64,000 nt of DNA from a virus: the IMG/VR virus record IMGVR_UViG_3300045988_073455; one strand, written 5' to 3'. Both the position numbers and the translations under genes were made by a program. Of this stretch, positions 1 through 64,000 are shown in pieces; positions within the stretch are counted from its first letter, which is position 1, and every line of letters starts with the position of its first letter. Under the pieces are notes generated by a model that had not been told where the DNA came from, ran no database searches, and saw only the letters and a list, made by a program, of their open reading frames with translations.

Positions 1-95
1 TTTCGGATAAAAAATATTCAGACCTCAATAAGTATTGTTTGGGTTCCACCTGCGTAAGCAGCTAAACAAGAAAGTTGAGGTTTTATTGTACAACT

Positions 96-773
96 ATGGC
101 AGATTGGATAAGACTTCCTCGCAGCATGTTTGATTGGGATTGGTTCGATAAACCCGAAATGCTTTCCCTCTTTCTATACTTGCTCAACAATGCAAAAGAG
201 AAAGAAGTAAAGCATGATGGGATAGTCGAGCATAGAGGACAGTTTTTGACTAGTCTTGGAAAACTCAGCACTACTATAGGTGCAGGAAAACAAGTAGTTA
301 GAACCTGTTTGTCAAAGCTAATAAAAATGCAGCTAATAGAAGTGAATACGGAAAGATTATATTCCATCATCACTATCTGCAATTATGATGACTATTTTGA
401 AGCCGAGGTCAATAAGCCTAAAAATGAGCTAAAGAATGAAGATACTAAACCAGTAGAAGCACCTAAGGAAGATAAGCCTAAGAAAACGAAAGAGGAGATT
501 GCAGCAGCAACCGAAAAGCGAAAGAAAAAATTCGGTCAAGATTTAGTTCCTTATGTTGCAACTTATGGCAAGGATATGATCAGAAAGTTCTATGACTATT
601 GGTCAGAAACGAATAAGTCCAAAACTAGGATGAGGTGTGAGACTGAGAAAACATGGGATTTAAATCTAAGGCTACAAAATTGGGCAAGACGAAATAAAGA
701 CTTCGGAACAAAGCAATCTGGTACGGCTCTACATAATTCGGAAAACAAAGATTATAACGAAGGAGGATGGTAA
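96..773 (+). CDS. putative phage replication initiator / replisome organizer
   Basis: ORF 75..773 with first ATG at 96 (MADWIRLPRSMFDWDWF...). The N-terminal region looks like the DNA-binding part of phage replication proteins, followed by a K/E-rich linker. It abuts a DnaC-like loader. Confidence 0.5.
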   Translation: MADWIRLPRSMFDWDWFDKPEMLSLFLYLLNNAKEKEVKHDGIVEHRGQFLTSLGKLSTTIGAGKQVVRTCLSKLIKMQLIEVNTERLYSIITICNYDDYFEAEVNKPKNELKNEDTKPVEAPKEDKPKKTKEEIAAATEKRKKKFGQDLVPYVATYGKDMIRKFYDYWSETNKSKTRMRCETEKTWDLNLRLQNWARRNKDFGTKQSGTALHNSENKDYNEGGW

Positions 774-775
774 TT

Positions 776-1381
776 ATGAATGTAGATTTCAATCAAATTA
801 TTCAAAGGTTCGAAAGAGGAGAAGACTTGTTTCTCGCTGACAAGGTGAGAATAAGGATTCCTAATGCAGAACAAAGGCTACGAGGGGGTCTAGACTATTT
901 CGTTAAAAGATACACCTTTGGCAAGGAATCTCATGCAAAATGGATGGAGAAGAATTATCGCCCTATTGTTGATTGGATGTCTGACAACGAAGGAAGGGGA
1001 CTTCTTATTACAGGTGGGTGCGGTCTCGGAAAGACTCTAATAGCAAAGCATATTTTACCGCTCTTACTCCAAGACTCTTGCAGAAAACTCGTCAATATCT
1101 TTACAGCCCAGGAGTTGAATACAAAGATTGACGAGATTTTAAAACTTCACATCATCTGTATTGATGATGTTGGTACAGAAGAGCTTGCGAAGATTTTTGG
1201 CAATGTTAGATGCGCATTCTCTGAGTTATGTGATGCAGCAGAGCAAAAGGGAAAGCTTCTCATCATTACCACCAACTTAACTGCAAACGAACTCGAAGCA
1301 AAATATGGAGAACGAACTATAGATAGGTTAAAAGCCATCACTAAGTTTGTTCCTTTCACAGGTAAATCATTAAGAAAGTAG
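776..1381 (+). CDS. DnaC/IstB-like AAA+ helicase loader
   Basis: Walker A GGCGLGKT, Walker B ICIDDVG, and LIITTNL. The ATG at 776 lies about 10 nt after GGAGG. An alternative ATG at 767 overlaps the upstream stop. Confidence 0.8.
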   Translation: MNVDFNQIIQRFERGEDLFLADKVRIRIPNAEQRLRGGLDYFVKRYTFGKESHAKWMEKNYRPIVDWMSDNEGRGLLITGGCGLGKTLIAKHILPLLLQDSCRKLVNIFTAQELNTKIDEILKLHIICIDDVGTEELAKIFGNVRCAFSELCDAAEQKGKLLIITTNLTANELEAKYGERTIDRLKAITKFVPFTGKSLRK

Positions 1382-1383
1382 AT

Positions 1384-1521
1384 ATGGAAATTAAAGAAGA
1401 CAAAGATTTCTTGTTTGCTACAAAGCAAGCTAGATTAGCAACCTTCCTTGAAAATGATGAGGAAAGAAGAATGTTTAGAAACGCCATTTACAACGCTATT
1501 AAGTGGGGTAAAAGACACTAG
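1384..1521 (+). CDS. hypothetical small protein (45 aa)
   Basis: Hand-translated ORF MEIKEDKDFLF...KWGKRH. It fills the gap directly after the loader gene and is below the ORF-track cutoff. Confidence 0.35.
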   Translation: MEIKEDKDFLFATKQARLATFLENDEERRMFRNAIYNAIKWGKRH

Positions 1522-1547
1522 TATATAAATCTATAAACAAAAGAGCA

Positions 1548-1868
1548 ATGAAGATGTTACAAGACGTTACAGATTGGTTCAAGGCTGAAATTCTTGGCGA
1601 CCAATCATTACAACAGGAAAGAAAGAAACAGAAATCACAGAAAGATTTCGAGAAGCGTATTAATGAAGCAGCTCATCATGTCTGCCTATCCGATCGTCCT
1701 AATGATGATGGGTCTCCATATCCTGTTATCTGCATGGATGGCACCGTTATCTACAAAATCTGCGAGAATCCTCGAATCGAGAAAGGAGAAATCAGCCTTG
1801 AAGATGTAGGGGAAGTTTTGGTAAGACAACGCATTCATTATGCCGAAAACAAGCTGAATTACAGATAG
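1548..1868 (+). CDS. hypothetical protein
   Basis: 106-aa ORF. Its ATG is embedded in AAGAGCAATGAA (start-context motif I). Confidence 0.55.
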   Translation: MKMLQDVTDWFKAEILGDQSLQQERKKQKSQKDFEKRINEAAHHVCLSDRPNDDGSPYPVICMDGTVIYKICENPRIEKGEISLEDVGEVLVRQRIHYAENKLNYR

Positions 1869-1923
1869 TTATGCGGTTTAAAAGTTAAATAAAGTTGCTA
1901 AAAAGCGATTAAAGAAAGTAACG

Positions 1924-1955
1924 TTTGGTCAATCCAAAATTTCTTTGTATCTTTG
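1924..1955 (+). promoter_or_regulatory. class I promoter copy 1 (TTTGGTCA -33 / TATCTTTG -7)
   Basis: TTTG at 1924..1927 and TAtcTTTG at 1948..1955, with a 20-nt spacer. An upstream AAGTTAAAtaAAGTTGC element and a conserved leader ending in TAAGAGCAATG are present. Confidence 0.6.
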
Positions 1956-2005
1956 CATCAGTTAATTAAACAACAAATAAGTTTAACAATTAAATGATAA
2001 GAGCA

Positions 2006-2251
2006 ATGAAAAAGGTAAAGTACGTTATTAAGGCAACAAAGTTCAAAGATAACACATACGAAGATGTTGTTTTTGAAAATCAGCCACTCAGTCAAAAACA
2101 AGAAACATTCAGTGACGTAAAGCACATCTTAGATTTGGATTTCGAGAATGCTTTAGACGAAGGCAAGAAAGTTCAGTATGACGGAGTAGAGCTTGATATC
2201 TTCAATGAAGATGGTACAATTCTTAAAGAATGGATTCAAGACGTAGCATAA
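2006..2251 (+). CDS. hypothetical protein
   Basis: Track ORF 1994..2251. The motif I ATG at 2006 (gaTAAGAGCAATGaaa) is the likely start. Confidence 0.55.
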   Translation: MKKVKYVIKATKFKDNTYEDVVFENQPLSQKQETFSDVKHILDLDFENALDEGKKVQYDGVELDIFNEDGTILKEWIQDVA

Positions 2252-2294
2252 AGGTAATGGGGTGACTAACAATCACTCCACAATATATAGAGCA

Positions 2295-2459
2295 ATGAAA
2301 TACGAAGAAACGTTTAAATCCGAAGTAGCTTCAATTGAAGCTATGCTTTACAAAGCAAAACAACGTAGAAAAGAATATGGTGCATTGAATGCCATCATAT
2401 TCATGAAAGGATGGCTTAAAGTTGTCTACGAAGAACTGAACGATTTCACATTGACTTAA
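2295..2459 (+). CDS. hypothetical small protein, paralog of 17891..18052
   Basis: Motif I ATG at 2295. The protein starts MKYEETFKSEV...FMKGWLKVV and aligns with the product of 17891..18052 (MKYEETFKQQM...YMRGWLKGI). Confidence 0.55.
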   Translation: MKYEETFKSEVASIEAMLYKAKQRRKEYGALNAIIFMKGWLKVVYEELNDFTLT

Positions 2460-2467
2460 CAAAAGAT

Positions 2468-2587
2468 ATGAAACACGTATGTAGTAATTGCATATCTTCC
2501 GATATATGCTATTGTGAAGGCAAGAAGCCTAATGACACTTGCCATCAATGGGAATGGAGATATACAGGTTTATGGTTTGATAATTAA
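2468..2587 (+). CDS. hypothetical Cys-rich mini-protein (39 aa)
   Basis: Hand-translated MKHVCSNCISSDICYCEGKKPNDTCHQWEWRYTGLWFDN. It fills an intergenic gap. Confidence 0.3.
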   Translation: MKHVCSNCISSDICYCEGKKPNDTCHQWEWRYTGLWFDN

Positions 2588-2598
2588 AAAGTAAGACA

Positions 2599-2892
2599 AT
2601 GGGGAAAGAAAAAGTTACAGTAAACGATTTGAAGGTTACACTCTCAGAGCTTGGTGTAACATCTGGCTTGAAGCAGGAAAAGATTATTCAACGCCTGCAG
2701 GTCAATGGCTGTTTGATTGCAATGGTAACAGATGTATTGGATCAGCTCATCAAGGATGAACAGGGCATGTTTAGGCTGTTAAGCGTTCGCTACAAGCAAG
2801 AGCAGAAGATGCACTACACCCAGATGCAGGATGCAGCCAAAAAGTACTACTTCCATTTGAAACCCTTTAATAAGAGTTTCTTCGGTGACTAG
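2599..2892 (+). CDS. hypothetical protein (in-frame TAG followed by a 48-codon open extension)
   Basis: 97-aa ORF. See the finding on 2890..3039. Confidence 0.55.
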   Translation: MGKEKVTVNDLKVTLSELGVTSGLKQEKIIQRLQVNGCLIAMVTDVLDQLIKDEQGMFRLLSVRYKQEQKMHYTQMQDAAKKYYFHLKPFNKSFFGD

Positions 2893-3043
2893 AATATTTG
2901 CGCCAACCTGGAGGATAACGCAAATGACATCTATGAAATCATCAAGCTTCTTGCGGACCACACTAACGACCACAAGGATATGGAAGTGATTAAGAGAAAC
3001 CTCAGAAAGAGAAAGTTGAACCATCATATTTTCGATTAAGATT

Positions 3044-3283
3044 ATGTCAGTATATAAAGCAAACGTAGATTTATCAGACTTATTTCACGATATGTCTTAC
3101 AATTATCAGAAAAGCTTCCTTGTTGAAGAGTTCTGTTCTTTACCTATAGAACATCAGGTAAAAGTTGTTGGCGAAATGCTGGAGAACCTTAATGGCGATC
3201 AGACAGCCAAAGTTATAGAAGACGCTTTTGATAACTTGCATGAGCAAGGTCAAGAGCATGTAATCAACTATGTAAACGGATAA
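3044..3283 (+). CDS. hypothetical protein
   Basis: 79-aa acidic ORF. Confidence 0.5.
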   Translation: MSVYKANVDLSDLFHDMSYNYQKSFLVEEFCSLPIEHQVKVVGEMLENLNGDQTAKVIEDAFDNLHEQGQEHVINYVNG

Positions 3284-3287
3284 AGAT

Positions 3288-3488
3288 ATGATGTTTGGAG
3301 AAATGATTACTCGCAGATGTCTGCTTACTTTTGATGGGGGGGCAAAGATTCAAGCCATCCTCACTATGCCGAAGCCGACAAAACCCATCTTTCCAAAGGA
3401 AATGGAACGTCAGTTCATTAATAGTTTTAATGAATCTCAGCCAAATGCGGTTCACAAGGTTATTAAGTGTCACATAATGAGAAATTAA
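3288..3488 (+). CDS. hypothetical protein
   Basis: 66-aa ORF, tightly packed between its neighbours. Confidence 0.4.
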   Translation: MMFGEMITRRCLLTFDGGAKIQAILTMPKPTKPIFPKEMERQFINSFNESQPNAVHKVIKCHIMRN

Positions 3489-3492
3489 TGAT

Positions 3493-4473
3493 ATGGAAAA
3501 GAATATTAATTTAGCGAAAATCTTAAATGGTAAACCAGTAAATACGAAGTTGTGGTCTCCCTTATTTGGAGATGTATATACTTCAAGCATATGCAGCGAA
3601 GATACTATAATAGTAGTAAATCACCATGCTGAATCAGCTTCTTTCTATAATAATGGCAAGTACTTTGATCATGCAGAAGCAGAACCTCTATTGTTCCCAT
3701 CTAAAGAAATGCGAGATTGGGGTAAGTTCGCCTGGAAGAAGGGCGATTTGCTTATCAATAGTTGTGGATTTCAGTGCATTTTCAAAGAATGGGCATCTGG
3801 CGATTATACAAAGTTCAACGGATGCTATTCTAATAGCAGGGATGGTTACGAAGACGTAACAAATGCAGAAACAGCTAAGTTTGACAAGTTAGATAACAAT
3901 ATTGCCTATGGATATGTCAGAGAGATTGAAAGAAAATTAGGAGGAATATTAAACCTCACCACTTTGGAGATTGAAAAGCAGTATGAGTTCAAGGATGGAG
4001 ATATAGCTTTTGCCGACTATGGTAATAGACAAGATGTATTTATTGTATCAGGCAAAACTGGTTTATCAGAAGGTTATAGCTCATTTATTTCTTTAGATTT
4101 AAGTAGTCTAACTTTGAGTATGGCATGCAGAACTAGTTTCTTTAAGAAAGACCTTTGTGAACTTCGCCTTGCCACAGAAGAAGAGAAAAAACAGCTCTTC
4201 TCAGCTCTCGAAAAGAAAGGTAAGGTTTGGGATAGTGAGCATAAAATGATTGTGGACTTACCTAAGAAGTGTGAGTTTAAGCCATTCGATAAGGTGTTGG
4301 GGCGAAATGAGAAATATGATGTATGGGAAGCTGAACTCTTTTCTCATTATAGAGAAAAATCACAATATCCTTTTCGTTGTATCGGATTTGGTCGTAAGTA
4401 TTGTATTCCTTACAATGAAGAGACAGCACATCTACTAGGAACGACTGATGATTGGGAAGGAGGTGAGCAATGA
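3493..4473 (+). CDS. hypothetical protein
   Basis: 326-aa ORF. Its stop overlaps the next ATG (ATGA). Confidence 0.65.
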   Translation: MEKNINLAKILNGKPVNTKLWSPLFGDVYTSSICSEDTIIVVNHHAESASFYNNGKYFDHAEAEPLLFPSKEMRDWGKFAWKKGDLLINSCGFQCIFKEWASGDYTKFNGCYSNSRDGYEDVTNAETAKFDKLDNNIAYGYVREIERKLGGILNLTTLEIEKQYEFKDGDIAFADYGNRQDVFIVSGKTGLSEGYSSFISLDLSSLTLSMACRTSFFKKDLCELRLATEEEKKQLFSALEKKGKVWDSEHKMIVDLPKKCEFKPFDKVLGRNEKYDVWEAELFSHYREKSQYPFRCIGFGRKYCIPYNEETAHLLGTTDDWEGGEQ

Positions 4474-4796
4474 AAGAATTTAAAGATTTGGTAGCTGGTG
4501 ATGATGTACTAGTTACAGGTAGGTCTTACAGACGTATCGTCAAAATTGATAAAGTGACAAAGACTCAAATTATTGTTAATAACGCTAGATTCAGAAGAGA
4601 TTCTGGCTGGCAATGCGGTAGTGATAGATGGAATGTTAGAAGAATATCTGTTCCTACAGAAAAGGAAATATCAGATGTTAAAGAAGAGAATCTTCGTAAG
4701 ACTCTCGTCTACGCTATCAGTTCTTTTGATTTCAAACGCTTATCAACAGATGAGTTAAAACAAGTGTACAATATTGTAAAAGGCAAAGAAAAATGA
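4470..4796 (+). CDS. hypothetical protein
   Basis: 108-aa ORF with GGAGG upstream. Confidence 0.55.
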   Translation: MKEFKDLVAGDDVLVTGRSYRRIVKIDKVTKTQIIVNNARFRRDSGWQCGSDRWNVRRISVPTEKEISDVKEENLRKTLVYAISSFDFKRLSTDELKQVYNIVKGKEK

Positions 4797-4954
4797 AAAA
4801 GAATAAATACTCATTAAAGATAAGTCGTAGCTTCTTTGGCGATACTACCCTTGATGGTTATCCAATAGCTACATATTCGAATGATGAATTGAAGATTCTA
4901 AAGAACCTGCTAAAACAGGTTTTGGGTGAAGTAAATGAATATATAAAAGACTAA
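4793..4954 (+). CDS. hypothetical small protein (53 aa)
   Basis: Hand-translated MKKNKYSLKISRSFFGD...NEYIKD. Its ATG overlaps the upstream TGA. Confidence 0.4.
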   Translation: MKKNKYSLKISRSFFGDTTLDGYPIATYSNDELKILKNLLKQVLGEVNEYIKD

Positions 4955-4958
4955 GCGT

Positions 4959-5138
4959 ATGAAAGAGTTTAAAGTTGGAGAAAGAGTAGTCTTGGAGATT
5001 ACTGAAACCGAGGAAGAAACTTGCTATGGTTGTTTCTTTTTTGGCAATAGTGCTTGTGAAGTTTGGAGGAAATACCCATGCGATTCTAAACTACGTAAGG
5101 ATAATAAGAATGTAATCTTTGAAGAGGTTAAGGAGTAA
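4959..5138 (+). CDS. hypothetical small protein (59 aa)
   Basis: Start lies in TAAGCGTATGAA (start-context motif II). Sequence MKEFKVGERVV... Confidence 0.4.
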   Translation: MKEFKVGERVVLEITETEEETCYGCFFFGNSACEVWRKYPCDSKLRKDNKNVIFEEVKE

Positions 5139-5143
5139 AGCGT

Positions 5144-5317
5144 ATGAAACAGAAGTTGAAAATGATATGGCGAATCCTCCGTGACAGACAGGTTGTAGTA
5201 ATAACCGAAAGTTACGGAAGACTATATTGTAATTGGGATGCAAGAAGTCTTGAAGATGTTTGCCAAATGTGTTGTGAGACATTTGATAAAGCTAAAGAAA
5301 TGTTGGATAAAAAGTAA
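5144..5317 (+). CDS. hypothetical small protein (57 aa)
   Basis: Start lies in TAAAGCGTATGAA (motif II). Sequence MKQKLKMIWRIL... Confidence 0.4.
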   Translation: MKQKLKMIWRILRDRQVVVITESYGRLYCNWDARSLEDVCQMCCETFDKAKEMLDKK

Positions 5318-5323
5318 AGAGAT

Positions 5324-5866
5324 ATGTTGTACGAAGCAAAAAAGGGAAGTAAGGCTTACGAATACATTAAAGGTATTCTCGAAGCTGAAGAAAAAGAGCG
5401 TCAAGCCTACACGAAAAGAGTGGAAGAAGCCGTAGGCTTCGAGTTTGAAAAATATCAGGGCTATCAGCCTAACAGAACTCTCTCAAGAGAGTACGAGGTT
5501 ACTGCTATATGGGTTCTTTCTGAGCGTTACGATACGCTAGATAAGAAGGTGTGGAAGAAGATAGACGGTGTAAAATTGGAGGACGGTTACTATGTATGCA
5601 TTGCGCCTAACAAGCGTAGTAAGCAAGGTAAGGCAATAGCAGCAGTACTTACATCATATAAATCCTTTACTCATCATTTCAAGATATTGAAGGAACTGAA
5701 TATCGAAGTTCCGCACGTCAGCCGATTCTCCATCACCCAGCTTTTACGTCACAAAGAACGCATTTTCGTTTACTTCGATGATAGTATTAGAGCTGAGAAG
5801 CAAAATCCAGACTTCGTGGAAATCACGATAGGTGAGTATGAGGATTTCATTAATGGTAAAGACTAA
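5324..5866 (+). CDS. hypothetical protein
   Basis: 180-aa ORF. Confidence 0.6.
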   Translation: MLYEAKKGSKAYEYIKGILEAEEKERQAYTKRVEEAVGFEFEKYQGYQPNRTLSREYEVTAIWVLSERYDTLDKKVWKKIDGVKLEDGYYVCIAPNKRSKQGKAIAAVLTSYKSFTHHFKILKELNIEVPHVSRFSITQLLRHKERIFVYFDDSIRAEKQNPDFVEITIGEYEDFINGKD

Positions 5867-5870
5867 GCGT

Positions 5871-6281
5871 ATGGATAAGTTAGAATATATTCCAGGAGAT
5901 TTTGTGACAATAGAAACAGAATCAACGAAACCAAGAGTAGTAAAAGTTTCAGATGTTGATAAGAATAGTGTTATCTATTGTGAAGGTTGGGGAAATGTCG
6001 GTTACTATGACGAGATAAAACCTATTCCTTTAACAAAGGATATACTTCTTAGAAACGGATGGAAAGTTAGCAGAGATTCGTTGTTGCTAAAAATTGATGA
6101 TAATGTTACATTGGGGGTTGTCTTTGCATTTGAACATAAAGTTTGTTATATCAGAGCAACGAATGACATTATTCACAAAGAGCAAAATTTTACTAGGTTG
6201 AAGCTTTCTGATGTTGATTTTGTTTCTGATTTACAGCACATTCTTTTCGGCTTGAACATTAATCACGAAATGGAGGTGTAG
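5871..6281 (+). CDS. hypothetical protein
   Basis: Track ORF 5832..6281. The motif II ATG at 5871 (cTAAGCGTATGga) is the likely start. Confidence 0.55.
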   Translation: MDKLEYIPGDFVTIETESTKPRVVKVSDVDKNSVIYCEGWGNVGYYDEIKPIPLTKDILLRNGWKVSRDSLLLKIDDNVTLGVVFAFEHKVCYIRATNDIIHKEQNFTRLKLSDVDFVSDLQHILFGLNINHEMEV

Positions 6282-6283
6282 GT

Positions 6284-6478
6284 ATGAAAAGAATAATAGC
6301 AATTATAAAGTTTCCTATATACGCAATGGTTGTATTATTGTTTATTCTATCAATACTGACAGCAAAAGGTATATTGTGTATCGTAAGATTAAAGCCTTCT
6401 GATTTCGATAATCTTCCTAAGTTCTTGCAAGACAAAGCAAGGAAGCTGTCAAATGTGGTTGAAAATTTAATGAATTGA
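6284..6478 (+). CDS. small membrane protein
   Basis: 64 aa with a hydrophobic segment FPIYAMVVLLFILSILTA. Confidence 0.45.
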   Translation: MKRIIAIIKFPIYAMVVLLFILSILTAKGILCIVRLKPSDFDNLPKFLQDKARKLSNVVENLMN

Positions 6479-6512
6479 TTGTTTAACGCCTTCTGGCATA
6501 AATAGTAGTAAT

Positions 6513-6668
6513 ATGACATCAGAACAAGTAGCAAAAGTATTGAGTTCTCTAGGTAAACGAAAGGTATGCTTTCAGCATGGAGACAAAGTAGAGATAGTTA
6601 AGGGAATCAACGTAACAAATGATAACGTGATTCTGATTAGTGAACTTCCTTCGAGCACAAATAGTTAG
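6513..6668 (+). CDS. hypothetical small protein (51 aa)
   Basis: Hand-translated MTSEQVAKVLSSLGKRK... Confidence 0.35.
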   Translation: MTSEQVAKVLSSLGKRKVCFQHGDKVEIVKGINVTNDNVILISELPSSTNS

Positions 6669-6671
6669 AAT

Positions 6672-6815
6672 ATGAAACATATTAAGTTTACAATAGATAT
6701 AACATTGTCTCCTGATAAAGAGTTCCTTACGAAGGAAGACTTTGTGGAGGCAGTATATACATGTTATGGAAACATTAGAGATGTTGCTCCTGATACAATA
6801 ATAAAGATTGATTAA
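6672..6815 (+). CDS. hypothetical small protein (47 aa)
   Basis: Hand-translated MKHIKFTIDITLSPDKE... Confidence 0.35.
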   Translation: MKHIKFTIDITLSPDKEFLTKEDFVEAVYTCYGNIRDVAPDTIIKID

Positions 6816-6845
6816 CCATCCGCAAGGATATAAATAGATAGTAAT

Positions 6846-7061
6846 ATGAATACAGAAAAATTAGAAAGAGCAAATATCTTAGCAAAGAGTTTAATTCCTA
6901 AAGTAAATGAACTCTTAAATATATCTCCAAAATCAATGCGTAGTAGTCTTGCTGATGCTATTTGTTGGCTTTCAGAGTGTGATGAAGAGTTTAAAACAAA
7001 ATTCAAGCAGCTTCTGAATGAAACAAAACAGAGATTTCAGAAAGAGTTTGATGATTTGTAA
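6846..7061 (+). CDS. hypothetical protein
   Basis: 71-aa helical-looking ORF. Confidence 0.45.
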   Translation: MNTEKLERANILAKSLIPKVNELLNISPKSMRSSLADAICWLSECDEEFKTKFKQLLNETKQRFQKEFDDL

Positions 7062-7309
7062 CTAACCACCCTCTCCTTGGTGAAATTAAGATAATAACGA
7101 AAAAGCCGTGCTCGAATTAGATTGGTTGGCATTAGGTGTAGCCGTAAAATATCAATTACCGCTTGACAATTCACCTCAGAGCACTCTTATGTGGAAAAGG
7201 CATCAAGCATTTAGTACACATCGAAGAACGTTAATGAGTGAAAGGCTCATAAAGACTCCAATCCGTTATTATTTTGATAACATCATGGAGAGGGTAAAAA
7301 GATTAGAAT

Positions 7310-7633
7310 ATGGCAGAGATTATTTATTTTGGAACGAATGGATGTTCCTGTTATTGTCCTATCGGCATCGACAAAGTGCTGACCTCGGCAGAATATGGAA
7401 TGTGGTGCGAATGCGATAATGAAACTTGGATAAATAATATCCGAAAGAATCCTGGTCGCCATCTCATCAAGCATCACGGAGAGGTTTATACTAATTATGG
7501 TGTTCCGTTCTCTGTAGATGTTGACAGAGGTGGTAGTCATACCGAACTATTTTGGAAAGGCATTCATTCGGAAGAAGAAATTGTCAACTTGATAAAGAAT
7601 AATCAGTTTTTGGCAAGGCAATTTAAAAAGTAG
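7310..7633 (+). CDS. hypothetical Cys-rich protein
   Basis: 107 aa (GTNGCSCYCP...WCECDNE). Preferred over the overlapping GTG-start ORF 7108..7419. Confidence 0.5.
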   Translation: MAEIIYFGTNGCSCYCPIGIDKVLTSAEYGMWCECDNETWINNIRKNPGRHLIKHHGEVYTNYGVPFSVDVDRGGSHTELFWKGIHSEEEIVNLIKNNQFLARQFKK

Positions 7634-7937
7634 GAGGAATAGTCATAAGTGATAGTTATATATATTATGGAAGTGATGGCTCGTATCATATAATACGCCC
7701 GATAGGAGAAGGATTTGATATAGAGACAGCTTTCTTAATAGCCTTGGTGATTGTTGCTATATACGTCATGTTTCATTATTCCCCAAAGGAAGTTTGGAAT
7801 AAAATAAAGTCGTATTTTAAAGAATTATAGTTATGGTTGGATTTTATGTTATTCTTACCATAGCTATTCTATATATAGCTTTTGTGGGCGGAGTTATCGG
7901 TTATTTAATTGGTAAATATTGGAAAAAGAAATAGCGT

Positions 7938-8303
7938 ATGAATATAAAAGACATCAAGTTCAAGGGTAAACGTCTTGACAATAACACTTGGGTAGAAGGT
8001 TACTTCTATGCTGAATGTGGTAACACTTACATCATCGAGGATAGGCAGAGTGAATCAATGCTTAATAGAAACGAGGCACATCGGGTTAACCCTTCAACAG
8101 TCTGTATGTTCACAGGACTGACAGACAAGAATGGAACACCTATCTATGAGGGGGATATAGTTATGTACAAAGATAACAATGCGGAAAGAAGAGGTGATAT
8201 TAATTGGGATAGTAAATCTACTGCTTTCTGCTTTGGGCAAGATTTCTTAGTTCACTACCCTTCTGAAGATATGGTAGTTGTCGGCAACAAATTCGATAAG
8301 TAG
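7938..8303 (+). CDS. YopX-like protein
   Basis: KGKRLDNNTWVEGYF...VCMFTGLTDKNGTPIYEGDIV matches the YopX signature as I recall it. Start is in motif II. Confidence 0.6.
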   Translation: MNIKDIKFKGKRLDNNTWVEGYFYAECGNTYIIEDRQSESMLNRNEAHRVNPSTVCMFTGLTDKNGTPIYEGDIVMYKDNNAERRGDINWDSKSTAFCFGQDFLVHYPSEDMVVVGNKFDK

Positions 8304-8306
8304 CGT

Positions 8307-8540
8307 ATGAAGAATAAGATATTAGACTTTATCAAATCAGCCGTTTGGCTCTTTTTGATTTTCATAATAGGGGTATTTGGTTTTAGGGTTTCTTTCAGCT
8401 TAGGAACTCCACACAAAAAAGAAGAGTTTAATATAAAAATATTCACCAAGAAAGGACATGAATACCTGTTTGTGGGCAAGGAACATGGAGCTTGCGTTAT
8501 TATTCACGCTAGTAGTTGTCCTTGTAATAAAAAGAAGTAG
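8307..8540 (+). CDS. small membrane protein
   Basis: 77 aa with TM segment AVWLFLIFIIGVFGF. Start is in motif II. Confidence 0.45.
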   Translation: MKNKILDFIKSAVWLFLIFIIGVFGFRVSFSLGTPHKKEEFNIKIFTKKGHEYLFVGKEHGACVIIHASSCPCNKKK

Positions 8541-8543
8541 CTT

Positions 8544-8915
8544 ATGAAAGTAAAGAATTTACCAAAGAAGATTTACCTCAACATCTGTAGCAACGAAGAT
8601 GTGGTAGATTACAATAAGCTGAACGGAGTAACGTTCAGCTCAGAAAAGGTTGGTGTTACCGATTGTGATACGGAAAACGTTCCTTACGTGAATGCTGCAT
8701 CATTATGGCGCGACCTAAAAGAAGATAAGCCACCATTAAGAAAGTGGGTGATGTTCCGATATAGTGGAGGTGGCGTAAATCCTACGGCTCTTCACTACGG
8801 AGCAATGAGTGATGATGTATGGATTGTCACAAGAGGAGACGGAACACAGCGTATTGAAGTTCTGTACGAGTGCTACGATAAAATAGAGTGGCTTGATTTT
8901 GATGAACTAAAATAG
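8544..8915 (+). CDS. hypothetical protein (possibly DUF551-like)
   Basis: 123 aa. The pattern W..L.EDKPP...WVMF resembles DUF551 phage proteins. This is weak. Confidence 0.45.
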   Translation: MKVKNLPKKIYLNICSNEDVVDYNKLNGVTFSSEKVGVTDCDTENVPYVNAASLWRDLKEDKPPLRKWVMFRYSGGGVNPTALHYGAMSDDVWIVTRGDGTQRIEVLYECYDKIEWLDFDELK

Positions 8916-8924
8916 TAATAGCGT

Positions 8925-9245
8925 ATGAAGGTTAGATTAGCTAAGAAGATTATGAAACGTTGCTACGGAAGTCCTCACTATTTAAGGATGGTATTGGATG
9001 GTTTAGATGTATCGAAAAAGCAGCCTAAGATTAAGCAATACTGGGAGCCTAGATGGGCTTCGTATTATGCTAGCAAAGGTGGTGGTTATGGCAGAGCTGA
9101 CCATCGTATCGTAAAGGCTGAAAAGATTACTGCAAGATATTCTCGTAAGCTAATGAATTGCCTTACTAGATGGGCTGGCAAAACTCCTTTCGAGGTTAGA
9201 GATACATTAAGTAGTGCAAATAAACTAAAAAGATATGACTTATGA
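8925..9245 (+). CDS. hypothetical protein
   Basis: 106-aa basic ORF. Start is in motif II. Confidence 0.5.
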   Translation: MKVRLAKKIMKRCYGSPHYLRMVLDGLDVSKKQPKIKQYWEPRWASYYASKGGGYGRADHRIVKAEKITARYSRKLMNCLTRWAGKTPFEVRDTLSSANKLKRYDL

Positions 9246-9511
9246 TAAGAGAAAGATATTATTACGCAGTAGCCGCCTTCATGCGTAAGGATGGCAAATT
9301 AACCTATACCTCAGTTACGAGCTCTGTTAAAGGTGAAGAGAAGGATATAGTTTTCTATCCTCTCATGAACCTCATCACGGACGTAGAAGAGAAATTCAAG
9401 GATGATATGGTTAGCGGTACAACTCTCATACATAGCGTTATTGAGATTAGTAAAGAGGACTATGATGCCTACAATGATCGTATTGCTAAAATTAACGAGA
9501 AGGAGGGTTAG
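9242..9511 (+). CDS. hypothetical protein
   Basis: 89-aa ORF with ATGA overlap to the upstream gene. Confidence 0.5.
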   Translation: MIRERYYYAVAAFMRKDGKLTYTSVTSSVKGEEKDIVFYPLMNLITDVEEKFKDDMVSGTTLIHSVIEISKEDYDAYNDRIAKINEKEG

Positions 9512-9514
9512 CAC

Positions 9515-9886
9515 ATGACTTTTTTGAATATTACTATAGGTGAGAAGGAGTTTGATGAAATCAAAGAAGGCAAGGTAGGACTAGTATGTTTACCTTGCAC
9601 TCCACGTTGGTGTCATACCATTGTCGAAGGTGTAAAGAGGGAAGAAAGATTAGACCGATTAACGATCAGAATAGATAGTAACGGCAAACCTCATATTCGG
9701 TATGGTTACTCTCTTGAACATTACTTTAAGAAAGTTGATTATGTTCAGCTTTCCTGTAAGGTTGGTTCTCAAATAAGAGTTCTCGTTAAGGATTGCGCAG
9801 GTTTCAGTATTGAGACTACTCAAACGAAAAAGGATAATGCCTTTATCGAGTTTAAGCCAAAAAACTTTGTTGTTCATCTAAAATGA
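9515..9886 (+). CDS. hypothetical protein (possible ASCH/PUA-like)
   Basis: 123 aa. The N-terminal GEKEFDEIKEGK resembles the ASCH N-terminus. Confidence 0.45.
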   Translation: MTFLNITIGEKEFDEIKEGKVGLVCLPCTPRWCHTIVEGVKREERLDRLTIRIDSNGKPHIRYGYSLEHYFKKVDYVQLSCKVGSQIRVLVKDCAGFSIETTQTKKDNAFIEFKPKNFVVHLK

Positions 9887-9899
9887 TTAAGATTAGCTT

Positions 9900-10340
9900 A
9901 TGGAAAGATTAACTAAAGTAATGGATAAGTATTTATCAGAAGCAAAGAAGAAGGTTCTTACCCTCGCAGTCAGCAAGGAATGGTTCGATATGATAGTGTC
10001 GGGCGAAAAGAATGAAGAGTATCGGGTAATTAAAGATTTTTGGATGAGTCGCCTTCTCCTTGTCAAGGATGAGAAATTCAAAGATTTCGATAAGTACGAT
10101 AAACTTCATATCGGTAAGACATTTGAGATGCTTATAGACATCAATACTATCAAGGAGAAACTGAATAATGGTACAATGAAGTTCGTACCATTCACTCACG
10201 TTCTCTTCAAGAACGGCTACTATGACGATAGCCCAAAGGTAGAAAAGGAGATTGAGAGTATCACCATCGGCAAGCCGAAGAAAGGTCTTTGCCCAGGCAA
10301 GTGGTTGGATCATGAATTTTTCATCATCAAGTTCAAGTAA
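9900..10340 (+). CDS. ASCH-domain-like protein
   Basis: LTLAVSKEWFDMIVSGEKNEEYRVIKDFW resembles the ASCH motif seen in phage proteins. Confidence 0.5.
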   Translation: MERLTKVMDKYLSEAKKKVLTLAVSKEWFDMIVSGEKNEEYRVIKDFWMSRLLLVKDEKFKDFDKYDKLHIGKTFEMLIDINTIKEKLNNGTMKFVPFTHVLFKNGYYDDSPKVEKEIESITIGKPKKGLCPGKWLDHEFFIIKFK

Positions 10341-10341
10341 T

Positions 10342-10473
10342 ATGGATAAGACAACAGAACTATCATATAATCACCTCATTTCGCAACTCAGAAAAGAAAA
10401 CGCTGATTTGAGGAATGAGGTGCGAGAATTAAGGAAGTTGCTAACAAGAAAAGGTGGTAAACCACCTAATTAA
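10342..10473 (+). CDS. hypothetical small coiled-coil protein (43 aa)
   Basis: The ATG at 10342 lies within track ORF 10252..10473. Sequence MDKTTELSYNHLISQLRKENADLRNEVRELRKLL... Confidence 0.4.
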   Translation: MDKTTELSYNHLISQLRKENADLRNEVRELRKLLTRKGGKPPN

Positions 10474-10731
10474 CACTCCGTAACACCATGTTAAAAGCAG
10501 TTTTTGCGCTTTTCTTGTCAAATTAGCTTCCTGTAGTTTCCTGTAACATTAGTTAAGTTAACGAAACGGCAAAAATCACACATAAGCCTTTCTAAGCTGT
10601 CTATTTTTCTTCTCCATATCCTTATATCATTTTTCAGAAAAAGCCCTATATAGAGGGAAATAGGTTTTATTTAACACACTAGCAATCAATAAGTTATATA
10701 AAGTTAAGCAAGAAAAATAATGAGGTTAAAA

Positions 10732-10763
10732 TTTGGTCAAATGCTAAAAAATGACTACCTTTG
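10732..10763 (+). promoter_or_regulatory. class I promoter copy 2
   Basis: TTTGGTCA at 10732 and TAccTTTG at 10756..10763, 20-nt spacer. The conserved leader cactatcaaaaataaataataacaattaaaagaTAAGAGCAATG follows. Confidence 0.65.
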
Positions 10764-10804
10764 CACTATCAAAAATAAATAATAACAATTAAAAGATAAG
10801 AGCA

Positions 10805-11071
10805 ATGAAACAGACAATAAACGTATCAAACAAAGCTGAGGTTGTAGCAGTAGTTACAAGTGATTTTGATGGAGGTTATAACTATTTCGAAGGTGACATT
10901 CGTAAGGGTAATCTTAGAGCTCATGTAATTAACTACTTCCAAGGTAACAAGTTGAGAATCCAGATTACCTATTGGGAGGATGGCAAAAGTGTGGCAGTTG
11001 AAACCGCTTCAACATGTTCAACAGCAAAGGGAATTGTTAGTAAGGTTTCTAAATTCTTAGATATTAAGTAA
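10805..11071 (+). CDS. hypothetical protein
   Basis: 88 aa. Start is in motif I. Confidence 0.55.
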   Translation: MKQTINVSNKAEVVAVVTSDFDGGYNYFEGDIRKGNLRAHVINYFQGNKLRIQITYWEDGKSVAVETASTCSTAKGIVSKVSKFLDIK

Positions 11072-11122
11072 ATAAAAAGGTAACGGCTGGTCCAACCAAC
11101 TAGTCACAATAAGAGCAATGAA

Positions 11123-11389
11123 ATGTTAGACAGAACAAACATTCACTTTAAGAAAGCAGTTAATGCTGTATTGGTAAAGGTTAGCAGAATACATAACAAT
11201 ACCATATCAGTAAGTATTAACCAAAGATTCATCGACATCACTTTGTTGGATAATAATTCTGGTATTTTTTATTCAGACATGATAAGCCATTTTTTAAGCA
11301 AGGATGAAATCCTTCAGAAGTTAGATAACTTCAATAAAATGTATCACGCATGGGTGCAACTTCAAAAGAAAGGAGGTCGCCATGAGTAA
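11123..11389 (+). CDS. hypothetical protein
   Basis: 88 aa. The motif I ATG at 11118 is out of frame (ATG AAA TGT TAG). The real ATG is 5 nt later. Confidence 0.5.
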   Translation: MLDRTNIHFKKAVNAVLVKVSRIHNNTISVSINQRFIDITLLDNNSGIFYSDMISHFLSKDEILQKLDNFNKMYHAWVQLQKKGGRHE

Positions 11390-11600
11390 GGAGTACATTG
11401 GAACAGATTGCTATAATCGCAAGATGGAGCTTTACCATATCGGCAATGAAGTTTATTGTGACCACATCAAAAACGGAGTTGTCGTCAAGACAAACAGCAT
11501 CACTGTAGATAACCGCATTCTTGGATTGTTTGGCAGTCCTCATACAAGCGGAGCATATATCTACGATGAGATAGCAAGAATGTATGGCAAGAAGTTATAA
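11382..11600 (+). CDS. hypothetical protein
   Basis: 72 aa with GGAGG upstream. Confidence 0.5.
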   Translation: MSKEYIGTDCYNRKMELYHIGNEVYCDHIKNGVVVKTNSITVDNRILGLFGSPHTSGAYIYDEIARMYGKKL

Positions 11601-11625
11601 TAACTGCATATAAAAAGTAAGAGCA

Positions 11626-12645
11626 ATGAAGACAGACAACGTTTTAGAGCATTTCGCTGAAATGATGATTTCACGAATGCAAAAGATGAAGGCAGGAGAT
11701 TGGAAGATGGGTTGGTTCACCACATCTTATGGTGGTAACCCAGTGAACCTTGGAGGGCGTGAATATAATGGAATGAACTCATTCTTCCTGTTCCTCTGCA
11801 TGATGGACGAAGAAAGATTCAAATATCCTATCTTTGCTACCTTCAATCAGATAAAGGCATTAGGAGCTAGTGTGAACAAAGGAGAGAAAAGCTTCCCTGT
11901 TCTGTTTTGGTCCATTCAGTACAAAGACAAGAATGGAAACAAAATAACAGAAGACAGCTACAATGGAATGACTCGATCAGCCCAACTAGACTGCAAAGTC
12001 CAGCCTTTCTTGAAGAGCTACAACGTGTTCAATCTCAGCCAAACCAACCTCGAAGAGATAGCACCTAAGACGATGCAGAAGTTGAAGGAGAAGTTCAGTC
12101 TCAAAGATAAGGATGAGTTGCCGACAGACACGGCTGGTATGTACGTCAACGAGAAAATTGATGATATGCTTCTTTATCAGAAGTGGCTCTGCCCTATCCG
12201 CTACGACAAGTATTCAAGTGGAGCTTTTTACAGATTTGGGGTAGATGATATTACAACACCACTTAAAAGTCAGTTCAAGAAGGGCAATACAGAGCAGGAG
12301 ATATTCGAGGATGGACAGGAGTACTACTCAACCCTTCTACATGAAATGGTTCACTCAACAGGGCATAAGTCTAGATTGAATAGAGGGTTTGAGAATGAGA
12401 AAGGAGAAAAGGACTATGCAAGAGAAGAGTTGGTTGCAGAGCTTGGAGCAGCTCTTATCGGAAACGTCCTAGGCTTTAGCAGTCGCATTTTAGATAATAA
12501 CGCTGCTTACCTAGATGGTTGGATCAGCAAGCTTAAAAAGCAACCAAAGTTCATCGTTTCTGTTTTGACAGACGTAAACAAGGCAGCTAAAATGGTATTA
12601 GAAATCGTGAACAAAGAAAAGGCACAATTACTAATGCCTGCATAA
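11626..12645 (+). CDS. ardC: ArdC-like anti-restriction protein (ssDNA-binding N-domain plus zincin metalloprotease)
   Basis: 339 aa. The N-terminus has the ArdC/DUF1738-like pattern (GGNPVNLGGREYNGMNSFFL), and the C-terminus has HEMVHSTGH (HExxH). Start is in motif I. Confidence 0.75.
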   Translation: MKTDNVLEHFAEMMISRMQKMKAGDWKMGWFTTSYGGNPVNLGGREYNGMNSFFLFLCMMDEERFKYPIFATFNQIKALGASVNKGEKSFPVLFWSIQYKDKNGNKITEDSYNGMTRSAQLDCKVQPFLKSYNVFNLSQTNLEEIAPKTMQKLKEKFSLKDKDELPTDTAGMYVNEKIDDMLLYQKWLCPIRYDKYSSGAFYRFGVDDITTPLKSQFKKGNTEQEIFEDGQEYYSTLLHEMVHSTGHKSRLNRGFENEKGEKDYAREELVAELGAALIGNVLGFSSRILDNNAAYLDGWISKLKKQPKFIVSVLTDVNKAAKMVLEIVNKEKAQLLMPA

Positions 12646-12665
12646 GATATTTTATTGCTCTATCT

Positions 12666-12700
12666 AAGGCGGTATAAGCGGATTTGCTTGTATCGCCTTT
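12666..12700 (+). terminator. intrinsic terminator after ardC
   Basis: AAGGCGGTATAAGC / GCTTGTATCGCCTT form a 14-bp stem (2 G-U pairs) with a 6-nt loop, followed by a T-rich tail. Confidence 0.6.
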
Positions 12701-12767
12701 ATTCATTATCATCAAAAACATAAAAAGCTCTATAAGCGAAAATAAATATGCAATTTCTTAGTTAAAC

Positions 12768-12800
12768 CTATTTGTTGATTAAATATTTTTAGTATCTTTG
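12768..12800 (+). promoter_or_regulatory. class II promoter copy 1 (CTATTTGTTGATTAAATA ... TATCTTTG)
   Basis: The box CTATTTGTTGATTAAATA at 12768..12785 contains the -33 TTTG. The -7 TAtcTTTG is at 12793..12800. Lies 20 nt upstream of the portal ATG. Confidence 0.65.
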
Positions 12801-12819
12801 CACCAAAAGTAGTAAAGAT

Positions 12820-14250
12820 ATGAACATCGAAGAAATACTCAAGAAAACTGATACTATCAGCCAAAAGATAGAAGAGCTACGCAGAAGGACTGTAATGGTC
12901 CCTTTGTGGAGTTATCTTTTGAGTTTATATGAGCCAGCAAGCCATAAGGTAATGACAGATACCATAAGCCTTCGTGATAAAGACAATGGTGAAAAATCAT
13001 CCCGTATAGCGGTTGCCCTTGAAAAGCTGCTCACAAACAGAATAACAGAATTTACATTCTCTATACCAGTTAAGAGAAAGTACAACACTCCAGAAAATGA
13101 TATTCAGAGGGAAATCCAAAAGGCATTAGAAAAAATCTACGATTGTGCTCATATTGACAACATGAACTACAAACGTGGACTAGCCTATTTCGCAAGCTGT
13201 GAAATCTTCACCATCTGGTATTCTGTTAAGAAGCATAACTCTCTATATGGTTTTGAATCAAACTACAAGTTGAAGTGCAAAACCTTCTCCCCTATGGATG
13301 GAGTAAGATTGTACCCTATCATTGATGAGTATGATGATATGCAAGCTATGTCGTTTGAGTATGATAAGACCGTTTCCGATAAAGAGACGATAACATTCTT
13401 CGAAACCTTTACAGAAAACTATCATTTCATTTGGAAGAAAAGTAACCTTGGTGAAATGTGGGAGGAAGTAACTGCACAAGTTGATGAGGATGGGAACACT
13501 AAGAGTGGTGAGGAAATCATCATCCGTAAGATTCCTGGAGCATACCTGTCTCGACCTCATGCCATCTACGAGGGGCTTGATAATATCCGAAGTGAATTTG
13601 AGTATAATGTCAGTCGCAATAGCAACGTGATTGCATATAACGCTGCACCAATCGCAAAAGTCAAGGGTGGCATAGTCGGACAGGAGAAAAAGGGAGAAAG
13701 TTTGCGTATATGGAGAGTCGAGAATGATGGCGATATTTCATACGTATCATGGAATCAGTCGCAAGAAGCGGTTAGCGGTCAGAATAAAACCCTCCTCGGA
13801 TTGTACTGGATGCTTTCTCAAATGCCAGATATTAGCTTTGAGAATATGAAATCTCTTGGTAATATCGGCTACGATGCAAGACAGACGTTGCTCACAGATG
13901 CACATCTGAAAGTTCGCATGGAATCGGGCGCTTTCAAGGAGTTCTTTGAAAGAGAGTTCAATGTAATCAAGGCATTCTTGAAGGTCATGAATCCAAAATG
14001 GGAAAAGGAGATAGATAACGTCACCTGCGACCACATCATCACTCCTTATATACCAAAGGATGAGAGCTACGACATCACCATCAGACAAAAGGCTAATGGT
14101 GGTAAGCCGGTAGAAAGTCAGCTTGAATCCATCGTTAAGCTTGGGCAGTCGCAAGACCCTCAGCAGACAATGGAGGATATTCGACAGGATGAACTTAATG
14201 CGGCAGCAGTACAGCAGTCTGCTTTTGCTATGGGTGAACAAACAATATAA
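12820..14250 (+). CDS. portal protein (SPP1 gp6-like by size and position)
   Basis: 476 aa, located directly upstream of the MuF head-morphogenesis gene. No exact motif was verified. Confidence 0.6.
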   Translation: MNIEEILKKTDTISQKIEELRRRTVMVPLWSYLLSLYEPASHKVMTDTISLRDKDNGEKSSRIAVALEKLLTNRITEFTFSIPVKRKYNTPENDIQREIQKALEKIYDCAHIDNMNYKRGLAYFASCEIFTIWYSVKKHNSLYGFESNYKLKCKTFSPMDGVRLYPIIDEYDDMQAMSFEYDKTVSDKETITFFETFTENYHFIWKKSNLGEMWEEVTAQVDEDGNTKSGEEIIIRKIPGAYLSRPHAIYEGLDNIRSEFEYNVSRNSNVIAYNAAPIAKVKGGIVGQEKKGESLRIWRVENDGDISYVSWNQSQEAVSGQNKTLLGLYWMLSQMPDISFENMKSLGNIGYDARQTLLTDAHLKVRMESGAFKEFFEREFNVIKAFLKVMNPKWEKEIDNVTCDHIITPYIPKDESYDITIRQKANGGKPVESQLESIVKLGQSQDPQQTMEDIRQDELNAAAVQQSAFAMGEQTI

Positions 14251-14271
14251 ACGCAATAAACTGCACAAGTT

Positions 14272-14610
14272 ATGAAGAAAAAAATCGCAATTTGGCTATT
14301 CAAGTTAGCTAGAAGACTCTACCCTATCAGTGTAACTGTCTTCGAACAGAAAGAAATCCTAGAGCCAAAGGTATGTGCCAAGGCTTATCGTATCGACAAG
14401 AATTACATTCGCCACTACAAGCGAGACCATCATGTCAAGTCCATGAGAGAAGCTTTGCATGAGATAACAAAGGAAACTCTCGCACAGGCAAAGAAAGATG
14501 TACTCAATACTATCGAATCCAAGATCATGAAGCAGAGAGTATATCAGAAGGATGGCAATACGATTGTAGAGGTAAAGGTTAATTGCTATGTCTCCAAAGA
14601 AGAAGGTTAA
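14272..14610 (+). CDS. hypothetical protein
   Basis: 112-aa basic ORF between portal and MuF. Confidence 0.5.
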   Translation: MKKKIAIWLFKLARRLYPISVTVFEQKEILEPKVCAKAYRIDKNYIRHYKRDHHVKSMREALHEITKETLAQAKKDVLNTIESKIMKQRVYQKDGNTIVEVKVNCYVSKEEG

Positions 14611-14773
14611 GCCTATTCCAAAAGAACCTCAGTTCTGCAAATTATGTGCCCACGTTTCCAATCCACGTAATCTTAGTGTTACGGGAGAGCCAACGTTGGG
14701 CACTTGCCCTTATGAGGAGTTTGCTATCCTCTATCAAAGGGAATGTGTAAACGAACATTATAAGCCGAAATAA
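14588..14773 (+). CDS. hypothetical small Cys-containing protein
   Basis: 61 aa (CKLCAH...LGTCPYEE). Its stop abuts the MuF ATG. Confidence 0.4.
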   Translation: MSPKKKVKPIPKEPQFCKLCAHVSNPRNLSVTGEPTLGTCPYEEFAILYQRECVNEHYKPK

Positions 14774-17392
14774 ATGAGACCAAATATCCCCAATCAAAAG
14801 AAAGCATACGATGCTCTGAACAGACGCTTAGTTAACTACGTGGCACAAGTTCTGAGCATTTATGATAGAATCGCTAGCCAAGTTTCTACTGCTATAGATG
14901 GTGTCGGTTATGATGGTTCTGCGGAGTTCTTGTTTGGGGACTATCCAGAACTGAAACAAACCATCAATGGCATCATGATCAGTTATGCTGCACAGATGAA
15001 TAATCTCATCTATGCAGGTACCGCAAATGAGTGGAAAGAAAGTAACATCATGCAGGACCTACTTGCAAGAAAGGTACTTCGTGCTTATGATTTTGAGAAG
15101 GGAGGAGATAAGTACAACAGGTATTTCCAACCTAATTCAGATGCTTTGAAGGCTTTTCAGAATAGGGTTGATAAGGGGTTGTCTGTTTCGCAGAAACTAT
15201 GGTATCAGTCACAAGCCTTGAAAAAGGAGCTGGAGCATACCATATCAACTGCAATAGAAAGAGGGCAGTCTGCGGTTGTTCTCAGCAAGCGAATCAGTAA
15301 GTATCTGTTAGACTATCCTTCATTAAAGGCTGATTATACAGAAAAATTCGGAAAAGCCGCTACATGCGCGAATTGCCAATACGCTTCTATACGTTTGGCA
15401 AGAACCGAGATAAACATGGCTTACCGAAAGGCAGAGCAGACACGTTGGCAACAATTTGACTTCATCTTGGGATATGAGATTAAGTTGAGTAAACGCCATC
15501 CTGCACCAGACATCTGTGATGATTTGTTGGGAATATACCCAAAAGACTTTGTCTTCCTAGGTTGGCATCCTAACTGCATGTGTTATGTTGTACCTATTGT
15601 GATGAGCGATGAAGAGTACTATGGTTCTCCTTCCATTCAGAAGTCAGCTATGATTTCTCGCACCCCAAAGAACTTTAATGACTGGGTACGCAATAACCGC
15701 AGCCGAATCGGGCAAGCTGAAACACTTCCATACTTCTTGAAGGATAACAGAAAGTATTGGCACCTGTCCGTTGAGGACGCGGCTGAGTACCGCCATGCTG
15801 ACAGAGACGAAAAAGCCATAAAGCTTGCTTGGAAGAACAGAGACTTATTGAAATACAACATAGATGTAGATAATTCTGACATAGCAACATTAAGGCGAAA
15901 TGCTAAAGCCTATGAAGTTGATATATCAAGCTTTGAAAAATTCCTCACTACACATCAATTTAAAGAGAGTTTTGGAATGCTGACTGATAGTGAACGTTCT
16001 GTTTTGTCAGATATGTTCGACAAGTATGATGACAAGGTTCGTCAAGCTGTAGAGTATTTCGGCAGGACAAAGAAAAGTTATCTAGCAAAGTTTGATTATA
16101 GCTATAATTTCGGCGATTGGAGGGATGGCATAACTAATAAGTTTGCAAATATCACTCCTACACAATTCGAACCAGTGAGCAAGATAAAACCAAAGTTGAA
16201 GGCTACCTATGATGAAGCTCGTAGGGAACTGCAAGACCTTCGTTCTATTCCGTTGAAGCCTAAGAAGCTAATAGATGATTTCGATGATTGGGAATTGGAG
16301 ACTGCATTAGACGACCAGGAAGCAGTTATGGCAGGAAAGAAACTCATGCAAAATCTGTATGGTCCAAACATTGATAACGTCAATTCTTGGATAAGAGTAG
16401 AATCGGCTCGCATAACAGAAGGCTGGGGCAAGGCTTATGAGGTCTTTCTTGACGAGTATCATAACGGCTTGAAGGAGGTCATGGAAGCTGCTACCCATCT
16501 GAACGAATTGAGAACAGCAGATTTGAGTATTATTCCTACAAGATGGATTCCTCGCTTCAATGATTATATCAAGACTATAGAAACTGCAAGGATTGATGTC
16601 CGAGGTTACGAAAGGGTTTATCGTGAGATAGAGGGTGCGTACAACATCTACAAGCTGTCTTCGGATCAAGATTTGATTGCGTATGGCTTAGATAAGCTAT
16701 CCTTCAATACACCTCATACCATCGTGGAAGGCTTTAGAGGTATTGGATTGAGTCCGACCAAATGGCTCGGAAAGAAAGAGTTTTATGATAGCTTTGACAA
16801 GTTTGTTCCTTGTATTAGCCTTAGCGGAAACAAAGCATACTTTTGGAGCAAATACAATCATGTGCGAATAGACTTCGATGGTCTGAAGGAAAGAATCTTA
16901 AATTCAGAATGGTATCGCAAGGGTCTCCAATATCACGAATACGGACACGCTAAAGCCGCATTACAAGGTAATTGGGAAGAAAATGCAGACTTCAAAAATC
17001 TTTATAAAAGGTTTTTTGCTGACTACAACAAGCCCGAATATAGATACGTAGATGGAGAAGGTGTTTCGCAATGGAAAATCGCTGATAGACTATTTGAAGA
17101 GCTCAAACTCGTAAAAGACAAAACGTATGATGTAATGGAACAATTTGGCAAAATCTCTGATACTTTGCAAGCTATCGACAAAGATCACAACTGGATACAG
17201 GGAATGTTAGGACACGACGTCGATTACTTCGCATCGAGTTCGCATAATTGTTTAGCTGATATTATAGCCCATTTAAGCGAAAATTATTGGTCTAACAATA
17301 AATACTTCAAAAAGGTTTTGCCAAGGCTTTATAATGAAGCTATGGCTCTCTATGAGAAGTATTATAAGCTAAACAAACCGACAAAAAGATAG
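14774..17392 (+). CDS. MuF/SPP1 gp7-like head morphogenesis protein with long C-terminal extension carrying HExxH
   Basis: 872 aa. The MuF core reads ARTEINMAYRKAEQTRWQQ...RHPAPDICDDLLGIYPKDFVFLGWHPNCMCYVVPI. The C-terminal region has GLQYHEYGHAKAAL (HEYGH). Confidence 0.8.
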   Translation: MRPNIPNQKKAYDALNRRLVNYVAQVLSIYDRIASQVSTAIDGVGYDGSAEFLFGDYPELKQTINGIMISYAAQMNNLIYAGTANEWKESNIMQDLLARKVLRAYDFEKGGDKYNRYFQPNSDALKAFQNRVDKGLSVSQKLWYQSQALKKELEHTISTAIERGQSAVVLSKRISKYLLDYPSLKADYTEKFGKAATCANCQYASIRLARTEINMAYRKAEQTRWQQFDFILGYEIKLSKRHPAPDICDDLLGIYPKDFVFLGWHPNCMCYVVPIVMSDEEYYGSPSIQKSAMISRTPKNFNDWVRNNRSRIGQAETLPYFLKDNRKYWHLSVEDAAEYRHADRDEKAIKLAWKNRDLLKYNIDVDNSDIATLRRNAKAYEVDISSFEKFLTTHQFKESFGMLTDSERSVLSDMFDKYDDKVRQAVEYFGRTKKSYLAKFDYSYNFGDWRDGITNKFANITPTQFEPVSKIKPKLKATYDEARRELQDLRSIPLKPKKLIDDFDDWELETALDDQEAVMAGKKLMQNLYGPNIDNVNSWIRVESARITEGWGKAYEVFLDEYHNGLKEVMEAATHLNELRTADLSIIPTRWIPRFNDYIKTIETARIDVRGYERVYREIEGAYNIYKLSSDQDLIAYGLDKLSFNTPHTIVEGFRGIGLSPTKWLGKKEFYDSFDKFVPCISLSGNKAYFWSKYNHVRIDFDGLKERILNSEWYRKGLQYHEYGHAKAALQGNWEENADFKNLYKRFFADYNKPEYRYVDGEGVSQWKIADRLFEELKLVKDKTYDVMEQFGKISDTLQAIDKDHNWIQGMLGHDVDYFASSSHNCLADIIAHLSENYWSNNKYFKKVLPRLYNEAMALYEKYYKLNKPTKR

Positions 17393-17416
17393 GTGGTAGT
17401 CTATGGTTCTACCACC
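17392..17416. terminator. bidirectional hairpin between convergent genes
   Basis: GGTGGTAG (17392..17399) pairs with CTACCACC (17409..17416). It overlaps the 3' end of the minus-strand gene. Confidence 0.5.
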
Positions 17417-17688
17417 CATCTTGATTTTCTTTCGGTAGGACCTACGGCTGATTCATTGGTAATATAGGTCAGACCAAACTTTGTTTTAGTTTTCATTGCC
17501 TTGCGAATAGAGAGCATTATTTCTTCTCTCGTAAAGCCGCTAATAGGATAGTTTTGTAGAGCTAATTCTACTGCGCACATTTGAGCTACACCTGCATTTC
17601 CTTTGGTATAGTAGTTCACTACCTGTTCGTCTGTAAGCTCATTCACGGACTTAACAGAGCATTGTTCTAGATATTCTTGTATATTCAT
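17401..17688 (-). CDS. hypothetical protein (minus-strand moron next to MuF)
   Basis: Track ORF 17401..17715. A second Met gives MNIQEYLEQ... A TAtcTTTG -7 box (17693..17700, minus strand) lies only 4 nt from this ATG, so the mRNA may be leaderless. Confidence 0.5.
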   Translation of the reverse strand: MNIQEYLEQCSVKSVNELTDEQVVNYYTKGNAGVAQMCAVELALQNYPISGFTREEIMLSIRKAMKTKTKFGLTYITNESAVGPTERKSRWVVEP

Positions 17689-17819
17689 GCTGCAAAGATA
17701 GTAAAAGTTTCCCAAACTACAATACGTCCGATTAAAAAGTTAGCAAAAGTTAGCAAACAGGCTATAAAGAAGTTTAAAAGTTAAACTATTGTAAGTACCT
17801 GAAAATAAGATAGTTGATA

Positions 17820-17851
17820 TTTGGTTAATTCGCAAAAAACGACTATCTTTG
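17820..17851 (+). promoter_or_regulatory. class I promoter copy 3
   Basis: TTTG at 17820..17823, TAtcTTTG at 17844..17851, conserved leader up to TAAGAGCAATG. Confidence 0.6.
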
Positions 17852-17890
17852 CACTATCAAAATAAAAATAACAATTAAAAGATAAGAGCA

Positions 17891-18052
17891 ATGAAATACG
17901 AAGAAACGTTTAAACAACAAATGGTAGTAATTGAAGCCATGGTAGAAAAGACCAAAAAGGCGAAGGAAGAGAACTGCGACCTTTATGCTCTCATTTACAT
18001 GAGGGGATGGCTTAAAGGAATTGTAGATGATTTGGATAAGATTATCCCTTAA
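17891..18052 (+). CDS. hypothetical small protein (53 aa), paralog of 2295..2459
   Basis: Hand-translated MKYEETFKQQMVVIEAMVEKTKKAKEENCDLYALIYMRGWLKGIVDDLDKIIP. Motif I start. Below the ORF-track cutoff. Confidence 0.55.
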   Translation: MKYEETFKQQMVVIEAMVEKTKKAKEENCDLYALIYMRGWLKGIVDDLDKIIP

Positions 18053-18085
18053 CAACATGTTTTTAATTCTTAAAGGTAAGTAATT

Positions 18086-18481
18086 ATGACACAGCAAGAA
18101 TTTGAACAGCGAGTAGGAATATCGGTCAATGCTACCGAATACGCTTCCATCGAGAATGTATATATGGCAAGCGACCTAGATAAGGATGCTTTCTGCATTC
18201 TTTGGGAGAAGATGAACTTCAAAAGAGTTGCAAGAGCTAGAGAAGAGAAATCAGCTAAGTTGAAGGAGCAAATGAAGAAGGAACAGCTATTCGACATACT
18301 GAACAAGCCATACGGCAAAAACGAGTTCGGTACGCTAGCAGATAACTTCTACAGCAAAAGTGAAAAAGCTGTACTAGAAAGCATCGGAATCCACATGCAG
18401 CAAGAAAGAAATGGCATTCCATACTTTGTAAGCGTAGCATCAGTATTGGTTGATTTACGCAAATATTTGAAAGTCGCATAA
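18086..18481 (+). CDS. hypothetical protein
   Basis: 131-aa ORF. Confidence 0.55.
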   Translation: MTQQEFEQRVGISVNATEYASIENVYMASDLDKDAFCILWEKMNFKRVARAREEKSAKLKEQMKKEQLFDILNKPYGKNEFGTLADNFYSKSEKAVLESIGIHMQQERNGIPYFVSVASVLVDLRKYLKVA

Positions 18482-18528
18482 GAAGGAAATGGTAGGGCTA
18501 ACCACCCTACCTCAATACGATAAGAGCA

Positions 18529-19692
18529 ATGAATACGATAAAGACGTTTATTCCATCAGAGTCAGTTGACGCATTTAAGAAGTTCGCTGAGAAGACAAAG
18601 CGCAATGTAGAAGGTTTCGACTACACCATTAGTAACCCACGAAAAAAGTTATTCCGTCATGCGGTAGTAGAAGATTGTCAAACCATCATTGGGAAGTATT
18701 GGCATGACATCTGTGACCTCACCATCAATATGCCAGACGAAAGTAATTGGAGATTGCTGGCCACATATAAGAATGGAGCCTTTACTCCTGCTGATACAAC
18801 CAAGGAGTTGGTATTCAAGATTAAGGAGCATGGAGCTGATTACGGCAAATGCGACCTATGTGGTCATTGGTGTAACAACGCATACGTAATCGAGAATACG
18901 CAAACTGGCGATGAACTGCAAGTAGGTTGCGAGTGCATAAAAAAGTTCGGATTGAAGTACATTGACTTCCTCTCAGACTTTACACGCAAACTTTATGAGA
19001 CCTACGACCACACCATCAGATATGCCACCGATGATGACTATGGAGACCTTATTCCAATTTGGGGTGGTCCTAAGGATAGTAGATATACGGATGCCATCTT
19101 GAAGAATGACATGATCGCCATGTGCAAGGCTCAGTATGACGAGTGCCCTGTTTACAAGAAAGGCTATTACGCAAATGGTCACTATTACCCATCAGAAACA
19201 ATCGCCAAATTAGAGGAAATAAGAGATTCTAAGAAGTTTACGGTTGACTCCTCATACATAACAAAGGTCTGCGATTTTGCGCTCTCTAAAGAGCCTAAAT
19301 CGCAATTCGAGGTTGAAATGCAGAAAGTAGCAAATGACTACTACACATTCTCGGAGCAGTTCGTTTATGCTTTCTTCCTGGTGAAGAACTACGAGGATAG
19401 CTTAAAAGGTGGTATTGATGCCATCAAGAAAGGTATGCAAGTCAAGGTAGTCGGTAAAGTCATTCAACAGCGCACAGAGCAGTCTTACTACGGAGAAATG
19501 GTCACAAACACCATCCTTACTAAAAACGGAATAGTCTGTGAAAGGGTTGGCAAAATACCAACTGCACAAAAAGATGGCGAGAAGACCACCGAGTTCTATG
19601 CTATCGTCAAGGGTTTGTTCAATGGAAAGGTTTGCCTAGACAGAGCTACTAAGAATCCAAAGAAAGGAATTGAAGTGGCTATGGAGATTTAG
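18529..19692 (+). CDS. hypothetical protein with Cys cluster
   Basis: 387 aa. Contains CDLCGHWCNN...VGCECIKKFG, a possible zinc ribbon. Motif I start. Confidence 0.65.
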   Translation: MNTIKTFIPSESVDAFKKFAEKTKRNVEGFDYTISNPRKKLFRHAVVEDCQTIIGKYWHDICDLTINMPDESNWRLLATYKNGAFTPADTTKELVFKIKEHGADYGKCDLCGHWCNNAYVIENTQTGDELQVGCECIKKFGLKYIDFLSDFTRKLYETYDHTIRYATDDDYGDLIPIWGGPKDSRYTDAILKNDMIAMCKAQYDECPVYKKGYYANGHYYPSETIAKLEEIRDSKKFTVDSSYITKVCDFALSKEPKSQFEVEMQKVANDYYTFSEQFVYAFFLVKNYEDSLKGGIDAIKKGMQVKVVGKVIQQRTEQSYYGEMVTNTILTKNGIVCERVGKIPTAQKDGEKTTEFYAIVKGLFNGKVCLDRATKNPKKGIEVAMEI

Positions 19693-19694
19693 TT

Positions 19695-19853
19695 ATGAGC
19701 GCATTCAACATCAACGCCTATTATGGCTGTGAAACTTGCGAAGCAGCCGACGAATATGGTAATGGTTGCAAGCATGGTCTGTTATTCCCTGTCCTGCTTG
19801 TGATAGCTAATAAAAGGGAATGCCCAAATTATAGATTTCAAAGAAAGGAATAG
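19695..19853 (+). CDS. hypothetical small Cys-rich protein (52 aa)
   Basis: Hand-translated MSAFNINAYYGCETCEAADEYGNGCKHG... Confidence 0.35.
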   Translation: MSAFNINAYYGCETCEAADEYGNGCKHGLLFPVLLVIANKRECPNYRFQRKE

Positions 19854-19854
19854 A

Positions 19855-20010
19855 ATGAGTTATAAAGACAGAATAGAATTAGAGCAACTTTTAGGTAGTT
19901 TTGTAACATCACCTAAAAGCCTTCTATCAGAAAAAGAGGTCAAATTGCTAAGAAAAGCCATGCGACTTATTGGTAGAGTAAATAAGAGATACGCGGATTT
20001 ATACATGTAA
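19855..20010 (+). CDS. hypothetical small protein (51 aa)
   Basis: Hand-translated MSYKDRIELEQLLGSF... Confidence 0.35.
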   Translation: MSYKDRIELEQLLGSFVTSPKSLLSEKEVKLLRKAMRLIGRVNKRYADLYM

Positions 20011-20022
20011 ATACGAAATGAT

Positions 20023-20256
20023 ATGAAATTGCAGGTTTATTTCTTATACAGAACAGATGAGCACCTATCAACAGACAGCAAGGAATTGCTCTTTATTGGC
20101 AACCTTCCAAATTGCATGAAAGCAGCAAGGAAGTTTAATGCTACAGATACTCAGATTAATGAACTTGGGTATCATAAGCAAAGTCAACTTAACAATGTAG
20201 GTTACGAGTTTATGCTAGAACAGCATACACTTAACGAATATATAGTAGAACCATAA
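20023..20256 (+). CDS. hypothetical protein
   Basis: 77-aa ORF. Confidence 0.45.
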   Translation: MKLQVYFLYRTDEHLSTDSKELLFIGNLPNCMKAARKFNATDTQINELGYHKQSQLNNVGYEFMLEQHTLNEYIVEP

Positions 20257-20267
20257 AATATACGATT

Positions 20268-20474
20268 ATGAAGATATACAAATTGATATGGTATCTCTAC
20301 ACAGAGGACCAACTTAAAGAATCCCTCATCACCGATAAGGAAGTTGCAGAAAAACGTTATCAAGAGCTGAAGAAGTTTCTTTATCGTGGATGCTGGTTAT
20401 CCCTCTCAGAATTAGTTGAAAACGAAGACCACGAACTAGTGAAGGGTGAAGGTCTTCATTATAACGACATTTAA
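20268..20474 (+). CDS. hypothetical protein
   Basis: 68-aa ORF. Confidence 0.45.
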   Translation: MKIYKLIWYLYTEDQLKESLITDKEVAEKRYQELKKFLYRGCWLSLSELVENEDHELVKGEGLHYNDI

Positions 20475-20485
20475 AAGTTAGAGCA

Positions 20486-21034
20486 ATGGAACAGAAGTTA
20501 TTAGATTTGATTATCCATATAGGACAAGTTAGAGGTTGGGCTGTAGATGCTACAGATAATGGCAATGACTTTGCCTACATCTTCTTTCAGCGTTATTCTC
20601 CTGCTGGTCAAGATTTCAACATGTCAATCGAAATGCCAAACAATGACCCGAATGAGTTTTTGAAGAACCTCGATGATTACTACGAGAACTTCGATCCAGA
20701 TAGTGAAGCCCTAAACCGGTGTGACAAAGAAGGTCATGGTATAAATGGAGCACCCAAACGCTTGAAGGATATCATCATTGATTTCGAGGAAATCGAAAAG
20801 GAAATCAAAGAACTCCTAGAAGTGTTCAATCTTCAAATAGAGGAACTAGAGAAAGCTGCCATTCACAAGGTTAAAGTGCAAGTCACCGAATACCTGCAAA
20901 AGGTAGTGGAGGTTGATGCCATCAATGGCAGTGACGCATGCGATAAAGTCGAAGAAATGGTTAATGGATCAGAAATCATCTTGACAGCAGACGATTTCAC
21001 AACAAGAAACATTGAGCCTTATGAAGATAAGTAA
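20486..21034 (+). CDS. hypothetical acidic protein
   Basis: 182 aa. Start lies in TTAGAGCAATGG, a motif I variant. Confidence 0.6.
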   Translation: MEQKLLDLIIHIGQVRGWAVDATDNGNDFAYIFFQRYSPAGQDFNMSIEMPNNDPNEFLKNLDDYYENFDPDSEALNRCDKEGHGINGAPKRLKDIIIDFEEIEKEIKELLEVFNLQIEELEKAAIHKVKVQVTEYLQKVVEVDAINGSDACDKVEEMVNGSEIILTADDFTTRNIEPYEDK

Positions 21035-21272
21035 AACTGCACAAGCTGTGCAAAAGCTAAAAGATGGAGATTTGAAAGGAGCACTCTCCATCTTTTCTAC
21101 TTTTAAGTATGATTTCACAAGGGATGAACGTAGAATCATGCGAATTGCATACGAAACACTTTGCGGACATGGTGCTTTCTATCAATCATTAGGAATTGAT
21201 GCTAGTCAGATGATAGTAGATGCGTCAAGTATACTATACGATAAGTATCTGAATAACAATAAGTTAAACTAA
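21021..21272 (+). CDS. hypothetical protein
   Basis: Track ORF 21012..21272 with first ATG at 21021 (MKISKTAQAV...). Its last 32 nt are duplicated at 30867. Confidence 0.5.
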   Translation: MKISKTAQAVQKLKDGDLKGALSIFSTFKYDFTRDERRIMRIAYETLCGHGAFYQSLGIDASQMIVDASSILYDKYLNNNKLN

Positions 21273-21382
21273 GTTAGCAAAAAGTACTTTATGCTCAAAA
21301 CGTTTGGTCATTTGCAAAAAAATGATTACCTTTGCACTATCAAAAATAAATAATAACAATTAAAAGATAAGAGCAATGAAAC
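21241..21382 (+). repeat. direct repeat copy L (gene 3' end plus class I promoter plus leader)
   Basis: Near-identical to 30867..31014. There is one mismatch over roughly the first 107 nt, then small indels. Confidence 0.85.
21303..21334 (+). promoter_or_regulatory. class I promoter copy 4
   Basis: TTTGGTCA at 21303 and TAccTTTG at 21327..21334. Confidence 0.65.
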
Positions 21383-21654
21383 GATTTGAAGATTACGAAA
21401 AAGCTTATAATAAATGCTATGAACTTTTGCAAAAACTCACAGCATTGATAAAAGAGACAGATGGCAACCTCACTATCGAGATAAGATTTACTTATATTGA
21501 CAAATATCCAATGCTTTCTGTTAAATACTATTGTAATTACCTATACTCATTTCTTCCACAAGAAGATGGTACATTTATTATTTCTACAGACAATAAAATC
21601 TATACAATGGATGAAATTGAGGCGAAGATAAGAAAGAATTGTTATTTAGACTAA
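21376..21654 (+). CDS. hypothetical protein
   Basis: 92 aa. Motif I start with 16-nt complementarity to the candidate sRNA at 30682..30697. Confidence 0.55.
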   Translation: MKRFEDYEKAYNKCYELLQKLTALIKETDGNLTIEIRFTYIDKYPMLSVKYYCNYLYSFLPQEDGTFIISTDNKIYTMDEIEAKIRKNCYLD

Positions 21655-21666
21655 AATATAAGAGCA

Positions 21667-22011
21667 ATGAAACTGATTACGAAAGAAATTAAGAAGAGAC
21701 TGGAAAAATATCCTCTCTACTCGCAGGATGGTAAAAAGGAAGAAGCCATCTGTCAAGCAAAGTTCTTCCTTTGTGTTGGTGCATGGTCTTGGTTCATATT
21801 GGAAGCAGACCTAGAGAACAATATCGCCTACGGAATCACTATCAATGGAAGTGGTGAAGGCGAGTACGGCTACACAAGCTTAACCGAGTTGCAGGGGCTA
21901 ACAACTAAGTTAGGCTTAACCGTAGAGCGAGACACCTCATTCTCCCCTACTCCACTAAAGGATATTAATAACGAATATCTAAAGAAGTTTCTTAAGAAAA
22001 TGTACGCTTGA
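21667..22011 (+). CDS. DUF2958-like protein
   Basis: KYPLYSQDGKKEEAICQAKFFLCVGAWSWFILEAD...YGYTSLTELQ matches the DUF2958 pattern as I recall it. Motif I start. Confidence 0.55.
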   Translation: MKLITKEIKKRLEKYPLYSQDGKKEEAICQAKFFLCVGAWSWFILEADLENNIAYGITINGSGEGEYGYTSLTELQGLTTKLGLTVERDTSFSPTPLKDINNEYLKKFLKKMYA

Positions 22012-22038
22012 AAATAATTTCTCACTTTTTTCGAGAAA

Positions 22039-22072
22039 CTATTTGTTGATTAAATAATTTTATCTATCTTTG
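22039..22072 (+). promoter_or_regulatory. class II promoter copy 2
   Basis: CTATTTGTTGATTAAATA at 22039..22056 and TAtcTTTG at 22065..22072. It is preceded by AAAATAATTTCTCACTTTTTT, which is shared with the copy at 33205. Confidence 0.65.
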
Positions 22073-22090
22073 CAAAAAGTTACAAAAGAA

Positions 22091-22489
22091 ATGAAGATTT
22101 ATACATCATACTTCTCAAACGGAGCTAAGTTAGCAAAAGCTGGTATCATGATGATCGGCATTGCCCTCTACCCTCCGAAATGGTTTACAGGATTATCAAA
22201 CAAGTACGTGTCACCATCATGGGACATTCTTCACAACTCCAAATCGGAAGAAGATTACGTACAACGTTTCAATTCTGAGATATTGGCTCATCGGGACCCA
22301 AAAGCATTTCTCTCAGCAATAGAGAAAATGGCAAATGGAAAAGATGTAGCTCTATGTTGCTTCGAAAAGCCAGATGATTTTTGCCATCGCCACCTAGTGG
22401 CAAAATGGCTGAATGAAAAGCTGGGAGTGCAGGTCGAGGAATTTGGAATTTCCAAGAATCCTGTTTACTCGGAGCAAAGCTTGTTTTAG
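22091..22489 (+). CDS. DUF488-like protein
   Basis: First ATG of track ORF 22070..22489. Sequence MKIYTSYFSN...VALCCFEKPDDFCHRHLVAKWL (C-x-E...CHR signature). Confidence 0.55.
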   Translation: MKIYTSYFSNGAKLAKAGIMMIGIALYPPKWFTGLSNKYVSPSWDILHNSKSEEDYVQRFNSEILAHRDPKAFLSAIEKMANGKDVALCCFEKPDDFCHRHLVAKWLNEKLGVQVEEFGISKNPVYSEQSLF

Positions 22490-22573
22490 GAATTCCTCCT
22501 TTCAAAATACACACAATGGTTGACGGCTCGGAAAGACGAGCATTTTTGCGTGTATAGAATATTGTTATTATAA

Positions 22574-22646
22574 GCGGAGATAGCTCAGTTAGCAGAGCGC
22601 AGTGATACCATCACTGAGGTCGTTGGTGCGGCTCCAACTCTCCGCT
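22574..22646 (+). tRNA. non-canonical tRNA-Gly-like, anticodon ACC
   Basis: 73-nt cloverleaf. Acceptor GCGGAGA/TCTCCGC with discriminator U. D arm GCTC-AGTTAGCA-GAGC lacks G18G19. Anticodon arm CAGTG-ATACCAT-CACTG. T arm GTTGG-TGCGGCT-CCAAC has no TTC. Confidence 0.6.
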
Positions 22647-22651
22647 CTTTT

Positions 22652-22725
22652 GCGGGTATAGCTCAGTCGGTCAGAGCGTTACATTCCCAATGTGAAGGTC
22701 GAAGGTTCGAGTCCCTCTAGCCGCT
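22652..22725 (+). tRNA. tRNA-Gly (anticodon CCC) with stem mismatches
   Basis: Acceptor GCGGGTA/TAGCCGC has a G5.G68 mismatch, discriminator U. Anticodon loop TTCCCAA. T arm GAAGG-TTCGAGT-CCCTC has an A51.C63 mismatch. Confidence 0.7.
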
Positions 22726-22754
22726 CTATTTTTGTAGAATTAAAATAAAAGAGC

Positions 22755-23822
22755 ATGAAAATAGCAGTTATAGGAACGGGCAACGTGGGAGTAGCTTTTG
22801 CCGCAGACCTCTCTATTAAAGGTCATGAAGTTACACTCCTAAAGACATCTTCATACAAATCAGATGCCTTTGATAGACTTATCAAGAACGGCAAAAGGGT
22901 TTTTCTTAAAGAGAAATCAACTTATATAGAAACTGCAATCAAAGAGGTTTCTAAAGACCTCAGTAAGGTTGCAGAAGCAGAAGTTATATTTTGTACTATT
23001 CAGAGTAACTTCTATGAGGGTCTAGTAGAACGTATACATCAATACCTTCACAATGATCAGATTGTTGTCTGTATCTCTAGTTACGCATCCTCTTTCTATT
23101 TTGAGAAACATTGCAGAAAACTACCAATGTTAGTTGAAGCAACAGGTCCATATTTGGAAGGACGAGTAGAGTTGGATGATAAACCAAACGAAGTTGTTTT
23201 TCGTGTTGGTTATAGGCATGAAGTTATTCCTGTAGCATGCTTTTCTAATCATGATACCTGCATGGAGAAACTGCATAAAATTAGCAAAGGTTTTATAGCA
23301 AAATATTGCGTGCTTGAATCTGCATTACTCAATCCAAATATGGTGTTGCATACGGTAGGTTCAATTATGAGTATTCCGAGAATAGAATATTCAAAGGGAA
23401 ATTTCTGTATGTATCGTGAAGCATACGCAAGAGGAAATGACTCCACCATCAATCTATTGATGAGACTTGACGAAGAAAAGATGAAAGTCTTAAAAAGCTT
23501 GGGCTTTTTCAAAACAAGCGTATTTGAAGCAGGAGGTTTTAATATGTCAGACCCAATAGAGAGTTTGCATCGTTACTCAGAATCTAGTGATAGAGCCATC
23601 AGCCCAACATCTGTTCACTCACGTTACATCACAGAAGACGTTTCAGAGGGATTGGTACTGATGGAGAGTATTGCACTTCATATAGGCTTAGAGTTACCAG
23701 TTACATCATCCCTCATTACGCTTGCAAGTGTAGCTTTAGGAATAGACTTCCGTAAGACAGGAAGAACTATTCAGAGATTAGGTATTATTAACGAAATAGA
23801 TATGCTTCATGAATGTAGATAG
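22755..23822 (+). CDS. NAD(P)-dependent opine (octopine/nopaline) dehydrogenase-like oxidoreductase
   Basis: 355 aa. N-terminal Rossmann motif MKIAVIGTGNVGVAFAADL. The C-terminal RYITEDVSEGLVLMESIA...LPVTSSLITLAS resembles the octopine-DH C-domain. Confidence 0.6.
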   Translation: MKIAVIGTGNVGVAFAADLSIKGHEVTLLKTSSYKSDAFDRLIKNGKRVFLKEKSTYIETAIKEVSKDLSKVAEAEVIFCTIQSNFYEGLVERIHQYLHNDQIVVCISSYASSFYFEKHCRKLPMLVEATGPYLEGRVELDDKPNEVVFRVGYRHEVIPVACFSNHDTCMEKLHKISKGFIAKYCVLESALLNPNMVLHTVGSIMSIPRIEYSKGNFCMYREAYARGNDSTINLLMRLDEEKMKVLKSLGFFKTSVFEAGGFNMSDPIESLHRYSESSDRAISPTSVHSRYITEDVSEGLVLMESIALHIGLELPVTSSLITLASVALGIDFRKTGRTIQRLGIINEIDMLHECR

Positions 23823-25887
23823 CGATATAAAAAACAGAACATTTGGTATTGAAATCGAAATGTGCAATCTTGAAAGGGCGAAGGTAACTTTGCCCGAAGG
23901 TTACTCCTGGAGCAAGGAAGAGAGCATTGATAATACCGATTGTTCAAGCAATAAGCAGTTTGGTGGAGAGGTAAATACCCCTCCACTACATCTTTGCTGC
24001 CTAAAGGAATTGCACGACCTCCGCTCTGTATATGAATCAATGGTTGCTGCAGGTGGCAGGCTAAAATGGAGCATCTACACCCATGTGCACATTTATGTCG
24101 GTGATTTACCTGTTGATCAGATAAAGAAAGTATTCCTATTCTTCTATCTGTGTTACCATTATTTTAAGCAGTATGCTAAAATATCAGAATGCGATGAGCT
24201 TATATCCATAGCGATGCCAACTCCAACGGAAAAGTATTATAAAGGAGTCCTGCAGGCTCAGACTTTCGAGGATATTCAGAAGTTATTCACTAACAACTCA
24301 AACAAAGGTTTCATACGTCATGCAGTGAATATTTCTGCATATTTTAAGACAAAGACGATAGAGTTTAGACTTTATCATGCTACTGATGATTTCTATCAAG
24401 CTATGGCTTGTGTTCTTTCCACATACAGGCTATTTTATTACGCTATAAGCCACGAATTGGAGGATTTCAAATCAATTACATCATACCAGCAGTTCTGTGA
24501 GGTTACTGGGCTTAAATATGATGTTCCAGACGAATTATGTCCGCTAATCTACCAAGGAAATCCATACGACAAGGTAGAGTCGTATATGACAAAGCCTTTA
24601 CCATACAATTCTGAAATGGTTTCAGCTCTGTATGATGCTGTAAAAGCTAACGGACACAAGGAAATCTGCATAGTAAATGGCTTCATGTATTACTATGAGT
24701 TATTCTTCCTTGATAAGATGGAAGTATCTATATACTGCCAAGATGCCTACTGTTATCTGCTCTATATGTTGGCAAATGGTAAAACATCACTAACATATAA
24801 GGATAAGCTTGCATGGTTGGAGGACTATAACAATTCTACACCATCAAGACAGCTTGCTTTGGCTCTTTATGCGGTGAAACTGCAAAAGTATTTCATGAGT
24901 GAATCGGCAAGAAATAGTGCCATCTTCGAAGCGTTGAAAATTAAGGCAAGGGAATCTATCGAGAAAACCGAGGAGGCAAATGAGCGATTGATGAGATTAC
25001 TCACTACATGTGATTTCCATGTCGGAACACTAGAAGAAGCCATCAAGAATAAGAAGGTAATCTTCTTTAATTACGGAAGAATAGAGAAAAAGCAGAAGAG
25101 AGCATTCAAACTCATTTCTGAGAATAGTGACTTGAAATCAGACTTTTCTGTTGCAAGGAACGACTACTATAATCTTGTGGAAAGTATTCCGAGTGATAGT
25201 TATTTCTATTATTTCAGCAACAGCCCTTATCTGAGAAACCTGCATAAGATAGCTATGTGGAATAATTCAAGTGGGGAAAGACGGTCTGCAGGAAGGTTCC
25301 TATATTGCAATAAGCCAACTGCACAAAACAATGCAAGCACCTCGTATTCTTCATACAGAATCGAATGCAATGAGATAGTTCCTCCAGATGATTTGGAGAT
25401 TACAGACGCAAATAAGCTAAAGATTGAACGAGTAACCCCTCCTTTACTTCATTGCTTGCAAAAGAAGTATATCAAGAAGGTGGACCAATGTAGTGTCTGT
25501 CAATTTGCTTTTGTGGTGAAATACGACAAATATACCCTAGGTGGATTTGGTTTTACGCTACCTCAACACAAGGGGTATGATTTGTTTCAGTTAACGGACT
25601 TCTGCACGAATAACGCAATCCCTCGATTGAGTAAACTCATACTGTACTGCATTCAGTCTGTAGGCGTTCAAAGATATGTGAGCAGAAGAATGCGCAAGCT
25701 TTGCGAGAAGGTTATCTCCTGCGCTTATACCCATAAGCCAGTGAGTATGAAATATCGTGGCGTATACAAGAAAGTGAAGGAACACTGCACATCATCTTAT
25801 CTTGCTTACGAAGGAATACTTGGTATATACCCTACGAATAAGAAAATCATTGAGAAATATCAAAAATCGTTGAAGAATGGAAAATGA
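23809..25887 (+). CDS. Amidoligase_2 (GS-like COOH-NH2 ligase) fused to an approximately 460-aa uncharacterised C-terminal region
   Basis: 692 aa. The N-terminus has FGIEIEM...DNTD...GGEVNTPPL...THVHIY...HAVNISAYFKTKTIEFRLYHATDD. Its start overlaps the upstream gene by 14 nt. Confidence 0.65.
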   Translation: MNVDSDIKNRTFGIEIEMCNLERAKVTLPEGYSWSKEESIDNTDCSSNKQFGGEVNTPPLHLCCLKELHDLRSVYESMVAAGGRLKWSIYTHVHIYVGDLPVDQIKKVFLFFYLCYHYFKQYAKISECDELISIAMPTPTEKYYKGVLQAQTFEDIQKLFTNNSNKGFIRHAVNISAYFKTKTIEFRLYHATDDFYQAMACVLSTYRLFYYAISHELEDFKSITSYQQFCEVTGLKYDVPDELCPLIYQGNPYDKVESYMTKPLPYNSEMVSALYDAVKANGHKEICIVNGFMYYYELFFLDKMEVSIYCQDAYCYLLYMLANGKTSLTYKDKLAWLEDYNNSTPSRQLALALYAVKLQKYFMSESARNSAIFEALKIKARESIEKTEEANERLMRLLTTCDFHVGTLEEAIKNKKVIFFNYGRIEKKQKRAFKLISENSDLKSDFSVARNDYYNLVESIPSDSYFYYFSNSPYLRNLHKIAMWNNSSGERRSAGRFLYCNKPTAQNNASTSYSSYRIECNEIVPPDDLEITDANKLKIERVTPPLLHCLQKKYIKKVDQCSVCQFAFVVKYDKYTLGGFGFTLPQHKGYDLFQLTDFCTNNAIPRLSKLILYCIQSVGVQRYVSRRMRKLCEKVISCAYTHKPVSMKYRGVYKKVKEHCTSSYLAYEGILGIYPTNKKIIEKYQKSLKNGK

Positions 25888-26605
25888 AGATAGATGGAAA
25901 TACGCAAAAGTTGATATAAACCTCATAGATGAGGTAGAAATCAATGCAAATGAAATGTCGGGTGAAGACTTCGCCCAACTAACAGACAACATTGCTAAGT
26001 CTGGATTGAGTAGTGTGCCTACCTGTATCAAGAAGGATAATGGTAGATACATCATGATCAGCGGTAATCATCGTTTGAGAGCATGCAAGAAACTGCACTA
26101 TAAAATGCTAGGCATCTTATATGTAGAAGAGAGCGAGATTACAAATGATGAAGCTATTGCTATTGAATTATCTCACAACTCCCTTCATGGTGAAGCTAAT
26201 GTTAGCATCTTGAAGAAGTTGTTTGCATCAATTCAATCTATCGACTTCAAGAAGTTTGCTCATGTGAACATTGACGAGATTAAGCCCATAAGCACAGAGG
26301 GTATAAATGTATATGCCATGCAGGAGAATTTCGTATTCACAATCATCCTCTACCCTAGCTCATTTGCAAGTCTGGACACATTGTATGGGGATATTCGTGA
26401 ACAAGCTCGCAAAAGTGATGCTCTCGTTCTAGCTTCCGAAGAAGATAACGAGAAAACCCTGCTTAAAATCCAACAAGAGATAGGTAAGGAGTTTGGCATA
26501 AAATCCCCAAGCATCACATTTGCAAAGTTGCTAGAGTTAGCAAGTGAACGTTTAACCGAAATAAAGGAAGGAGAAAAAGAAAATGATTTGGAGCATAACA
26601 AGTAA
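25877..26605 (+). CDS. ParB N-terminal-domain (ParB/Srx) protein
   Basis: 242 aa with IMISGNHRLRACKKL (the GxHR motif). Overlaps the upstream gene by 11 nt. Confidence 0.65.
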   Translation: MENEDRWKYAKVDINLIDEVEINANEMSGEDFAQLTDNIAKSGLSSVPTCIKKDNGRYIMISGNHRLRACKKLHYKMLGILYVEESEITNDEAIAIELSHNSLHGEANVSILKKLFASIQSIDFKKFAHVNIDEIKPISTEGINVYAMQENFVFTIILYPSSFASLDTLYGDIREQARKSDALVLASEEDNEKTLLKIQQEIGKEFGIKSPSITFAKLLELASERLTEIKEGEKENDLEHNK

Positions 26606-27440
26606 GAAGGAAATGGAAGAACTGAATACACCTTCAGTTTTCAGATATTACCAAGAAGCACTTGGTAGAGAAAATATCCAATTAGCAGTTGTTGACGAGA
26701 CAGACAACCTCGACTTCATTGACAAAGAGGATGTCGTATTGCTAAGAACTGCAAGTGAGTTACTCATCAATACAATCCGAAAAAAAGGTGTAAGGACCAC
26801 GGCAGAAGATTTTAGCAAGTACGAACTTGTAAGGGATAAAGCTAAACTTGCAAGATGGCTTACAATGAATGGTATTAGAGTACCACATCAGTATCATCAG
26901 GTGTTTGACTTGCACGGAAAAACTTATTTCGTAAAGCCTAGATATGGAAGTGATAGTGTTGGTATCTCTGAACTAAACATCTGTCACACCGCGGATGAAA
27001 TCAGAGTTCAAACAAAAAAGCTTGATCCGAAAGGTAAAGGAGACGTTGTTATAGAAGACTTTATAAATGGAAGAGAATTTACGGTTGTCTGCATAAAAGG
27101 CTTTCCCCTCAGAACATTTGTAATGGAGGTAATCTGTACAACAAATGGCGGCATCCAAACATACGAAAGCAAGAAAAACTATATGGAGGTCGGCTGCAAG
27201 GTCTATGGAGATTTAGATGATAGGGCTAAGAGGATAGCTTCCGATGTTTTCTCCAGTCTTGGGTTACAACATCATGCACGTATTGATATGCGCTGCGATA
27301 ATGAAGGTAACCTTTACGTGATAGACGTCAATCTCCTTCCTGGTCTCGGACCTATTGGAGATTTAGCACGTTGCTTGTTGCTAACAGAAAATATGTCTTA
27401 CATAGATGCTTTGAAAGCAGTCATAGCATCTGCAAGTTAG
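26583..27440 (+). CDS. ATP-grasp ligase (D-Ala-D-Ala-ligase-like)
   Basis: 285 aa with YFVKPRYGSDSVGI, VIEDFINGREFTV and ARIDMRCDNEGNLYVIDVNLLPGL. Overlaps the ParB-like gene by 23 nt. Confidence 0.7.
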   Translation: MIWSITSKKEMEELNTPSVFRYYQEALGRENIQLAVVDETDNLDFIDKEDVVLLRTASELLINTIRKKGVRTTAEDFSKYELVRDKAKLARWLTMNGIRVPHQYHQVFDLHGKTYFVKPRYGSDSVGISELNICHTADEIRVQTKKLDPKGKGDVVIEDFINGREFTVVCIKGFPLRTFVMEVICTTNGGIQTYESKKNYMEVGCKVYGDLDDRAKRIASDVFSSLGLQHHARIDMRCDNEGNLYVIDVNLLPGLGPIGDLARCLLLTENMSYIDALKAVIASAS

Positions 27441-27451
27441 AAAGGTTGATT

Positions 27452-27805
27452 ATGACAAAGGTAAGAAGAACAGAATTAAAAAAAATTGCCGCTGCTTATG
27501 AAAAGAAAGGCGGCAATATGGCTGCTACGGCAGTAGCTTTGGGCATTACACGACAAGCCTTATATAACTGGCGAAAAGAGGATGAGAAGTTAGCCAAGAT
27601 GTTGGATGATATAGATGAAGGCATTCTTGACTTTACTGAAAGCAAGCTGGTCGAAAAGGTGAACGAAGGTAATCTAACTGCAATAATCTTCCTTCTGAAA
27701 ACTAAGGGCAAGAAGCGTGGCTATGTCGAGCAAGTAGATAACAGATTAGTAGAAAACCCATTCGAGAAGTTAATGAAGGAGCTTCCCGATGATGAAGAAG
27801 GATAA
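27452..27805 (+). CDS. terS: terminase small subunit (HTH type)
   Basis: ATG at 27452 inside track ORF 27371..27805. Has the HTH AATAVALGITRQALYNWRK and IIFLLKTKGKKRGY. Positioned upstream of TerL. Confidence 0.6.
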   Translation: MTKVRRTELKKIAAAYEKKGGNMAATAVALGITRQALYNWRKEDEKLAKMLDDIDEGILDFTESKLVEKVNEGNLTAIIFLLKTKGKKRGYVEQVDNRLVENPFEKLMKELPDDEEG

Positions 27806-27807
27806 TT

Positions 27808-28137
27808 ATGTATAACGGAGAATTGTATATACCAGACTGTTTGTTTCCTACGGACAATCCGTTGGAGATACCATGTTTGTTGTCTGATGTGCAACCTCAG
27901 TACATAGAAATCCCATTCTATTGCTTTGGTGAGCAGGCAAGAACAACGAATATGAATGGCAGGGGAACACTCCACTTCTATACTGACGATTATAGATTCC
28001 GGTCAATCTATGAGAAGCCAGAGAAGATTTTGAAGTACAACCCTGGCAGTATTATTGAGCCAAACTTCAGCTTATCAAATGATACTCCAATAGCTTTTGA
28101 GAACCATGAGCATGAGTTCTATAGGTGGGGGGAATAA
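27808..28137 (+). CDS. DUF4417-like protein, apparently the N-terminal fragment only
   Basis: 109 aa. GTLHFYTDDYRFRSIYEKPEKILKY...EPNFSLSNDTPIAF matches the first half of DUF4417 as I recall it, then the ORF ends. Confidence 0.45.
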   Translation: MYNGELYIPDCLFPTDNPLEIPCLLSDVQPQYIEIPFYCFGEQARTTNMNGRGTLHFYTDDYRFRSIYEKPEKILKYNPGSIIEPNFSLSNDTPIAFENHEHEFYRWGE

Positions 28138-28588
28138 GCAAGAAAGCTTCAGTGGCACCAAATCTTATGGCTTCAAGCTCGGTGGAAGAGATGTTGAAGC
28201 AAACTTTAAAAACGGAGCTATTGAAAAAATAGATCAGTACTTTAATCTCTCAACAAAGGATAGGTCTAGATTGCGTAACGCTGTGTCACACGTTCTTGGG
28301 AATACTTTGAATAAAACCAAGGGAAATGAGGTTGATGAGTATATGGTTGGCGGTTTCGATGGAACAGGACTTCGTATAATATCCTCTAGAAATAATTTTA
28401 CAAAAAATATGATGATGGTAGATAAGTATGGAGTCGTCGAATATGGCAAGGGAACAGTCGACCCGTATTTGTTTAGAGGCGAAGACATCAACCCTAAAGT
28501 GTTTAGTAAAGTATTAGACAGGGCGTTAAGAGCGCTTAAAAATCCATATAATGGAGATATAAAGCATAGAGATAAATGGAATATATAA
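28106..28588 (+). CDS. hypothetical protein
   Basis: First ATG of track ORF 28097..28588. No motif recognised. Confidence 0.5.
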   Translation: MSMSSIGGGNKQESFSGTKSYGFKLGGRDVEANFKNGAIEKIDQYFNLSTKDRSRLRNAVSHVLGNTLNKTKGNEVDEYMVGGFDGTGLRIISSRNNFTKNMMMVDKYGVVEYGKGTVDPYLFRGEDINPKVFSKVLDRALRALKNPYNGDIKHRDKWNI

Positions 28589-28694
28589 AATAATTGTTTA
28601 TGGGTAAACGTAGTAATGGAACAAGAGGAATGAATAGTTTCTTATGCAAGACGTATTATAAATAAAAGATAGGAATATTTCACAATAAATAGGA

Positions 28695-29099
28695 ATGAAG
28701 AAAAAAGGATATTACGAATACGACCCTGTTATCTATCCGAGATTGTTATGTGTCGCTATTGGCATGAGCCAAGAAGACGCTAATAAGTGTTTTGAAGGTA
28801 GAAAAGGTGAGGTTTTGAAGGTTGATTTCTCTAATTATGAAGCAATAACCTACGATATAGTTAGAGAAAAGGCGAATAAGAGGCTTTGTGCATTTATTAA
28901 TTTTGCAAGCAAGGATTCTATGAAGATGAGGTGTTGTTGCCATGAAGCTTCTCATGCTTGCGATAACATCGAGAATGATATTGGTATGGAACACGGCGGC
29001 GAACCTTCTGCCTATCTGATAGGTTGGATTGCGTCTTGCATCAACAAGGCTCGTTTGGGTAATGGTGATTTTGTAGAGATTAAGGATAGAGAAAAATAA
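28695..29099 (+). CDS. small HExxH protein, paralog of 61746..62126
   Basis: 134 aa. CCCHEASHACDNIENDIGMEHGGEPSAYLIGWIASC aligns with THEMFHVVTHICESLGIDLKDEEPCYMMGWLCQA. Confidence 0.55.
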   Translation: MKKKGYYEYDPVIYPRLLCVAIGMSQEDANKCFEGRKGEVLKVDFSNYEAITYDIVREKANKRLCAFINFASKDSMKMRCCCHEASHACDNIENDIGMEHGGEPSAYLIGWIASCINKARLGNGDFVEIKDREK

Positions 29100-29112
29100 T
29101 ATTATAAAGAAT

Positions 29113-30627
29113 ATGTCAGAACAGAAAGCAATAAAAAAAATGATTGCATGGCGCAATGATTGGTGTCTCTTCGCTAAGGAAGTCTTGAAGGCTCGCCTTG
29201 ACGAAGAGCAAAAGGCTATATTGCGTTCTGTTCAAAAGAACAAAATGACAACGGTAGCCAGTGGAACTGCAAGGGGTAAGGACTTCATCGCTGCCGTAGC
29301 CGCTTTATGTTTTCTATACCTCACTCCTCGCTTCGGCAAGGATGGTAGTTTAGAAAAGAACACCAAGATTGCCCTTACAGCACCAACAGGAAGACAGGTA
29401 ACAAACATCATGATACCAGAAGTGGCACGTCTTTACAAAAAGGCAGGCTTCCTGCCTGGTCGTTTGCTGTCGGATGGCATCAGAACTGATTATGAGGAAT
29501 GGTATCTGACAGGTTTCAAATCTTCAGCCGACAACACAGAGGCTTGGTCGGGATTCCATGCTGTAAACACCATGTTCATCGTAACAGAAGCATCCGGTAT
29601 CTCGGACACCATCTATAATGCAATCGAGGGTAACCTGCAAGGTAACTCTCGATTGCTATTGGTATTCAACCCAAACGTTACTACAGGGTATGCAGCCAAC
29701 TCCATGAAGTCTCCCAGATTCAAGAAGTTTAGATTATCATCTCTCAACGCAGAGAACGTAGTAAGCAAGAAAAACATTATCCCTGGTCAAGTTGACTATG
29801 AATGGGTATCCGATAAGGTCTCAGCATGGGCACAGAAGATCAGAAAGTCTGAGTTTGATGAAGGTCGTGGTGATTTTGTGTGGGAAGGTGGATATTACAC
29901 TCCAAATGACCTTTTTCGTGTTAAGGTTCTCGGTATGTTTCCGAAGGTGTCCGAAGATACCCTCATTCCATACGAATGGTGCGAGATTGCCCATAGAAGA
30001 TGGAAGGAACTTAAAGATAGTGGCTTTATCACCCATAAGCCAATACGCTTAGGTGTCGATGTCGCAGGTATGGGTCGCGATAGGTCTTGCTATGTTCCAC
30101 GACAAGGAAATTATGTTTCAGAAATCAAGTGTCATAATTCGGGTGGTCATGCGGACCACATGGCAGTCGCAGGTCAAGTCGCACACTACCTAAGTTTGAG
30201 TTCAAAGAATAAAGCATTCATTGATACCATTGGAGAAGGTGCTGGAGTTTATTCAAGACTCATAGAGCAAAAGTATTTAACTGCATTCTCTTGCAAGTTC
30301 TCGGAAGGCGTGAGAAACAAGCATGATGTGACAGGCTGCTACTCTTTCGCTAACATGAGGGCTTATCTGTTTTGGTGCATACGTGACTGGCTCAACCCAA
30401 AGAATGGATTCTTTGCAGCACTCCCACCTGACGATGAGTTGGATCAAGAATTGTGCGAAGTGCATTGGCTGTTTCAGTCAGATGGTTCAATCATCATGGA
30501 ACCAAAAGACGAAATCAAGAAGCGTCTGAAACGTTCTCCCGACAAGATGGATGCCCTTGCCAACACCTTCTATCCATACGACTTCGATAGAGACAATGAT
30601 TTGCAATTGTTAAATAGTATAGTATAA
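29113..30627 (+). CDS. terL: terminase large subunit
   Basis: 504 aa. Has a Walker-A-like ASGTARGKDF, a Walker-B-like MFIVTEA, and the nuclease-domain start LGVDVAGMGRDRS. Confidence 0.8.
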   Translation: MSEQKAIKKMIAWRNDWCLFAKEVLKARLDEEQKAILRSVQKNKMTTVASGTARGKDFIAAVAALCFLYLTPRFGKDGSLEKNTKIALTAPTGRQVTNIMIPEVARLYKKAGFLPGRLLSDGIRTDYEEWYLTGFKSSADNTEAWSGFHAVNTMFIVTEASGISDTIYNAIEGNLQGNSRLLLVFNPNVTTGYAANSMKSPRFKKFRLSSLNAENVVSKKNIIPGQVDYEWVSDKVSAWAQKIRKSEFDEGRGDFVWEGGYYTPNDLFRVKVLGMFPKVSEDTLIPYEWCEIAHRRWKELKDSGFITHKPIRLGVDVAGMGRDRSCYVPRQGNYVSEIKCHNSGGHADHMAVAGQVAHYLSLSSKNKAFIDTIGEGAGVYSRLIEQKYLTAFSCKFSEGVRNKHDVTGCYSFANMRAYLFWCIRDWLNPKNGFFAALPPDDELDQELCEVHWLFQSDGSIIMEPKDEIKKRLKRSPDKMDALANTFYPYDFDRDNDLQLLNSIV

Positions 30628-30628
30628 A

Positions 30629-30660
30629 TTTGCAAGATACAGAAAAGTTTTGTAACTTTG
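30629..30660 (+). promoter_or_regulatory. promoter of candidate sRNA R1
   Basis: TTTG at 30629..30632 and TAacTTTG at 30653..30660, 20-nt spacer. Confidence 0.55.
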
Positions 30661-30666
30661 CAGCCG

Positions 30667-30732
30667 AAACGTTACCTTTAACGTTTCATTGCTCTTAGTG
30701 CACTCCGACCGTGAGGTTAGAGTGCATTTTTT
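30667..30732 (+). ncRNA. candidate sRNA R1 (seed antisense to start-context motif I)
   Basis: 5' hairpin AAACGTT/AACGTTT. Then CGTTTCATTGCTCTTA (30682..30697), of which CATTGCTCTTA (30687..30697) is unpaired. Terminator stem TGCACTC/GAGTGCA followed by T6 (30727..30732). Confidence 0.5.
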
Positions 30733-30866
30733 ATTTAATATAAAGTAATTCAGAAAAAGACTATACACTTCAATATAAGCCTTTCTAAGCGGTTCATTTT
30801 TTATCTCCATATAACTTATACCATTTTTAAGAAATAGACTTACATACACAAAATTAATAGTTTGAC

Positions 30867-31014
30867 ATAAGTATCTGAATAACAATAAGTTAAACTAAGT
30901 TAGCAAAAAGTACTTTATGCTCAAAACATTTGGTCATTTGCAAAAAAATGATTACCTTTGCACTATCAAAAATAAAATAACAATTTAAAAGATAGGAGAT
31001 AAGAGCAATGAAAC
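30867..31014 (+). repeat. direct repeat copy R (orphan gene 3' end plus class I promoter plus leader)
   Basis: Near-identical to 21241..21382. It includes the last 32 nt of gene 21021..21272 without the rest of that gene. Confidence 0.85.
30929..30960 (+). promoter_or_regulatory. class I promoter copy 5
   Basis: TTTGGTCA at 30929 and TAccTTTG at 30953..30960. Confidence 0.65.
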
Positions 31015-31421
31015 TAATTGGAATGGAAACGTCAGATTATAACGAAACACGTTATATACAATGTGAGACAATGGAAGAATACAACGATGTTTTGAAACGT
31101 GAAAAGAGTAAACACGGAATTAAAAATGGTGCAGATGTTACCACTTACGTTTACGAAACATCAAATTCTTCAAAAGTTGCAGGAAAAGTCATTAATACAA
31201 ACCTTGAAGTTGAAATCTACTATACTGGCGCAAAATTTCGTGAACTCTATGCAAAACCATCTACAAATCCAGAAATAGATAGAGAAGTAAAAGCTCATGA
31301 GGTGTATGGAGGCTGCGGCATAATCACATATAAGGAGAAAGGTATCTCAAAACAATACTATGGTGTTGGGCATAAAACATTCAACACCAAGAAAGAAGCG
31401 AAAAAATATATTGATGAGTAA
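31008..31421 (+). CDS. hypothetical protein
   Basis: 137 aa. Motif I start. Confidence 0.55.
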   Translation: MKLIGMETSDYNETRYIQCETMEEYNDVLKREKSKHGIKNGADVTTYVYETSNSSKVAGKVINTNLEVEIYYTGAKFRELYAKPSTNPEIDREVKAHEVYGGCGIITYKEKGISKQYYGVGHKTFNTKKEAKKYIDE

Positions 31422-31437
31422 TTAAAAGATAAGAGCA

Positions 31438-31656
31438 ATGAACGTTTACACAGAATCAGATAGATATACGGTATTACTTCACGCATTCGACACTTTTGAA
31501 GGTGCTTGTGAGTATATAACTCAAATTATAAATGTATGGGAGTGTAAGGTTCTCCCCCTCATAAAAGCATGGAATGACGGTGTGGTTACAGCTAAATGGA
31601 TGGCTAAGAAAACCGAAAAAGGAATAAAATTTGAATTGTTGGATAGCAATGTTTAA
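31438..31656 (+). CDS. hypothetical protein
   Basis: 72 aa. Motif I start. Confidence 0.5.
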   Translation: MNVYTESDRYTVLLHAFDTFEGACEYITQIINVWECKVLPLIKAWNDGVVTAKWMAKKTEKGIKFELLDSNV

Positions 31657-31671
31657 TAGGAGGAAACGGAT

Positions 31672-31863
31672 ATGACAGTATATGAATTATCGGAACTTCA
31701 GAAAGAAGAACTCAAAACCGAAATATTGAAAGATAAGTTTGTTGGGTACAAACTTTCATTCAGAGAGTTAGCATGTGCTAATGATTGCATCAGCGACCGA
31801 GAGTTGTTCGAAAAATTCAAGGACCAGACCTTTACGGATAATGACTTCATCGTATCACGCTAA
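31672..31863 (+). CDS. hypothetical protein
   Basis: 63 aa with GGAGG upstream. Confidence 0.45.
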   Translation: MTVYELSELQKEELKTEILKDKFVGYKLSFRELACANDCISDRELFEKFKDQTFTDNDFIVSR

Positions 31864-31873
31864 ATGGAATCGT

Positions 31874-32194
31874 ATGGAATGCAATTGCACAACAATAGAA
31901 GAGCTTAAATCCGTAACCACGCAGATTAGTGGTGATGAATGGAAAGATTTCTTCTCACTCATCAAAAAAGGCTCATATAGCCTTTATGGTTTCCACCAGT
32001 TTCTTGATGAGAGACCAGACCTATGCTTATTAATTCAAGGTATAGGAGATTACCAAACTGCCATTAAAGCTACGTTAGACGAAATCGGATTGAATGATGG
32101 TGATATAAATGGACCAGGAGGAAATCATCTTAAATTGATTGTGGCGGATCAGATAGGATTCATAGTATATGAAACTAAAGTTATGAACTTTTAA
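31874..32194 (+). CDS. hypothetical protein
   Basis: ATG at 31874 (aatCGTATGga) within track ORF 31775..32194. Sequence MECNCTTIEELK... Confidence 0.5.
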   Translation: MECNCTTIEELKSVTTQISGDEWKDFFSLIKKGSYSLYGFHQFLDERPDLCLLIQGIGDYQTAIKATLDEIGLNDGDINGPGGNHLKLIVADQIGFIVYETKVMNF

Positions 32195-32209
32195 AAATAA
32201 GATAGAGCA

Positions 32210-32386
32210 ATGGAAGAGAACGTTATCATAGCAATGGATGCCGAAAAGTCTAAAAAGATAAAAGGCATTCCTTCAAGTTGGGACTGGGAAGATATTCATT
32301 TCTACCTCATTACTGAATTGGGATTCAATTTTGATGTTGTGTTCAATTATTCAAAAGACATAGAGGAGGTATCTTATGAAGGATAA
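32210..32386 (+). CDS. hypothetical small protein (58 aa)
   Basis: Hand-translated MEENVIIAMDAEKSKKIKGIPSSWDWEDIHFYL... Start lies in ATAGAGCAATGG, a motif I variant. Confidence 0.4.
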   Translation: MEENVIIAMDAEKSKKIKGIPSSWDWEDIHFYLITELGFNFDVVFNYSKDIEEVSYEG

Positions 32387-33056
32387 TGCAAGAACTATCA
32401 AGTACGATTCTATCACATCATACGTAAAGGAATATGGGGTAGAATATCTTAGTAACGAGAACCTTATTGCTTCAATTATCGGTATAGACCCTATGCTACA
32501 GGGTAATGAACCAATAAGAAAAATCTTTGATGGTAGTCATTCCCTCAGAAAGACAAGCAAGAGTACATTGCAGGAGCTTACATCTATCAAAGGAATAGGT
32601 GAAAAGAAGGCTACCGCTATACTCGCTGCATTCGAACTTGGCAGAAGATTCATGAAAGAGAAGTCGCAAGAACTTACAGATTTGGGTAGTTCTCTCGACA
32701 TCTACAACTATATTTTACCATACGTCAAGGATTTAGAAATAGAAGAATCTTATCTGTTCTGTATGGATAGCAACTTCAAGTTAATCAAAATGGTTCGATT
32801 GTCACAAGGTGGAATATCAGAAACCACTATAGACGTAAGAATTGTGTGTAAAGAAGCTATCTCCTGCAATGCCGTAATAATAGCATTGGTTCACAATCAT
32901 CCAAGCCCTAACTGCTTTCCATCAAAGTCTGACGATGAGATAACATATAAGATACAGAAGGCTTGTGAAATTATGAGATTGTATTTTATGGACCACGTTA
33001 TCATCAGTAGCAAGTCCGATCAGTATTACTCTTACCACGACAAAGGGAGACTATAG
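32376..33056 (+). CDS. radC: RadC-like JAB/MPN domain protein
   Basis: 226 aa with an HhH region (LTSIKGIGEKKATAILAAFELGRR) and the JAMM motif ALVHNHPSPNCFPSKSDDEIT. Confidence 0.85.
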   Translation: MKDNARTIKYDSITSYVKEYGVEYLSNENLIASIIGIDPMLQGNEPIRKIFDGSHSLRKTSKSTLQELTSIKGIGEKKATAILAAFELGRRFMKEKSQELTDLGSSLDIYNYILPYVKDLEIEESYLFCMDSNFKLIKMVRLSQGGISETTIDVRIVCKEAISCNAVIIALVHNHPSPNCFPSKSDDEITYKIQKACEIMRLYFMDHVIISSKSDQYYSYHDKGRL

Positions 33057-33130
33057 GCTACAAGCCGATAAAATACCTCAAACCCATAATTACATACCAA
33101 AAGAATCTAACTTGAACACAGAAGATATTT

Positions 33131-33151
33131 TGCACGTTTAAGTGCATTTTT
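33131..33151 (+). terminator. weak intrinsic terminator after radC
   Basis: Stem TGCAC-gtttaa-GTGCA followed by TTTTT. Confidence 0.4.
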
Positions 33152-33236
33152 ATTGCATCTTATCTTTCAAGGGAGGGCTGTGAAGTTCTCCCTTGATTAT
33201 TGAAATGAAAATAATTTCTCACTTTTTTTGCAAAAA

Positions 33237-33270
33237 CTATTTGTTGATTAAATAATATTTCGTATATTTG
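33237..33270 (+). promoter_or_regulatory. class II promoter copy 3 (structural operon)
   Basis: CTATTTGTTGATTAAATA at 33237..33254 and TAtaTTTG at 33263..33270. The upstream AAAATAATTTCTCACTTTTTTT is shared with the copy at 22011. Confidence 0.65.
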
Positions 33271-33277
33271 CACCCAT

Positions 33278-33378
33278 AAAAGCGTGTGAAGATGCACGTG
33301 ACAGAACTTTTCGTAACATTGCTCTTACACCGAGTTCTACGTTTGGTCTGCCTGCATTTCGCTCGCAGACCATTTTTT
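33278..33378 (+). ncRNA. candidate sRNA / terminated leader R2 (loop antisense to start-context motif I)
   Basis: Hairpin AGAACT(33303..08)/AGTTCT(33333..38) displays CATTGCTCTTA (33317..33327) in its loop. Terminator GGTCTGC/GCAGACC (33345..33371) followed by T6 (33373..33378). Confidence 0.5.
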
Positions 33379-33400
33379 GTTAAATATAACTCAACAAGCA

Positions 33401-34135
33401 ATGAACAAGTATTACAGAAAAGTTCTTGAAGCACTGAAAACCAATCGAGACATTAAGGCATTGGGGTTCAGTCGTAAGGAGTTAAAGGGTGTTGCCGCCA
33501 ATGTTGCCAACAAACTTCAACTCAAAGATGATGCTACTGACGAAGAAGTTAGTGAAGGTATTAGTGACGCAATTGATGATGTCTTGCCGTTACTCCAGTT
33601 AACTCAGTCCGCAGCTGACCGCCAAGTCTCAGAGTACAAAAACGCTCATCCTGCACCCGATGATGACGATGATCCAGATGACGATCCAGATGATGATGAC
33701 GATCCAGCACGTAGAAGTCCGTCACGGAAGGGCAAGAAGGGCAAGAAGGATAGCGATGATGATGACTCCGCTACCCTCAACGCAATCAAGGAACTTACGA
33801 AGGCTGTTGCTACACTCCAAGGTGATGTAACTGCATTGAAGTCTGGCAATACCACAAACAGCCGTACCGCAAAGGTAAGGGAACTGCTGAAGGACACAGG
33901 TAAGTTCGGAGAGCGTCGACTTAAATCTTTCTCTCACATGAAGTTTGAGAATGAAGAGGAGTTTGAGGACTACCTCGATGAGTTGAAGGAAGATATTGAG
34001 GAAGAGAACAAGGAAAGACTTGAAAAGGGTCTTGAAAAGCTTGGACGAATCCCTGCTCCCGATACCAAACCTCAGCCAAAGGAGGAAGATAAGTTAATGT
34101 CTGATGATGAAGTCAAGAGGCTGGCTAAGATGTAA
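33401..34135 (+). CDS. putative scaffolding protein
   Basis: ATG at 33401 within track ORF 33377..34135. Highly charged and helical, with a D/P low-complexity tract (DDDDDPDDDPDDDDDP). Lies upstream of the capsid gene. Confidence 0.55.
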   Translation: MNKYYRKVLEALKTNRDIKALGFSRKELKGVAANVANKLQLKDDATDEEVSEGISDAIDDVLPLLQLTQSAADRQVSEYKNAHPAPDDDDDPDDDPDDDDDPARRSPSRKGKKGKKDSDDDDSATLNAIKELTKAVATLQGDVTALKSGNTTNSRTAKVRELLKDTGKFGERRLKSFSHMKFENEEEFEDYLDELKEDIEEENKERLEKGLEKLGRIPAPDTKPQPKEEDKLMSDDEVKRLAKM

Positions 34136-34168
34136 TCATCTATTGTTTCACTAATAAATTATTAGATT

Positions 34169-34570
34169 ATGGTAGCAGAAGACTACAAGCCAAAAACCAA
34201 AGGCTACGACATGGGTAAGGACGCTGTGGTTATCCGTCAGTATCTCGGTGGTATCACAGGCGGTAGAGCACTCGACTACGCCAACTTCAAGGATGAGGTT
34301 ATTCAGGCAGGTCACATCATTGTCCGCAAGAAGGTTGATGATGTTTATGAGTATTCTCCACTTGAAACCGAAGGCGGTAAGTACAAAGACAAGACTAGTG
34401 ATGCAGAATTTGCTGGTGTTGTTGTTCGCTCACGCATGAAGGGTGAAGCGGTTGCCATTATGGATAATGGTCGCGTGAATGATGTTGCAATGCCTTATCA
34501 GTTCAAGGACGGAACTCAGAGAACCGCCATCAAGACCGCTCTCCCAAGTCTTATTTTTGAGCATGACTAA
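34169..34570 (+). CDS. hypothetical head-associated protein
   Basis: 133 aa, between scaffold and major capsid genes. Confidence 0.45.
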   Translation: MVAEDYKPKTKGYDMGKDAVVIRQYLGGITGGRALDYANFKDEVIQAGHIIVRKKVDDVYEYSPLETEGGKYKDKTSDAEFAGVVVRSRMKGEAVAIMDNGRVNDVAMPYQFKDGTQRTAIKTALPSLIFEHD

Positions 34571-34606
34571 GTTGTGCTCTAGTTTTTAACTTAAAAGATT
34601 GTTTAT

Positions 34607-35968
34607 ATGAACGAATCACTTTTTATTCAGTTTATTCGTGCTATCTTCCCTAAACTTAGCTTGTATGTTAAGGAGAAGGAGAATCCGAAGGAGCGCACCT
34701 ACCTCTACAAGGAGATGCTTACCGATGTGTATTCTGCCGATCAGAAATGGGAAGGTTCATCAGCTAAGACCACATATGTAGCTGCCGACATCGTTGAGAT
34801 GGATTCAGACATTCCTTTGAAGAAGCGTGGTCAAATCGCAACCTCTAATGGTAAGTTGCCAAAGATTGCGATGAAGAAGATTCTCATGGAGTCTGACATC
34901 AACAACATCAACATTATGAAGGCTCAGTACGAGAACCTTGTAGCAAGAGCCAACTCATTCCAGGCGCAAGGTTTGGTTGAGCAGGCTGCATCAACACGAC
35001 AGGCTGCTGAAACTGCAAAGGCTCGTATCATCAACAAGCTCATGAATGATGGTGTCGCTTGCTCTGTCGGTCTCGAAGAGCGTAACGAAATGAACTTCTT
35101 GGCTGGTCTCTCTAATGGTATTATTGCCGTTGAAGATGCAGACAATTCGGGTAAGGCTATCCGTGTTGACTATGGTTACATGAAGGCTAACTCTTTCAAA
35201 ACAGCAACCAATGGTGTTACTACCCGTGATGATTTCGAGAAAATCTTCGAAAAGGCAAATGCTGATGGTAATACCATCATACAGGTTATGCTCGCTAAGA
35301 CGCAGATTAAGAAAATCCGCAAGGAGCAGTGGGCGAAAGAACTTGTTGCCGACTACGAGGGTAAGACTTATACCGAAAATACCAAGCTCAAGACACCATC
35401 GGAGTCAGCTTTCTCGGAAGCATTCGAGGATGAGTTCGGTGCAGCCATCAAGGTTATCAACAGAACCGTGATTATCGAGAAGAACGGAAAGCAGCACTCT
35501 CTCAAACCATGGAATGAGGATAACATTATCTTCATCTGTAACACCAACGTAGGCTCTTTCGTTTGGGGTACCCTTGCAGAGGACACCAACCGAGTAGCAG
35601 GTGTTCAGTACTCTAACGTTGACAGCTACAAGCTTATCTCTAAGTACTCCAAGAATGAGCCATCTTTGCAGGAGGTTACCGCAGGACAGGCTATCTGCTT
35701 GCCAGTAATCGAGGACGTAGATCAGATTTACATGCTTACTACCAAGTCTGAGGAGGTTGATACAGAAGCCGAGACAGACGATACTACCGATCAGTATACA
35801 ACTTACAAGGGTAAGAAGTATAATAAGGCTAACCTCATCGCTGCTTTGAAGGCTGCTGGTGTCAATGTGAAGACTAACTCAACCGATGAGACTCTGATTA
35901 AGGCTCTCAACTCACTCAGCGATGAGGAGGAAGCCGAAGTTCTCTCTAAACTCACTCCAGAGGTTTAA
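34607..35968 (+). CDS. major capsid protein
   Basis: 453 aa, positioned after the scaffold gene. The C-terminal approximately 65 aa form an acidic linker plus helix-rich tail. Confidence 0.6.
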   Translation: MNESLFIQFIRAIFPKLSLYVKEKENPKERTYLYKEMLTDVYSADQKWEGSSAKTTYVAADIVEMDSDIPLKKRGQIATSNGKLPKIAMKKILMESDINNINIMKAQYENLVARANSFQAQGLVEQAASTRQAAETAKARIINKLMNDGVACSVGLEERNEMNFLAGLSNGIIAVEDADNSGKAIRVDYGYMKANSFKTATNGVTTRDDFEKIFEKANADGNTIIQVMLAKTQIKKIRKEQWAKELVADYEGKTYTENTKLKTPSESAFSEAFEDEFGAAIKVINRTVIIEKNGKQHSLKPWNEDNIIFICNTNVGSFVWGTLAEDTNRVAGVQYSNVDSYKLISKYSKNEPSLQEVTAGQAICLPVIEDVDQIYMLTTKSEEVDTEAETDDTTDQYTTYKGKKYNKANLIAALKAAGVNVKTNSTDETLIKALNSLSDEEEAEVLSKLTPEV

Positions 35969-35979
35969 TTTGAATTGAT

Positions 35980-36303
35980 ATGAAGACAATAAAGCAAGCA
36001 TTGATTGATGAAATCCACTACCCTATCCCTTTAGGATTCGTGGAGAATAAGATGATAGAACGTCAGCTTAATGGTGATGATGAATATACATTCGAGGTCG
36101 CTCAGTCCAAGGAATGGAAAGGTGCGCTTGCTGATTGTCTGTACTCTCTCATACAAGCTGTAAGCTTATCCGAGTCAGACAAGAGCATTGGAACACTATC
36201 TGACAAGGATAAGGAAAGGCTGCTAGTGCGAATAAATGCTTTATACAAAACCATCGGTGAATCCCCTGCACTGGGTCAACCGATGGTTTATATAGGAGGT
36301 TAA
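35980..36303 (+). CDS. head-tail connector/adaptor protein
   Basis: 107 aa, first gene after the capsid gene. Called by position. Confidence 0.45.
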   Translation: MKTIKQALIDEIHYPIPLGFVENKMIERQLNGDDEYTFEVAQSKEWKGALADCLYSLIQAVSLSESDKSIGTLSDKDKERLLVRINALYKTIGESPALGQPMVYIGG

Positions 36304-36306
36304 GAT

Positions 36307-36639
36307 ATGGCTGTATTGGATTTCGCTGCTCATACCCTAGATTACCTACACGTAACTGATGGGTATGAAGACGATAACGGAGACTATGTTCAAGGCTCAG
36401 AAGAATGGGTGGAGAACTATTGTAAGTGTGATATTGTTCCTGCTGGCAAGGCAAACGTTATCACTATCCCCGATGGTTCTGCAAAGAACTATTCCTACAC
36501 CATCTACAACCTTCCTAGAGCATGCCGAGATTTCGAGTACGGAGACAAAATCCGTGTAAAGCTCTTCGGAAACGAAGTGAAGGAATTTGTTGTACTCGGC
36601 TTTCATCGTTATCAACTGCAATGTAAAATATGGGTATAA
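36307..36639 (+). CDS. head closure / head-tail joining protein
   Basis: 110 aa. Called by position. Confidence 0.4.
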   Translation: MAVLDFAAHTLDYLHVTDGYEDDNGDYVQGSEEWVENYCKCDIVPAGKANVITIPDGSAKNYSYTIYNLPRACRDFEYGDKIRVKLFGNEVKEFVVLGFHRYQLQCKIWV

Positions 36640-37112
36640 AACTCTCAACCTCTCAGTCTGCGCTCGATAACTTTTTTCAGTCCGCTATGGCGATAATAAA
36701 GCAAGAAATCCTCACTGCTTATGCCAAGCTAGGAGAAGAATGTAATGCAAGGATAAGAGATCGCTCGGCAGAGGAAAGTTGGATAGACCATACAGGAAAC
36801 CTACGAAGCTCCATCGGTTATGCCATCTTTGACTACGGAAGGAAACAAGTAGAATCAGCCTTTGCTTCCATAGGCAATGGTTCTAATGGTTCACAAGAAG
36901 GAAGACAAATGATAGCTGACCTAGCCAAGGAATACTCACAGGTTTACGCATTGGTAGTAGTCGCGGCTATGAACTATGCAGACTTTGTAGAAGCTAAAGA
37001 AAATAAAGATGTGCTTGCATCCACTGAGTTATGGGCTCGTTCCGTCGTTGATGGTAAACTAAAGCTCGCTGTGGATAAAGCTGTAAGTAGAATCAATCAG
37101 ATAAAGCTATGA
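36630..37112 (+). CDS. HK97 gp10-like tail-connector protein
   Basis: 160 aa. WIDHTGNLRSSIGYAI resembles the gp10-family motif. Confidence 0.5.
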   Translation: MGIKLSTSQSALDNFFQSAMAIIKQEILTAYAKLGEECNARIRDRSAEESWIDHTGNLRSSIGYAIFDYGRKQVESAFASIGNGSNGSQEGRQMIADLAKEYSQVYALVVVAAMNYADFVEAKENKDVLASTELWARSVVDGKLKLAVDKAVSRINQIKL

Positions 37113-37528
37113 AATCGGATATTGATATTAAGGATGATGTGTACAACATTATCTCTTCTTCGAAATTAAAGACTGCTGTAACAGGTAGTCTTTGCAAGCG
37201 AGGAAGACCATTCTATGGAACAGGTACAACTGGCAAGGAAGATATTTGCATCTCAGTGCTAGCAAATCAAACCTCGCAAATCCAAGAAGCTTTCGTGAAT
37301 GTAAACATCTATGTTCAAGATCAAGCTATCACAAAGAAAGGCAATACCCGAAAGGAAGAGAACACGGCAAGGCTCCGTGAGTTATGCCAACTCTCTTTCT
37401 ATACCTTCGAAGCAGTTCATGGATCGGATTTCCGTTTGTCTATGAGCGAACAGAGGGTAATAGCTTGCGAGGGCACAAGAGAGCACATCATTAATAACAA
37501 ATTATTGTATCAAACTATAAACGATTAA
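37109..37528 (+). CDS. tail completion/terminator protein
   Basis: 139 aa. Called by position. Confidence 0.4.
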   Translation: MKSDIDIKDDVYNIISSSKLKTAVTGSLCKRGRPFYGTGTTGKEDICISVLANQTSQIQEAFVNVNIYVQDQAITKKGNTRKEENTARLRELCQLSFYTFEAVHGSDFRLSMSEQRVIACEGTREHIINNKLLYQTIND

Positions 37529-37532
37529 GATT

Positions 37533-38135
37533 ATGTCAGTAATAACATGGGGAAAACCATCCATCTATGTTCGTGACCTTAGTGTTGCAACCAACAACTG
37601 GAAGAAGCTTGATACTCCAAAGGAGAACACTACTCAGTTGAACCCTACCAAGGGTGATACAACAGAAGCTAAGGAGGAAGGTGGCGGTATTGTCGATTCC
37701 AAGACAGCTAAGTCCACCTACGAACTCGTTTATCAAGAGTTCATCAAGAAGGGCTTATCTCAGCCTTTCCCTACCATTGATGGACTTATCGAAGGAAACT
37801 ACGCTATCGCTGTTCAGCCGGAAGATGCAGAGAACCCTGGCTGCTATATCGGCAAGTCAACCGTAAGCGTGGAGGAGTCATATTCTTCAGCGGATGGTGC
37901 TTTGATGCAGTACACCCACAAGGCTCTTGTGCCAGAGGGTGACGAGGTAGCAAAGACCACCAACAAGAAGGGTGAGACCGTATATTGTCAGTTCCGTTGG
38001 CGCATCATCACAGCCAAGAAAGCTAAGGGTAAGACTGATGAATATGTTCTTACATTCAAGCATCCTGCAGGTGCTACAGACACAACAACGGAGATAACTG
38101 TTCCAACAAACGGACAGGTCGAAGGTGGCGCCTAA
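37533..38135 (+). CDS. major tail protein
   Basis: 200 aa, the last gene before the chaperone and tape-measure region. Confidence 0.5.
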   Translation: MSVITWGKPSIYVRDLSVATNNWKKLDTPKENTTQLNPTKGDTTEAKEEGGGIVDSKTAKSTYELVYQEFIKKGLSQPFPTIDGLIEGNYAIAVQPEDAENPGCYIGKSTVSVEESYSSADGALMQYTHKALVPEGDEVAKTTNKKGETVYCQFRWRIITAKKAKGKTDEYVLTFKHPAGATDTTTEITVPTNGQVEGGA

Positions 38136-38194
38136 GGCAATATGTTGATTTCTTCTCACCCTTCAGCCGATTGAGGGTTATCAGTCGGCAACCT

Positions 38195-38302
38195 ACCCAA
38201 GTAGCTCAGTTGGTTAGAGCGAGACCAAAGTCCGTCACATGAAATCCAGTTGGTCTTTAAAAAGCTGGTTGAAAGACGCAGGTTCGAGTCCTGCCTTGGG
38301 TG
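38195..38302 (+). ncRNA. tRNA-like element with expanded, non-canonical anticodon/variable region
   Basis: Acceptor ACCCAAG/CTTGGGT, D arm GCTC-AGTTGGTTA-GAGC and T arm GCAGG-TTCGAGT-CCTGC are canonical. The 51 nt between them (38222..38272) do not form a 5-bp/7-nt anticodon arm. Confidence 0.55.
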
Positions 38303-38322
38303 CTAACAAATATTATTGGCTT

Positions 38323-39045
38323 ATGAAGAATGACATCGAAATTGGCGCTATTATAGCCATGGTGTTAACAGATACACCTCTAGGCATACAGGTAGGTAGA
38401 AGGCACATGTTCATCTACCCTCAGACTTTAGGCAAGATGTATTTGACAGCTCCACTGATTAAGCTGCTAGGCATCAAAGATGATAACCTAAAGCTAAATC
38501 CCCTCATTGAAGCACTCCGTGTAGTAGGTGAGAATCGAAGTCTCTGTTGTAAGCTAATAGCCTACCACACCCTTCAGAAGAAATCCGATATGCTCAGTTC
38601 ACGCATATTGAAGGCAAGGGAAAACATCATCTTCAAGTTCTGTGATAACGATGATATAGCTACTCTTCTCATCACCATACTCTCAGATAACAAGCTTCAC
38701 GACATAATCACGGAATGTGGGATAGACAAGGAAGCAGAGCGTATGGAGAAGATAAACCAAGCCAAAGACTTCAGCAATCAGTATATCTTTGGTGGCAGAA
38801 CCATTTGGGGCTCTCTCATTGACGCAGCTTGCGAGAGATATAAATGGACTCTTGACTATGTTCTGTGGGAAATCTCATACAACAACCTCACGCTTATGAT
38901 GAAGGATAAGATAACTTCCATCTATCTATCCGATGAGGAAAGAAAGAAGGCTCACATTCCATCAGCAACAGAGAAGGTCTTCAGCGGAGATAACAAAGAG
39001 GACATCATGGAGCTGATCAGACAGAGCGAAGAAAATCCAATTTAA
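38323..39045 (+). CDS. putative tail assembly chaperone
   Basis: ATG at 38323 (MKNDIEIG...). The upstream part of track ORF 38239..39045 overlaps the tRNA-like element. Lies before the tape measure gene. Confidence 0.45.
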   Translation: MKNDIEIGAIIAMVLTDTPLGIQVGRRHMFIYPQTLGKMYLTAPLIKLLGIKDDNLKLNPLIEALRVVGENRSLCCKLIAYHTLQKKSDMLSSRILKARENIIFKFCDNDDIATLLITILSDNKLHDIITECGIDKEAERMEKINQAKDFSNQYIFGGRTIWGSLIDAACERYKWTLDYVLWEISYNNLTLMMKDKITSIYLSDEERKKAHIPSATEKVFSGDNKEDIMELIRQSEENPI

Positions 39046-39119
39046 CCTCCAACACAAAAAGTAAAGAATAAAGGTTTGGCTGAGGAGGTGCACCTTTACG
39101 TAATTGACAGAATAAAAAA

Positions 39120-42100
39120 ATGGCAAGTATCAAGTTTGACATAACAGGCGATAATTCATCCGTACTGAAAGCCTTTCGAGGGGTGCAGGATGGGGTGTCA
39201 CAGACAGCAAGAGTAGTCGAGCAGCAGGGTCAGAGCATTGAGAACGTTTTCAATCGCATCAAGTCTGTTGCATCGGTAGCTTTTGCTGGGTTCACGGCAA
39301 AGGAAATCATCAGCACACTGGGTACTGTCCGAGGAGAGTTTCAGCAGTTTGAGATTGCCTTTGAAACCATGCTCGGTAGTGGACAGAAGGCAAAGGGAAT
39401 GATTTCGGACATCGCCAACCTTGCTGCTACTACTCCTTTTGACATGAAGGGTGTGGTAAATGGCGCAAAGCAGCTCCTTGCATACGGATTTGCAGCCAAC
39501 GAGATTACCGATACAATGAGAAGGCTCGGTGACGTATCTGCAGGATTGGGATTGAACTTGCAGGACCTCACATGGCTCTATGGTACCACGATGGTACAAG
39601 GTCGATTGTTCACAAGAGACTTGATGCAATTTACAGGTCGCGGTATTCCTTTGACAGAGGAACTTGCCAAGCAGTTCGGAGTTACCGAGGATAAGGTTTC
39701 GGAATTGGTGACAGCAGGTAAGGTAGGTTTCCCCGAAGTTAAGAAGGCTATCGAAAGCCTTACCAATGAAGGCGGCAAGTTCGGTGGATTGATGGAAAAG
39801 CAATCTCACTCTATTACGGGTCAGATAAGCAATATACAAGATACCATCGAAATGGCTATCAATGACCTCGGCACACAGACCGAAGGCTTGATGAATGATG
39901 CTTTGGATATCACATCTAAGGTTATCGACCATTGGAAGGAGATAGGTGAGGTTATCCTTGCAGCCGCATCTGCCATCGGTCTTTATAAGGCAATGGCAGT
40001 TAGTATAGCAGCCTTTGACACAGCAACAACAAATGCAGGATATGCAGCCGAGTTGTCAGCTCTTGAATCTTTGCTCCCTATGAAGGAAGAAGCAAAGAAG
40101 ACAGACCTTGAAGAAGCAGTAGCCAAAGGTCAATTATCAGCAGCACAGGCAGAGTTGGTAGCATCTAAGCGTGAAGAGGTCGCGGCTTATGTTGCCGAAC
40201 TACAGGCGCAGGCAAAAGCAAAGGCAGACGCAGCCACCGCAGCCGCAGAGGAAGTGAAGGCATTGGAGAACAAACTTGCAATGCAGGACAATGAGGTCCA
40301 ATCACTCCAAGATGCTTACGATGCCCTGCAATCCTATACAGACGGGCAGAAGGTAGAGACAGCAGAAATCAAACTCAATACTGCCGTTAACGAAAGGAAC
40401 ACCATCGCAAAGCAACTCCAAACGGCTAGAGAAACTGCTGCAACCGCAGCCACAGAAGCAAATACAGCAGCCAATGCGGCTAACACTGCATCCCAAGGTT
40501 TGAATACCGCAGCTACCGCAAGAGACACCGCAGCCAAAGGAATATGGGCACAGGTCACCCTTCTCTGCAAAAGGGCACAGGACGCATGGAATGCTTCTAT
40601 GTTCTCAAGTCCTCTTTTTTGGATAGCTGCCACCATCGCAGCAGTAACCTATGCCGTATATAAGCTAGCTACCGCAGAAACGGCACATGAAACGGCAGTA
40701 AGGAAATCCAATGAAGCATGGGATGAGTTTGATAACAAGGTCAAGGAACGTCAGCAGAATATCGAAAGCCTTATCAGAACTATTCAGTCTGAGACAGCTA
40801 CAGAATACGAGAAGGCAGAAGCTTACCAAAAACTCTCCAACCTCGCACCTCAGTTAACGGAGCAATACTCACAAGCTCAACTTGCATCTGCCGATTTTGC
40901 TAAGACGCAGAAGGAAGTTGCCGAGAGCATGGATGAGTTGAAGTACGACAAGGCAGTTGAGGAAGTTGAGAAGTATCGAAAGAAGGTTGAGGAGCTTCAA
41001 ATGCAACTCAGAGCAGACGCAGCCAATGGCGGTCAAGGTAGCATCGCTATCTCATCACAGATAAGCCAAGTCCAAGCAGACCTTGATCAAGCAGAAGAAA
41101 AGCTTTCCAATATCATCCAACTTCGAGACCAAGCAGCCGAGAACGCAAAGCCTATCGAAGTTCGCTTGCAAGAAGCACAGGAGAACGAAAGTGTACGTCA
41201 AGAAATCTTTGACTTCTATGACGAAGCAATCAATCTGGCTAACGATTGGCAAGCTGCCAACGAAACCATCAACTACGCCACAGGTGAGAGTAGATTGGAT
41301 GCGTTCATCAATAAGGCTCAGAAAGAGATAGCAGGTCTTCGAGAAGACATCAAGAACAATCCTGCTGATCTGAATCTCCGCATGCAGGAGTCTGAGAAAA
41401 CAAAGGTTCTGAACAACCTCTTAACTATGAAGCGGAATTGGGCGGTCACAGGCGCAACGACCATTCCTTTGATTTTCAAGGCTCAATGGAATACAGCCAA
41501 ACAATCCCTCAACCAAGCAAAAAAAAGAGCACAAGCGTTGGCTAACAATGGTTCTACGGAAACCTATCAGCAAGCTTACAACAGGACGCAGCGTGAATAT
41601 AACGCAGCCAAGAGGAGGGTTGCTGCTATGGAGAGAAATAAGAGCAAATACACCGCCGCTCAGTACGAAACCGCCACCCAAAACTTGAAAGCAGCCAAGG
41701 ATGCCTACTCGAAACTAGGTGGTGATGTAAGTGGAAGAGCGGCAAAGACAGTAGCAACGGCACATAAGAATCGCATCAAGGAAGAGAACAAGACTATCAA
41801 GGCTCAAGAGGATTTAAACAACCGCTTGAAGACTTTGCAGCAGAAAAATACAGATGAAACTATCTCCCTCATGCAGGAAGGCACGGAGAAGAAACTTGCT
41901 CAAATCAAGAACGACTATGCCAAGCGCAAAGCCGAGATTGACAAGCAGGAAGCAGAGTTCAAGAAGAAAAACAAGGAAGCTGGCAAGAAAGTAACCCTTA
42001 CCTCTGCTCAGTCCAATGCCCTCAATAAGGCTAGAGACCTCGCTACCCAAGAGTATAACAAGAAGCTTGATGAGGTCAACAGGGAAGCCCTCACCTCTAT

Positions 42101-44276
42101 GCGTGACTACTTGAAGGAGTATGGTTCACTCTATCAGCAGAAACAAGCCATTGCCGAGGAGTATGAAGAGAAGATTGCCAAGGCTCAGACGCAGGGCGAA
42201 AAGCTATCTCTTCAGCAGCAGAGAAAGAAGGACCTCCAAACCATCGAGATAAATGCCATCAGACAGAACATCGATTGGGGAAGCGTCTTCGGAGACTTCG
42301 GTACTATGTTCAAGGACCAACTAGAGCCTACCATTGAGAAGCTGCAAGAGCTCTCCAAGAGCACAACAGATGTCAATGAGCAGAAGACCATACAGGAACT
42401 TATCTCCAAGTTACAAGGCTCTGCCACCATCTGGAATAGTGACATCTTTAAGAAAGTATCTGACGACATCAACTCCTATCAGTCAGCCATGCAGGGCTAT
42501 ATTGATGCACAGGAGCGAGAGATTGAAGCCACGAAAGCTGTCACCAAGGCGCAGGAAGACCTCGCCAAGGCTAAGAAGAGCGGTGACAAGACAAGTATCA
42601 GCAAGGCTGAAGCCAACCTCTCTAGAGCGCAGGGCGTACTTGCTACCGCATCTAACAGCGTTTTGGAGTTCGGTTCATCAGTTCAGAAGGCATCATCAGA
42701 CTTGCAGACATCAGCACAGAAGGCAGTTTCTCAGTTTCAGCAGCTTGAAAATGGTTTGCAGGGTCTTACATCGGGGTCGCTCAAAGGCATAGGAAACTCT
42801 ATCCTAGGGCTTGACAAGCTTTTCGGTGGCTCTATGCAGAAGGACGTTGCCAACACGCTTGCAAAGGGCATCCAAGGGTTGCTCGGTAAAGATAGTGACG
42901 CAGCCAAATCTCTGACGAAAGCTTTAGGGGATAGCGGTATGGCAGGTGAAATAATCTCAGCAATACTCGGTATCCTCGATATTCTGAAAGATGGCTTCGG
43001 AACACTCATCAGCAACCTCATGGACACGGTCTTTGGCGTAGTAACGGGCATCCTCGATGATGCTTTATCGGGTGACATCGTTATGAAACCATTGAAGAGT
43101 ATCGGGAACAACGTTTCTCATATCCTCAACACGCTTTCATTCGGTGGCTTTAATAGTCTGTTCGGTGGAGACGGAAATGCAAAGAAAGTCAATGATACCA
43201 TCGAAAGGCTGACGGATAGAAATACCCTCTTGCAGCAATCCATCGAGGATTTGACTGATGCAATGGAAAACTCCTATGGTTCCAAGGCAACCTCATACTA
43301 CGAGCAAGCCTATAAGAATCAGCAGGAGACCAATCAGAACTACCTAGACATCGCAAAAGCGCAGGCAAGCTATCACGGTTCGCACGGCTCATGGAATCGC
43401 TATTGGGGTGGCTTCGGTAGTGATGAGATGGATTGGATCAAGAAGAACGTCAAATCAGACTTCAATGGCGACCTATTCTCCCTTAGTCCAGAGGAAATGA
43501 AGCTCCTCCGTGGCAACGTTGCTATCTGGAATCACATTGAGAACACTGGAAAGGGTAACTATGGTGGGCGTCTGACAGAGAAGCTGAATGACTACATAGA
43601 CCAAGCGGGCAAGCTGGATGAGTTATCAGACAAGCTGAAGGAAAGCCTTACGCAGATTTCCTTTGACAGCATGAAGGATAGCTTCGTATCAGACCTTATG
43701 GATATGAGCAAGTCAGCGCAGGATTTCGCAGACGATTTCTCCGAAATGATGCAGAAGGCTCTTCTCTCCTACTCTATGGAAGACCTCATCAACGGCGACT
43801 TGAAGAAGCTCTATGATGATTGGGCAAAGGCTATCGAGGACAACGATGGCAAGCTTACCGAAACAGACATAGAAGCATTCAACAAGCGTTACGATGATAT
43901 AGTCCAGGAAGGATTGAAGAGACGTGACGAGTGGGCAAAGGTAACAGGCTACACCGGTTCCTCATCCTCATCACAGACCGCAACAAGCGGAGGATGGGCA
44001 TCTATGGGGCAAGATACCGCGGACGAGCTGAATGGTCGCTTCACCGCCCTGCAGATTGCAGGAGAGTCAATCGCTCAGAACATGACTACCACCATATCAC
44101 AGATGGAGAGCATCGTTACACTCGGAATCTCAACCAATGGCGCAGTATTGGAGATTAGAAACATGATGATTATGACAAACAGCTACCTCGAAGACATCGT
44201 GAAGTATTCAAAGCTTACCTATAATGACTTCGGAGCCAAGCTGGATGACATGAACAGAAGATTAAAGGATATTTGA
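39120..44276 (+). CDS. tail tape measure protein
   Basis: 1718 aa with long Ala/Gln/Lys-rich coiled coils and the core motif LYGTTMVQGRLFTRDLMQFTGRGIPL. Confidence 0.85.
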   Translation: MASIKFDITGDNSSVLKAFRGVQDGVSQTARVVEQQGQSIENVFNRIKSVASVAFAGFTAKEIISTLGTVRGEFQQFEIAFETMLGSGQKAKGMISDIANLAATTPFDMKGVVNGAKQLLAYGFAANEITDTMRRLGDVSAGLGLNLQDLTWLYGTTMVQGRLFTRDLMQFTGRGIPLTEELAKQFGVTEDKVSELVTAGKVGFPEVKKAIESLTNEGGKFGGLMEKQSHSITGQISNIQDTIEMAINDLGTQTEGLMNDALDITSKVIDHWKEIGEVILAAASAIGLYKAMAVSIAAFDTATTNAGYAAELSALESLLPMKEEAKKTDLEEAVAKGQLSAAQAELVASKREEVAAYVAELQAQAKAKADAATAAAEEVKALENKLAMQDNEVQSLQDAYDALQSYTDGQKVETAEIKLNTAVNERNTIAKQLQTARETAATAATEANTAANAANTASQGLNTAATARDTAAKGIWAQVTLLCKRAQDAWNASMFSSPLFWIAATIAAVTYAVYKLATAETAHETAVRKSNEAWDEFDNKVKERQQNIESLIRTIQSETATEYEKAEAYQKLSNLAPQLTEQYSQAQLASADFAKTQKEVAESMDELKYDKAVEEVEKYRKKVEELQMQLRADAANGGQGSIAISSQISQVQADLDQAEEKLSNIIQLRDQAAENAKPIEVRLQEAQENESVRQEIFDFYDEAINLANDWQAANETINYATGESRLDAFINKAQKEIAGLREDIKNNPADLNLRMQESEKTKVLNNLLTMKRNWAVTGATTIPLIFKAQWNTAKQSLNQAKKRAQALANNGSTETYQQAYNRTQREYNAAKRRVAAMERNKSKYTAAQYETATQNLKAAKDAYSKLGGDVSGRAAKTVATAHKNRIKEENKTIKAQEDLNNRLKTLQQKNTDETISLMQEGTEKKLAQIKNDYAKRKAEIDKQEAEFKKKNKEAGKKVTLTSAQSNALNKARDLATQEYNKKLDEVNREALTSMRDYLKEYGSLYQQKQAIAEEYEEKIAKAQTQGEKLSLQQQRKKDLQTIEINAIRQNIDWGSVFGDFGTMFKDQLEPTIEKLQELSKSTTDVNEQKTIQELISKLQGSATIWNSDIFKKVSDDINSYQSAMQGYIDAQEREIEATKAVTKAQEDLAKAKKSGDKTSISKAEANLSRAQGVLATASNSVLEFGSSVQKASSDLQTSAQKAVSQFQQLENGLQGLTSGSLKGIGNSILGLDKLFGGSMQKDVANTLAKGIQGLLGKDSDAAKSLTKALGDSGMAGEIISAILGILDILKDGFGTLISNLMDTVFGVVTGILDDALSGDIVMKPLKSIGNNVSHILNTLSFGGFNSLFGGDGNAKKVNDTIERLTDRNTLLQQSIEDLTDAMENSYGSKATSYYEQAYKNQQETNQNYLDIAKAQASYHGSHGSWNRYWGGFGSDEMDWIKKNVKSDFNGDLFSLSPEEMKLLRGNVAIWNHIENTGKGNYGGRLTEKLNDYIDQAGKLDELSDKLKESLTQISFDSMKDSFVSDLMDMSKSAQDFADDFSEMMQKALLSYSMEDLINGDLKKLYDDWAKAIEDNDGKLTETDIEAFNKRYDDIVQEGLKRRDEWAKVTGYTGSSSSSQTATSGGWASMGQDTADELNGRFTALQIAGESIAQNMTTTISQMESIVTLGISTNGAVLEIRNMMIMTNSYLEDIVKYSKLTYNDFGAKLDDMNRRLKDI

Positions 44277-44377
44277 CCTCTATAGGCTTTTCGCTCGTCA
44301 ACCCTTACAACTATACTCAACAATAGAAAAAGCGGCTCACAGCGAAGCCTATGAGGTTATTTAATGATTAAATAGTT

Positions 44378-44821
44378 ATGCTTAAAGGACAACTTTACAT
44401 AAATGGCAAGGATGCCTATCTTACGTGGGGCATATTCTTAGACGAAACTGCCCTCAGTGCGCTCATGACCCCTGCACCAAACAAGGAGTTCATCAGCAAC
44501 AAGTATCGCTCAAAGGACGGAAAGTCGGTTATCAAGCACAATCCTAGATTGGATGAGAGGGAGATAACGCTGCCGTTCAATATGACCGCCAAGGACTCAG
44601 ATACGTTCTTGATGAACTATGCTAGGTTCTGCGAGGAGGTTCTTGCCAAGGGAGAATTGGTTATCCGCACCCGATTCCAGCCTAATGTGTGGTATCGGTG
44701 TATCTATCTCTCCTGCACTCAGTTTAGTCAGTGCATTCGGGAAATGGCAAAGTTCAGCCTAAAGCTCAACGAGCCAGACCCTAGTGACAGAGGTGAAACA
44801 AGTAAATACGCAAGCTCATGA
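44378..44821 (+). CDS. distal tail protein-like
   Basis: 147 aa, directly after the tape measure gene. Its stop overlaps the next gene. Confidence 0.45.
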   Translation: MLKGQLYINGKDAYLTWGIFLDETALSALMTPAPNKEFISNKYRSKDGKSVIKHNPRLDEREITLPFNMTAKDSDTFLMNYARFCEEVLAKGELVIRTRFQPNVWYRCIYLSCTQFSQCIREMAKFSLKLNEPDPSDRGETSKYASS

Positions 44822-47800
44822 TTCAGATTAAGAGAAACAACAAGGTATTCTTCACACTAGAGGACTTCGGTGAGGGTTCTAAGCTGTCATATCAGCTTAT
44901 GGACCACCACTACATCATCTTGAAGTTCACTACGGCTACACCTATCTATTTCGAGATTGGTGATTCTGTAGAGATACCCGACTTCGGCTATTTCGAACTG
45001 ACATCGGCATACTTCCCTAAACACAATGATAGTGACGGCTACGACTACGAAATGCAGATGGATGCCTACTATATGGCTTGGAAGAATAAGCTTTGCAAGT
45101 ATCGCCCTCAGCACGGAGCAAACGAAACCTCGTTCAAACTCACCACTACTGTAGGCGTGCACATGAACGTTATCCTCGGCAACCTAAAGGCTCTAGGGCT
45201 TACGTACAATGGCAAGGAGTTCTCCGTTGACTACACTACATACAACAACAAGGCTTTCGATGTTCAGAAGAGGTTCTTGATCGAATACGGTTCCATCAGC
45301 ATACTTGATGCTCTTAATTCCATCTGTTCCGAAGATGCACTCAACTGTGAATGGTGGATAGATGGTTCCATTATATACCTTGGATATTGCGAAATGGAAG
45401 GACAGACAACATTCGAGCAGGATGTTAATGTTCTGTCTATGTCCTATTCGGAATCCAAGTCAACTTATACCACAAGACTGTACGCATTCGGCTCAGACAG
45501 GAATATTCCGAAAGGATATTTCACTGGAGCCGATGCGGACGTTACCACCGATGGTGTAGCTACCGATTACCTCATGCTTCCAAACAAGGAAGTAGATAGT
45601 GATGGTTTCTACGCCAAGGATGGCTACCTGGAGAACGTGAATGTCGTGAAGAACGACAAGCAGGCTATTGAAGGTGTCGTGATGTTTGAGGAAGAATATC
45701 CCAAGGTGGAAAGCGTAGTTAGCAGTATCAAGACCTACGATAGCACCGTTGATAATGAAGATGGTACGAAGACAACACAGACCTTCTGGCAGGTTACGGC
45801 TACAGATTCTTTTGCAACAAGCTTTGAATCTAGTTGGATAAAGAGCAACCTCACTCTAGGCATCAAGTTCACTAGCGGTGCTCTCATGGGCATGGAGTTC
45901 GATGTTAGTTTCAAAGTTATCGACAAGGTTAACTACTTCGAGATTGTTGCTAATGACACCTACGGAAGAACACTTCCCGATGGCGTTATGTGCCCGAAGG
46001 TAGGTGACAAGTTCTTTCTATTCAATTGGGACGCAACCAAGATTACAGATACGGACCTCATCCCTACTGCTCAATTATCTCTGTTCGATAGAGCGAAGCA
46101 GTACTATCAGAAGACCATGATCAGCAATTCAAACTTCACCTGCACGATGGATGGCGACAAGTTCTACAATGATGGAACATACGATTACCATCCTCTCGGT
46201 GAACAGGTAAAGCTGATTAATGATATGTTTGCGCAGGTGGACGCGGATGGCAAGCACTACCGAAACTCTCGAATCATCGGAATGGAGATACCTTTGGATA
46301 TTCCTTACGACCATCCTCAGTACATAGTAGGCGAAAAGGCAGCTACTAGCCGGTTGGGTAAGTTGGAAGACAAGGTTGATTCCATCAAGGTGAACGGAAT
46401 GCAGATAGGCGGCACAGGAAGCGGTAATGGTGGAGGTGTCTATGTCATTGGCATGAACGATACCACTCCTGCATCCGATAGTAACGTTTATTCTGATAGA
46501 CGTTCTAGGATGGAGTTCTTGTCGCGGCTCTATGATGGAACCGCACAAGGAACCATAACTTTTCAAATGCTTCAGAAGTTCATACAAGGCTTCCGTATCG
46601 GTAACAACAATGAGTTCAGCATAGATGGAAGCGGTAATGCTATCTTATCTAGTGTCTTGGTAAACCTCTTAAAGTCTCTCGACTTTAACGAAGCAGAGCA
46701 GAGCGGATTTGCAATAAAGCAGAGAAGCGATGGTAAGTATCAGATGTTGCTCACTGACTTGATAGTTTGGGGCAAGGCAATATTCAATACGTTGCTCATC
46801 CGTGAACTCAGCTACGTTGGTGGTAACATCGTCCTCTCACCTGCTGCTGGCAAGATAAGCTACATAAAGGAGGTATTCAGCGAGACAACGAATGAAATGA
46901 TTGGCTGGAAGTGCTATCTTCTCGCTGATGATGGAACAACCGCAACAATCAACTCATTCAAGGTGGAAGACCAAGTTAGATGTAAGACGTTCAACATAGC
47001 ACCTGGTGTCTATGAGAACGTCAGCAACAAGGACTACTGGAGAATTGTCACAAAGGTATCAACCGAGAATGAGGTAATCACCGATGCCGAAGGTCACGAG
47101 CTCTATGACGGAAAGAAGTTCGCTTGGATTCAGATAGCGAAGGAGAACTGCATGGAAGGCTCGGATAACCCTGCTGTAGGAGATACCATCGTCCTCATGG
47201 GTAACAGAAGCGACAGAAGCCGACAGCACCTTCTGATGATGGAGACCGAAGGAGATTCCGCACCTACATTCACCATGTACCGAGGTATCAACTCCTACTC
47301 CCTCAAAGGTAAATCCATCTTCGATGTAGGATTCAACGGCATCAACATCGTGTCAAAGTACTACCACATAACCACAGTTGACGGAGAGAAGATTTGGATT
47401 CCCGTCTATCGTGGTGATTGGAAGGAAGGTACGGAATACAGCTACTATGATGAGGTTACATGGCTTGGCACAAGATGGCTCTGTATCTCTCCAGAAGGAC
47501 AGACCACAACAGATGAACCATCTGAGGATTCACCTTATTGGAAGGCGACTACGAATATATACAAGCCGCAAGTTATCCTATATACCGATATTGTTTACAG
47601 CGGTATCTCTATAGGCGAGACACACAACATTACTTGCAAGCTAATGCTTGGTGATAAAGATGTATCAAACGGAGTAGCTTCATGGAAGGTGACACGCAAA
47701 ACCAATGATTCCTTAGATGATGCTGCATGGGCGACTAAAGATAAGGTTAAGAACTTCAATGGCTCAATAGATATTGTCTGGTCTAATGATGGAACAGAAG

Positions 47801-47889
47801 ACGATTTGGGCAAGGGTGATACTGCGAAATTTGTATTCACAGCAACGACCACAACAGGAAAAATTCATCAAGAATATATTAAAGTTTAA
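44818..47889 (+). CDS. tail-tip / baseplate hub protein
   Basis: 1023 aa. Called by position after the distal tail protein. Confidence 0.55.
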   Translation: MIQIKRNNKVFFTLEDFGEGSKLSYQLMDHHYIILKFTTATPIYFEIGDSVEIPDFGYFELTSAYFPKHNDSDGYDYEMQMDAYYMAWKNKLCKYRPQHGANETSFKLTTTVGVHMNVILGNLKALGLTYNGKEFSVDYTTYNNKAFDVQKRFLIEYGSISILDALNSICSEDALNCEWWIDGSIIYLGYCEMEGQTTFEQDVNVLSMSYSESKSTYTTRLYAFGSDRNIPKGYFTGADADVTTDGVATDYLMLPNKEVDSDGFYAKDGYLENVNVVKNDKQAIEGVVMFEEEYPKVESVVSSIKTYDSTVDNEDGTKTTQTFWQVTATDSFATSFESSWIKSNLTLGIKFTSGALMGMEFDVSFKVIDKVNYFEIVANDTYGRTLPDGVMCPKVGDKFFLFNWDATKITDTDLIPTAQLSLFDRAKQYYQKTMISNSNFTCTMDGDKFYNDGTYDYHPLGEQVKLINDMFAQVDADGKHYRNSRIIGMEIPLDIPYDHPQYIVGEKAATSRLGKLEDKVDSIKVNGMQIGGTGSGNGGGVYVIGMNDTTPASDSNVYSDRRSRMEFLSRLYDGTAQGTITFQMLQKFIQGFRIGNNNEFSIDGSGNAILSSVLVNLLKSLDFNEAEQSGFAIKQRSDGKYQMLLTDLIVWGKAIFNTLLIRELSYVGGNIVLSPAAGKISYIKEVFSETTNEMIGWKCYLLADDGTTATINSFKVEDQVRCKTFNIAPGVYENVSNKDYWRIVTKVSTENEVITDAEGHELYDGKKFAWIQIAKENCMEGSDNPAVGDTIVLMGNRSDRSRQHLLMMETEGDSAPTFTMYRGINSYSLKGKSIFDVGFNGINIVSKYYHITTVDGEKIWIPVYRGDWKEGTEYSYYDEVTWLGTRWLCISPEGQTTTDEPSEDSPYWKATTNIYKPQVILYTDIVYSGISIGETHNITCKLMLGDKDVSNGVASWKVTRKTNDSLDDAAWATKDKVKNFNGSIDIVWSNDGTEDDLGKGDTAKFVFTATTTTGKIHQEYIKV

Positions 47890-47908
47890 AAAATAGGAGA
47901 TTAAAAAT

Positions 47909-48988
47909 ATGGGAAAAGAAATTCATCTTTCGGCAACCGCAGCAGTCAGACGAACATTGAAGGGTGACACATTATCCCTCAGTCTGCAAACAAATGGCGT
48001 ACCGCTCTTTCAGGGATTGAACCCTGATACGTTTACCGTATCGCCAAAATGGAGCGAGAGCGGAACGCATCCTATCATTACTCCATCTGTTGGCTCTGCA
48101 CGTAAAAACAACGTAACACTGACAAATCACGCATGGGCTTACAACGGAAAAAATTTAGGATTCAGCTCTAGCGGTACTGGATGGGAGACCTCGACTGTTG
48201 ATAATAGATTCAAACTAAATCATGCTAATGGTTCTCTCTCTATTATCGGAGACCTAGCATCTAAGGTCAATCAAGATTCCGATACTCTTACCTATTCGGG
48301 TGATGCCGTATTGGGAGCTAGCATATATCCAATGCAGAAAAGCATTGATATATTGGTATCTATGTTGGGCGGCTCATCTTATTTCGGAGGTGTTTCTGCT
48401 GATACTACTGTGTTAAGCAAGGGACAGACAGAAGCTACCCTCAGACCTTGGTTATTCAACTCCGCAGGTGGAGAGGTTTCTACCTATTCTATTAATCTGT
48501 ATCGTGGCAGCGGAACAGACCTTGTAGGAACTTACACAAATCCGGAAAGCGGTATCACTATACACAGAGATAAGACGGGAGATTCGGACAAACTCTATGT
48601 AGATAGTCATCAGCTCTTCGTCCTTGAGTTCGTTGTTGATGGTGCTGCCGTGTATAGAACAGGTATCAGCATTGATGATATTTCTGATATTTATCAGATT
48701 GCCCTTAATTCGGTAGGACAGGTTGATGAAGATAGTAATCAGACGTTCAGATGTATCGTTACCAACTGCGAGACAGGACTAGTGCCGAAGAGTATAACTG
48801 GCAATGTCACCTTCGTTATCTATACTGATAGCAATGGTAACATCGAGAATAAACGCTCGGAGACAATGACTTGGGCAAAGAACGTCAGTGATGGATTCGT
48901 TGTGAGGGATGCTGATACGATTGACGAAAACAAAAATATCATCGGTGTATCGGTGTCAGCAGATGCTTATTTAACACTTGATGATTAG
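47909..48988 (+). CDS. tail fibre / receptor-binding-module protein
   Basis: 359 aa, beta-rich and S/T/G-rich. Confidence 0.45.
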   Translation: MGKEIHLSATAAVRRTLKGDTLSLSLQTNGVPLFQGLNPDTFTVSPKWSESGTHPIITPSVGSARKNNVTLTNHAWAYNGKNLGFSSSGTGWETSTVDNRFKLNHANGSLSIIGDLASKVNQDSDTLTYSGDAVLGASIYPMQKSIDILVSMLGGSSYFGGVSADTTVLSKGQTEATLRPWLFNSAGGEVSTYSINLYRGSGTDLVGTYTNPESGITIHRDKTGDSDKLYVDSHQLFVLEFVVDGAAVYRTGISIDDISDIYQIALNSVGQVDEDSNQTFRCIVTNCETGLVPKSITGNVTFVIYTDSNGNIENKRSETMTWAKNVSDGFVVRDADTIDENKNIIGVSVSADAYLTLDD

Positions 48989-48999
48989 GAGGAACACTT

Positions 49000-50223
49000 A
49001 TGCCAATAGTTAGTAATAAGGCGAATAGAAAATTCGCCCCTTTGGACGTTTCTGTATCAGTAGTGTGCGCATCGCCTAAGTCTCCATTCATGCAGACTAT
49101 GGCTGGCGATAAATTCTTCCCAGACAGAACACAGAGCGGCTTTGAGTGTATTGCCTACCCGAGTATCAATGCTACGGCAAAGGATGATTCATGGGATAGC
49201 AAGCAGTCGAATATGTCTCTTGCCAATATGGTATGGAAGGTTTCTACGGGCACGGAATGGAAGGACATATCTAAAATTAATTCTTGGAGCGGTAAGTATA
49301 GCATTGATACAAGCAATACATCTAATCGTGGTTCGCTTACTATCAAGAGGAATCTTTCAAGTAATGATAAGCAGCAGTTGCAATTCGAAGCTGACCTGTA
49401 TGATTATAGAACGAATTCTATATTGCATATCACCGCTGACCCTATTACTCTGTATACGGCAGATAAGGGTGCAGATACCTATGGTATGGGTATTCGGGAA
49501 GATACCGATATATCCTATAACCCATTCCTTGATAAGCTGGCTCTCTACGAGTATAAGGTTGCTAATAACATCATATCGGCATCTACGGAAGCAAGAAACG
49601 CTTGCTTTGACGGCAATCAGTATGAATGTCACATTCCGATTGATGTATATAAGTCTAAGGATAGAATTACAAGCGGATTCTCTATTGAGCTGTATCGAGG
49701 AACGACTAAGATGTCTGCTTCTTCTGCTGCAAGCCCTAACGAGATTATATCTATCTCCACATCTGAGATTGTGCTTGACCTTAGACTTGTAGAGAAGAAT
49801 AATTATACCATCAAGGCGGTAATAAACGGCAAGGCTGTTGCTCAGTTCCAATTTTCCGCTTCTAGGTTCTATCCTTCTTTCAATCAGCCTAAGTTCATGG
49901 TATGCAATGATATTGAATGGGGTAAGATATACAGAAGCAACAAGGCTATTTTGGAGTACAACGGAAGGGTTGTTGAATACCCTAACCGCATCGTAGAATT
50001 GCAATGGCATACCGAAGCTTCAAACGGAAGTATCATAACAAAGAAGTCTTGGCAAGAGGGAAATAGCTGTACCTTCTCTATCGAAGAGAGTGGTCTTGGC
50101 GATGTTGAGAGCGATTATCTTGAAGAACAGATAGAATACAGACGGCGCCCTGCCAACGACTATCTCATTGATGAAGGTGGCAATTACCTGCTTGATGAGG
50201 ATGACAATGCTTTAATTGATTAA
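49000..50223 (+). CDS. tail fibre-associated protein
   Basis: 407 aa. Called by position. Confidence 0.45.
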   Translation: MPIVSNKANRKFAPLDVSVSVVCASPKSPFMQTMAGDKFFPDRTQSGFECIAYPSINATAKDDSWDSKQSNMSLANMVWKVSTGTEWKDISKINSWSGKYSIDTSNTSNRGSLTIKRNLSSNDKQQLQFEADLYDYRTNSILHITADPITLYTADKGADTYGMGIREDTDISYNPFLDKLALYEYKVANNIISASTEARNACFDGNQYECHIPIDVYKSKDRITSGFSIELYRGTTKMSASSAASPNEIISISTSEIVLDLRLVEKNNYTIKAVINGKAVAQFQFSASRFYPSFNQPKFMVCNDIEWGKIYRSNKAILEYNGRVVEYPNRIVELQWHTEASNGSIITKKSWQEGNSCTFSIEESGLGDVESDYLEEQIEYRRRPANDYLIDEGGNYLLDEDDNALID

Positions 50224-50248
50224 TATGTATAATTAAAAAATATAAGAT

Positions 50249-51472
50249 ATGGGTGTTAAATTGACAGAAAAGAAGCTTGTGACGGCAATGAATCCCGACC
50301 AAACCTTCTTGATTGTAGTAGATGGAGCTCTTCGCAGATTAAGTCTCGGAGACCTTCAGAAAATGATGGGTAACAATATTTTCTACCCATCAATCACATT
50401 GGAGCAGTCTTCTAATCCTAAATTCGCTCTGCCAACGCCTTTCATGGCTGATATGTATCAGAGGGCAATGGGTGGATATATGATGAAGGTTGTGAATGGT
50501 AAGGTGTATGCTGCTAAGCTAGACCCTAGTAATTGGGAGTTCTTTGCTGACGGAACAAAGGTGGATGATGCGGCAAAGTATGAGACGATGGTTCATGTTC
50601 CCGATTGCCACTTCAAGGCAGAAAACAAGACCTTGCAATTTGGAGGATTATTCCCTATTTCGGGCGGCAAGACATTCGATTCGCCAAACTGGGTAGGTGC
50701 ATACAAGATGTATGTGGATGTAAGCGGTGTGGGTCATTCAAGACCTAACGTTGCCCCTTCACATTCAAGGACGATGAGTGCATTTTGGGCTTGCGCACAG
50801 AAGCTTGGTTCGAACTTTGGTCTTGCAAACTATGGATTTCAATGCCTCATAGAAGCATTGGAACAAGTAAGTTTTGGTGACCTTAATACACAATCTGTAA
50901 TTGGAGCTGGATTCCAAAGTAGTTCTTGGGAAGCATGTCGTGATGTACCTATGGGTAAGTGTATATCTCTCGGTGATGGTAGCGGTAAGGTACTCTATAA
51001 CGATACTACTCTCGATAATCAATACCCCGTCAAATTATTTGGCTTTGAGGAATTATGGGGTAAGCTTTGGGAGTTCCGTCCAGGCATCCGTTTCTACATG
51101 GATGGCGATACTCGATACGCTGTTGTCTATAGCGGCAATCAGGTAAGTAATACGGCAAATGGGCGAAAATTTACCATTCTGTCATCAGCTAATGGAGAGT
51201 ATATTACACGAAAGACACTGGGTGCATATTGGGATGCGTTTCCGCAAGCCGTAGGAGGCGGTGATAGTACGTACTACTGCGATGGATTTTGGGCTTCGAC
51301 TAGTGGCGAGCTGCTGAACGTTGGGGGGAGCGCTGACAACAGGTTGCTCTGCGGTCTTTCGTATGCGAACTCGAACAACGGTTTCTCGAACTCGAGGACG
51401 TTCATCGGCGCTCGCTTGGCTTTCTACGGAAACCCGACAATCGTGAGCGGTTCGGAGCTCATGGCGATGTGA
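50249..51472 (+). CDS. DGR target (variable) protein, C-type-lectin/FGE-like C-terminus
   Basis: 407 aa. The C-terminal YYCDGFWASTSGELLNVGGSADNRLLCGLSYANSNNGFSNSRTFIGARLAFYG contains the VR. Confidence 0.85.
   Translation: MGVKLTEKKLVTAMNPDQTFLIVVDGALRRLSLGDLQKMMGNNIFYPSITLEQSSNPKFALPTPFMADMYQRAMGGYMMKVVNGKVYAAKLDPSNWEFFADGTKVDDAAKYETMVHVPDCHFKAENKTLQFGGLFPISGGKTFDSPNWVGAYKMYVDVSGVGHSRPNVAPSHSRTMSAFWACAQKLGSNFGLANYGFQCLIEALEQVSFGDLNTQSVIGAGFQSSSWEACRDVPMGKCISLGDGSGKVLYNDTTLDNQYPVKLFGFEELWGKLWEFRPGIRFYMDGDTRYAVVYSGNQVSNTANGRKFTILSSANGEYITRKTLGAYWDAFPQAVGGGDSTYYCDGFWASTSGELLNVGGSADNRLLCGLSYANSNNGFSNSRTFIGARLAFYGNPTIVSGSELMAM
51308..51427 (+). repeat. DGR variable repeat (VR)
   Basis: 120 bp matching TR at 111/120 positions. 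Of the 9 mismatches, 8 lie opposite TR adenines. Confidence 0.9.
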
Positions 51473-51492
51473 GCCAACGCTAGGTGTTGGCT
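51472..51492 (+). promoter_or_regulatory. hairpin immediately 3' of VR (DGR target-recognition-type stem-loop)
   Basis: AGCCAAC-gctaggt-GTTGGCT. It overlaps the stop codon. Confidence 0.55.
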
Positions 51493-51682
51493 GCATATCT
51501 GCCAGTGAGCTAGACAGAAATAGAGAATTAATAAAAATAATGTAAAACGCAAGATTGAAACTACAAAGTTGAAATCTCCTTATAATAGGATTCGCAGAAG
51601 CACAAAAATATAAACAACCCATTTTCGTGCGATAAGATTTTCTACAACCATGGAGTGGGTGAAGAAAAGGTGATACATCATG

Positions 51683-51802
51683 GAGCTGCTGAACGTTGGG
51701 GGGAACGCTGACAACAGGTCGCAATGCGGTCTTTCGTATGCGAACTCGAACAACGGTTTCTCGAACTCGAGGACGAACATCGGCGCTCGCTTGAATTACT
51801 AC
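51683..51802 (+). repeat. DGR template repeat (TR)
   Basis: In the VR frame the TR has eight AAC codons and one AAT. About 29 adenines in total. Followed by an approximately 300-nt non-coding spacer before the RT gene. Confidence 0.9.
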
Positions 51803-52108
51803 ACAAGATTTCTATTTTTAGAATTACGATATAATTTACACTGTTCCTCGCAAGTCGTAAAGCTACGGGATAGCTTTTGGACGAGAGAGCACATGATTGA
51901 ACCTGTCTCGATGGAGGGATATTTATTCCGACAGAGCGAAGATTAAAGGCGTTGGGTATGAGCAGTTGGGTATGTCCGACTACAACAGAGTCCCCTCTCG
52001 CAAGTAAGTGATACAGTTGTACGTATGTGCCGAAAGCCAGTGAGCCGAGAGTGTAGAAAGCCTATTGATAAGGAAAGCGATTTTTGAAATATTGGTTGAA
52101 GTATAAAA

Positions 52109-53491
52109 ATGACGGACACACAAGAGCTGGCGTATAAGCGAAAGGCTAAACTTCGCAAGAAGCACAGAAAGGTCAGAGTAGAGCTTGTCAGTGATATGAC
52201 TAACCTCAAGATTGCGGTAAGGAAATCACGCAAGGGAAAGGAAGGAAAGAAGGGAGTGGTGATATTCGATAAGGATTATAATGGTAATCTTTTGAGATTA
52301 CAGAGAAGTCTTATAGATGGAACTTACAAGACTAGCGAAGGGCACGATTGTATGAGACGATGTATGAGACGATGCCCTTGCGGTAAGGTAAGAAAGCTTC
52401 ATAAGCTTCCGTACTACCCAGACCACGTTGAGCAGCATGCCTTGATGCAAATTCTGATGCCGTACCTTATAAGAGCTCTCTACATAGAGAGTGGGGCAAG
52501 TGTAAAAGGCAGAGGAATGATTTATGCGAAGCGCAGAACAGAAAGATGGATAGACGAGAATAAGTCATGTGGAAGATTGTACTATTGCAAACTTGACTTC
52601 GTTAAATTCTATGAGAACGTAGACCAGCAGGAGATATACAAATCTCTGTGTGATTTCTTTACCGATAAAGGAATTAGAAGACTTTTGCATGAAGTTATCT
52701 TTGCCTTACCGAAAGGTCTAGGTATTGGTCTATATCCTATTCAGACCCTTACCAATTTCTATATGAGTATATTGTGTAGATTGGTATGTAGGAAGTTTGA
52801 TGTTAAGGTAGAGATATATTGTGATGATGTCATTATATTGGGTAAAAACGAAAAGGAAGTATGGAAAGCCATCAACTTCATATTGAAATATGCTGATGAA
52901 GTGATGCACCAGCAGTTGCACGATAATATCGGAATGCAGATAATTGATGAAGCTCATTTCCTTGATTTTGTCGGTTACCGATTCTATTTCAATCATACAA
53001 TGTTGAGAAAGCGCATGAAGGAGAAATTCAAAAAGAAGATGCACAACCTTAAAAATCCTATGAGGAGATACCAAGTGGCTATGAGCTACAAGGGTTGGTT
53101 GATGCACTGCGATGGTTTTAATCTTTGGAGAATGATAACAAAAATGAATAGTTTTGATGATTTTAAGATGCCGCAGGTTGAGGACAGAGATGCAAACGGC
53201 AAGAGAATGTTCGAAGGTCAAAGGATGAGTGCAAGCTACTTTGCCGAGAGAACTATTGTTTTCCTTGATGTTGAATTTGATGTTAATAGCAAGGTTCATA
53301 AGTCAGGGAAGAGCAATGTTGTTAGCGTTGAGGAGAACGGACAGAAGTTTAAGTTCTTCACTAATAACAAGAAACTCGTTGAGCAGTTGCAATGGTGCTC
53401 AGAAAATGATAAATTCCCATTCCTTGGAAAGTTGCGTAGAATGAATCAGAGCGGGAACCCTGATTTCAGAATTGTAGGAACAAAAGCATAA
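52109..53491 (+). CDS. DGR reverse transcriptase
   Basis: 460 aa with KVRKLHKLPYYPDHVEQHAL, GLGIGLYPIQTLTNFYMS and the catalytic EIYCDDVIILG (YxDD). Adjacent to TR. Confidence 0.9.
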   Translation: MTDTQELAYKRKAKLRKKHRKVRVELVSDMTNLKIAVRKSRKGKEGKKGVVIFDKDYNGNLLRLQRSLIDGTYKTSEGHDCMRRCMRRCPCGKVRKLHKLPYYPDHVEQHALMQILMPYLIRALYIESGASVKGRGMIYAKRRTERWIDENKSCGRLYYCKLDFVKFYENVDQQEIYKSLCDFFTDKGIRRLLHEVIFALPKGLGIGLYPIQTLTNFYMSILCRLVCRKFDVKVEIYCDDVIILGKNEKEVWKAINFILKYADEVMHQQLHDNIGMQIIDEAHFLDFVGYRFYFNHTMLRKRMKEKFKKKMHNLKNPMRRYQVAMSYKGWLMHCDGFNLWRMITKMNSFDDFKMPQVEDRDANGKRMFEGQRMSASYFAERTIVFLDVEFDVNSKVHKSGKSNVVSVEENGQKFKFFTNNKKLVEQLQWCSENDKFPFLGKLRRMNQSGNPDFRIVGTKA

Positions 53492-53520
53492 GTATAATAT
53501 TTAAAAAGAAAGGACATATC

Positions 53521-53931
53521 ATGGATATTAGAAAGTCTATATTCGATTACTCACCTAGTCTGATTGAGTATGAGGGTAATTTTATTCGCATCAATTTCGA
53601 TGTTGAGCAGGTTGAGTTGGAAAATAATATGGGTAGCAGCGAAGGCAAAAAAACTACCCGAATGGCTTATGCCGCCCACGTTGTCCGTATCGAGCAGCCT
53701 TTGGAGCGAGGTAAGATAGTTGATGCAATCGTCTCATCCGCTTATCCGACCGACAAGATGCAAGCTATCATCAACAACCATTTCGCCAATCTTGCCAAAA
53801 TTGCGGATGGCAAGAAGCTTGATGCCGATGATAAGGAGCATGAAGCAGAGTATGAAGCTATGCAATCATGGCGCACGAAGGCGAAGGCTGTAGCTACGGA
53901 TGTTATAGACAATTATATCAGTACTCATTAA
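53521..53931 (+). CDS. hypothetical protein
   Basis: 136 aa. It does not look like a basic four-helix Avd. Confidence 0.5.
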   Translation: MDIRKSIFDYSPSLIEYEGNFIRINFDVEQVELENNMGSSEGKKTTRMAYAAHVVRIEQPLERGKIVDAIVSSAYPTDKMQAIINNHFANLAKIADGKKLDADDKEHEAEYEAMQSWRTKAKAVATDVIDNYISTH

Positions 53932-53948
53932 AAGGAGGATAATAGCCT

Positions 53949-55091
53949 ATGAAAAAGGTAGTACATCTTTTTGCTTCGCAGCGTGTCAACCGCAAGGCAC
54001 GTACTGACAATGAAGAGGTATTCAGGGAGAAAGTTACGCTCATTACCAACAAGGAGATGAGTATCGGTCAGCTTGCAGACTTTTCTCAGTTGGTTAAGGA
54101 TATGGGCAATTGCGGTATAGTGATAGGCGATGGTAAAGTTGTGCTAAAAGGCGACCAGATAAAGGTGCTCAACGGCAATGACGAGGCAGCGATGTTTGAA
54201 GGTGGTAAGCTCAATGCTAAACTGATTGATGCAGAAACTATCACCATGAATCACCTTTATGCAAAGAGTGCAGAGGATGGAACTATTGTCGGTCATTTCG
54301 GTAATTACGATAAAGCCGATGCTGTAGTAGGTAGTGATAAGTGCCCGCTTTGGCTTGGTGCAGCATTGGCTAAGGATGCGCCATTCAGAGTAACGAAAGA
54401 TGGTTCGTTATATGCGTCTAAGGGTATATTCGCAGGAGAACTGAAGGGTGTGACAGGCTCTTTTCATAGATTGACTGCGGTTAGTTCTGATGGAAATAAA
54501 AGCGCTGGTTCAATATATTTTGATGGTTCTGGCCGTATAACATTTGATGCAGATATTTATAATCAAGGATATAATTCTGCGGCGAAAAGAGGTTGGCGTT
54601 TCTATGCTAGTAATGTATGGTGTCGTTCAGCCTTTGGGCATCGACAGAGTACATTGGCAGTAGTATCTGGGGATGTTATGCAAGTTTATCCTGACGGATA
54701 CGATAGCGAAAGAATACCTGTGCCTCTAGAGCGTGTTTCTTATGACAATAAAACCGTATACAAAATTCCATTGTATAGTCCTAATGAAAATTTGTCCGGA
54801 TGTCCTATTGATATAGTAGTATTCAGTCCTCTTAGAGCAATTGCTACATATTATTACGAGTTTGTACCTGGAGGAACAGGTAAGCGTTGGATGGCAATAA
54901 ATGCCAATGACAATAATAATAGAATACATTTCTGTGATGTCGGTGGATGGCATCAACTTAATGGTGGAGAAACAATAAATCTTGTATATATAAACCCAGA
55001 ATTACTTATTCCTAGCCAGGAGGATAAGACCTATTTCGGTCGTGGTATCTTCTGGAGCGGAGTAAATGATTTGAATTGGGACAATAGATAA
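53949..55091 (+). CDS. tail fibre-like protein
   Basis: 380 aa, beta-rich, with GGAGG upstream. Confidence 0.45.
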   Translation: MKKVVHLFASQRVNRKARTDNEEVFREKVTLITNKEMSIGQLADFSQLVKDMGNCGIVIGDGKVVLKGDQIKVLNGNDEAAMFEGGKLNAKLIDAETITMNHLYAKSAEDGTIVGHFGNYDKADAVVGSDKCPLWLGAALAKDAPFRVTKDGSLYASKGIFAGELKGVTGSFHRLTAVSSDGNKSAGSIYFDGSGRITFDADIYNQGYNSAAKRGWRFYASNVWCRSAFGHRQSTLAVVSGDVMQVYPDGYDSERIPVPLERVSYDNKTVYKIPLYSPNENLSGCPIDIVVFSPLRAIATYYYEFVPGGTGKRWMAINANDNNNRIHFCDVGGWHQLNGGETINLVYINPELLIPSQEDKTYFGRGIFWSGVNDLNWDNR

Positions 55092-55111
55092 TTATAAAAG
55101 CAAAAATAAAT

Positions 55112-55438
55112 ATGAAAAAGAATTTCAATGTACCTTTCAAGAATTGGAAGGGTGAGGTGATAGTATCACCAGTAAAGAACGAGAGCGGAGAGGAAACCTA
55201 CAAGCAACAGATTATAGGCGATATTGTAGGAAAGGTACTCTTCGAGGTGATAGACAATCAGAGTATTCAGCTATCGGGCGAAGAAAAGCTACGTGCTTAT
55301 CGGGTAGCCTGCAAGATAGGCAAGGATGCTGAGAACGTAGACCTCGAATCTGAGGATATTATTCTTATCAAGAAGATACTCTGTCCTGTGATGGCTGTAG
55401 GTGGTTATGGTCAGATTGTTGATTTACTAGAAGGATAG
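55112..55438 (+). CDS. hypothetical protein
   Basis: 108 aa, the last gene of the long + strand structural operon. Confidence 0.5.
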   Translation: MKKNFNVPFKNWKGEVIVSPVKNESGEETYKQQIIGDIVGKVLFEVIDNQSIQLSGEEKLRAYRVACKIGKDAENVDLESEDIILIKKILCPVMAVGGYGQIVDLLEG

Positions 55439-55444
55439 GAACAG

Positions 55445-55477
55445 ATAAGGCGGTTCACTACATGGTGACCGCCTTAT
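55445..55477. terminator. bidirectional terminator hairpin
   Basis: ATAAGGCGGT / ACCGCCTTAT form a 10-bp stem between convergent genes. Confidence 0.6.
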
Positions 55478-55817
55478 TCTTTTCTCGTCCGTCAGGGAAG
55501 TGTGTTGCATCGAATTTTTCTATAGGCTCTGTTATCATGTCAGCGAAATATGGAGCATCATAGCCGCCGAAAGATGGAATTAAATCACTAAGATAGCCAT
55601 ATCTACCTTTCCTTCGTTCCTCCTCTGCTTGCGTTACTAGACCTTTCTGCATTCTAACAGCGAAAGGAAGTTTGTTGAAACTATAGATACCATCTATCCA
55701 GTCGTTAGGGTGCGGATTACACTTGTGCTCAAGCTCTCGCTCTCCAGAAGTTGATGGCAACCTACTGCCACCTACCAGGTACATCATTTGATTTTCGTAT
55801 GGTTCTAATTTTTTCAT
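55458..55817 (-). CDS. hypothetical protein (minus-strand moron)
   Basis: 119 aa with its own TAacTTTG promoter. Confidence 0.55.
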   Translation of the reverse strand: MKKLEPYENQMMYLVGGSRLPSTSGERELEHKCNPHPNDWIDGIYSFNKLPFAVRMQKGLVTQAEEERRKGRYGYLSDLIPSFGGYDAPYFADMITEPIEKFDATHFPDGREKNKAVTM

Positions 55818-55842
55818 AATCTTAATATTTTGATTTCTGCTG

Positions 55843-55850
55843 CAAAGTTA
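55843..55850 (-). promoter_or_regulatory. -7 box of the minus-strand moron promoter
   Basis: The reverse complement reads TAACTTTG, 25 nt upstream of the ATG at 55817. Confidence 0.5.
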
Positions 55851-56053
55851 CGAAAATAAACTGAAAGCGCAATGTTTCTGTTACCATTTTCTTCAATTTT
55901 GGTAACAAAAAATCGGTAACAAAACTTTCAGATTATTACTTTTTTATGAAGTTTAACACAAAAATATTCTCATTTTCGTTGATTTTGCGCAAAAAAGTGT
56001 ATCTTTGCACAATAATTTAATTTAATTTAAATCAACCTAAAAAAAAAGAGATT

Positions 56054-56560
56054 ATGACTAAAGAAGACGAAGAAAACCTATTAAAGTGGTTGCAAGACAA
56101 GGACATCAGTGAGGTGATGGATTTACTGATGAGACATGGTAATCGGTATAGTAGAAGAATTTTGAAGTTCTTCCGCTGGTTCTGCAAGTATGTTCCAATT
56201 ACTATTATGCTATTTCACGCTTATGGTATGTGGAATTTTAGTCAGCATCCACGAGACATGTTCATCCCATACGCAGAAAATACGCCTTGCTATCTCTACA
56301 TATATTTTATGTTGTACGTCCTACCTATGGTTCTTATACTGGCAAGCCGATTTTTCTTCTTATGTTGGAGGTACCGCATTCCCTTCTTCTACTTTGCAAG
56401 CATTAATGCGGCTCACATTGTTGAATGGAGCTGGTATACCACCAAAGATATGATAGATTCCTGCTTCACTATCATGGTGGTAACGGCAATATTCTATCTG
56501 TACTCTTTTGTGGATTTGTTTATCAGTAAAACAAATTTAGGACGTAAAATCTGCGCATAA
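56054..56560 (+). CDS. polytopic membrane protein
   Basis: 168 aa with about 4 hydrophobic segments. A TAtcTTTG box lies at 56000..56007. Confidence 0.55.
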   Translation: MTKEDEENLLKWLQDKDISEVMDLLMRHGNRYSRRILKFFRWFCKYVPITIMLFHAYGMWNFSQHPRDMFIPYAENTPCYLYIYFMLYVLPMVLILASRFFFLCWRYRIPFFYFASINAAHIVEWSWYTTKDMIDSCFTIMVVTAIFYLYSFVDLFISKTNLGRKICA

Positions 56561-56561
56561 T

Positions 56562-56903
56562 ATGGGAAAGATACTAAATTATAAGCTGCTCGGCACGGCT
56601 TTGAAATCATTGGCTGACGCTTGCTTTAAGGCTGACGAACAGCAGAAGAACGGAGAGAAAGTCACCGCTTGCGGAATGAGCGATGAGGACTTGGATAGAT
56701 TATGTGACATCATACCAGATATGCTCAACCCGATGATGAGCACGGAGGAGGTCAAGGAGAAACTGCACGTTTCTGATGCTACCTTAAACAGAATGGTTGC
56801 TAGAGGTGATATTCCGAACGGAGAATGCAAAAAGCGAGGGCACACCCGATATTTTAAGAAGTGGGATATTCTGCACTTCATTAAGAGTAAGAGAGGTAAG
56901 TGA
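56562..56903 (+). CDS. HTH DNA-binding protein (excisionase/MerR-like)
   Basis: STEEVKEKLHVSDATLNRMVARGDIP...YFKKWDILHFI resembles excisionase-type HTH proteins. Confidence 0.5.
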   Translation: MGKILNYKLLGTALKSLADACFKADEQQKNGEKVTACGMSDEDLDRLCDIIPDMLNPMMSTEEVKEKLHVSDATLNRMVARGDIPNGECKKRGHTRYFKKWDILHFIKSKRGK

Positions 56904-56955
56904 TTGCCTCTCTTTTTTATATGTTAGAATAAAGTTTTGCACTTTTTCGTAAAAT

Positions 56956-57016
56956 CTATTTGATGATTAAATATTTTGTTGTATATTTGCAGCGTTATTG
57001 TTTAATCATCAAATAG
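56956..57016 (+). promoter_or_regulatory. class II promoter copy 4 (lysis) bracketed by a perfect 16-nt inverted repeat
   Basis: CTATTTGATGATTAAA (56956..56971), TAtaTTTG (56982..56989), TTTAATCATCAAATAG (57001..57016). Confidence 0.65.
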
Positions 57017-57023
57017 TTATAGT

Positions 57024-57494
57024 ATGGCAGATAGAATTAAAGATATTGTTGTAGGCGTAGTTCTTGCACTCATCGCCTATCTTAAACCGATTGAAGGCGA
57101 GTTGTCTTCGCTTATGATTGTCTTCACCCTCAACTTTATTTTCGGTTATCTTAGTGGCATGATTGCAAAAGGAGAGAACTTCGAGTTGAAGAAGGCAGTT
57201 GTGTGCATCGGTCACGCTACTGTGTTCTTCGTCCTTTGTGCAGCAGTATATGCAATCGGACGATTCAAAGGACAAATGGAAGGTTCCGTTCAATGTGTTT
57301 CTTTTATCTCGTATCTAGTATTGTGGTTCTACGGATGCAATATTCTGAAGAACTTGAAACAGATATTCAAGAAAGGTACCCCTCCTTGGTATGTAGTGAG
57401 TTTCCTCTATTATCTCATGCGCTTCAAATTTATCGAGAAGATTCCATATTTGTCAGACTATCTAAATTACACAGAAAAGGAGGAAAAGATATGA
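57024..57494 (+). CDS. holin
   Basis: 156 aa with about 4 TM segments. Precedes the endolysin gene. Confidence 0.55.
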   Translation: MADRIKDIVVGVVLALIAYLKPIEGELSSLMIVFTLNFIFGYLSGMIAKGENFELKKAVVCIGHATVFFVLCAAVYAIGRFKGQMEGSVQCVSFISYLVLWFYGCNILKNLKQIFKKGTPPWYVVSFLYYLMRFKFIEKIPYLSDYLNYTEKEEKI

Positions 57495-57589
57495 TGTTAG
57501 CGATTATTATGGTGGCAGCTATTATAGGAAGCATTCTTGTATTTGGCTGCATTATTCAAGGAAATGATTATAGCGAGGAGGAGAAGTAA
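57491..57589 (+). CDS. small membrane peptide (32 aa)
   Basis: Hand-translated MMLAIIMVAAIIGSILVFGCIIQGNDYSEEEK, between holin and endolysin genes. Confidence 0.4.
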   Translation: MMLAIIMVAAIIGSILVFGCIIQGNDYSEEEK

Positions 57590-57591
57590 AC

Positions 57592-58128
57592 ATGGCTGAT
57601 TCTAGTAAACTCGTTCCGTTTATCCTCAGTTGGGAAACGGACAAATATACAAATAACAAGCATGACAGGGGTGGCGCTACAAAATACGGCATTACCCTTG
57701 CTACCTGGAAAAGAGTCGGGTATGACAAGAATGGTGATGGTGTCCTTAACGAGGAAGATGTAAAACGCCTTACTGAGGAAGACTTTCATCGTGTTTTTAA
57801 GCAGAACTATTGGAACGCTTGCAAAGCAGATAGAATACAGGATCAGAGCGTAGCCAACATGCTGGTAGACTTTGCTTATAATAGCGGAGTCAGCAAAGCG
57901 GTAAAACATCTGCAACTTGTATTAGGTATCACAGCAGATGGTATTATCGGTAATAAGACGCTGTATGCCATTAATAAATCCAATGGAGAAAGATTATTCG
58001 AAGCCTTCAAGAAAGATAGAAAAGCTTATCTAAAGAGAATTGCAGTCGGTGACCAGAAAGTTTTTCTTAAAGGGTGGCTTCGCAGACTTAGCTACATTAC
58101 GTATCGTAATCTAAAATTGAATAAATGA
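57592..58128 (+). CDS. endolysin, GH108 lysozyme plus PG_binding_3
   Basis: ILSWETDKYTNNKHDRGGATKYGIT and LQLVLGITADGIIGNKTL. Confidence 0.8.
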   Translation: MADSSKLVPFILSWETDKYTNNKHDRGGATKYGITLATWKRVGYDKNGDGVLNEEDVKRLTEEDFHRVFKQNYWNACKADRIQDQSVANMLVDFAYNSGVSKAVKHLQLVLGITADGIIGNKTLYAINKSNGERLFEAFKKDRKAYLKRIAVGDQKVFLKGWLRRLSYITYRNLKLNK

Positions 58129-58724
58129 TGAAATGGTATGATATAAGATTTTGGAAATGGGCAACCATTACCCTAGTGGTAGGTCTTGCGCTTGTTTCTG
58201 TCTTAGGGTGCAGTACTCCTAGAGCAGTAACTACACAAACCTTCATCACAGACAAGCAGAGTGAAAAGAAGTTCGATTCCCTCTTCACTACCCGATTGTC
58301 TTATGCCTTCGAGCAATGGCAACATATCCAAAAGCGAGAAACAGAAAAGGCTACAAAAGATAGCAGCTATGTAAAAGATAGCACAGCAACCCGATATGAT
58401 GCGCAAGGGAATAAGATTGGTGAAGATCGTTTTCATTACGAGAGTCACTATTTATTTGAAAAAGAACGAAGAAAGCTACTCGATACCATCAGTATATATA
58501 AAGCATACAAAGATACCCTTACATATTACAGAGAAAGATGTGATTCCTTATCAAAGATTGGCACCTCTCAGTTCTATAAGATTGACGCTCCTTCTATAAA
58601 AGAGAAATCTCTGTCAAGTATGCAGAAGATATTCTTGAAAACGGGGCAGATGTTTTGGTTCTGCTTTATACTCATAGTTATGTACTTATTATATATATCA
58701 AGGAAGAAAAAGAAATGTTCTTAG
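58125..58724 (+). CDS. unimolecular spanin candidate
   Basis: 199 aa with an N-terminal lipobox-like LALVSVLGC and a C-terminal TM segment (MFWFCFILIVMYLLYI). Overlaps the endolysin stop. Confidence 0.5.
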   Translation: MMKWYDIRFWKWATITLVVGLALVSVLGCSTPRAVTTQTFITDKQSEKKFDSLFTTRLSYAFEQWQHIQKRETEKATKDSSYVKDSTATRYDAQGNKIGEDRFHYESHYLFEKERRKLLDTISIYKAYKDTLTYYRERCDSLSKIGTSQFYKIDAPSIKEKSLSSMQKIFLKTGQMFWFCFILIVMYLLYISRKKKKCS

Positions 58725-58768
58725 AAAAGTTGTTTAATTAAGGTTTTAAGATTTATTTTTGGATAACT

Positions 58769-58804
58769 AGGGCGACTACTCGTGATGAGCGGTCGCCCTT
58801 TTTG
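58769..58804 (+). terminator. intrinsic terminator after the lysis cassette
   Basis: AGGGCGAC / GTCGCCCT stem followed by a T-run. Confidence 0.65.
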
Positions 58805-58932
58805 TTTGCGAAGTAAATTCTTCCGTTCTAAGAGGATTAAAAATGAGTCTACCTACTATCACCATAAACCACTGATTTAGAGCCACTAACGAAAACCATG
58901 ATAGCCTTACAGCTTATTTCAAAACAATTTTC

Positions 58933-58955
58933 TAACTTTGCACACGTAACGTTAC
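58933..58955 (+). promoter_or_regulatory. cargo-operon promoter -7 box with palindromic operator
   Basis: TAacTTTG at 58933..58940 and the perfect palindrome GTAACGTTAC at 58946..58955. Confidence 0.5.
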
Positions 58956-59000
58956 AAATAGTGTTAGTTAAATATTAAGGTTAAATTAAAAATTCGGGAT

Positions 59001-59984
59001 ATGGAAAGTAAAACTTACGTGTTCAATCCAGAGAGCGGCACAAGCGGCACAGGCTCTAATGGAATCTTGGCTATGCTTCCTGCACTCATGCAGAGACAGG
59101 GTGTTGACCCAGGTCTTATTGCACTCATGAACAACCGTGGAAACGGAAATGGTTGGGGTGAAGACATCTTTGCTATCCTTTTGTTGTTCATCCTTATGGG
59201 CAATAATGGTATGGGACTCTTCGGAGGTAATCGCTGCATGGGTTCCAACGGACAGGGCGGTGTTGTGCCAATGCTTAACAATGATGCCAATACAGCCGTT
59301 ATCATGCAGGCTGTTCAGCGCAATGGTTTCGACGTTCAGAGCTTGGCTACAGCCCTCAACACATCAAGTGACGCAGTCATGGCTGCAATCAATGGCTTAG
59401 GTCATCAGATTTGCAACCTCGGCAATCAGATGGGCATGAATGCTAATCAGATTTTGACTGCTATCATGCAGGGTAACAATGCCATCGCTACTCAGTTGGC
59501 AGAATGCTGCTGCAAGACCAACAACGCCATAACTGCAATGGATGGCAACCTCAAGCTGTCTATCTGTCAGCAGACCCACGCCATCAATGATACGGCAAAT
59601 GCCAATGCTTTGATGCTCCGTGACAAGGCAGATGCTAACAATCAGTCTGTCTTGGCTAAGTTGGATCAGATGCAGACACAGGCAATGCAGGATAAGCTCG
59701 ATGCTTTGAGAGAGAAGAATAGTGCTCTGCTTGCTCAGATTTCAAACGAGCATCAGACACAGGCTTTGCAGTCTTATCAGGCGCAGGTAATCACACCAGT
59801 AAATGCAGCTTTGGCTGCACTGCAGGCAGAGGTGGCTGGTATCAAGTGCAAGTTGCCTAATACCATCAGTGTTCAGTACCCTCAGTACGGAGTATTCAAC
59901 AAGGACGTTTATACTGCTGCCGCCATGGGAGCTTATGCAGGTGATGTAGCGGCTTCTCGTTCAACTGTAGGATGCGGTTGTTAG
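59001..59984 (+). CDS. N/Q/A/G/M-rich membrane-anchored protein of unknown function
   Basis: 327 aa with a hydrophobic segment IFAILLLFILMG, the motif AECCCK, and a C-terminal VGCGC. Confidence 0.6.
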   Translation: MESKTYVFNPESGTSGTGSNGILAMLPALMQRQGVDPGLIALMNNRGNGNGWGEDIFAILLLFILMGNNGMGLFGGNRCMGSNGQGGVVPMLNNDANTAVIMQAVQRNGFDVQSLATALNTSSDAVMAAINGLGHQICNLGNQMGMNANQILTAIMQGNNAIATQLAECCCKTNNAITAMDGNLKLSICQQTHAINDTANANALMLRDKADANNQSVLAKLDQMQTQAMQDKLDALREKNSALLAQISNEHQTQALQSYQAQVITPVNAALAALQAEVAGIKCKLPNTISVQYPQYGVFNKDVYTAAAMGAYAGDVAASRSTVGCGC

Positions 59985-59998
59985 GAAAGGAGGTAACT

Positions 59999-60445
59999 AT
60001 GTTCCCTTTATATCCATTCAATCCATTTATTCCAATCGGTCAGAGAAACCAAATCAAACGTATTGATGTAGGAGGTATCTATGAGCTGAAGACAAATGCT
60101 CAGAAGGTCACAGATGCGAGTGTTGATTATGGTATCAATCCTTGCTACTACAATGCTTTGCCTTGCGAGTGCATTGTACTCTTGAAGATACATCAAGGAG
60201 TTGCCGCGGGAAGTGCGACACTTCCTGTCACAATCGTAACTCCAAATAGTGGCTCTACCACTGTTAACGGAACTGCCAACACTAGCGGAACAGCTTCCGG
60301 TACAACAAAGATGCCAGTTGTTGATCATGCGGGAAATGCAGTGACGGGAGCTAGCGTTTCTGAAACTACGGAGGCTTTGGCATACATCAATAAGAAGAGC
60401 GGTATTATCCGACTGCTTGGGTTTCAGCAGCCTACAGGCGGCTAA
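59999..60445 (+). CDS. hypothetical protein
   Basis: ATG at 59999 after AAGGAGG. 148 aa, beta-rich, with a T/S/G-rich loop. Confidence 0.55.
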   Translation: MFPLYPFNPFIPIGQRNQIKRIDVGGIYELKTNAQKVTDASVDYGINPCYYNALPCECIVLLKIHQGVAAGSATLPVTIVTPNSGSTTVNGTANTSGTASGTTKMPVVDHAGNAVTGASVSETTEALAYINKKSGIIRLLGFQQPTGG

Positions 60446-60501
60446 CAGAGTATTAACTATGGGACAGACTGAAAAGTCTGCCCCTTTAAAAGAGAAAGAA
60501 A

Positions 60502-61023
60502 ATGTTTCAAGGACTAAGACAGTCTTCTCTCTTCTACATTTTAGACAAGGGAGGAGAAAAGCCGACTCTAAAAATCGGTCAAGTAATATCGGTCAGCAAT
60601 CCTCAGCAGAAATATCCTAGCTATATGCCAGGACAGACTCCGACATTGGAGACGACCGTTGATGTTAAGGTGCAAGTAGAAGACCAGCAGGTCAATTTCG
60701 AAAAGCTGCCATCTACGGCACAGATAGTGAACTTCGGCAATGAAGGTGTTGTTGTCAGTGACAGCAGAGAAGCTATGTGCGCCGAGATTGATGCTATGTT
60801 GCGACATTCAAAGGGAGTCGTGGAAAGTGTAGATTACCACAATGGAGTCATAAGCTCCTGCGAGGAAATGCTCACTAGAATCAACCCACAGATTGCTAAA
60901 GAAAAGCAGCAGGAAAAAGACATCAGTAACCTCAAATCAGAGGTCAGCGGCATGAAGGGAACGCTATCCAATATTGAATCCATGCTGTCTAAGGCTTTGA
61001 GCGGTAACAATTTTAAAAAGTAA
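60502..61023 (+). CDS. hypothetical protein
   Basis: 173 aa with a C-terminal coiled coil. Confidence 0.55.
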   Translation: MFQGLRQSSLFYILDKGGEKPTLKIGQVISVSNPQQKYPSYMPGQTPTLETTVDVKVQVEDQQVNFEKLPSTAQIVNFGNEGVVVSDSREAMCAEIDAMLRHSKGVVESVDYHNGVISSCEEMLTRINPQIAKEKQQEKDISNLKSEVSGMKGTLSNIESMLSKALSGNNFKK

Positions 61024-61028
61024 TTGCT

Positions 61029-61268
61029 ATGGGATATATGGTAGAAATTACGGAAAACAAGTTCGATGAGCTTGTTGACAACTGCGAGGAAATGGTTCGA
61101 GCAGGTGGCAAGGTTATGAAGTGCTTGGATAGTTTGAAGCGCGAGCGTATGGGAAACCGTATGCCAATGCCAGACTATCGTGACAAGTGGGACGATGAAG
61201 ATTGGCGCGACGAAGACCGCTATGGAGAGCGACGCTATTATGGTCGCCGTAGCGGTGGACGTTACTAA
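61029..61268 (+). CDS. hypothetical protein with R/D/W/Y-rich tail
   Basis: 79 aa, ending ...DYRDKWDDEDWRDEDRYGERRYYGRRSGGRY. Confidence 0.5.
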   Translation: MGYMVEITENKFDELVDNCEEMVRAGGKVMKCLDSLKRERMGNRMPMPDYRDKWDDEDWRDEDRYGERRYYGRRSGGRY

Positions 61269-61320
61269 TGTTTAATTCGGTGGTGGGGATTTTTCCCTGC
61301 CACCCTTAAAAGAAAGAGCT

Positions 61321-61749
61321 ATGGGAAAATGTAGAATGCCTTTGGATGCTTACGATATGAAGCCAGAAGGAATGATAGCATATCTGAGATATAATGGCTG
61401 GCACTTCAACAAGAAGGCTTGCGAATGGGCAGTCGCTCAGATGAGAAAATACAACCCAGTCACCAAAAAGGATGAGGAGGTTGACTATATGGATAAGGAT
61501 AAGGTTGAATCCATCCTTACCAAGCAGGGAGTGACACTTGAAAATAATGTAGGCTATGATCATGTCTATGTGGCAAACATGGTTAAGGCTGATTTCTATA
61601 AGTCTTCCATCGAGGACGAAGCTCACATGGCTTTGTTCGTGAAAGATATGGTTGATGATACCGATCAGAAGGATGGCTTCATCTTTAACAGATTTTATGC
61701 CGATTGCAACCATAATGGCATCGGCATTCCATGGGATGATATTTTATGA
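61321..61749 (+). CDS. hypothetical conserved phage protein
   Basis: 142 aa. Contains YLRYNGWHFNKKACEWAVAQM...YVANMVKADFYKSSIEDE. Confidence 0.55.
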   Translation: MGKCRMPLDAYDMKPEGMIAYLRYNGWHFNKKACEWAVAQMRKYNPVTKKDEEVDYMDKDKVESILTKQGVTLENNVGYDHVYVANMVKADFYKSSIEDEAHMALFVKDMVDDTDQKDGFIFNRFYADCNHNGIGIPWDDIL

Positions 61750-62126
61750 TAAGTCAAGAGATATATCTAGAAAAGTACGATTGGAAAGTTCTTGTGTTTT
61801 ACGGTTTGGAATCATCAGATACCGATGAGGTATGCAACTCCCTTGTGCAGATAGGCTGCACAGAAAAGGCAGTCGAAAGCGCAAGGGAGCATTGCTTACG
61901 AGGAATACCGAACACAGGTCTAACCTACTCCAATCTTGCAGGTAGGAAGAGCGTGGTTGCTATTAGCAGGACCACATCAGAATATGAGTTCGTGAATACT
62001 GCCACACACGAAATGTTTCATGTTGTCACTCATATCTGCGAATCACTAGGTATTGACTTGAAAGACGAAGAGCCTTGCTATATGATGGGATGGCTCTGCC
62101 AGGCAGTTAGTAGGATATTCATTTAA
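61746..62126 (+). CDS. small HExxH protein, paralog of 28695..29099
   Basis: 126 aa with THEMFHVVTHICESLGIDLKDEEPCYMMGWLCQA. Confidence 0.55.
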   Translation: MISQEIYLEKYDWKVLVFYGLESSDTDEVCNSLVQIGCTEKAVESAREHCLRGIPNTGLTYSNLAGRKSVVAISRTTSEYEFVNTATHEMFHVVTHICESLGIDLKDEEPCYMMGWLCQAVSRIFI

Positions 62127-62137
62127 AATTTAGAAAT

Positions 62138-62386
62138 ATGACGGACATTAAATTAATGGTGGATGCTGCAAGGCAGCTAAACCAAACTTGGAACGAATGC
62201 AGCAAGAATGCTGAAGAAGAAAGTACACCCGAAGTGTATAACGCTATGTGTGAGGTTGATGAAGCTGTTATCAACCTCGTTGAAAAAATCAGCCTTTGTT
62301 TAAAAGAAAAGGCAATTGTTGATATGTATGGAGTCTCAGAATTATCAAAAACGCATAAGTCAATTATAGAGAGAAACAAGGTTTAA
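62138..62386 (+). CDS. hypothetical protein
   Basis: 82-aa ORF. Confidence 0.45.
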   Translation: MTDIKLMVDAARQLNQTWNECSKNAEEESTPEVYNAMCEVDEAVINLVEKISLCLKEKAIVDMYGVSELSKTHKSIIERNKV

Positions 62387-62636
62387 AACCATGTAAAACA
62401 AATTTACCAAACTTCAATAGTGTTCTATAAACAACTGACAGCCAATTAGTTGCCGTTTTAGTTATAGTTAACACCATTGAAGTTTAGTTAAGTTAACCAA
62501 AAGTTAAATCTTTATTTTAAGCCTATCTAAGACCGCACATTTTCTTACTTATATATCTACATCAACCACAAAAAACAGCGCAATAAGCTAGAAATCAACT
62601 ATTTATATCATTTCTAGATTATTTTGTAATATCATT

Positions 62637-63809
62637 TTACTGAAAAATATAGTCTATAACCTTCCTATTTGCATCATCAATTTTTTGCTGATTGAAATTG
62701 ATGTAAACCAGTGTCACTTTTGCACCTGTAGAGAAAGAATGTCCTAGGGCATGGCTTATCACATCAACGGGTATATCGAGTTCGCTAGCAATTGTTGCCC
62801 AAGTATGACGAGCCCAGTAAGATGTTAGATTATCAAAACCTTCAATGCTTTGTAATATCTTTCCCCATGATGCAGTAAACGTATGGACGCTTGCGTATTG
62901 ATCGAGAATGCAGAGTAGATGCTTTCTCCCTCTATATTTGTCTATGATGGCTAACGCTTCGGGCTCAACTTTGATGCTATATAGCTTCTGTGTCTTTTGT
63001 CGTTTATAGTGTATATAGCCATCTTGCCCTATCTCAGTGAGGTTGCAAAGGTCAGCTACATTGATGCCTATAAGAAACAAGGATAGTTTGAACATATCGA
63101 CAGCCATGGTTTGCTTCTCGCTCCCATGGAAAGAAAATAATCGGTGCAATTCGTCAATAGTCAGAGAACGCTTAATTGTAGGCTCAGACTTGATCTTGAA
63201 TACCCGAAAAGGATAAGACATAGTTATCTCATTTGCCATGGCATCACGAAATACAGCTCTGATATTGCGAAAATGAATACTCCTTCCATTTACAGACGGA
63301 GAAGATTGAAGAAGAAACGCATCAAAACCACTAAGCCAATCCTTAGTAATATCCTCGAAAGTTTTCGTCTTAATCTTAGCATCATACTCAGCCATACGTT
63401 TTGCAGTTACAAGATAAATCTCCTTCGTCCTCTTAGCAGTGCGTGATTCTGCATAAGACAGGAAACGGCTGTAAAAGCCATTTGCGGTTACTACGGTTGG
63501 CTCCATGATTTCTACAACCTTGTTTTTAATTTGTGTAGCTGTCAATTTGGTTAACTCACCTTTCTTCAATAATTCGAGAACGATATTTGATACTGTGCTT
63601 TTTTGGGTATCAATATAGCTCTGCAGGTTTGCTTTGTCTGGTCTATTCTTGATGCGTTCCTTACTTGTGTCCCATTGAGTTGGTAATATCTTCACACCAA
63701 GATTGATGTACGCAGAAGAGCCCTGTTTGTTAATACCAATTTTAAGAGGGGCTTCATCACCTCTCTTAGAACTACGCTTATCTAAGTATATGTGAATTGT
63801 TACTGCCAT
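62637..63809 (-). CDS. int: tyrosine recombinase / phage integrase
   Basis: 390 aa. N-terminal SAM-like region, C-terminal ARHTWATIASELDIPVDVISHALGH...LVYI. Adjacent to a tRNA gene. Confidence 0.9.
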   Translation of the reverse strand: MAVTIHIYLDKRSSKRGDEAPLKIGINKQGSSAYINLGVKILPTQWDTSKERIKNRPDKANLQSYIDTQKSTVSNIVLELLKKGELTKLTATQIKNKVVEIMEPTVVTANGFYSRFLSYAESRTAKRTKEIYLVTAKRMAEYDAKIKTKTFEDITKDWLSGFDAFLLQSSPSVNGRSIHFRNIRAVFRDAMANEITMSYPFRVFKIKSEPTIKRSLTIDELHRLFSFHGSEKQTMAVDMFKLSLFLIGINVADLCNLTEIGQDGYIHYKRQKTQKLYSIKVEPEALAIIDKYRGRKHLLCILDQYASVHTFTASWGKILQSIEGFDNLTSYWARHTWATIASELDIPVDVISHALGHSFSTGAKVTLVYINFNQQKIDDANRKVIDYIFQ

Positions 63810-63827
63810 ATCTCTTCTTTTTAATGT

Positions 63828-63865
63828 TGCGGTTTATTTGCGGTTTTTGCGGTTAATCTGCGGTT
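63828..63865 (+). repeat. four direct TGCGGTT repeats (arm-type recombinase sites?)
   Basis: TGCGGTT at 63828, 63839, 63848 and 63859, spaced 11/9/11 nt, between int and the tRNA gene. Confidence 0.6.
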
Positions 63866-63947
63866 GATTTTACCCAACTTTACACAAAAGTATGAAAATG
63901 TATCAAAAAACACTTTTGGCAAATCCCCTTAAAATAAAGGAGTTTAG

Positions 63948-64000
63948 CGGAAAGAGGGGGATTCGAACCCCCGAACCGGTTTTGCCGGTTACACGCTTTC
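63948..64000 (-). tRNA. host tRNA-Ser (NGA), 3' portion (truncated by window end)
   Basis: The reverse complement reads ...GAAAGCGTG-TAACCGGCAAAACCGGTTC-GGGGGTTCGAATCCCCC-TCTTTCC-G. It has a long variable arm, a canonical T arm and a GGAAAGA-type acceptor. Confidence 0.7.

Follow-up and report, generated by a model that had tools for sequence, protein, structure and literature searches.

GcvB of Enterobacteria is a chromosomal, Hfq-dependent sRNA with many targets, which acts on host transporter genes through a shared C/A-rich element. The two RNAs described here, R1 and R2, resemble GcvB in their layout: one short single-stranded seed, an element common to many mRNA start regions, and a set of genes that would be repressed together. 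The GcvB element is degenerate and lies 5′ of the AUG, whereas the tag at this locus includes the AUG and is nearly exact, and regulator and targets are all phage-encoded. Bacteroidota largely do without Shine-Dalgarno pairing and, to our knowledge, without Hfq. Within this phylum, GibS of Bacteroides thetaiotaomicron is reported to pair with start regions. GibS and MasB share the phylum of R1 and its general build, in which a TAnnTTTG promoter is followed by a 5′ hairpin, single-stranded RNA and finally an intrinsic terminator; unlike R1, they are host genes with few host targets. MasB is the B. thetaiotaomicron sRNA BTnc201 (Rfam RF04177; PMC10994844). Assignment of R1 to this family was rejected at 23 bits against a gathering threshold of 105, the aligned part being mainly terminator (E = 0.56 over 3 kb, 0.038 over 200 nt). 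At gathering score, Rfam 15 gave only tRNA matches in the window (the whole 64-kb stretch of DNA analyzed) and none over R1 or R2, C4 antisense RNA included; besides RF04177, nothing reached E < 0.5 in 30500-33500.

The c4 RNA of phages P1/P7 and the CI RNA of P4 are immunity RNAs of the Rfam C4 family. They are phage-encoded, like R1 and R2, and through exposed loops they pair in trans with repeated sites on their own mRNAs, as is predicted for R1 and R2, thereby blocking lytic or antirepressor functions. Both are processed from the operon they control and act on two sites in a single transcript, partly by premature termination, whereas the sites here are ~15 start codons in at least five transcription units. 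T4 RegA is a translational repressor and RegB an endoribonuclease. Their logic is alike, with a phage factor that reads a short motif in many early mRNA start regions for joint shut-off; RegA and RegB are proteins, whereas the recognizer here would be an RNA. The lambda pR′-6S RNA-tR′ module resembles R2 as a short, promoter-proximal terminated transcript directly before late structural genes, and the GAAGNN loop of R2 resembles lambda nutL boxB (GAAGA), in resemblance only. We know of no seed in lambda 6S directed at a set of phage start regions, and R1, unlike lambda 6S, has no late-leader position. DicF is a prophage sRNA that acts on host genes. In the accessible portion of PMC12197685, lambda 6S is listed as Hfq-bound, and VpdS, PreS, 24B_1, sar, sas, OOP and STnc6030 appear as phage-encoded RNAs that regulate by base-pairing, sar acting at start regions, STnc6030 serving superinfection exclusion, and PreS and VpdS being prophage sRNAs that act on host genes. 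The RNAs in that portion are either antisense in cis to a single gene or target a few mRNAs of host or phage, and none is described there with a tag on a dozen phage start codons.

For the locus analyzed here, we put at about 60% the probability that R1 and R2 are trans-acting sRNAs which share a seed and cover the start codon of tagged mRNAs. Such an arrangement suggests an RNA switch that silences the whole tagged gene set at once. An earlier note had proposed the trans-acting reading for R1; the anatomy of R1, its conservation, its invariant seed, the enrichment of the tag and its restriction to one class of genes support it, while the possible "third copy" that formed part of the proposal is not supported (see below).

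Promoters, boundaries and folds of R1 and R2

R1 follows the terL stop codon (30627), which directly precedes its promoter; R2 stands before the scaffold-like and capsid genes.

30629..30660, + strand: R1 promoter, with -33 TTTG (30629-30632), a 20-nt spacer and -7 TAACTTTG (30653-30660)
30666..30733, + strand: R1, candidate sRNA of ~66-68 nt, with hairpin 1, seed, terminator hairpin and T6
33238..33270, + strand: class B promoter of R2, with TATTTGTTGATTAAATA (33238-33254), -33 TTTG (33240-33243), a 19-nt spacer and -7 TATATTTG (33263-33270)
about 33276..33378, + strand: R2, seed-bearing RNA and 5′ leader of the scaffold-like/capsid operon, with fold, terminator and T6

The Bacteroidota-type promoter that the earlier note had placed after terL was found with its 20-nt spacer, and the unit starts shortly after the -7 box, at a gap of 5 nt instead of the 7 nt first given. 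The fold of 30664-30736 has a minimum free energy of -27.9 kcal/mol (z = -7.9), equaled in 0/200 shuffles. Hairpin 1 (GAAACGUUA/UAACGUUUC, 9 bp, 30666-30687) leads into the seed UUUCAUUGCUCUUA (30684-30697), whose single-stranded part AUUGCUCUU (30688-30696) is unpaired with a probability of ~1.0, in agreement with the predicted open stretch between two hairpins. Stem and T6 of the terminator are also present, the stem comprising 9+4 bp with a GUGA loop (30697-30728) rather than the 7 bp proposed, and T6 occupying 30727-30732. R1 is also the 3′ end of the terL transcription unit, and the terminator is common to both.

No + strand ORF is present in R1, as had been stated. A - strand ORF crossing it (30610-30885) was rejected as a gene, an 11-nt indel breaking it in relatives; the very short reading frames behind the antisense tags, MKR* in R1 and one of 23 aa in R2, were likewise discarded, as they are not kept in relatives. 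With its own promoter, an intrinsic terminator and no conserved ORF, R1 is predicted from its sequence to be an independent transcription unit.

R2 carries the 11-nt seed of R1 within a different, unrelated fold. Its 5′ hairpin with a GAAG loop (33282-33299) is followed by a central hairpin (33303-33338) that holds CAUUGCUC in its loop (seed, 33317-33327) and by a terminator in which GGTCTGC (33345-33351) pairs with GCAGACC (33365-33371) before T6 (33373-33378). The local order of class B promoter, R2, terminator, scaffold-like gene 33401 and major capsid gene 34607 is that of a promoter-proximal terminated late leader of the lambda 6S/tR′ type, and this position is kept in all clades. The GAAG hairpin also occurs in the leaders of the portal and Bro-like genes, which have no seed.

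The start-codon tag and its genes

The tag TAAGAGCAATG (≤1 mismatch) occurs 13 times on the + strand of the window, 12 times at gene starts and once, at 53308, inside a coding sequence; its antisense is found in R1 and R2 only. It spans the AUG of ~15 small early or accessory genes, listed here with their predicted pairing to R1.

1540..2300, + strand: three early-region tagged starts, 1548 (AAAGAGCAATG), 2006 (TAAGAGCAATG) and 2295 (ATAGAGCAATG); 12-14 bp
10797..10812, + strand: tagged start of gene 10805 (88 aa), first in a class A operon; 15 bp
11110..11125, + strand: tagged start at 11118, whose ATG opens a 3-codon uORF; 12-14 bp
11618..11633, + strand: tagged start of ardC (11626-12645); 12-14 bp
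17883..17898, + strand: tagged start of gene 17891 (53 aa), first in a class A operon; 12-14 bp
18521..18536, + strand: tagged start of gene 18529 (387 aa); 12-14 bp
20478..20493, + strand: variant tag TTAGAGCAATGG of gene 20486 (DpnD/PcfM-like protein); weaker match
21368..21383, + strand: tagged start of gene 21376 (92 aa), which opens a class A operon; 16/16 complement
21659..21674, + strand: tagged start of gene 21667 (DUF2958); 15 bp
30885..31007, + strand: class A promoter and 5′UTR cassette, with AAGTTA direct repeats, -33 TTTG (30929-30932), -7 TACCTTTG (30953-30960) and a UTR ending in the tag
31000..31015, + strand: tagged start of gene 31008 (137 aa), first in a class A operon just 3′ of R1; 15 bp
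31430..31445, + strand: tagged start of gene 31438 (72 aa); 12-14 bp
32202..32215, + strand: variant tag ATAGAGCAATGG of gene 32210 (58 aa); weaker match

The duplexes of 16 bp (gene 21376), 15 bp (10805, 21667 and 31008) and 12-14 bp (eight others) that the earlier note had listed were all recovered, and each includes an AUG as claimed. At 11118 the covered ATG is that of the uORF; the gene itself starts in another frame, with an ATG at 11123 that the duplex covers only in part. Gene 4470 has a weaker match, like 20486 and 32210. R1 does not have the layout of a cis-antisense RNA such as sar, OOP or a type I antitoxin: there is no conserved gene opposite it, and the sites complementary to it are found on its own strand at distances of 0.3-29 kb.

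The tag is linked to one class of genes and one promoter type. Further class A cassettes end at 10804, 17890 and 21375, and 4/4 cassettes end in the tag. Class B promoters, found also before the portal gene (12769) and at 22040 and 56957, never precede a tag, and no structural gene has one. The promoters themselves, whether of R1, R2 or tagged genes, are all of the host type. ArdC contains ArdC-N and zincin-like peptidase domains, and its tag persists in a 73%-identical ArdC locus despite different upstream sequence; many of the other tagged genes encode small proteins without assigned function.

Quantitative analysis indicated that the tag is far more frequent than expected. The 16-mer (≤3 mismatches) was observed 13 times against 1.14 expected, and the 11-mer (≤1 mismatch) 15 times against 2.3 expected by chance. 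GAGCAATG occurs 18 times on the + strand and twice in antisense, the background estimated from 120 unrelated viral loci being ~0.3 for each strand of 10 kb; the enrichment within the phage is ~ninefold and confined to one gene class. Duplexes with the R1 seed region of ≤ -15.5 kcal/mol were predicted at 15/95 start regions, compared with 2.2% of random windows and a shuffled-seed mean of 0.87. The antisense 8-mer CATTGCTC, by comparison, is at background frequency (2 on one strand of 64 kb), so the significance comes from the 11-mer, from where it lies and from how well it is conserved. The possible "third copy" suggested at ~12655 is just TATTGCTCT, an 8-mer not above chance that is kept among close relatives and lost in the diverged ArdC locus L367. 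Antisense copies of other start contexts were absent from the window and from diverged loci, and a search of the window for further wobble-type seeds gave 16 degenerate matches, none convincing besides R1 and R2.

Conservation among relatives

The arrangement with R1 after terL and R2 before the scaffold-like and capsid genes is shared by hundreds of phages in IMG/VR and by a single Prevotella genome bin, with synteny reaching down to ~65% TerL identity. In that bin (L082, TerL 65% identical) the order is terL, R1, a class A cassette with TAAGAGCAATG, R2 and the scaffold-like gene. The tag GAGCAATGAAA is kept on small accessory genes encoding ArdC, DpnD/PcfM-like and DUF2958 proteins, and the L205/L209 clade has at least eight gene starts with GAGCAATGA.

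R1 combines a conserved structure, with compensatory changes, and a conserved accessible seed complementary to its putative targets. Across 17 distinct homologues from at least five clades, 98% of stem cells are paired, compared with 68.7% in shuffles (0/500 reach the observed value) and 38-46% in slid controls; both sides changed in 13/18 pairs. Covariation scored 0.777, compared with 0.246 for shuffled alignments (0/500 reach it). While the stems co-vary, UUUCAUUGCUC is fixed among relatives, and columns 38-45 (CAUUGCUC) are constant in the 17 homologues except L071. The single-stranded stretch is the part of R1 under the strongest sequence constraint. A seed-independent search (terminator loop plus -7 box) recovered 102 R1 units, 100 of which contain TTCATTGCTC and two C-to-T variants of it. 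In all clades, the -7 box TAnnTTTG precedes the initial G of hairpin 1 by 4-5 nt. Given this conserved box at fixed spacing, the co-varying stems and the conserved terminator, R1 behaves as a real, selected, structured RNA gene.

R2 was found in >120 IMG/VR contigs, a lower bound. It keeps CAUUGCUC in its loop while the 5′ hairpin, central stem and terminator co-vary, and the scaffold-like gene lies directly 3′ of it in every clade showing that gene. Substitutions in the 8-nt core are C-to-U opposite a target G in 7/8 cases (L037, L071, L264 and L269), by which G-U pairing would be kept; C-to-T is the commonest mutation type, so this wobble pattern is suggestive only. The eighth, a G-to-C change in L035, is disruptive.

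L066 and L067 have lost the R1 promoter, hairpin and seed, the terminator being the part retained in L066, and show no tagged genes within the 21.5 kb sampled; in L207 the R2-type leader lacks the seed, and 13.5 kb contain no tag. Other lineages tolerate the loss of the seed from one of the two RNAs: that of R2 is lost in L035, L062 and L263, and R1 is lost in the L214 and L232 types. In L071 and L206 the seed is present, and no tagged genes occur within the limited DNA sampled. According to the earlier note, relatives that keep the start motif without an antisense copy would speak against the sRNA; in every case where tagged genes exist and inspection of the canonical sites was possible, one or more seed RNAs were found, and the L232 type also shows one once its contig is extended. 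The co-variation of seed and tag that it had also raised did not appear, both sides being invariant without compensatory change. Across clades, the flanking positions CUCUA versus UAGAG gave a weak association that was not significant. L066 has a repeated cassette of its own, AAAACGATTATG, for which no antisense copy was found.

Competing explanations and predicted mode of action

Several other accounts of the seed-tag match were weighed. One, which we regard as unlikely, holds that R2 with its seed is mainly a cis-acting leader, in which the class B promoter, the boxB-like GAAG hairpin and the terminator before the capsid genes work in the manner of lambda pR′-6S-tR′; antitermination would control the late genes, the seed might pair in cis with AAGCAAUGA at 33401, and R1 would be a mere terL terminator region. 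The invariable position of R2 directly 5′ of the scaffold-like gene fits this account, as do the seedless portal and Bro-like leaders with their GAAG hairpin and the start of gene 33401, AAGCAATGA, a 7-8 nt match to the seed. That match is missing elsewhere, however, the sequence being ACAATGG in L267 and L274 and CATCATGG in L206; R1, with its own conserved promoter, invariant seed and no gene directly 3′, is left unexplained, as is the full complement on ~15 distant genes, and leader and trans roles are compatible in any case. It is distinctly improbable that R1 and R2 are real sRNAs whose main targets are host mRNAs or a host RNA with GAGCAAUG, the phage tags being competitors, sponges or a favored start context. 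Although known prophage sRNAs (DicF, PreS and VpdS) often act on host genes, and AGAGCAATG starts are sporadic in more distant seedless phages (L073 and L066), host targets would account poorly for a ~ninefold enrichment within the phage itself in one gene class only, or for the joint absence of seed RNAs and tagged genes from the DNA sampled of L066, L067 and L207.

Very little probability attaches to a role of the 8-11 nt element at the DNA level, be it as a site or as a sequence at recombination or cassette junctions, read either way, for example an operator or a short homology for the shuffling of moron cassettes, with the antisense copies as extra sites or relics of inverted gene-start duplications. 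Cassettes are indeed mobile: the R1-R2 distance varies from 1.7 to 3.3 kb among near-identical phages, tag-headed cassettes being swapped in and out, and the class A promoter/UTR cassette is present four times. Yet the ATG always falls within the tag, whose orientation follows that of the genes (18 copies on the + strand, 2 in antisense), both antisense copies sit in unpaired RNA segments between co-varying stems with no conserved - strand ORF behind them, seed changes are nearly all wobble-compatible C-to-U, and no inverted arrangement or isoform, as an inversion or shufflon would give, was found in ~200 related loci. Least probable is that the match is a coincidence or by-product and R1 a structured 3′ end of the terL mRNA without trans function. 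The background frequency of the antisense 8-mer core would allow this, and terL needs the R1 terminator anyway, the very part kept in L066; against it, the unpaired 11 nt are the most conserved in R1 while its stems turned over across clades, the -7 box keeps a fixed spacing, and the unrelated R2 holds the identical sequence in a loop.

Under the preferred reading of R1 and R2 as trans-acting sRNAs, R1 would be a base-pairing regulator of the source phage, a temperate siphophage of gut Bacteroidales, and be transcribed from its own host-type promoter at the terL end and resembling a 3′UTR-type sRNA with its own promoter. R2 would be the promoter-proximal terminated leader of the scaffold-like/capsid operon; both assignments derive from sequence features. 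In each RNA, (UUU)CAUUGCUC(UUA) is predicted to be exposed, either in a loop or in single-stranded sequence; it is perfectly complementary to the tag (UAA)GAGCAAUG(AAA), which spans the AUG. Pairing of 9-16 bp over the start codon would block 30S binding and so silence the tagged set together; for R1, pairing beyond ~10 nt requires hairpin 1 to open. The most likely timing would be a shut-off of early and anti-defence genes once late transcription rises, because both seeds sit inside late transcription units. Alternatively, silencing could take place in the lysogen or act on superinfecting relatives; with host-type promoters on R1, R2 and the tagged genes alike, promoters alone do not fix the timing.

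We tentatively put forward a wider possibility, an RNA "address tag" system in a large family of gut Bacteroidales temperate phages, where early, accessory or anti-defence genes with GAGCAAUGAAA-embedded start codons would answer to two non-homologous anti-tag sRNAs. With one seed at the end of the terL unit (3′) and the other in the leader that precedes the capsid genes (5′), late transcription would silence the early set, cross-immunity might follow, and cassettes would come under control through the tag. Cassette shuffling between R1 and R2 fits the idea that new cassettes gain regulation by the tag alone. If the pairing is real, this would be, as far as a literature search showed, the first post-transcriptional regulon known from phages that infect the dominant phylum of the human gut; there, with little use of Shine-Dalgarno pairing and, as far as we know, no Hfq, masking of the AUG would be a natural control point. 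A short start-codon tag would then offer plug-in control of a changing accessory gene set, help to single out candidates for early or anti-defence functions among the genes of hundreds of uncultured gut phages, and serve in Bacteroides and Prevotella engineering as a compact and portable means of switching off translation. A resident prophage could also silence the tagged genes of incoming relatives, amounting to an RNA-based cross-immunity.

A search of the named-phage collection returned three unannotated fragments only. A scan of viral contigs with a 15-mer from the terminator loop gave mostly chance matches. The scan of genome contigs yielded four distant loci, in Prevotella, Bacteroidales, Paludibacter and Geofilum.

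The phage and the candidate RNA downstream of terL

The phage of the window is a temperate siphophage; its 64 kb have a G+C content of 40%, the + strand holds nearly all genes, and the promoter boxes are of Bacteroidota type (TTTG ... TAnnTTTG). A Prevotella genome bin holds one distant relative. Gene functions were assigned from PHROG and Pfam matches:

96, DnaD-like replication gene
11626, ArdC
12820, portal
14774, minor head protein with ADP-ribosyltransferase match
23809, amidoligase
25877, ParB-like gene
29113-30627, TerL
33401, scaffold-like gene
34607, major capsid gene
39120, tape measure gene
62637-63809, - strand, integrase

The 872-aa head-morphogenesis/minor head protein (14774-17392) additionally matches a PHROG whose annotation reads Bxa ADP-ribosyltransferase; a head protein may here be joined to an injected effector. 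Gene calls at 22574-22726 include two neighbouring tRNA-Gly genes of the phage, with anticodons ACC and CCC; a 108-nt tRNA-like Rfam match at 38195-38302, uncalled by ARAGORN, overlaps the start of ORF 38239.

R1, a candidate sRNA (30666-30733, + strand), follows terL. Its promoter lies where the earlier note had placed it, with TTTG at 30629 and TAACTTTG at 30653-30660 separated by a 20-nt spacer, and the predicted 5' end falls ~5 nt past the TAACTTTG box, at the foot of hairpin 1. Fold prediction gives hairpin 1 (GAAACGUUA/UAACGUUUC), nine unpaired bases between the hairpins (AUUGCUCUU), and a GUGA-looped terminator of 9+4 bp, then T6 (MFE -27.9 kcal/mol, z = -7.9). No Rfam family matched R1 or the second RNA, R2; the best hit, MasB/BTnc201, scored 23 bits, the gathering score being 105.

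Conservation of R1 and R2

Relatives (loci numbered L) were gathered by TerL-anchored searches, yielding 80 close loci and then ever more distant clades. An R1 unit is found after terL across the window family, in the L050 group, in loci L205-211 and L260-264, in most of L267-L304, and in L082, which comes from the Prevotella genome bin and has a TerL of 65% identity. Hairpin 1 has invariant ends (GAAA start, UUUC end) and a fully compensated interior (CGUU/AACG, UCGU/ACGA, ACAC/GUGU, GCUG/CAGU, AUGUCA/UGAUGU). Among 17 distinct sequences, 98% of cells were paired; shuffled sets gave 68.7% (0/500 as high) and slid controls 38-46%. Both partners had changed in 13 of 18 pairs, and CAUUGCUC was invariant except in L071. 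Because some of these sequences had been found through the seed, the exact antisense of a start-codon motif (the tag), the search was repeated with the terminator loop, -7 box and T run as anchors. It recovered 102 R1 units, all with TTCATTGCTC except L037 and L071, which carry C-to-T changes.

R2 (~33276-33378, + strand) holds, at 33317-33327, the sole further antisense copy of the 11-mer in the window, and the seed is the only sequence that R1 and R2 have in common. The possible third copy proposed earlier near 12655 was not borne out: the ardC 3'UTR (12653-12695) carries TATTGCTCT before its terminator, conserved in close relatives and in one variant, TATTGCCCT, but reading TATTGCAGC in the 73%-identical locus L367. 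A copy of class B, one of two repeated promoter families, is predicted to drive R2 from 33238. R2 is noncoding and comprises, in order, promoter, 5' hairpin, central hairpin whose loop contains CAUUGCUC, and terminator with T6, ending ~20 nt upstream of gene 33401. With the N6-GAAGNN-N6' hairpin as a seed-independent anchor, R2 was recovered ahead of the scaffold-like gene wherever a clade shows that gene, and a pattern scan found one R2 type in at least 120 contigs. Pairing is 100% in its 5' hairpin and terminator base, where both partners of four pairs have changed; the central stem is compensated (AGAACU/AGUUCU, AGAACC/GGUUCU, AGAGCUG/CAGUUCU), and the loop retains CAUUGCUC between variable flanks.

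The anchor hairpin (33282-33299), with which R2 begins, has stems that co-vary and a GAAG loop that is conserved. It also occurs 10-15 nt upstream of portal and Bro-like gene ATGs in many related phages; its positions in relatives include L073:12710, L212:19641, L214:17790, L232:11994, L254:12782 and L265:12346. Since its loop resembles lambda nutL boxB (GAAGA), it may by analogy bind an antiterminator or another RNA-binding protein.

Seed variants were distributed as follows:

L037, R1, CATTGCTT, wobble-compatible C-to-U
L071, R1, CATTGTTT, wobble-compatible C-to-U
L264, R2, CATTGTTT, wobble-compatible C-to-U
L269, R2, TATTGTTC, wobble-compatible C-to-U
L035, R2, disruptive G-to-C
L062, R2, disruptive 5-nt deletion
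L263, R2 seed hairpin lost, R1 intact

Disruptive changes were confined to R2, and seven of eight core substitutions were C-to-U opposite a tag G, keeping G-U pairing. This pattern would be expected from RNA-RNA pairing and is suggestive only, C-to-T being the commonest mutation type. No compensatory seed/tag change was found across relatives, because both sides are fixed, and a seed/tag flank association test was not significant.

Tagged start sites and their association with the seed

With up to three mismatches, the 16-mer TAAGAGCAATGAAACG has 13 matches in the window against 1.14 expected, and on translation real ORFs open at each tag ATG except 11118. There (11110-11129) the ATG opens a 3-codon uORF (MKC, stop), and the 88-aa gene starts 5 nt further on, at 11123, out of frame; the uORF may be a decoy or a coupled start. 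Duplex energies set tagged starts cleanly apart: 15 of 95 start regions reached -15.5 kcal/mol or better, as did 2.2% of random windows (shuffled-seed mean, 0.87). Operon-internal genes with unrelated upstream sequence are also tagged (11626, 18529, 21667, 31438), so that the tag is more than a duplicated UTR. The ardC tag, (T/C)AAGAGCAATG, is kept at 73% protein identity despite different upstream sequence. None of the structural genes of the window is tagged.

Tagged starts are present in all seed-bearing clades, including L082, L209 (at least 8) and L227-L305 (3-5 per 21 kb). L066 and L067 (TerL 78%) retain only the terminator half of R1, having lost promoter, hairpin 1 and seed, and no tagged genes occur within the 21.5 kb sampled; in L207 the R2-type leader lacks the seed hairpin, and 13.5 kb contain no tag. 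A gene stands in place of R1 in L214-type and L232-type phages. Before contig extension the L232 type appeared to have the tag without a seed; R2 with CATTGCTCTAAGAG was found 11.6 kb beyond, in 17 of 18 loci recovered, the 18th contig ending short of its position. The earlier note had named relatives keeping the start motif without an antisense copy as evidence against its proposal; no clear tag-rich phage without a seed RNA was found, most loci covering ~20 kb per genome.

Two contigs, IMGVR_UViG_3300045988_141804 (L050+L066) and IMGVR_UViG_3300045988_113792 (L038+L071), each hold two diverged terL copies ~22 kb apart. In either contig, one copy is accompanied by an intact R1 and by tagged genes; beside its partner, R1 has decayed or bears a wobble-variant seed, and the sampled DNA shows no tagged genes. 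Tandem prophages or chimeric assemblies could explain this arrangement. In L001-L065, phages whose TerL is 99-100% identical, the R1-R2 interval ranges from 1.7 to 3.3 kb and holds differing small-gene cassettes, most beginning with the tag, which points to rapid cassette exchange at this site.

Proposed action and promoter context

The sequence observation of the earlier note is confirmed, and its interpretation is supported in part: strongly for an sRNA that is conserved and whose anti-tag seed is under selection, less firmly for regulation. We give a probability of about 0.6 that R1 and R2 are trans-acting sRNAs whose shared seed would pair with, and mask, the AUGs of the tagged early/accessory set, some of whose genes are of anti-restriction type. 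R1 would be a terL sRNA of 3'UTR type that has a promoter of its own, and R2 would also serve the capsid operon as its terminated leader. As both would lie within late transcription units, late shut-off of the tagged genes is favoured; lysogenic silencing or cross-immunity is possible. Literature searches returned no description of such a tag/seed system, and the excerpted text of a 2025 phage-sRNA review describes cis-antisense or few-target sRNAs only (PMC12197685).

A role as a cis-acting leader only is unlikely, and host targets for the two RNAs seem more doubtful. It is improbable that the shared sequence is a DNA site or recombination junction, and slightly more so that the match between seed and tag is coincidence. 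None of these accounts for two unrelated RNAs keeping an identical unpaired 8-11 nt at such depth, together with the tag.

The two promoter families are distributed as follows:

10759, 17847, 21330, 30956: class A; tag always follows, a ~45-nt UTR ending in it
12769 (portal), 22040, 33238, 56957: class B; tag never follows

Class A is a repeated ~130-nt cassette of AAGTTA direct repeats, TTTG/TAcCTTTG promoter and UTR; the upstream AAGTTAAACTAAGTTAGC direct repeats look like an operator. Class B (TATTTGTTGATTAAATA ... TAtnTTTGCA) stands ahead of R2, the portal gene and further units that look late, with another copy at ~44358. Gene 57024 has in its 5'UTR, 5 nt beyond the 56957 class B promoter, a wobble form of the seed core (UAUUGUUU, 56996-57003), probably by chance, as the window holds 16 such degenerate matches. 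A conserved ~100-nt block separates R1, or the preceding gene, from the class A cassette (30760-30860 and 10560-10680); a micro-ORF on the - strand (MEIKNEPLRKAY... / MEKKNRQLRKAYV) may lie within it, and its motif CTCCATATACTTAC is retained in diverged relatives.

Follow-up and report, generated by a model that had tools for sequence, protein, structure and literature searches.

What does a predicted RNA of about 100 nt do that starts at a late promoter and appears to end just upstream of the first structural gene of a phage? This question is raised by a locus, here called R2, in a 64,000-nt stretch of viral DNA (the window; IMG/VR record IMGVR_UViG_3300045988_073455). A preliminary description of this DNA had offered two non-exclusive readings of R2: an abundant short RNA that silences the translation of early genes, or a terminated leader past which the capsid and tail genes are reached only by regulated read-through. 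Both may apply. R2 could act as an attenuator of the late operon and, in its terminated form, also as an anti-start-site RNA, a combined model that we regard as evenly balanced between right and wrong. On the basis of the sequence comparisons reported here, its attenuator part is well supported and its trans-silencing part is plausible.

The R2 leader and its place in the phage genome

The window codes for a large terminase, an SPP1-type portal and a major capsid protein (Table 1). A reverse transcriptase domain, integrase domains and an endolysin are encoded as well, and nearly all long ORFs lie on the + strand. A ProQ-C-terminal-like protein (4470-4796) is a candidate RNA-binding protein of the phage. 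As terminase, capsid, portal, endolysin and integrase domains are all present, the element is a temperate tailed phage. Exact copies of the 5' hairpin of R2 were detected in Prevotella genomes, one of them on a 395-kb contig of P. vespertina A2879, which identifies Prevotella as the host, and our best explanation treats the element as a temperate Prevotella siphovirus. Cultured lysogens with relatives are Prevotella vespertina A2879 and Prevotella sp. KH2C16. In the annotated phage collection, the sole match was one unannotated fragment with 96.5% identity, and no cultured phage relative closer than 27% capsid identity was found there. The head-tail operon downstream of R2 begins with a gene that had been introduced as the scaffold gene. 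The position of its ATG was correct; the name reflects position and composition of the protein, whose family has no assigned function, and is used here as a putative label. Likewise, the terms early and late denote gene classes according to their gene content.

Searching the window with the Bacteroidota pattern TTTG-N17-23-TAnnTTTG gave 13 matches compared with 2.7 expected, and the promoter grammar of the window reads TTTG-N19-21-TAnnTTTG. Class I promoters (TTTGGTCAtTTGCAAAAAAATGAtTACCTTTG; 1924, 10732, 17820, 21303 and 30929) head modules in which small genes without a known function are joined by genes for ArdC-like anti-restriction, RadC and the like. Class II copies have TTTGTTGATTAAATA in common and are located at 12771, 22042, 33240 and 56959. 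In this order, they are followed by genes for the portal and head morphogenesis, by the terminase and head-tail operons, and by the lysis genes. The copy that had been assigned to the start of the leader was readily confirmed. It consists of TTTG at -33 (33240-33243), a 19-nt spacer and the -7 box TATATTTG (33263-33270), matching a Bacteroidota sigma-A promoter with -33 TTTG and -7 TAnnTTTG ~19-21 nt apart. The putative element on its 5' side (AAAATAATTTCTCACTTTTTT...) is present as a near-identical copy upstream of the 22042 promoter and in similar form upstream of the promoter at 56959. Between the -7 box and hairpin 1, a distance of 9-11 nt is kept in all relatives.

Transcription would start ~5-7 nt past the -7 box and end at the T-run. 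The resulting ~103 nt from promoter to U-tract fall into the range of a discrete promoter-to-terminator unit (~50-300 nt). Folding of positions 33277-33380 predicted three hairpins (-30.8 kcal/mol, z = -2.9), and the consensus fold likewise consists of three independent hairpins. For the second one, a 6-bp stem with a 24-nt loop had been described, and AGAACT (33303-33308) is indeed complementary to AGTTCT (33333-33338) on either side of positions 33309-33332. In the minimum-energy fold, this stem grows to 7 bp and is complemented by an inner GUAA/UUAC stem, which places CAUUGCUC in an apical loop of 8 nt, where the seed of the window is predicted to be unpaired with a probability of 0.95. The third hairpin pairs GGTCTGC (33345-33351) with GCAGACC (33365-33371) and is extended by U33344-A33372. 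Being G+C-rich and followed by a U-tract (T6, 33373-33378), it has the sequence of an intrinsic terminator and, as previously reported, ends 23 nt before the ATG at 33401. A simple terminator scan missed it only through its 13-nt loop. Its calculated stability is -15.7 kcal/mol, compared with -14.8 kcal/mol for the operon-end terminator at 56889 and -18.2 kcal/mol for the terminator of the companion unit R1. An alternative antiterminator pairing was not evident within the leader, and Rfam 15 gave no R2 hit at the gathering threshold, nor at E <= 10 on the + strand. All R2 features of the preliminary description were located where it had put them and lie far beyond chance. We conclude that R2 is very probably a real structured leader with a terminator.

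Table 1. Coordinates of the R2 leader, the R1 unit, early start tags and neighbouring genes in the window.
Feature	Position	Strand	Remark
SPP1-type portal	12820-14250
Large terminase	29113-30627
R1, stand-alone small-RNA unit	30629..30736	+	after terminase gene; promoter-to-terminator unit
R1 promoter	30629-30660
R1 5' hairpin	30666-30687
R1 seed	30687-30697		CATTGCTCTTA
R1 terminator	30697-30733		U6
Tag of early gene 31008	31000..31010	+	TAAGAGCAATG; exact copy
Other exact tags	1998, 10797, 11110, 11618, 17883, 18521, 21368, 21659, 31430		exact match
One-mismatch tags	1540, 20478
Putative conserved element 5' of class II promoter	33205..33239	+	AAAATAATTTCTCACTTTTTT...
Class II promoter, copy 3	33240..33270	+	Bacteroidota sigma-A type; pattern match
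R2 leader RNA	33276..33378	+	~103 nt; 5' and 3' ends predicted
Hairpin 1	33282..33299	+	GCGUGU-GAAGAU-GCACGU; extreme 5' end of RNA; near-invariant
Hairpin 2	33303..33338	+	outer AGAACUU/GAGUUCU, inner GUAA/UUAC, 8-nt apical loop
Anti-start-site seed	33317..33327	+	CATTGCTCTTA; exact reverse complement of early tag TAAGAGCAATG
Intrinsic terminator	33344..33378	+	8-bp stem UGGUCUGC/GCAGACCA, internally structured loop, U6
Putative scaffold, first gene of head-tail operon	33401..34135	+	244 aa, acidic; phrog_5824
Major capsid gene	34607-35968

Conservation of the leader and probable read-through into the head-tail operon

Relatives were collected by the scaffold-like protein (68 loci), by capsid homologues of 82-57% identity, by the 5' hairpin of R2 as a DNA pattern and by searching metagenomes with a capsid profile. 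From 23 distinct leaders, a covariance model was built. It detected R2 ahead of the scaffold-like gene at all loci with sufficient upstream sequence apart from L427, and the leader was present down to ~57% capsid identity. Compared with its relatives, it is 73-87% identical, while the values are 64-74% for the scaffold gene, 65-76% for the capsid gene and 57-65% for the promoter region. The leader is thus more conserved than the adjoining coding DNA. Diverged variants of hairpin 1 came from the capsid-anchored metagenome loci. A degenerate search (ACAGAAC..GTTCT..GGTCTG) for leaders devoid of hairpin 1 returned chance matches and known copies only.

Base-pairing is maintained throughout this collection. 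Among 41 distinct leaders, standard pairs occupied 97.7% of the cells, and both sides had changed in 8 of the 21 pairs (46 cells), with contributions from all three helices. None of 500 shuffles reached these values, and slid controls were 24-53% paired. Fitting of the alignment to the model favours structure; compensatory changes are also visible in the raw sequences. In hairpin 1, three of the six pairs are compensatory in diverged clades (GC to AU), where GCGUGU/GCACGU is replaced by GCGUAU/GUACGC or GCAUGU/GCAUGC. The outer stem of hairpin 2 is conserved and includes two compensatory pairs. Three more were found in the terminator, which all relatives retain and in which GGUCUGC/GCAGACC is exchanged for AGUCUGC/GCAGACU or GCUCUG/CAGAGC. 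A T-run of 4-9 follows its stem in nearly all relatives and is weak in L071.

This comparison also bears on a small ORF. The leader had been described as free of ORFs, which does not strictly hold for the window, where the ATG at 33292 opens a frame of 45 codons. Leader-peptide attenuation via this frame would be in line with the position of the ATG (TTG in many relatives) in the loop of hairpin 1 and with the course of the window frame through the terminator. Across the relatives, however, the ORF ranges from 12 to 45 codons, ends at unrelated positions and is shifted by indels. The L413 clade has ACG, and L378 and L380 have shortened loops at the start position. Moreover, the start codon would be buried inside a conserved hairpin. 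With length, start codon and frame all unconserved, we rejected this candidate as highly improbable.

The promoter search revealed no further match between 33270 and 53124, and a strong internal + strand terminator was not found within the head-tail operon. The head-tail genes therefore appear to need read-through at this site, and expression of the 23-kb operon probably requires passage of the R2 terminator. With a conserved strong terminator and no later promoter match, the terminated leader is the better supported of the two readings proposed initially. The accompanying remark that no antiterminator is recognisable agrees with our Pfam scans of ~95 ORFs (E <= 0.01): among the families listed (25 of 32 in one scan), none belonged to the Q, N, NusG/KOW or sigma type, and many ORFs were without a family. 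There is hardly any variation in the sequence of hairpin 1 and of the terminator loop, which suggests that something recognises both. Their invariance exceeds the needs of a small-RNA scaffold and hints at a factor-binding role.

Such a role would also be expected if R2 were purely an attenuator or antitermination leader of the nut, put or LoaP/UpxY type, whose hairpins 1 and 2 bind a phage or host factor or act on RNA polymerase themselves and whose short RNA lacks any function in trans. The retained terminator and the sequence constraint on hairpin 1 and the terminator loop speak in favour of this explanation; the lack of N, Q, NusG and sigma families in the Pfam scans speaks against it. Some likeness to lambda nut adds to its appeal. 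A nut site combines a conserved boxA ((C/U)GCUCUU(U)A) with a boxB hairpin. The loop of the window contains TGCTCTTA, the boxA consensus of E. coli and lambda, the GAAGA-type loop of hairpin 1 resembles boxB of lambda nutL, and both lie in a promoter-proximal leader. In contrast to lambda nut, the order of the elements and their embedding in a hairpin loop are different, and an N-like gene was not recognisable. Furthermore, the relatives keep CATTGCTC including CAT, whereas the TTA half of the boxA-like sequence varies (CATTGCTCATT, ..GCA, ..ACT, ..AAA). We rejected a boxA/boxB nut site as only a resemblance, because the family preserves CAUUGCUC and not the UUA half of TGCTCTTA.

The overall arrangement is reminiscent of PR'-6S-tR' in lambda and Stx phages, in which a late promoter is followed by an intrinsic terminator within ~100-200 nt and by a long structural/lysis operon. 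As in the lambda PR'-tR' system with Q, a terminator separates the late promoter from the structural genes. Unlike lambda, the phage yielded no Q-family gene in the Pfam scans of ~95 ORFs, and its host belongs to the Bacteroidota with their different promoter grammar. A Q-binding element or sigma-dependent pause was not identified at R2, no consensus being applicable to the Bacteroidota polymerase.

The anti-start-site seed and the early start tag

The loop of hairpin 2 had been recognised as the antisense of a start motif. In fact, the seed complements TAAGAGCAATG at every position, and with gene 11626 the match extends over 12 bp (GTAAGAGCAATG) as reported. The + strand contains two copies of CATTGCTCTTA, where 0.012-0.022 are expected. 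Both are located in the ~9% non-coding part of the window, and each follows a promoter match by ~25-45 nt and directly precedes a hairpin with a U-tract.

The complementary early start tag, (T/A)AAGAGCAATG, marks ~15 early genes. There are 11 exact + strand sites of TAAGAGCAATG, all in early modules, and 10 of them supply the ATG of an ORF; the copy at 11110 lies 5 nt upstream of an ORF start. Together with near-exact tags at four more gene starts, complementary sites are thus present in the initiation regions of the potential targets. With up to one mismatch, the sense motif occurs 15 times on both strands compared with 2.3 expected. All tagged starts belong to class I promoter modules. Duplexes between the loop and tagged starts were predicted to have energies of -14.6 to -21.1 kcal/mol, compared with a median of -8.4 kcal/mol over 96 starts. 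The tag is identical in six of six relatives with gene starts listed, down to 57% capsid identity. It does not vary across the family and thus leaves no room for covariation between seed and target.

In the 41 distinct leaders, the core CATTGCTC is exact in 29 and matches at 7 or more of 8 positions in 36, and 33 match the complement of the early consensus AAAAGATAAGAGCAATGAAA over at least 8 contiguous nucleotides. CAT, which complements the start codon, belongs to the conserved part of the loop; the TTA end varies. Around this core, the length of the middle loop varies between 19 and 64 nt, with 35-65% conservation in its flanks. Even where the stem of hairpin 2 is replaced, as in L378 and L380, (C)ATTGCTCTT resides in an exposed region. 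Survival of the seed through stem replacement and a 3-fold change in loop length is unexpected for a structured protein-binding site and argues against a pure attenuator. Predicted accessibility is less uniform. The unpaired probability is 0.95 in the window clade but 0.24-0.6 in several other clades, and it is below 0.5 in about a third of the lineages.

The second copy of the seed belongs to R1, a ~70-nt unit directly behind the terminase stop (fold z = -7.5). Under a promoter of its own, it has a hairpin of 9 bp, then the seed in single-stranded form and finally a terminator. Its linker reads TCATTGCTCTTA in 69 of 70 loci that were fetched independently of R1, and the remaining locus carries a single C-to-T exchange which would still allow wobble pairing. 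The stems of R1 change wholly between clades while pairing is kept, and five of the eight terminator pairs are compensatory. R1 is widespread in viral contigs, and R1 and R2 coexist on many of them. The full 16-nt complement CACTAAGAGCAATGAA is found at gene starts in other contigs, among them an R1-bearing contig. The only Rfam hit of R1 was BTnc201 with 23 bits compared with a gathering score of 105. R1 resembles this intergenic small RNA of Bacteroides (MasB/BTnc201; PMC10994844; RF04177) in its order of 5' hairpin, single-stranded region and terminator. From its sequence, R1 is convincing as a small-RNA gene with this seed, and the same seed is thus unlikely to be accidental in R2. R1 precedes no operon, which speaks against a seed that serves attenuation only.

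Read on the opposite strand, the loop contains a copy of the tag, which might represent a real minus-strand gene start or an inverted relic of a recombination junction. The ATG of this copy (33319) opens a frame of 23 codons, and the tag could mark the boundary of a module. At R1, however, the corresponding frame comprises only 3 codons; that of R2 overlaps the promoter and is broken in relatives with different loops. The single minus-strand promoter match in the window is far off, and covariation shows the element to be a structured RNA of the + strand. A minus-strand gene start was rejected because of the short frames and the missing promoter, and we consider this whole explanation the most improbable of all.

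Alternatively, the loop might act in cis within read-through transcripts, or as an autoregulator in trans, by pairing with the start of the scaffold gene (AGCAATGAA) ~75 nt downstream, and thereby set the translation of this gene instead of that of early genes. In the window, this start (AACAAGCAATG) is a partial tag with a 7-bp complement to the R2 loop, and in many, in fact most, lineages such a partial tag would form 7-9 bp. In L077, the loop has lost the complement to the early tag and fits its own scaffold start with a single mismatch in 11 positions, for which we estimate a chance of ~0.002 per lineage. In contrast, the complement to the own start shrinks to 4-6 nt in L073, L075, L076, L078, L090, L378, L380 and the L413 clade. 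Most lineages with such a weak own-start match complement the early tag over 7-12 nt, L078 and L090 over no more than 6 nt, and at least 7 nt remain in L075, L076, L378, L380 and the L413 clade, all of which have lost the scaffold-start tag. The loop complements the early tag over a longer stretch than its own start in every lineage but L077, and regulation in cis is quite unlikely.

Natural variants limit what can be claimed for the R2 seed. It is damaged by a G-to-C exchange in L037 and by a 5-nt deletion in L067, partial in L073, L075, L078 and L145, and replaced in L077. Several of these lineages, namely L037, L067, L073 and L077, have kept R1, which is intact in at least the first three. 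As the damage occurs in otherwise intact genomes, the R2 seed appears to be dispensable at least where R1 remains. Silencing of early translation by an abundant short RNA, the other reading of the preliminary description, fits the conservation of the seed and the existence of R1, and is weakened by the loss or damage of the R2 seed in lineages that keep R1. Such seed mutants would be readily explained by a pure attenuator, in which the likeness of the loop to the antisense tag was part of a recognition site or the relic of an R1-like gene. Given the retained core, its persistence in altered loops and its identity with the R1 seed, we consider a pure attenuator rather unlikely. Action of the R2 seed in trans on early start sites comes close to an even bet, just short of it.

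A possible link between late transcription and early translation

In the combined model of attenuator and anti-start-site RNA, host RNA polymerase would start at the class II promoter and synthesize the ~100-nt RNA of three hairpins. Most transcripts would stop at the terminator, whose T-run ends 23 nt short of the first structural gene, and the 23-kb structural operon would be reached by leaky read-through or with the help of a phage factor or a modified polymerase. The released short RNA would expose CAUUGCUC(UUA) in the apical loop of the middle hairpin, which could pair across the start codon and 8 nt upstream in ~15 genes with (U/A)AAGAGCAAUG. R2 and R1, which share one seed, might then keep ribosomes off early messages, either after late transcription has set in or in the lysogen. 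The lambda PR' promoter is active in the lysogen (PMC7547250). If the promoters described here act in the same way, R1 and R2 could add to immunity. That the phage family marks its whole early regulon with a single exact start-site sequence and silences it by two RNAs with an antisense seed, R1 at the 3' end of the terminase operon and R2, is a tentative proposal which we would not yet favour.

A regulatory function of a terminated late transcript would have a precedent. StxS is a small RNA from the late leader of Stx phage that acts on host targets through Hfq (PMC7547250). It illustrates that a terminated short late transcript can be a regulatory RNA; in contrast to its host targets, the R2 seed matches early start sites of the phage itself.

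Several phage RNAs, namely P22 sar, lambda OOP, P1/P7 c4 and P4 CI RNA, pair with ribosome-binding regions or complementary boxes of their own lytic genes. Of these, c4 and CI are cut from leader transcripts and act in trans, at short complementary sequences that occur repeatedly. While these RNAs have one or two targets, the 8-11-nt seed of R2 matches ~15 genes in three early modules. Moreover, the genes for sar and OOP lie opposite their target; R2 comes from another part of the genome. The proposed shut-off of many early messages by blocking their initiation regions is similar to that by T4 RegA. RegA is a protein of loose specificity, whereas the proposed effector here is an RNA that recognises an exact tag. 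The prematurely terminated 5' leaders rnTrpL of Sinorhizobium and SreA/SreB of Listeria likewise double as base-pairing regulators. These are cellular leaders of metabolic genes that sense a ligand or a peptide, whereas a sensor was not evident in R2. R2 thus resembles PR'-tR' and StxS in its layout, c4, CI and sar in the logic of its seed and RegA in its proposed outcome; with no Q gene found, no conserved boxA and no Rfam family, it belongs to none of these. A literature search on the motif or on such an element in Bacteroides phages yielded nothing relevant.

To our knowledge, almost nothing is known about the timing of gene expression in phages of the Bacteroidota, the dominant gut phylum, whose members are not known to have Shine-Dalgarno-led initiation, Hfq or ProQ. 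R2 provides a concrete, conserved RNA element at the early-to-late boundary of such a phage, with gating of the 23-kb operon and regulon-wide translational silencing via a shared tag as candidate roles. If the trans model is true, this would be the first phage to control a whole temporal gene class by a base-pairing RNA, with the late transcripts themselves carrying an RNA counterpart of T4 RegA. In that case, the 11-nt tag and its seed would offer an orthogonal switch for the engineering of Prevotella and Bacteroides. Furthermore, the tag being family-wide, R1 and R2 made by a prophage could confer cross-immunity against related superinfecting phages.

Small RNA gene R1 and leaders resembling R2

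R1 has a dedicated -7 box, followed by a 5′ hairpin, the seed CATTGCTCTTA (antisense of the start tag of the early genes) in single-stranded form and a terminator. Covariation in the RNA is strong, the seed hardly varies, and R1 was found widely among viral contigs. Its sole similarity in Rfam was to BTnc201, with a score below threshold.

The seed is also carried by the hairpin 2 loop of R2, the leader RNA preceding the head-tail operon, and R2-like leaders of two relatives show unusual variants. In the locus L077 the loop has lost the anti-early seed and reads CATCACCTTAC instead, which is complementary at 10/11 positions to the start GTAAAGTGATG of its own putative scaffold gene, the first gene of the operon. 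In L379, the terminator stem is changed to AUUGCUCUG/CAGAGCAAU, so that its two arms resemble the seed and the early start tag. Within the window, the covariance model of R2 gave a weak match at 24332-24440 on the plus strand (27.7 bits; E approx. 4e-4 by a rough calibration). This match, located within the amidoligase ORF at a local G+C content of 32%, is probably spurious.

Coordinates of RNA elements, promoters, start contexts and protein-coding features
Feature	Position	Strand	Basis or remark
R1 small RNA gene, approx. 70 nt, stand-alone	30629-30736	+	directly 3′ of the terminase stop
Class I promoters with conserved palindromic spacer	1924, 10732, 17820, 21303, 30929	+	sequence
L077 R2-like leader	8684-8830 of L077		relative at 59% capsid identity
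L379 R2-like leader	1640-1762 of L379		metagenome relative
Exact tag copy TAAGAGCAATGAAATG	11110-11123	+	ATG at 11118; ORF start at 11123
Second repeated start-context family, (A/G)TAGC(G/T)TATG	7930-9910	+	run of six early genes
tRNA-like element, 108 nt	38195-38302	+	Rfam, 47 bits
108-aa early protein, PF24203 (Phage ProQ C-terminal-like domain)	4470-4796	+	Pfam match
134-aa protein, immediately 5′ of terminase	28695-29099	+	faint sub-threshold RRM_1 match
Lysogeny and diversity module	55000-64000		integrase domains, HTH_17/MerR protein, reverse transcriptase domain
HTH_17/MerR protein	56562-56903		domain match

Promoter palindromes and start contexts

The spacer between the -33 and -7 elements of the class I promoters, which precede the inferred early modules, is the conserved palindrome TCATTTGCAAAAAAATGA and, judged by its sequence, looks like an operator. 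Class II promoters of the relatives carry a palindrome (TATTTGAA/TTCAAATA) over the -33 region together with a conserved upstream block.

The ATG of the exact tag copy is out of frame with the ORF that begins five nucleotides downstream, indicating either a very short ORF overlapping the real start or a miscalled start. The second start-context family differs from the early start tag and marks consecutive genes.

Candidate RNA-binding proteins and further elements

The PF24203 match spans the full length of the early protein (30.1 bits; cutoff 27), whose gene has the start context GGTGAGCAATG, and this protein is a possible RNA-binding helper. To our knowledge, the host phylum is devoid of Hfq and ProQ. 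The RRM_1 match of the 134-aa protein (E = 0.009; 16 bits versus a cutoff of 20.7) is probably noise, and is mentioned because the known small RNA partners in Bacteroides are RRM proteins (PMC11697453).

Located in the structural operon, the tRNA-like element overlaps the start of ORF 38239. Unlike Rfam, ARAGORN detected no tRNA at this position; the sequence could be that of a tRNA interrupted by an insertion, or it could form a tRNA-like structure.

The integrase and reverse transcriptase domains of the lysogeny and diversity module were assigned at the level of the region, the former probably being carried by the minus-strand ORF 62637-63809. The reverse transcriptase domain suggests a diversity-generating retroelement.

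Follow-up and report, generated by a model that had tools for sequence, protein, structure and literature searches.

Introduction

Mechanistic knowledge of diversity-generating retroelements (DGRs) comes nearly all from the Avd-dependent Bordetella element, and Avd itself is a small (~100–130 aa), basic (pI about 9.5) four-helix bundle encoded beside the template repeat (TR) or the reverse transcriptase (RT). The locus at 50249–53491 of the virus record IMGVR_UViG_3300045988_073455, analysed here within a stretch of 64,000 nt (the window), raises the question of whether a tail-fibre DGR with no recognisable Avd is complete and active, and of what might serve in Avd's place. A preliminary description of the locus had proposed a classic DGR architecture lacking Avd, a reading supported here by the anatomy of the cassette, the adenine bias of its variation in a population of relatives, and the affiliation of its RT. 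With a probability of roughly 0.85, the cassette is a complete, naturally active DGR in a temperate siphovirus-type Segatella/Prevotella gut phage, a member of the Avd-less, Bacteroidales-associated group in which Hankyphage is best known. Because that group has already been described, the locus is a useful example of a known system rather than a novel one. Homologues of the gene following the RT (ORF136, below) carry the name Segatella copri, on contigs measuring 0.9 and 4.0 Mb, and Prevotella genomes also contain relatives. The clade is plentiful in gut metagenomes of humans and ruminants, amounting to hundreds of protein clusters.

The repeat pair and its target

The variable repeat (VR, 51308–51427, + strand) and the TR (51683–51802, + strand) constitute a 120-nt repeat at an offset of 375, with exactly nine mismatches in an ungapped comparison. 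Eight of the nine lie at TR adenines (51705, 51723, 51724, 51776, 51777, 51794, 51795, and 51798), tying the VR differences of the source copy to template adenines (probability by chance of at least eight of nine on A, 8e-5); the sole exception sets C at TR 51720 against T at VR 51345. The TR is non-coding and holds 29 adenines, with eight AAC codons and one AAT when read in the VR frame. Repeat length, mismatches, the list of codon changes, and the codon count, the last read directly from the sequence, all agree with the preliminary description. No second VR was found in the 64 kb. The region between VR and TR is non-coding.

The diversified part of VR spans 51309–51404, and the remainder (51405–51427) is a conserved, GC-rich, IMH/IMH*-like 3′ boundary. 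Here both repeats keep the GC-rich ATCGGCGCTCGCTTG, after which VR reads GCTTTC and TR reads AATTAC, a difference fixed in 42/42 loci. VR positions 51419, 51420, and 51423 (GCT TTC against AAT TAC in TR) carry the same VR base in 41–42 of the 42 close relatives; they are fixed VR/TR boundary differences, with no current diversification. The earlier tally of 8 of about 29 adenines currently substituted is correct in its 29 adenines and eight mismatches, but three of the eight belong to this fixed boundary. Substitutions affect 5 of the 25 mutable adenines in the source copy, compared with 9–20 in relatives. With a VR so unusually close to its TR, this copy may have been reset in recent times or may be less active.

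VR sits at the 3′ end of the target ORF, the position that a DGR requires. The target gene (50249–51472, + strand) encodes a tail or receptor-binding protein of 407 aa with VR near its C-terminus; the protein matches phrog_5302 ("tail protein," E 4e-33), and the gene lies downstream of a tape measure gene (39120–44276, Pfam TMP_3) and a Dit-like gene (44378–44821). The C-terminal 150 aa are 27% identical to the target tip of Hankyphage (E 4e-7), termed a C-type lectin by Benler et al., and by this homology the tip may be of C-type-lectin type here too. The protein has no match in PDB sequences or Pfam.

The GC-rich hairpin reported after VR at 51472–51492 is real but represents only the core stem of a larger hairpin- or cruciform-forming inverted repeat (51462–51504, unstranded) that reaches into the target gene, overlapping its last codons and stop codon. 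It consists of an imperfect ~19-bp stem with a loop at 51480–51484 (DNA fold −14.1 kcal/mol, z = −4.65). Hairpins occupy the same place in nine relatives (z −3.3 to −7.1), so that a structure 3′ of VR is conserved even though the stem sequences differ; the loops of relatives often read GTAA or GTAG, and that of the source copy is CTAGG, not the GRNA consensus. The structure is the counterpart of the hairpin that Guo et al. 2011 (PMC3240598) describe in target recognition.

Diversification in nature

Whether VR variation is tied to TR adenines was assessed on assembled related contigs, such that the evidence consists of differences between assembled genomes. Across 55 related phage contigs, 932 of 1009 TR/VR mismatches fall at TR adenines, and the DGR reading withstands this test. 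There are 40 distinct VRs among 42 loci with near-identical TRs, which argues, at the level of comparison between genomes, that the element is active in nature. TR is far more conserved than VR in these loci (19 variants vs 40), VR variation is limited to TR-adenine positions apart from the three fixed boundary sites, and the minor-allele fraction is 0.41 at A positions vs 0.02 elsewhere. In more distant relatives and in Hankyphage, nearly all TR/VR mismatches again lie at TR adenines, with one or two exceptions in each of two loci (L052 and L047). The few substitutions in the source copy, together with its one non-adenine change (51345), might be read as a chance or decaying duplication in an element that no longer functions. 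Such an account is scarcely credible when near-identical phages differ in VR to this extent and only at TR adenines, and when the RT ORF is intact and conserved over a 59-homologue alignment with invariant catalytic residues.

The reverse transcriptase and its C-terminal domain

The RT (52109–53491, + strand; 460 aa; Pfam RVT_1; phrog_1423) carries YCDD at residues 237–240, as first described. Its profile matches the Bordetella phage DGR RT (bRT, 8ub7_A) with E 1e-27 and 100 bits, whereas the best group II intron and retron-type RTs reach only about 35 bits. The AlphaFold (AF2) model of the RT (pLDDT 87) likewise has 8ub7_A as its best Foldseek match (TM 0.86 on target length), and tblastn recovers the RTs of Hankyphage, crAss-like phages, and Bordetella phage. 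Profile and predicted fold thereby place the RT with DGR RTs and not with those of group II introns or retrons, and the original assignment stands with 8ub7_A as its nearest match. The canonical form of motif 4 in DGR RTs is [LIV]GxxxSQ. In the present enzyme it reads IGLYPIQ (residues 206–212), the serine being replaced by isoleucine, and both this isoleucine and the glutamine are nearly invariant among 60 homologues.

An extra C-terminal domain of ~110 aa (residues ~350–460; 53156–53488, + strand), predicted to be beta-rich with one helix, follows the RT core; it is absent from bRT, which ends at RT profile position 336. The AF2 model of the domain has a pLDDT of 88.5, and the Hankyphage RT ends in a homologous domain. 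Searches of BFVD match it to the C-termini of other viral RTs and, weakly, to phage ssDNA-binding proteins. A profile search against the PDB returned nothing, and Foldseek found no significant match there; in view of this, a nucleic-acid-binding role is a guess. A match to phrog_19665 and, separately, many matches of 100–135 aa prompted consideration of the domain as a free-standing accessory protein, an idea that was rejected: one case inspected (L277) is a contig-end fragment and the other (L278–L280) the downstream part of a frameshifted RT gene, so that neither gives evidence for a free-standing form. The length of 460 aa, earlier counted as odd, is accurate but not unusual, as Wu et al. 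2018 (PMC5758913) document RTs that are extended at the C-terminus by as much as about 150 aa.

The absence of Avd

The Avd families Pfam PF05635 and NCBIfam TIGR02436 do not appear among the families listed (to an E of about 1e-3 in Pfam and 5e-3 in NCBIfam) for 125 window ORFs of 75–260 aa, and an Avd HMM has no match in 99 ORFs beside 18 related RTs. The first observation, that no Avd lies between VR and RT, accordingly extends to the whole window and to the surroundings of related RTs. The RT termini, where an Avd-like bundle had been suggested as a possibility, show no helical bundle in the AF2 model (pLDDT 87) at either the N- or the C-terminus, the latter being the beta-rich domain. As the window runs from the portal gene (12820) to the integrase gene (62637–63809) and a related phage contig measures 64,450 bp, most of the phage was covered by this search. 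Avd absence had been rated odd, which it is not, because 26–29% of curated DGRs lack avd, a Bacteroides-restricted lineage among them, and Avd defines architecture B only (Wu et al. 2018, PMC5758913). An Avd-like helper might still be supplied in trans, from the host chromosome or from a part of the phage outside the window: members of the Avd family are poorly conserved (Wu et al. 2018, PMC5758913), and the scan covered ORFs of 75–260 aa within the 64 kb. This is very unlikely, given how little of the phage is missing, the lack of any HMM match in the window ORFs or in those beside related RTs, and the fact that Wu et al. 2018 (PMC5758913) sought a remote avd in genomes of Avd-less DGRs and found none.

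A structured RNA that encloses the template

The gap between TR and RT measures 306 nt, in agreement with the ~300-nt non-coding spacer first noted; it in fact holds a conserved, covarying structured RNA of ~200 nt (51878–52073, + strand), a putative counterpart in function of the Bordetella "Sp" RNA. MAFFT alignments reveal invariant blocks and compensatory stems; double changes occur at 13 of 35 pairs against a shuffle mean of 8.4 (0/500 as high). A covariance model (R1) gives full-length matches of 96–239 bits in 29 loci, in each case immediately 5′ of the RT, with RT identities as low as 50%; a DNA pattern scan proved unspecific, and only matches confirmed by the covariance model were counted. 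The spacer has no match in Rfam at gathering scores, nor at E ≤ 1.

Directly upstream of TR, 51668–51682 (+ strand) forms the 5′ strand of a two-part, long-range RNA duplex whose 3′ strands lie within the spacer RNA (51668–51671 with 51901–51904 and 51677–51682 with 51892–51897). Among 25 distinct sequences, 100% of cells are paired, with compensatory double changes at five of the ten pairs and a covariation score of 0.29 vs 0.12 in shuffles (0/500 as high) and at most 0.10 in slid controls. An outermost helix proposed by RNAalifold (~51891–51900 with ~52052–52062) was rejected, as it has no covariation and 85% pairing, and the TR-upstream pairing is preferred for the same strand. The 3′ end of TR is too conserved for a covariation test of pairing with the spacer. 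The position of one duplex strand upstream of TR implies that the structure encloses the template, an arrangement described for the Bordetella DGR RNA and 207 other DGRs; the published survey of DGR RNA elements concerns Avd-containing cassettes only.

The spacer could instead regulate the RT gene as its 5′ leader, or be a short coding stretch, with no part in reverse transcription. The conserved RNA does stop 36 nt before the RT start codon, and mechanically called ORFs overlap the spacer on both strands (51680–51946, +; 51943–52233, −). Loops of variable length and compensatory base changes favour RNA structure over coding, however, and a perfectly covarying duplex with a strand immediately upstream of TR is hard to reconcile with a leader. 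This explanation is improbable, albeit less so than a helper in trans, and the spacer is best regarded as a putative reverse-transcription RNA.

The gene after the RT

ORF136 (53521–53931, + strand), a 136-aa acidic protein gene (pI 5.2), always comes next after the RT; the gene in that position in every relative is a homologue, which lies directly 3′ of the RT in 59/59 IMG/VR loci and 12/13 genome loci, down to 41% RT identity. It was dismissed as an Avd on account of its low pI, its lack of an Avd HMM match, and its membership in a family related to DUF4376 proteins, in keeping with the initial impression that it does not resemble one. Pfam DUF4376 (cut-off 25) matches the long-form homologue L061 (30.6 bits) and Hankyphage ORF161 (29.7 bits) and has no match in ORF136, which aligns to the N-terminal domain of the long forms and ends in a short helical tail. 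BLASTP between ORF136 and ORF161 is not significant (E 0.26), and what connects the two is solely the long-form homologues together with Pfam DUF4376.

A tail-fibre chaperone, needed for its fibre to mature, should be encoded directly 3′ of the fibre gene, and insertion of the TR–RT unit between fibre and chaperone genes would explain the RT–ORF136 synteny. In Alteromonas phage V22, DUF4376 identifies gp27, a tail-fibre chaperone, and this function is experimentally supported in Alteromonas phages. Relatives of ORF136 resemble gp27 in carrying DUF4376 and in sitting downstream of a fibre gene, although ORF136 itself has only the N-terminal domain and the short tail, without a Pfam DUF4376 match. 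ORF136 is thus probably a tail-fibre-chaperone-like protein that serves the target rather than the DGR. The competing possibility, that it is a true accessory factor replacing Avd and equivalent to the "CH1" of Wu et al. 2018 (PMC5758913), is unlikely but the most serious of the alternatives. Besides the strict synteny, the Hankyphage RT too is directly followed by an acidic DUF4376 protein, and of 80 viral loci retrieved with the long-form protein, 24 carry a DGR-type RT just 5′ of it, distant RTs (23–45% identity) included; CH1, moreover, is a small acidic protein confined to the Avd-less DGRs of Bacteroides (Wu et al. 2018, PMC5758913). About 55 of the same 80 loci nevertheless carry the homologue with no RT within 4.5 kb, the experimentally supported function of DUF4376 is that of a chaperone, the protein is acidic, unlike a nucleic-acid-binding helper, and the window copy is without the DUF4376 part.

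A model for diversification without Avd

In the proposed mechanism, a transcript would cover TR and the downstream structured RNA, with the duplex clamping the two TR flanks together. The RT would copy this transcript into cDNA, misincorporating opposite template adenines, and the cDNA would replace VR 51309–51404 at the 3′ end of the tail-protein gene (50249–51472), a target marked by its GC-rich boundary on the 3′ side and by the hairpin that spans the stop codon. The spacer RNA and the RT C-terminal domain may take over the roles known for Avd from the Bordetella element, with priming presumably occurring in cis. More broadly, it is conceivable, though somewhat doubtful, that Avd has been replaced across the clade by an RT-fused, possibly OB-like nucleic-acid-binding C-terminal domain and an enlarged, ~200-nt TR-clamping spacer RNA. 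If this were true, the system would be a two-component (RT + RNA) DGR, easier to reconstitute than the three-component Bordetella system. The comparative picture of an Avd-less element that has an RT with an extra domain, a template-bracketing RNA supported by covariation, and a conserved target hairpin recommends it for studies of the priming of reverse transcription in the absence of Avd, and possibly as a smaller engineered mutagenesis tool. In other respects the cassette is, as a genome feature, an ordinary phage tropism-switching DGR.

Comparison with known retroelements

Megablast of the locus against 50,697 annotated phages gave no match, and its relatives among them are found at the protein level only. 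The DGR of Bordetella phage BPP-1 (mtd-avd-TR-brt) likewise diversifies a tail-fibre tip by adenine-specific changes in VR, and its repeats too end 3′ in a GC-rich boundary at which VR and TR differ in a fixed way, with a hairpin beyond VR. Common to the two are also the RT core fold, a structured RNA downstream of TR, and pairing of the TR flanks. The present cassette differs from it in the lack of Avd and the non-coding VR–TR region, in a spacer of 306 nt vs about 140 nt, in a CTAGG hairpin loop in place of GRNA, and in an RT of 460 aa vs 328 aa, longer because of the added C-terminal domain.

The nearest annotated relative of the cassette is that of Hankyphage (Bacteroides phage p00, BK010646), also from a phage of Bacteroidales hosts. 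The two agree in gene order (target-VR, short gap, TR, spacer, RT, acidic gene), in RTs that are 31% identical over residues 92–438 with the extra C-terminal domain included, in homologous target C-terminal domains, in a TR/VR 3′ end of nearly the same sequence, ACGAACATCGGnnCTCGnnTG, and in having no HMM-detectable Avd. Hankyphage is, in contrast, a Mu-like, transposable phage with a target of 2,225 aa, whereas the source phage is integrase-bearing and siphovirus-type with a 407-aa target. Model R1 has no match in Hankyphage, RT motif 4 there is the canonical IGLRSSQ, and its ORF161 (161 aa, pI 5.0) includes the DUF4376 part that ORF136 lacks.

The present cassette resembles the Avd-less architectures A/E and Lineage 3/3A of Wu et al. 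2018 (PMC5758913): a TR–RT core without avd, HRDC, or MSL, confined to Bacteroides and relatives, with RT C-terminal extensions and, in some of the lineage, a small gene for an acidic protein (CH1) at the flank. CH1 proteins are 160–169 aa with a pI of about 4.7 (Wu et al. 2018, PMC5758913), a description that Hankyphage ORF161 fits and from which ORF136 departs at 136 aa. The similarity to Hankyphage and the shared architecture, as distinct from a position in the tree of Wu et al., suggest that the cassette analysed here belongs to Lineage 3.

Adenine-directed variation of the target gene

On the comparative sequence record, the cassette is a real and complete diversity-generating retroelement (DGR), active in nature and directed at a tail protein. 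The 407-aa product of the target gene (50249-51472) matches a PHROG annotated 'tail protein', and the variable repeat (VR, 51308-51427) near its 3' end aligns without gaps to the template repeat (TR, 51683-51802) at an offset of 375. Nine positions differ, eight of them on TR adenines and the last on TR C51720, which is T in the VR (51345). With 29 adenines in the 120 nt of the TR, the probability that at least eight of nine mismatches would fall on A by chance is 8e-5. Read in the VR frame, the TR contains eight AAC codons and one AAT. The preliminary description had given these repeat coordinates, the mismatch count with its single C-to-T change, and the codon tally exactly. A second VR was not found within the window.

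Retrieval of 59 related viral contigs (RT identity 63-97%) allowed each TR to be compared with its own VR. In 55 of them, TR adenines carry 932 of 1009 TR/VR mismatches. The 42 loci with a TR at least 95% identical to that of the window hold 40 different VRs against 19 TR variants, and the mean minor-allele fraction in this set is 0.41 at TR-adenine positions versus 0.02 elsewhere. In relatives further removed (RT identity 53-57%) and in Hankyphage (Bacteroides phage p00, BK010646), mismatches lie all or almost all on TR adenines, with non-adenine changes confined to two of the distant loci (L052 and L047, one or two each). Run in this way on assembled genomes, the population check for VR variation tied to TR adenines supports the DGR reading.

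The same comparison revises the number of adenines currently substituted in the window. Eight had been counted and eight mismatches at A stand, but three of these (51419, 51420 and 51423; TR AAT TAC versus VR GCT TTC) are constant differences in practically all 42 close loci, leaving substitutions at 5 of 25 mutable adenines. The three sit just 3' of an invariant GC-rich ATCGGCGCTCGCTTG. Fixed IMH/IMH* differences mark the 3' boundary in the Bordetella DGR, and by analogy the three positions behave like such boundary differences, unlike diversified sites. At 5 of 25, the window copy has the fewest substitutions of the 56 loci (relatives, 9-20) and is alone in carrying the C>T change at 51345; its VR may have been rewritten recently or mutagenised weakly.

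A hairpin following the VR, previously placed at 51472-51492, is real but was drawn too small; it forms an imperfect stem of ~19 bp (51462-51504) that takes in the final codons of the target gene together with its stop. Folded as DNA, it yields -14.1 kcal/mol (z = -4.65). An extended hairpin occupies the target-gene stop codon in 9 of 9 relatives examined (z -3.3 to -7.1), with differing stem sequences and loops that are often GTAA or GTAG. Guo et al. 2011 (PMC3240598) described a hairpin/cruciform element that acts in a structure-dependent, sequence-independent manner, and the target hairpin fits a counterpart of that element, although its CTAGG loop departs from their GRNA consensus.

A structured RNA between template repeat and reverse transcriptase

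The gap between TR and RT, described earlier as a non-coding spacer of about 300 nt, is indeed 306 nt long but contains a structured RNA (51878-52073), defined by alignment and a covariance model. Relatives with RT identity down to 53% align across the TR-RT region in long invariant blocks separated by variable-length loops, with compensatory stems. Built from nine sequences, the model matches 29 loci over its full length (96-239 bits), each time just before the RT; RT identity in these loci extends down to 50%, and neither a relative at 41% RT identity nor Hankyphage gives a match. In the alignment, 93.5% of cells pair, and two-sided changes occur in 13 of 35 pairs against a shuffle mean of 8.4 (0/500 as high); slid controls collapse. 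No Rfam family matches the element.

The TR is bracketed by a duplex in which the 15 nt directly preceding it pair with the RNA's 5' end (51677-51682 with 51892-51897, and 51668-51671 with 51901-51904). Standard pairs fill every cell in 25 distinct sequences, and compensatory double changes are found in 5 of 10 pairs (22 cells). The covariation score is 0.29 versus 0.12 for shuffles (0/500 as high), and slid partners reach at most 0.10. An 88-aa ORF called mechanically (51680-51946, plus strand) has its ATG within the duplex and crosses the TR in the VR frame; it is unlikely to be a gene. The pairing has the same arrangement as the 'cPRT Stop' duplex between the TR flanks of the Bordetella DGR RNA, which Handa et al. 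also predicted in 207 DGRs, all selected for having the usual helper protein, Avd. Because a duplex known from Avd-containing DGRs occurs in an Avd-less clade, bracketing of the TR is suggested to be part of a mechanism common to both.

The reverse transcriptase and the absence of Avd

The RT ORF (52109-53491) encodes 460 aa with YCDD at residues 237-240, confirming the length and motif first noted. A profile of 60 homologues matches the Bordetella phage DGR RT (bRT; PDB 8ub7 chain A) best, at 100 bits (E 1e-27), versus ~35 bits for the next-best group II intron and retron-type RTs, which upholds its DGR affiliation. The AlphaFold model (pLDDT 87) likewise superposes best on 8ub7 chain A (TM 0.86 by target length, rmsd 2.8 Å), and the best annotated-phage matches are RTs from Hankyphage, crAss-like phages and Bordetella phages. 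Motif 4 reads IGLYPIQ, whereas the usual DGR form is [LIV]GxxxSQ and the Hankyphage RT has IGLRSSQ.

The length of bRT is exhausted at profile position 336. Residues ~350-460 of the window RT form a separate domain, predicted by AlphaFold in the full-length model and alone (pLDDT 88.5 alone) to comprise five strands and one helix; the Avd-like helical bundle sought in the RT C-terminus is not present in the prediction. Every homologue retains the domain, and the C-terminus of the Hankyphage RT aligns with it. Profile and Foldseek searches of solved structures in the PDB give no significant match. In a comparison with predicted viral structures, its matches are the C-termini of other phage RTs and, more weakly (E about 1e-2, TM about 0.5), small phage ssDNA-binding proteins; the latter resemblance hints that the domain may bind nucleic acid. 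A profile search of 1.8 billion representatives returns 90 matches in two length classes, ~430-580 and ~100-135 aa. No free-standing version was found, because the two short cases inspected proved to be a fragment at a contig end and the distal part of a frameshifted RT gene. In one related DGR (L278, 2751-4104; also L279 and L280) the RT gene is split by a frameshift, with the thumb and C-terminal domain continuing in the +1 frame. This layout recurs in several independent contigs and recalls Quimbyvirus, whose RT is reportedly frameshifted.

Avd was sought by Pfam and NCBIfam scans of local ORFs and, across the whole window, of every ORF of 75-260 aa on either strand (125 in total). No Avd-type family is among those listed for these ORFs (to E about 1e-3 for Pfam and 5e-3 for NCBIfam) or for 99 small ORFs flanking 18 related RTs, Hankyphage included, so the absence first reported holds. 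It is not exceptional, since avd-less architectures and an avd-less lineage are described by Wu et al. 2018 (PMC5758913), who found avd in 74% of 372 DGRs, an accessory-free Architecture A in 75 of 372, and no avd in Lineage 3, of which Lineage 3A is restricted to Bacteroides and relatives. The same survey reports that ~20% of DGR RTs are extended at the C-terminus, by up to ~150 aa. The 2018 Hankyphage paper merely pointed out a small ORF similar to Avd in size and charge. Missing Avd and long RT, both singled out originally as odd, are thus real but are traits of a known Avd-less, Bacteroidales-associated group.

The ORF downstream of the reverse transcriptase

The 136-aa ORF after the RT (53521-53931) has no informative HMM match of its own. 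Its product is acidic (pI 5.2) and its family is linked to DUF4376, bearing out the initial impression that it does not resemble Avd. Every related locus has a homologue right after the RT, and the family comprises short (121-138 aa) and long (217-231 aa) forms. Pfam DUF4376 scores above its gathering threshold in the long forms and in an acidic 161-aa ORF after the Hankyphage RT; it is also the mark of the tail-fibre chaperone gp27 of Alteromonas phage V22, whose gene comes right after that of the fibre. Less probably, the ORF may be a DGR accessory, like 'CH1' of Wu et al. 2018 (PMC5758913). Among 80 viral loci recovered by means of the long form, 24 place a DGR-type RT immediately upstream and about 55 lack one within 4.5 kb. 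The simplest reading, from family and gene order, is that the ORF would encode a chaperone-type partner of the fibre, with TR and RT lying between fibre and chaperone genes.

A 380-aa fibre-like ORF and a 108-aa ORF follow in the window (53949-55438). At the corresponding position in L002-L059, many relatives that are otherwise 93-97% identical carry other genes or show only partial similarity, which indicates mosaic exchange of a second fibre cassette.

Phage and host context

Nearly an entire temperate phage lies in the window, with an SPP1-type portal (12820), a tape measure (39120-44276), a Dit-like gene (44378) followed by a run of tail genes, and a Bacteroidetes-type tyrosine integrase (62637-63809); a related IMG/VR contig is 64,450 bp. 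Homologues of the 136-aa ORF bear the name Segatella copri and come from contigs of 0.9 and 4.0 Mb, and more distant relatives occur in Prevotella and Prevotellaceae genomes. Five contigs with this Prevotella-type phage cassette (L183, L184, L186, L188 and L191) are assigned to MAGs of Lachnospiraceae, Melainabacteria, Oscillospiraceae, Clostridium and Gemmiger, probably through mis-binning of phage DNA.

Elsewhere on the plus strand, two adjacent tRNA-Gly genes (22574-22726) have anticodons ACC and CCC, and a possible DNA-modification enzyme of 692 aa (23809-25887) combines amidoligase, phage DAM-like and phage GNAT-like domains. A tRNA-like gene (38195-38302; Rfam, 47.4 bits), which ARAGORN does not call, has 52 nt in the anticodon-arm region against the model's 17, a ~35-nt insertion or intron, and overlaps the start of ORF 38239-39045.

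Comparison with known DGRs

The analysis adds a comparative definition of the spacer RNA with its TR-bracketing duplex, a characterisation of the extra RT domain, and the reassignment of ORF 53521-53931 to a chaperone-type family. The cassette itself belongs to the known Avd-less, Bacteroidales-associated DGR group, and has the RT with its C-terminal domain, as well as the target tip and the repeat end, in common with the best-known member, the Hankyphage cassette.
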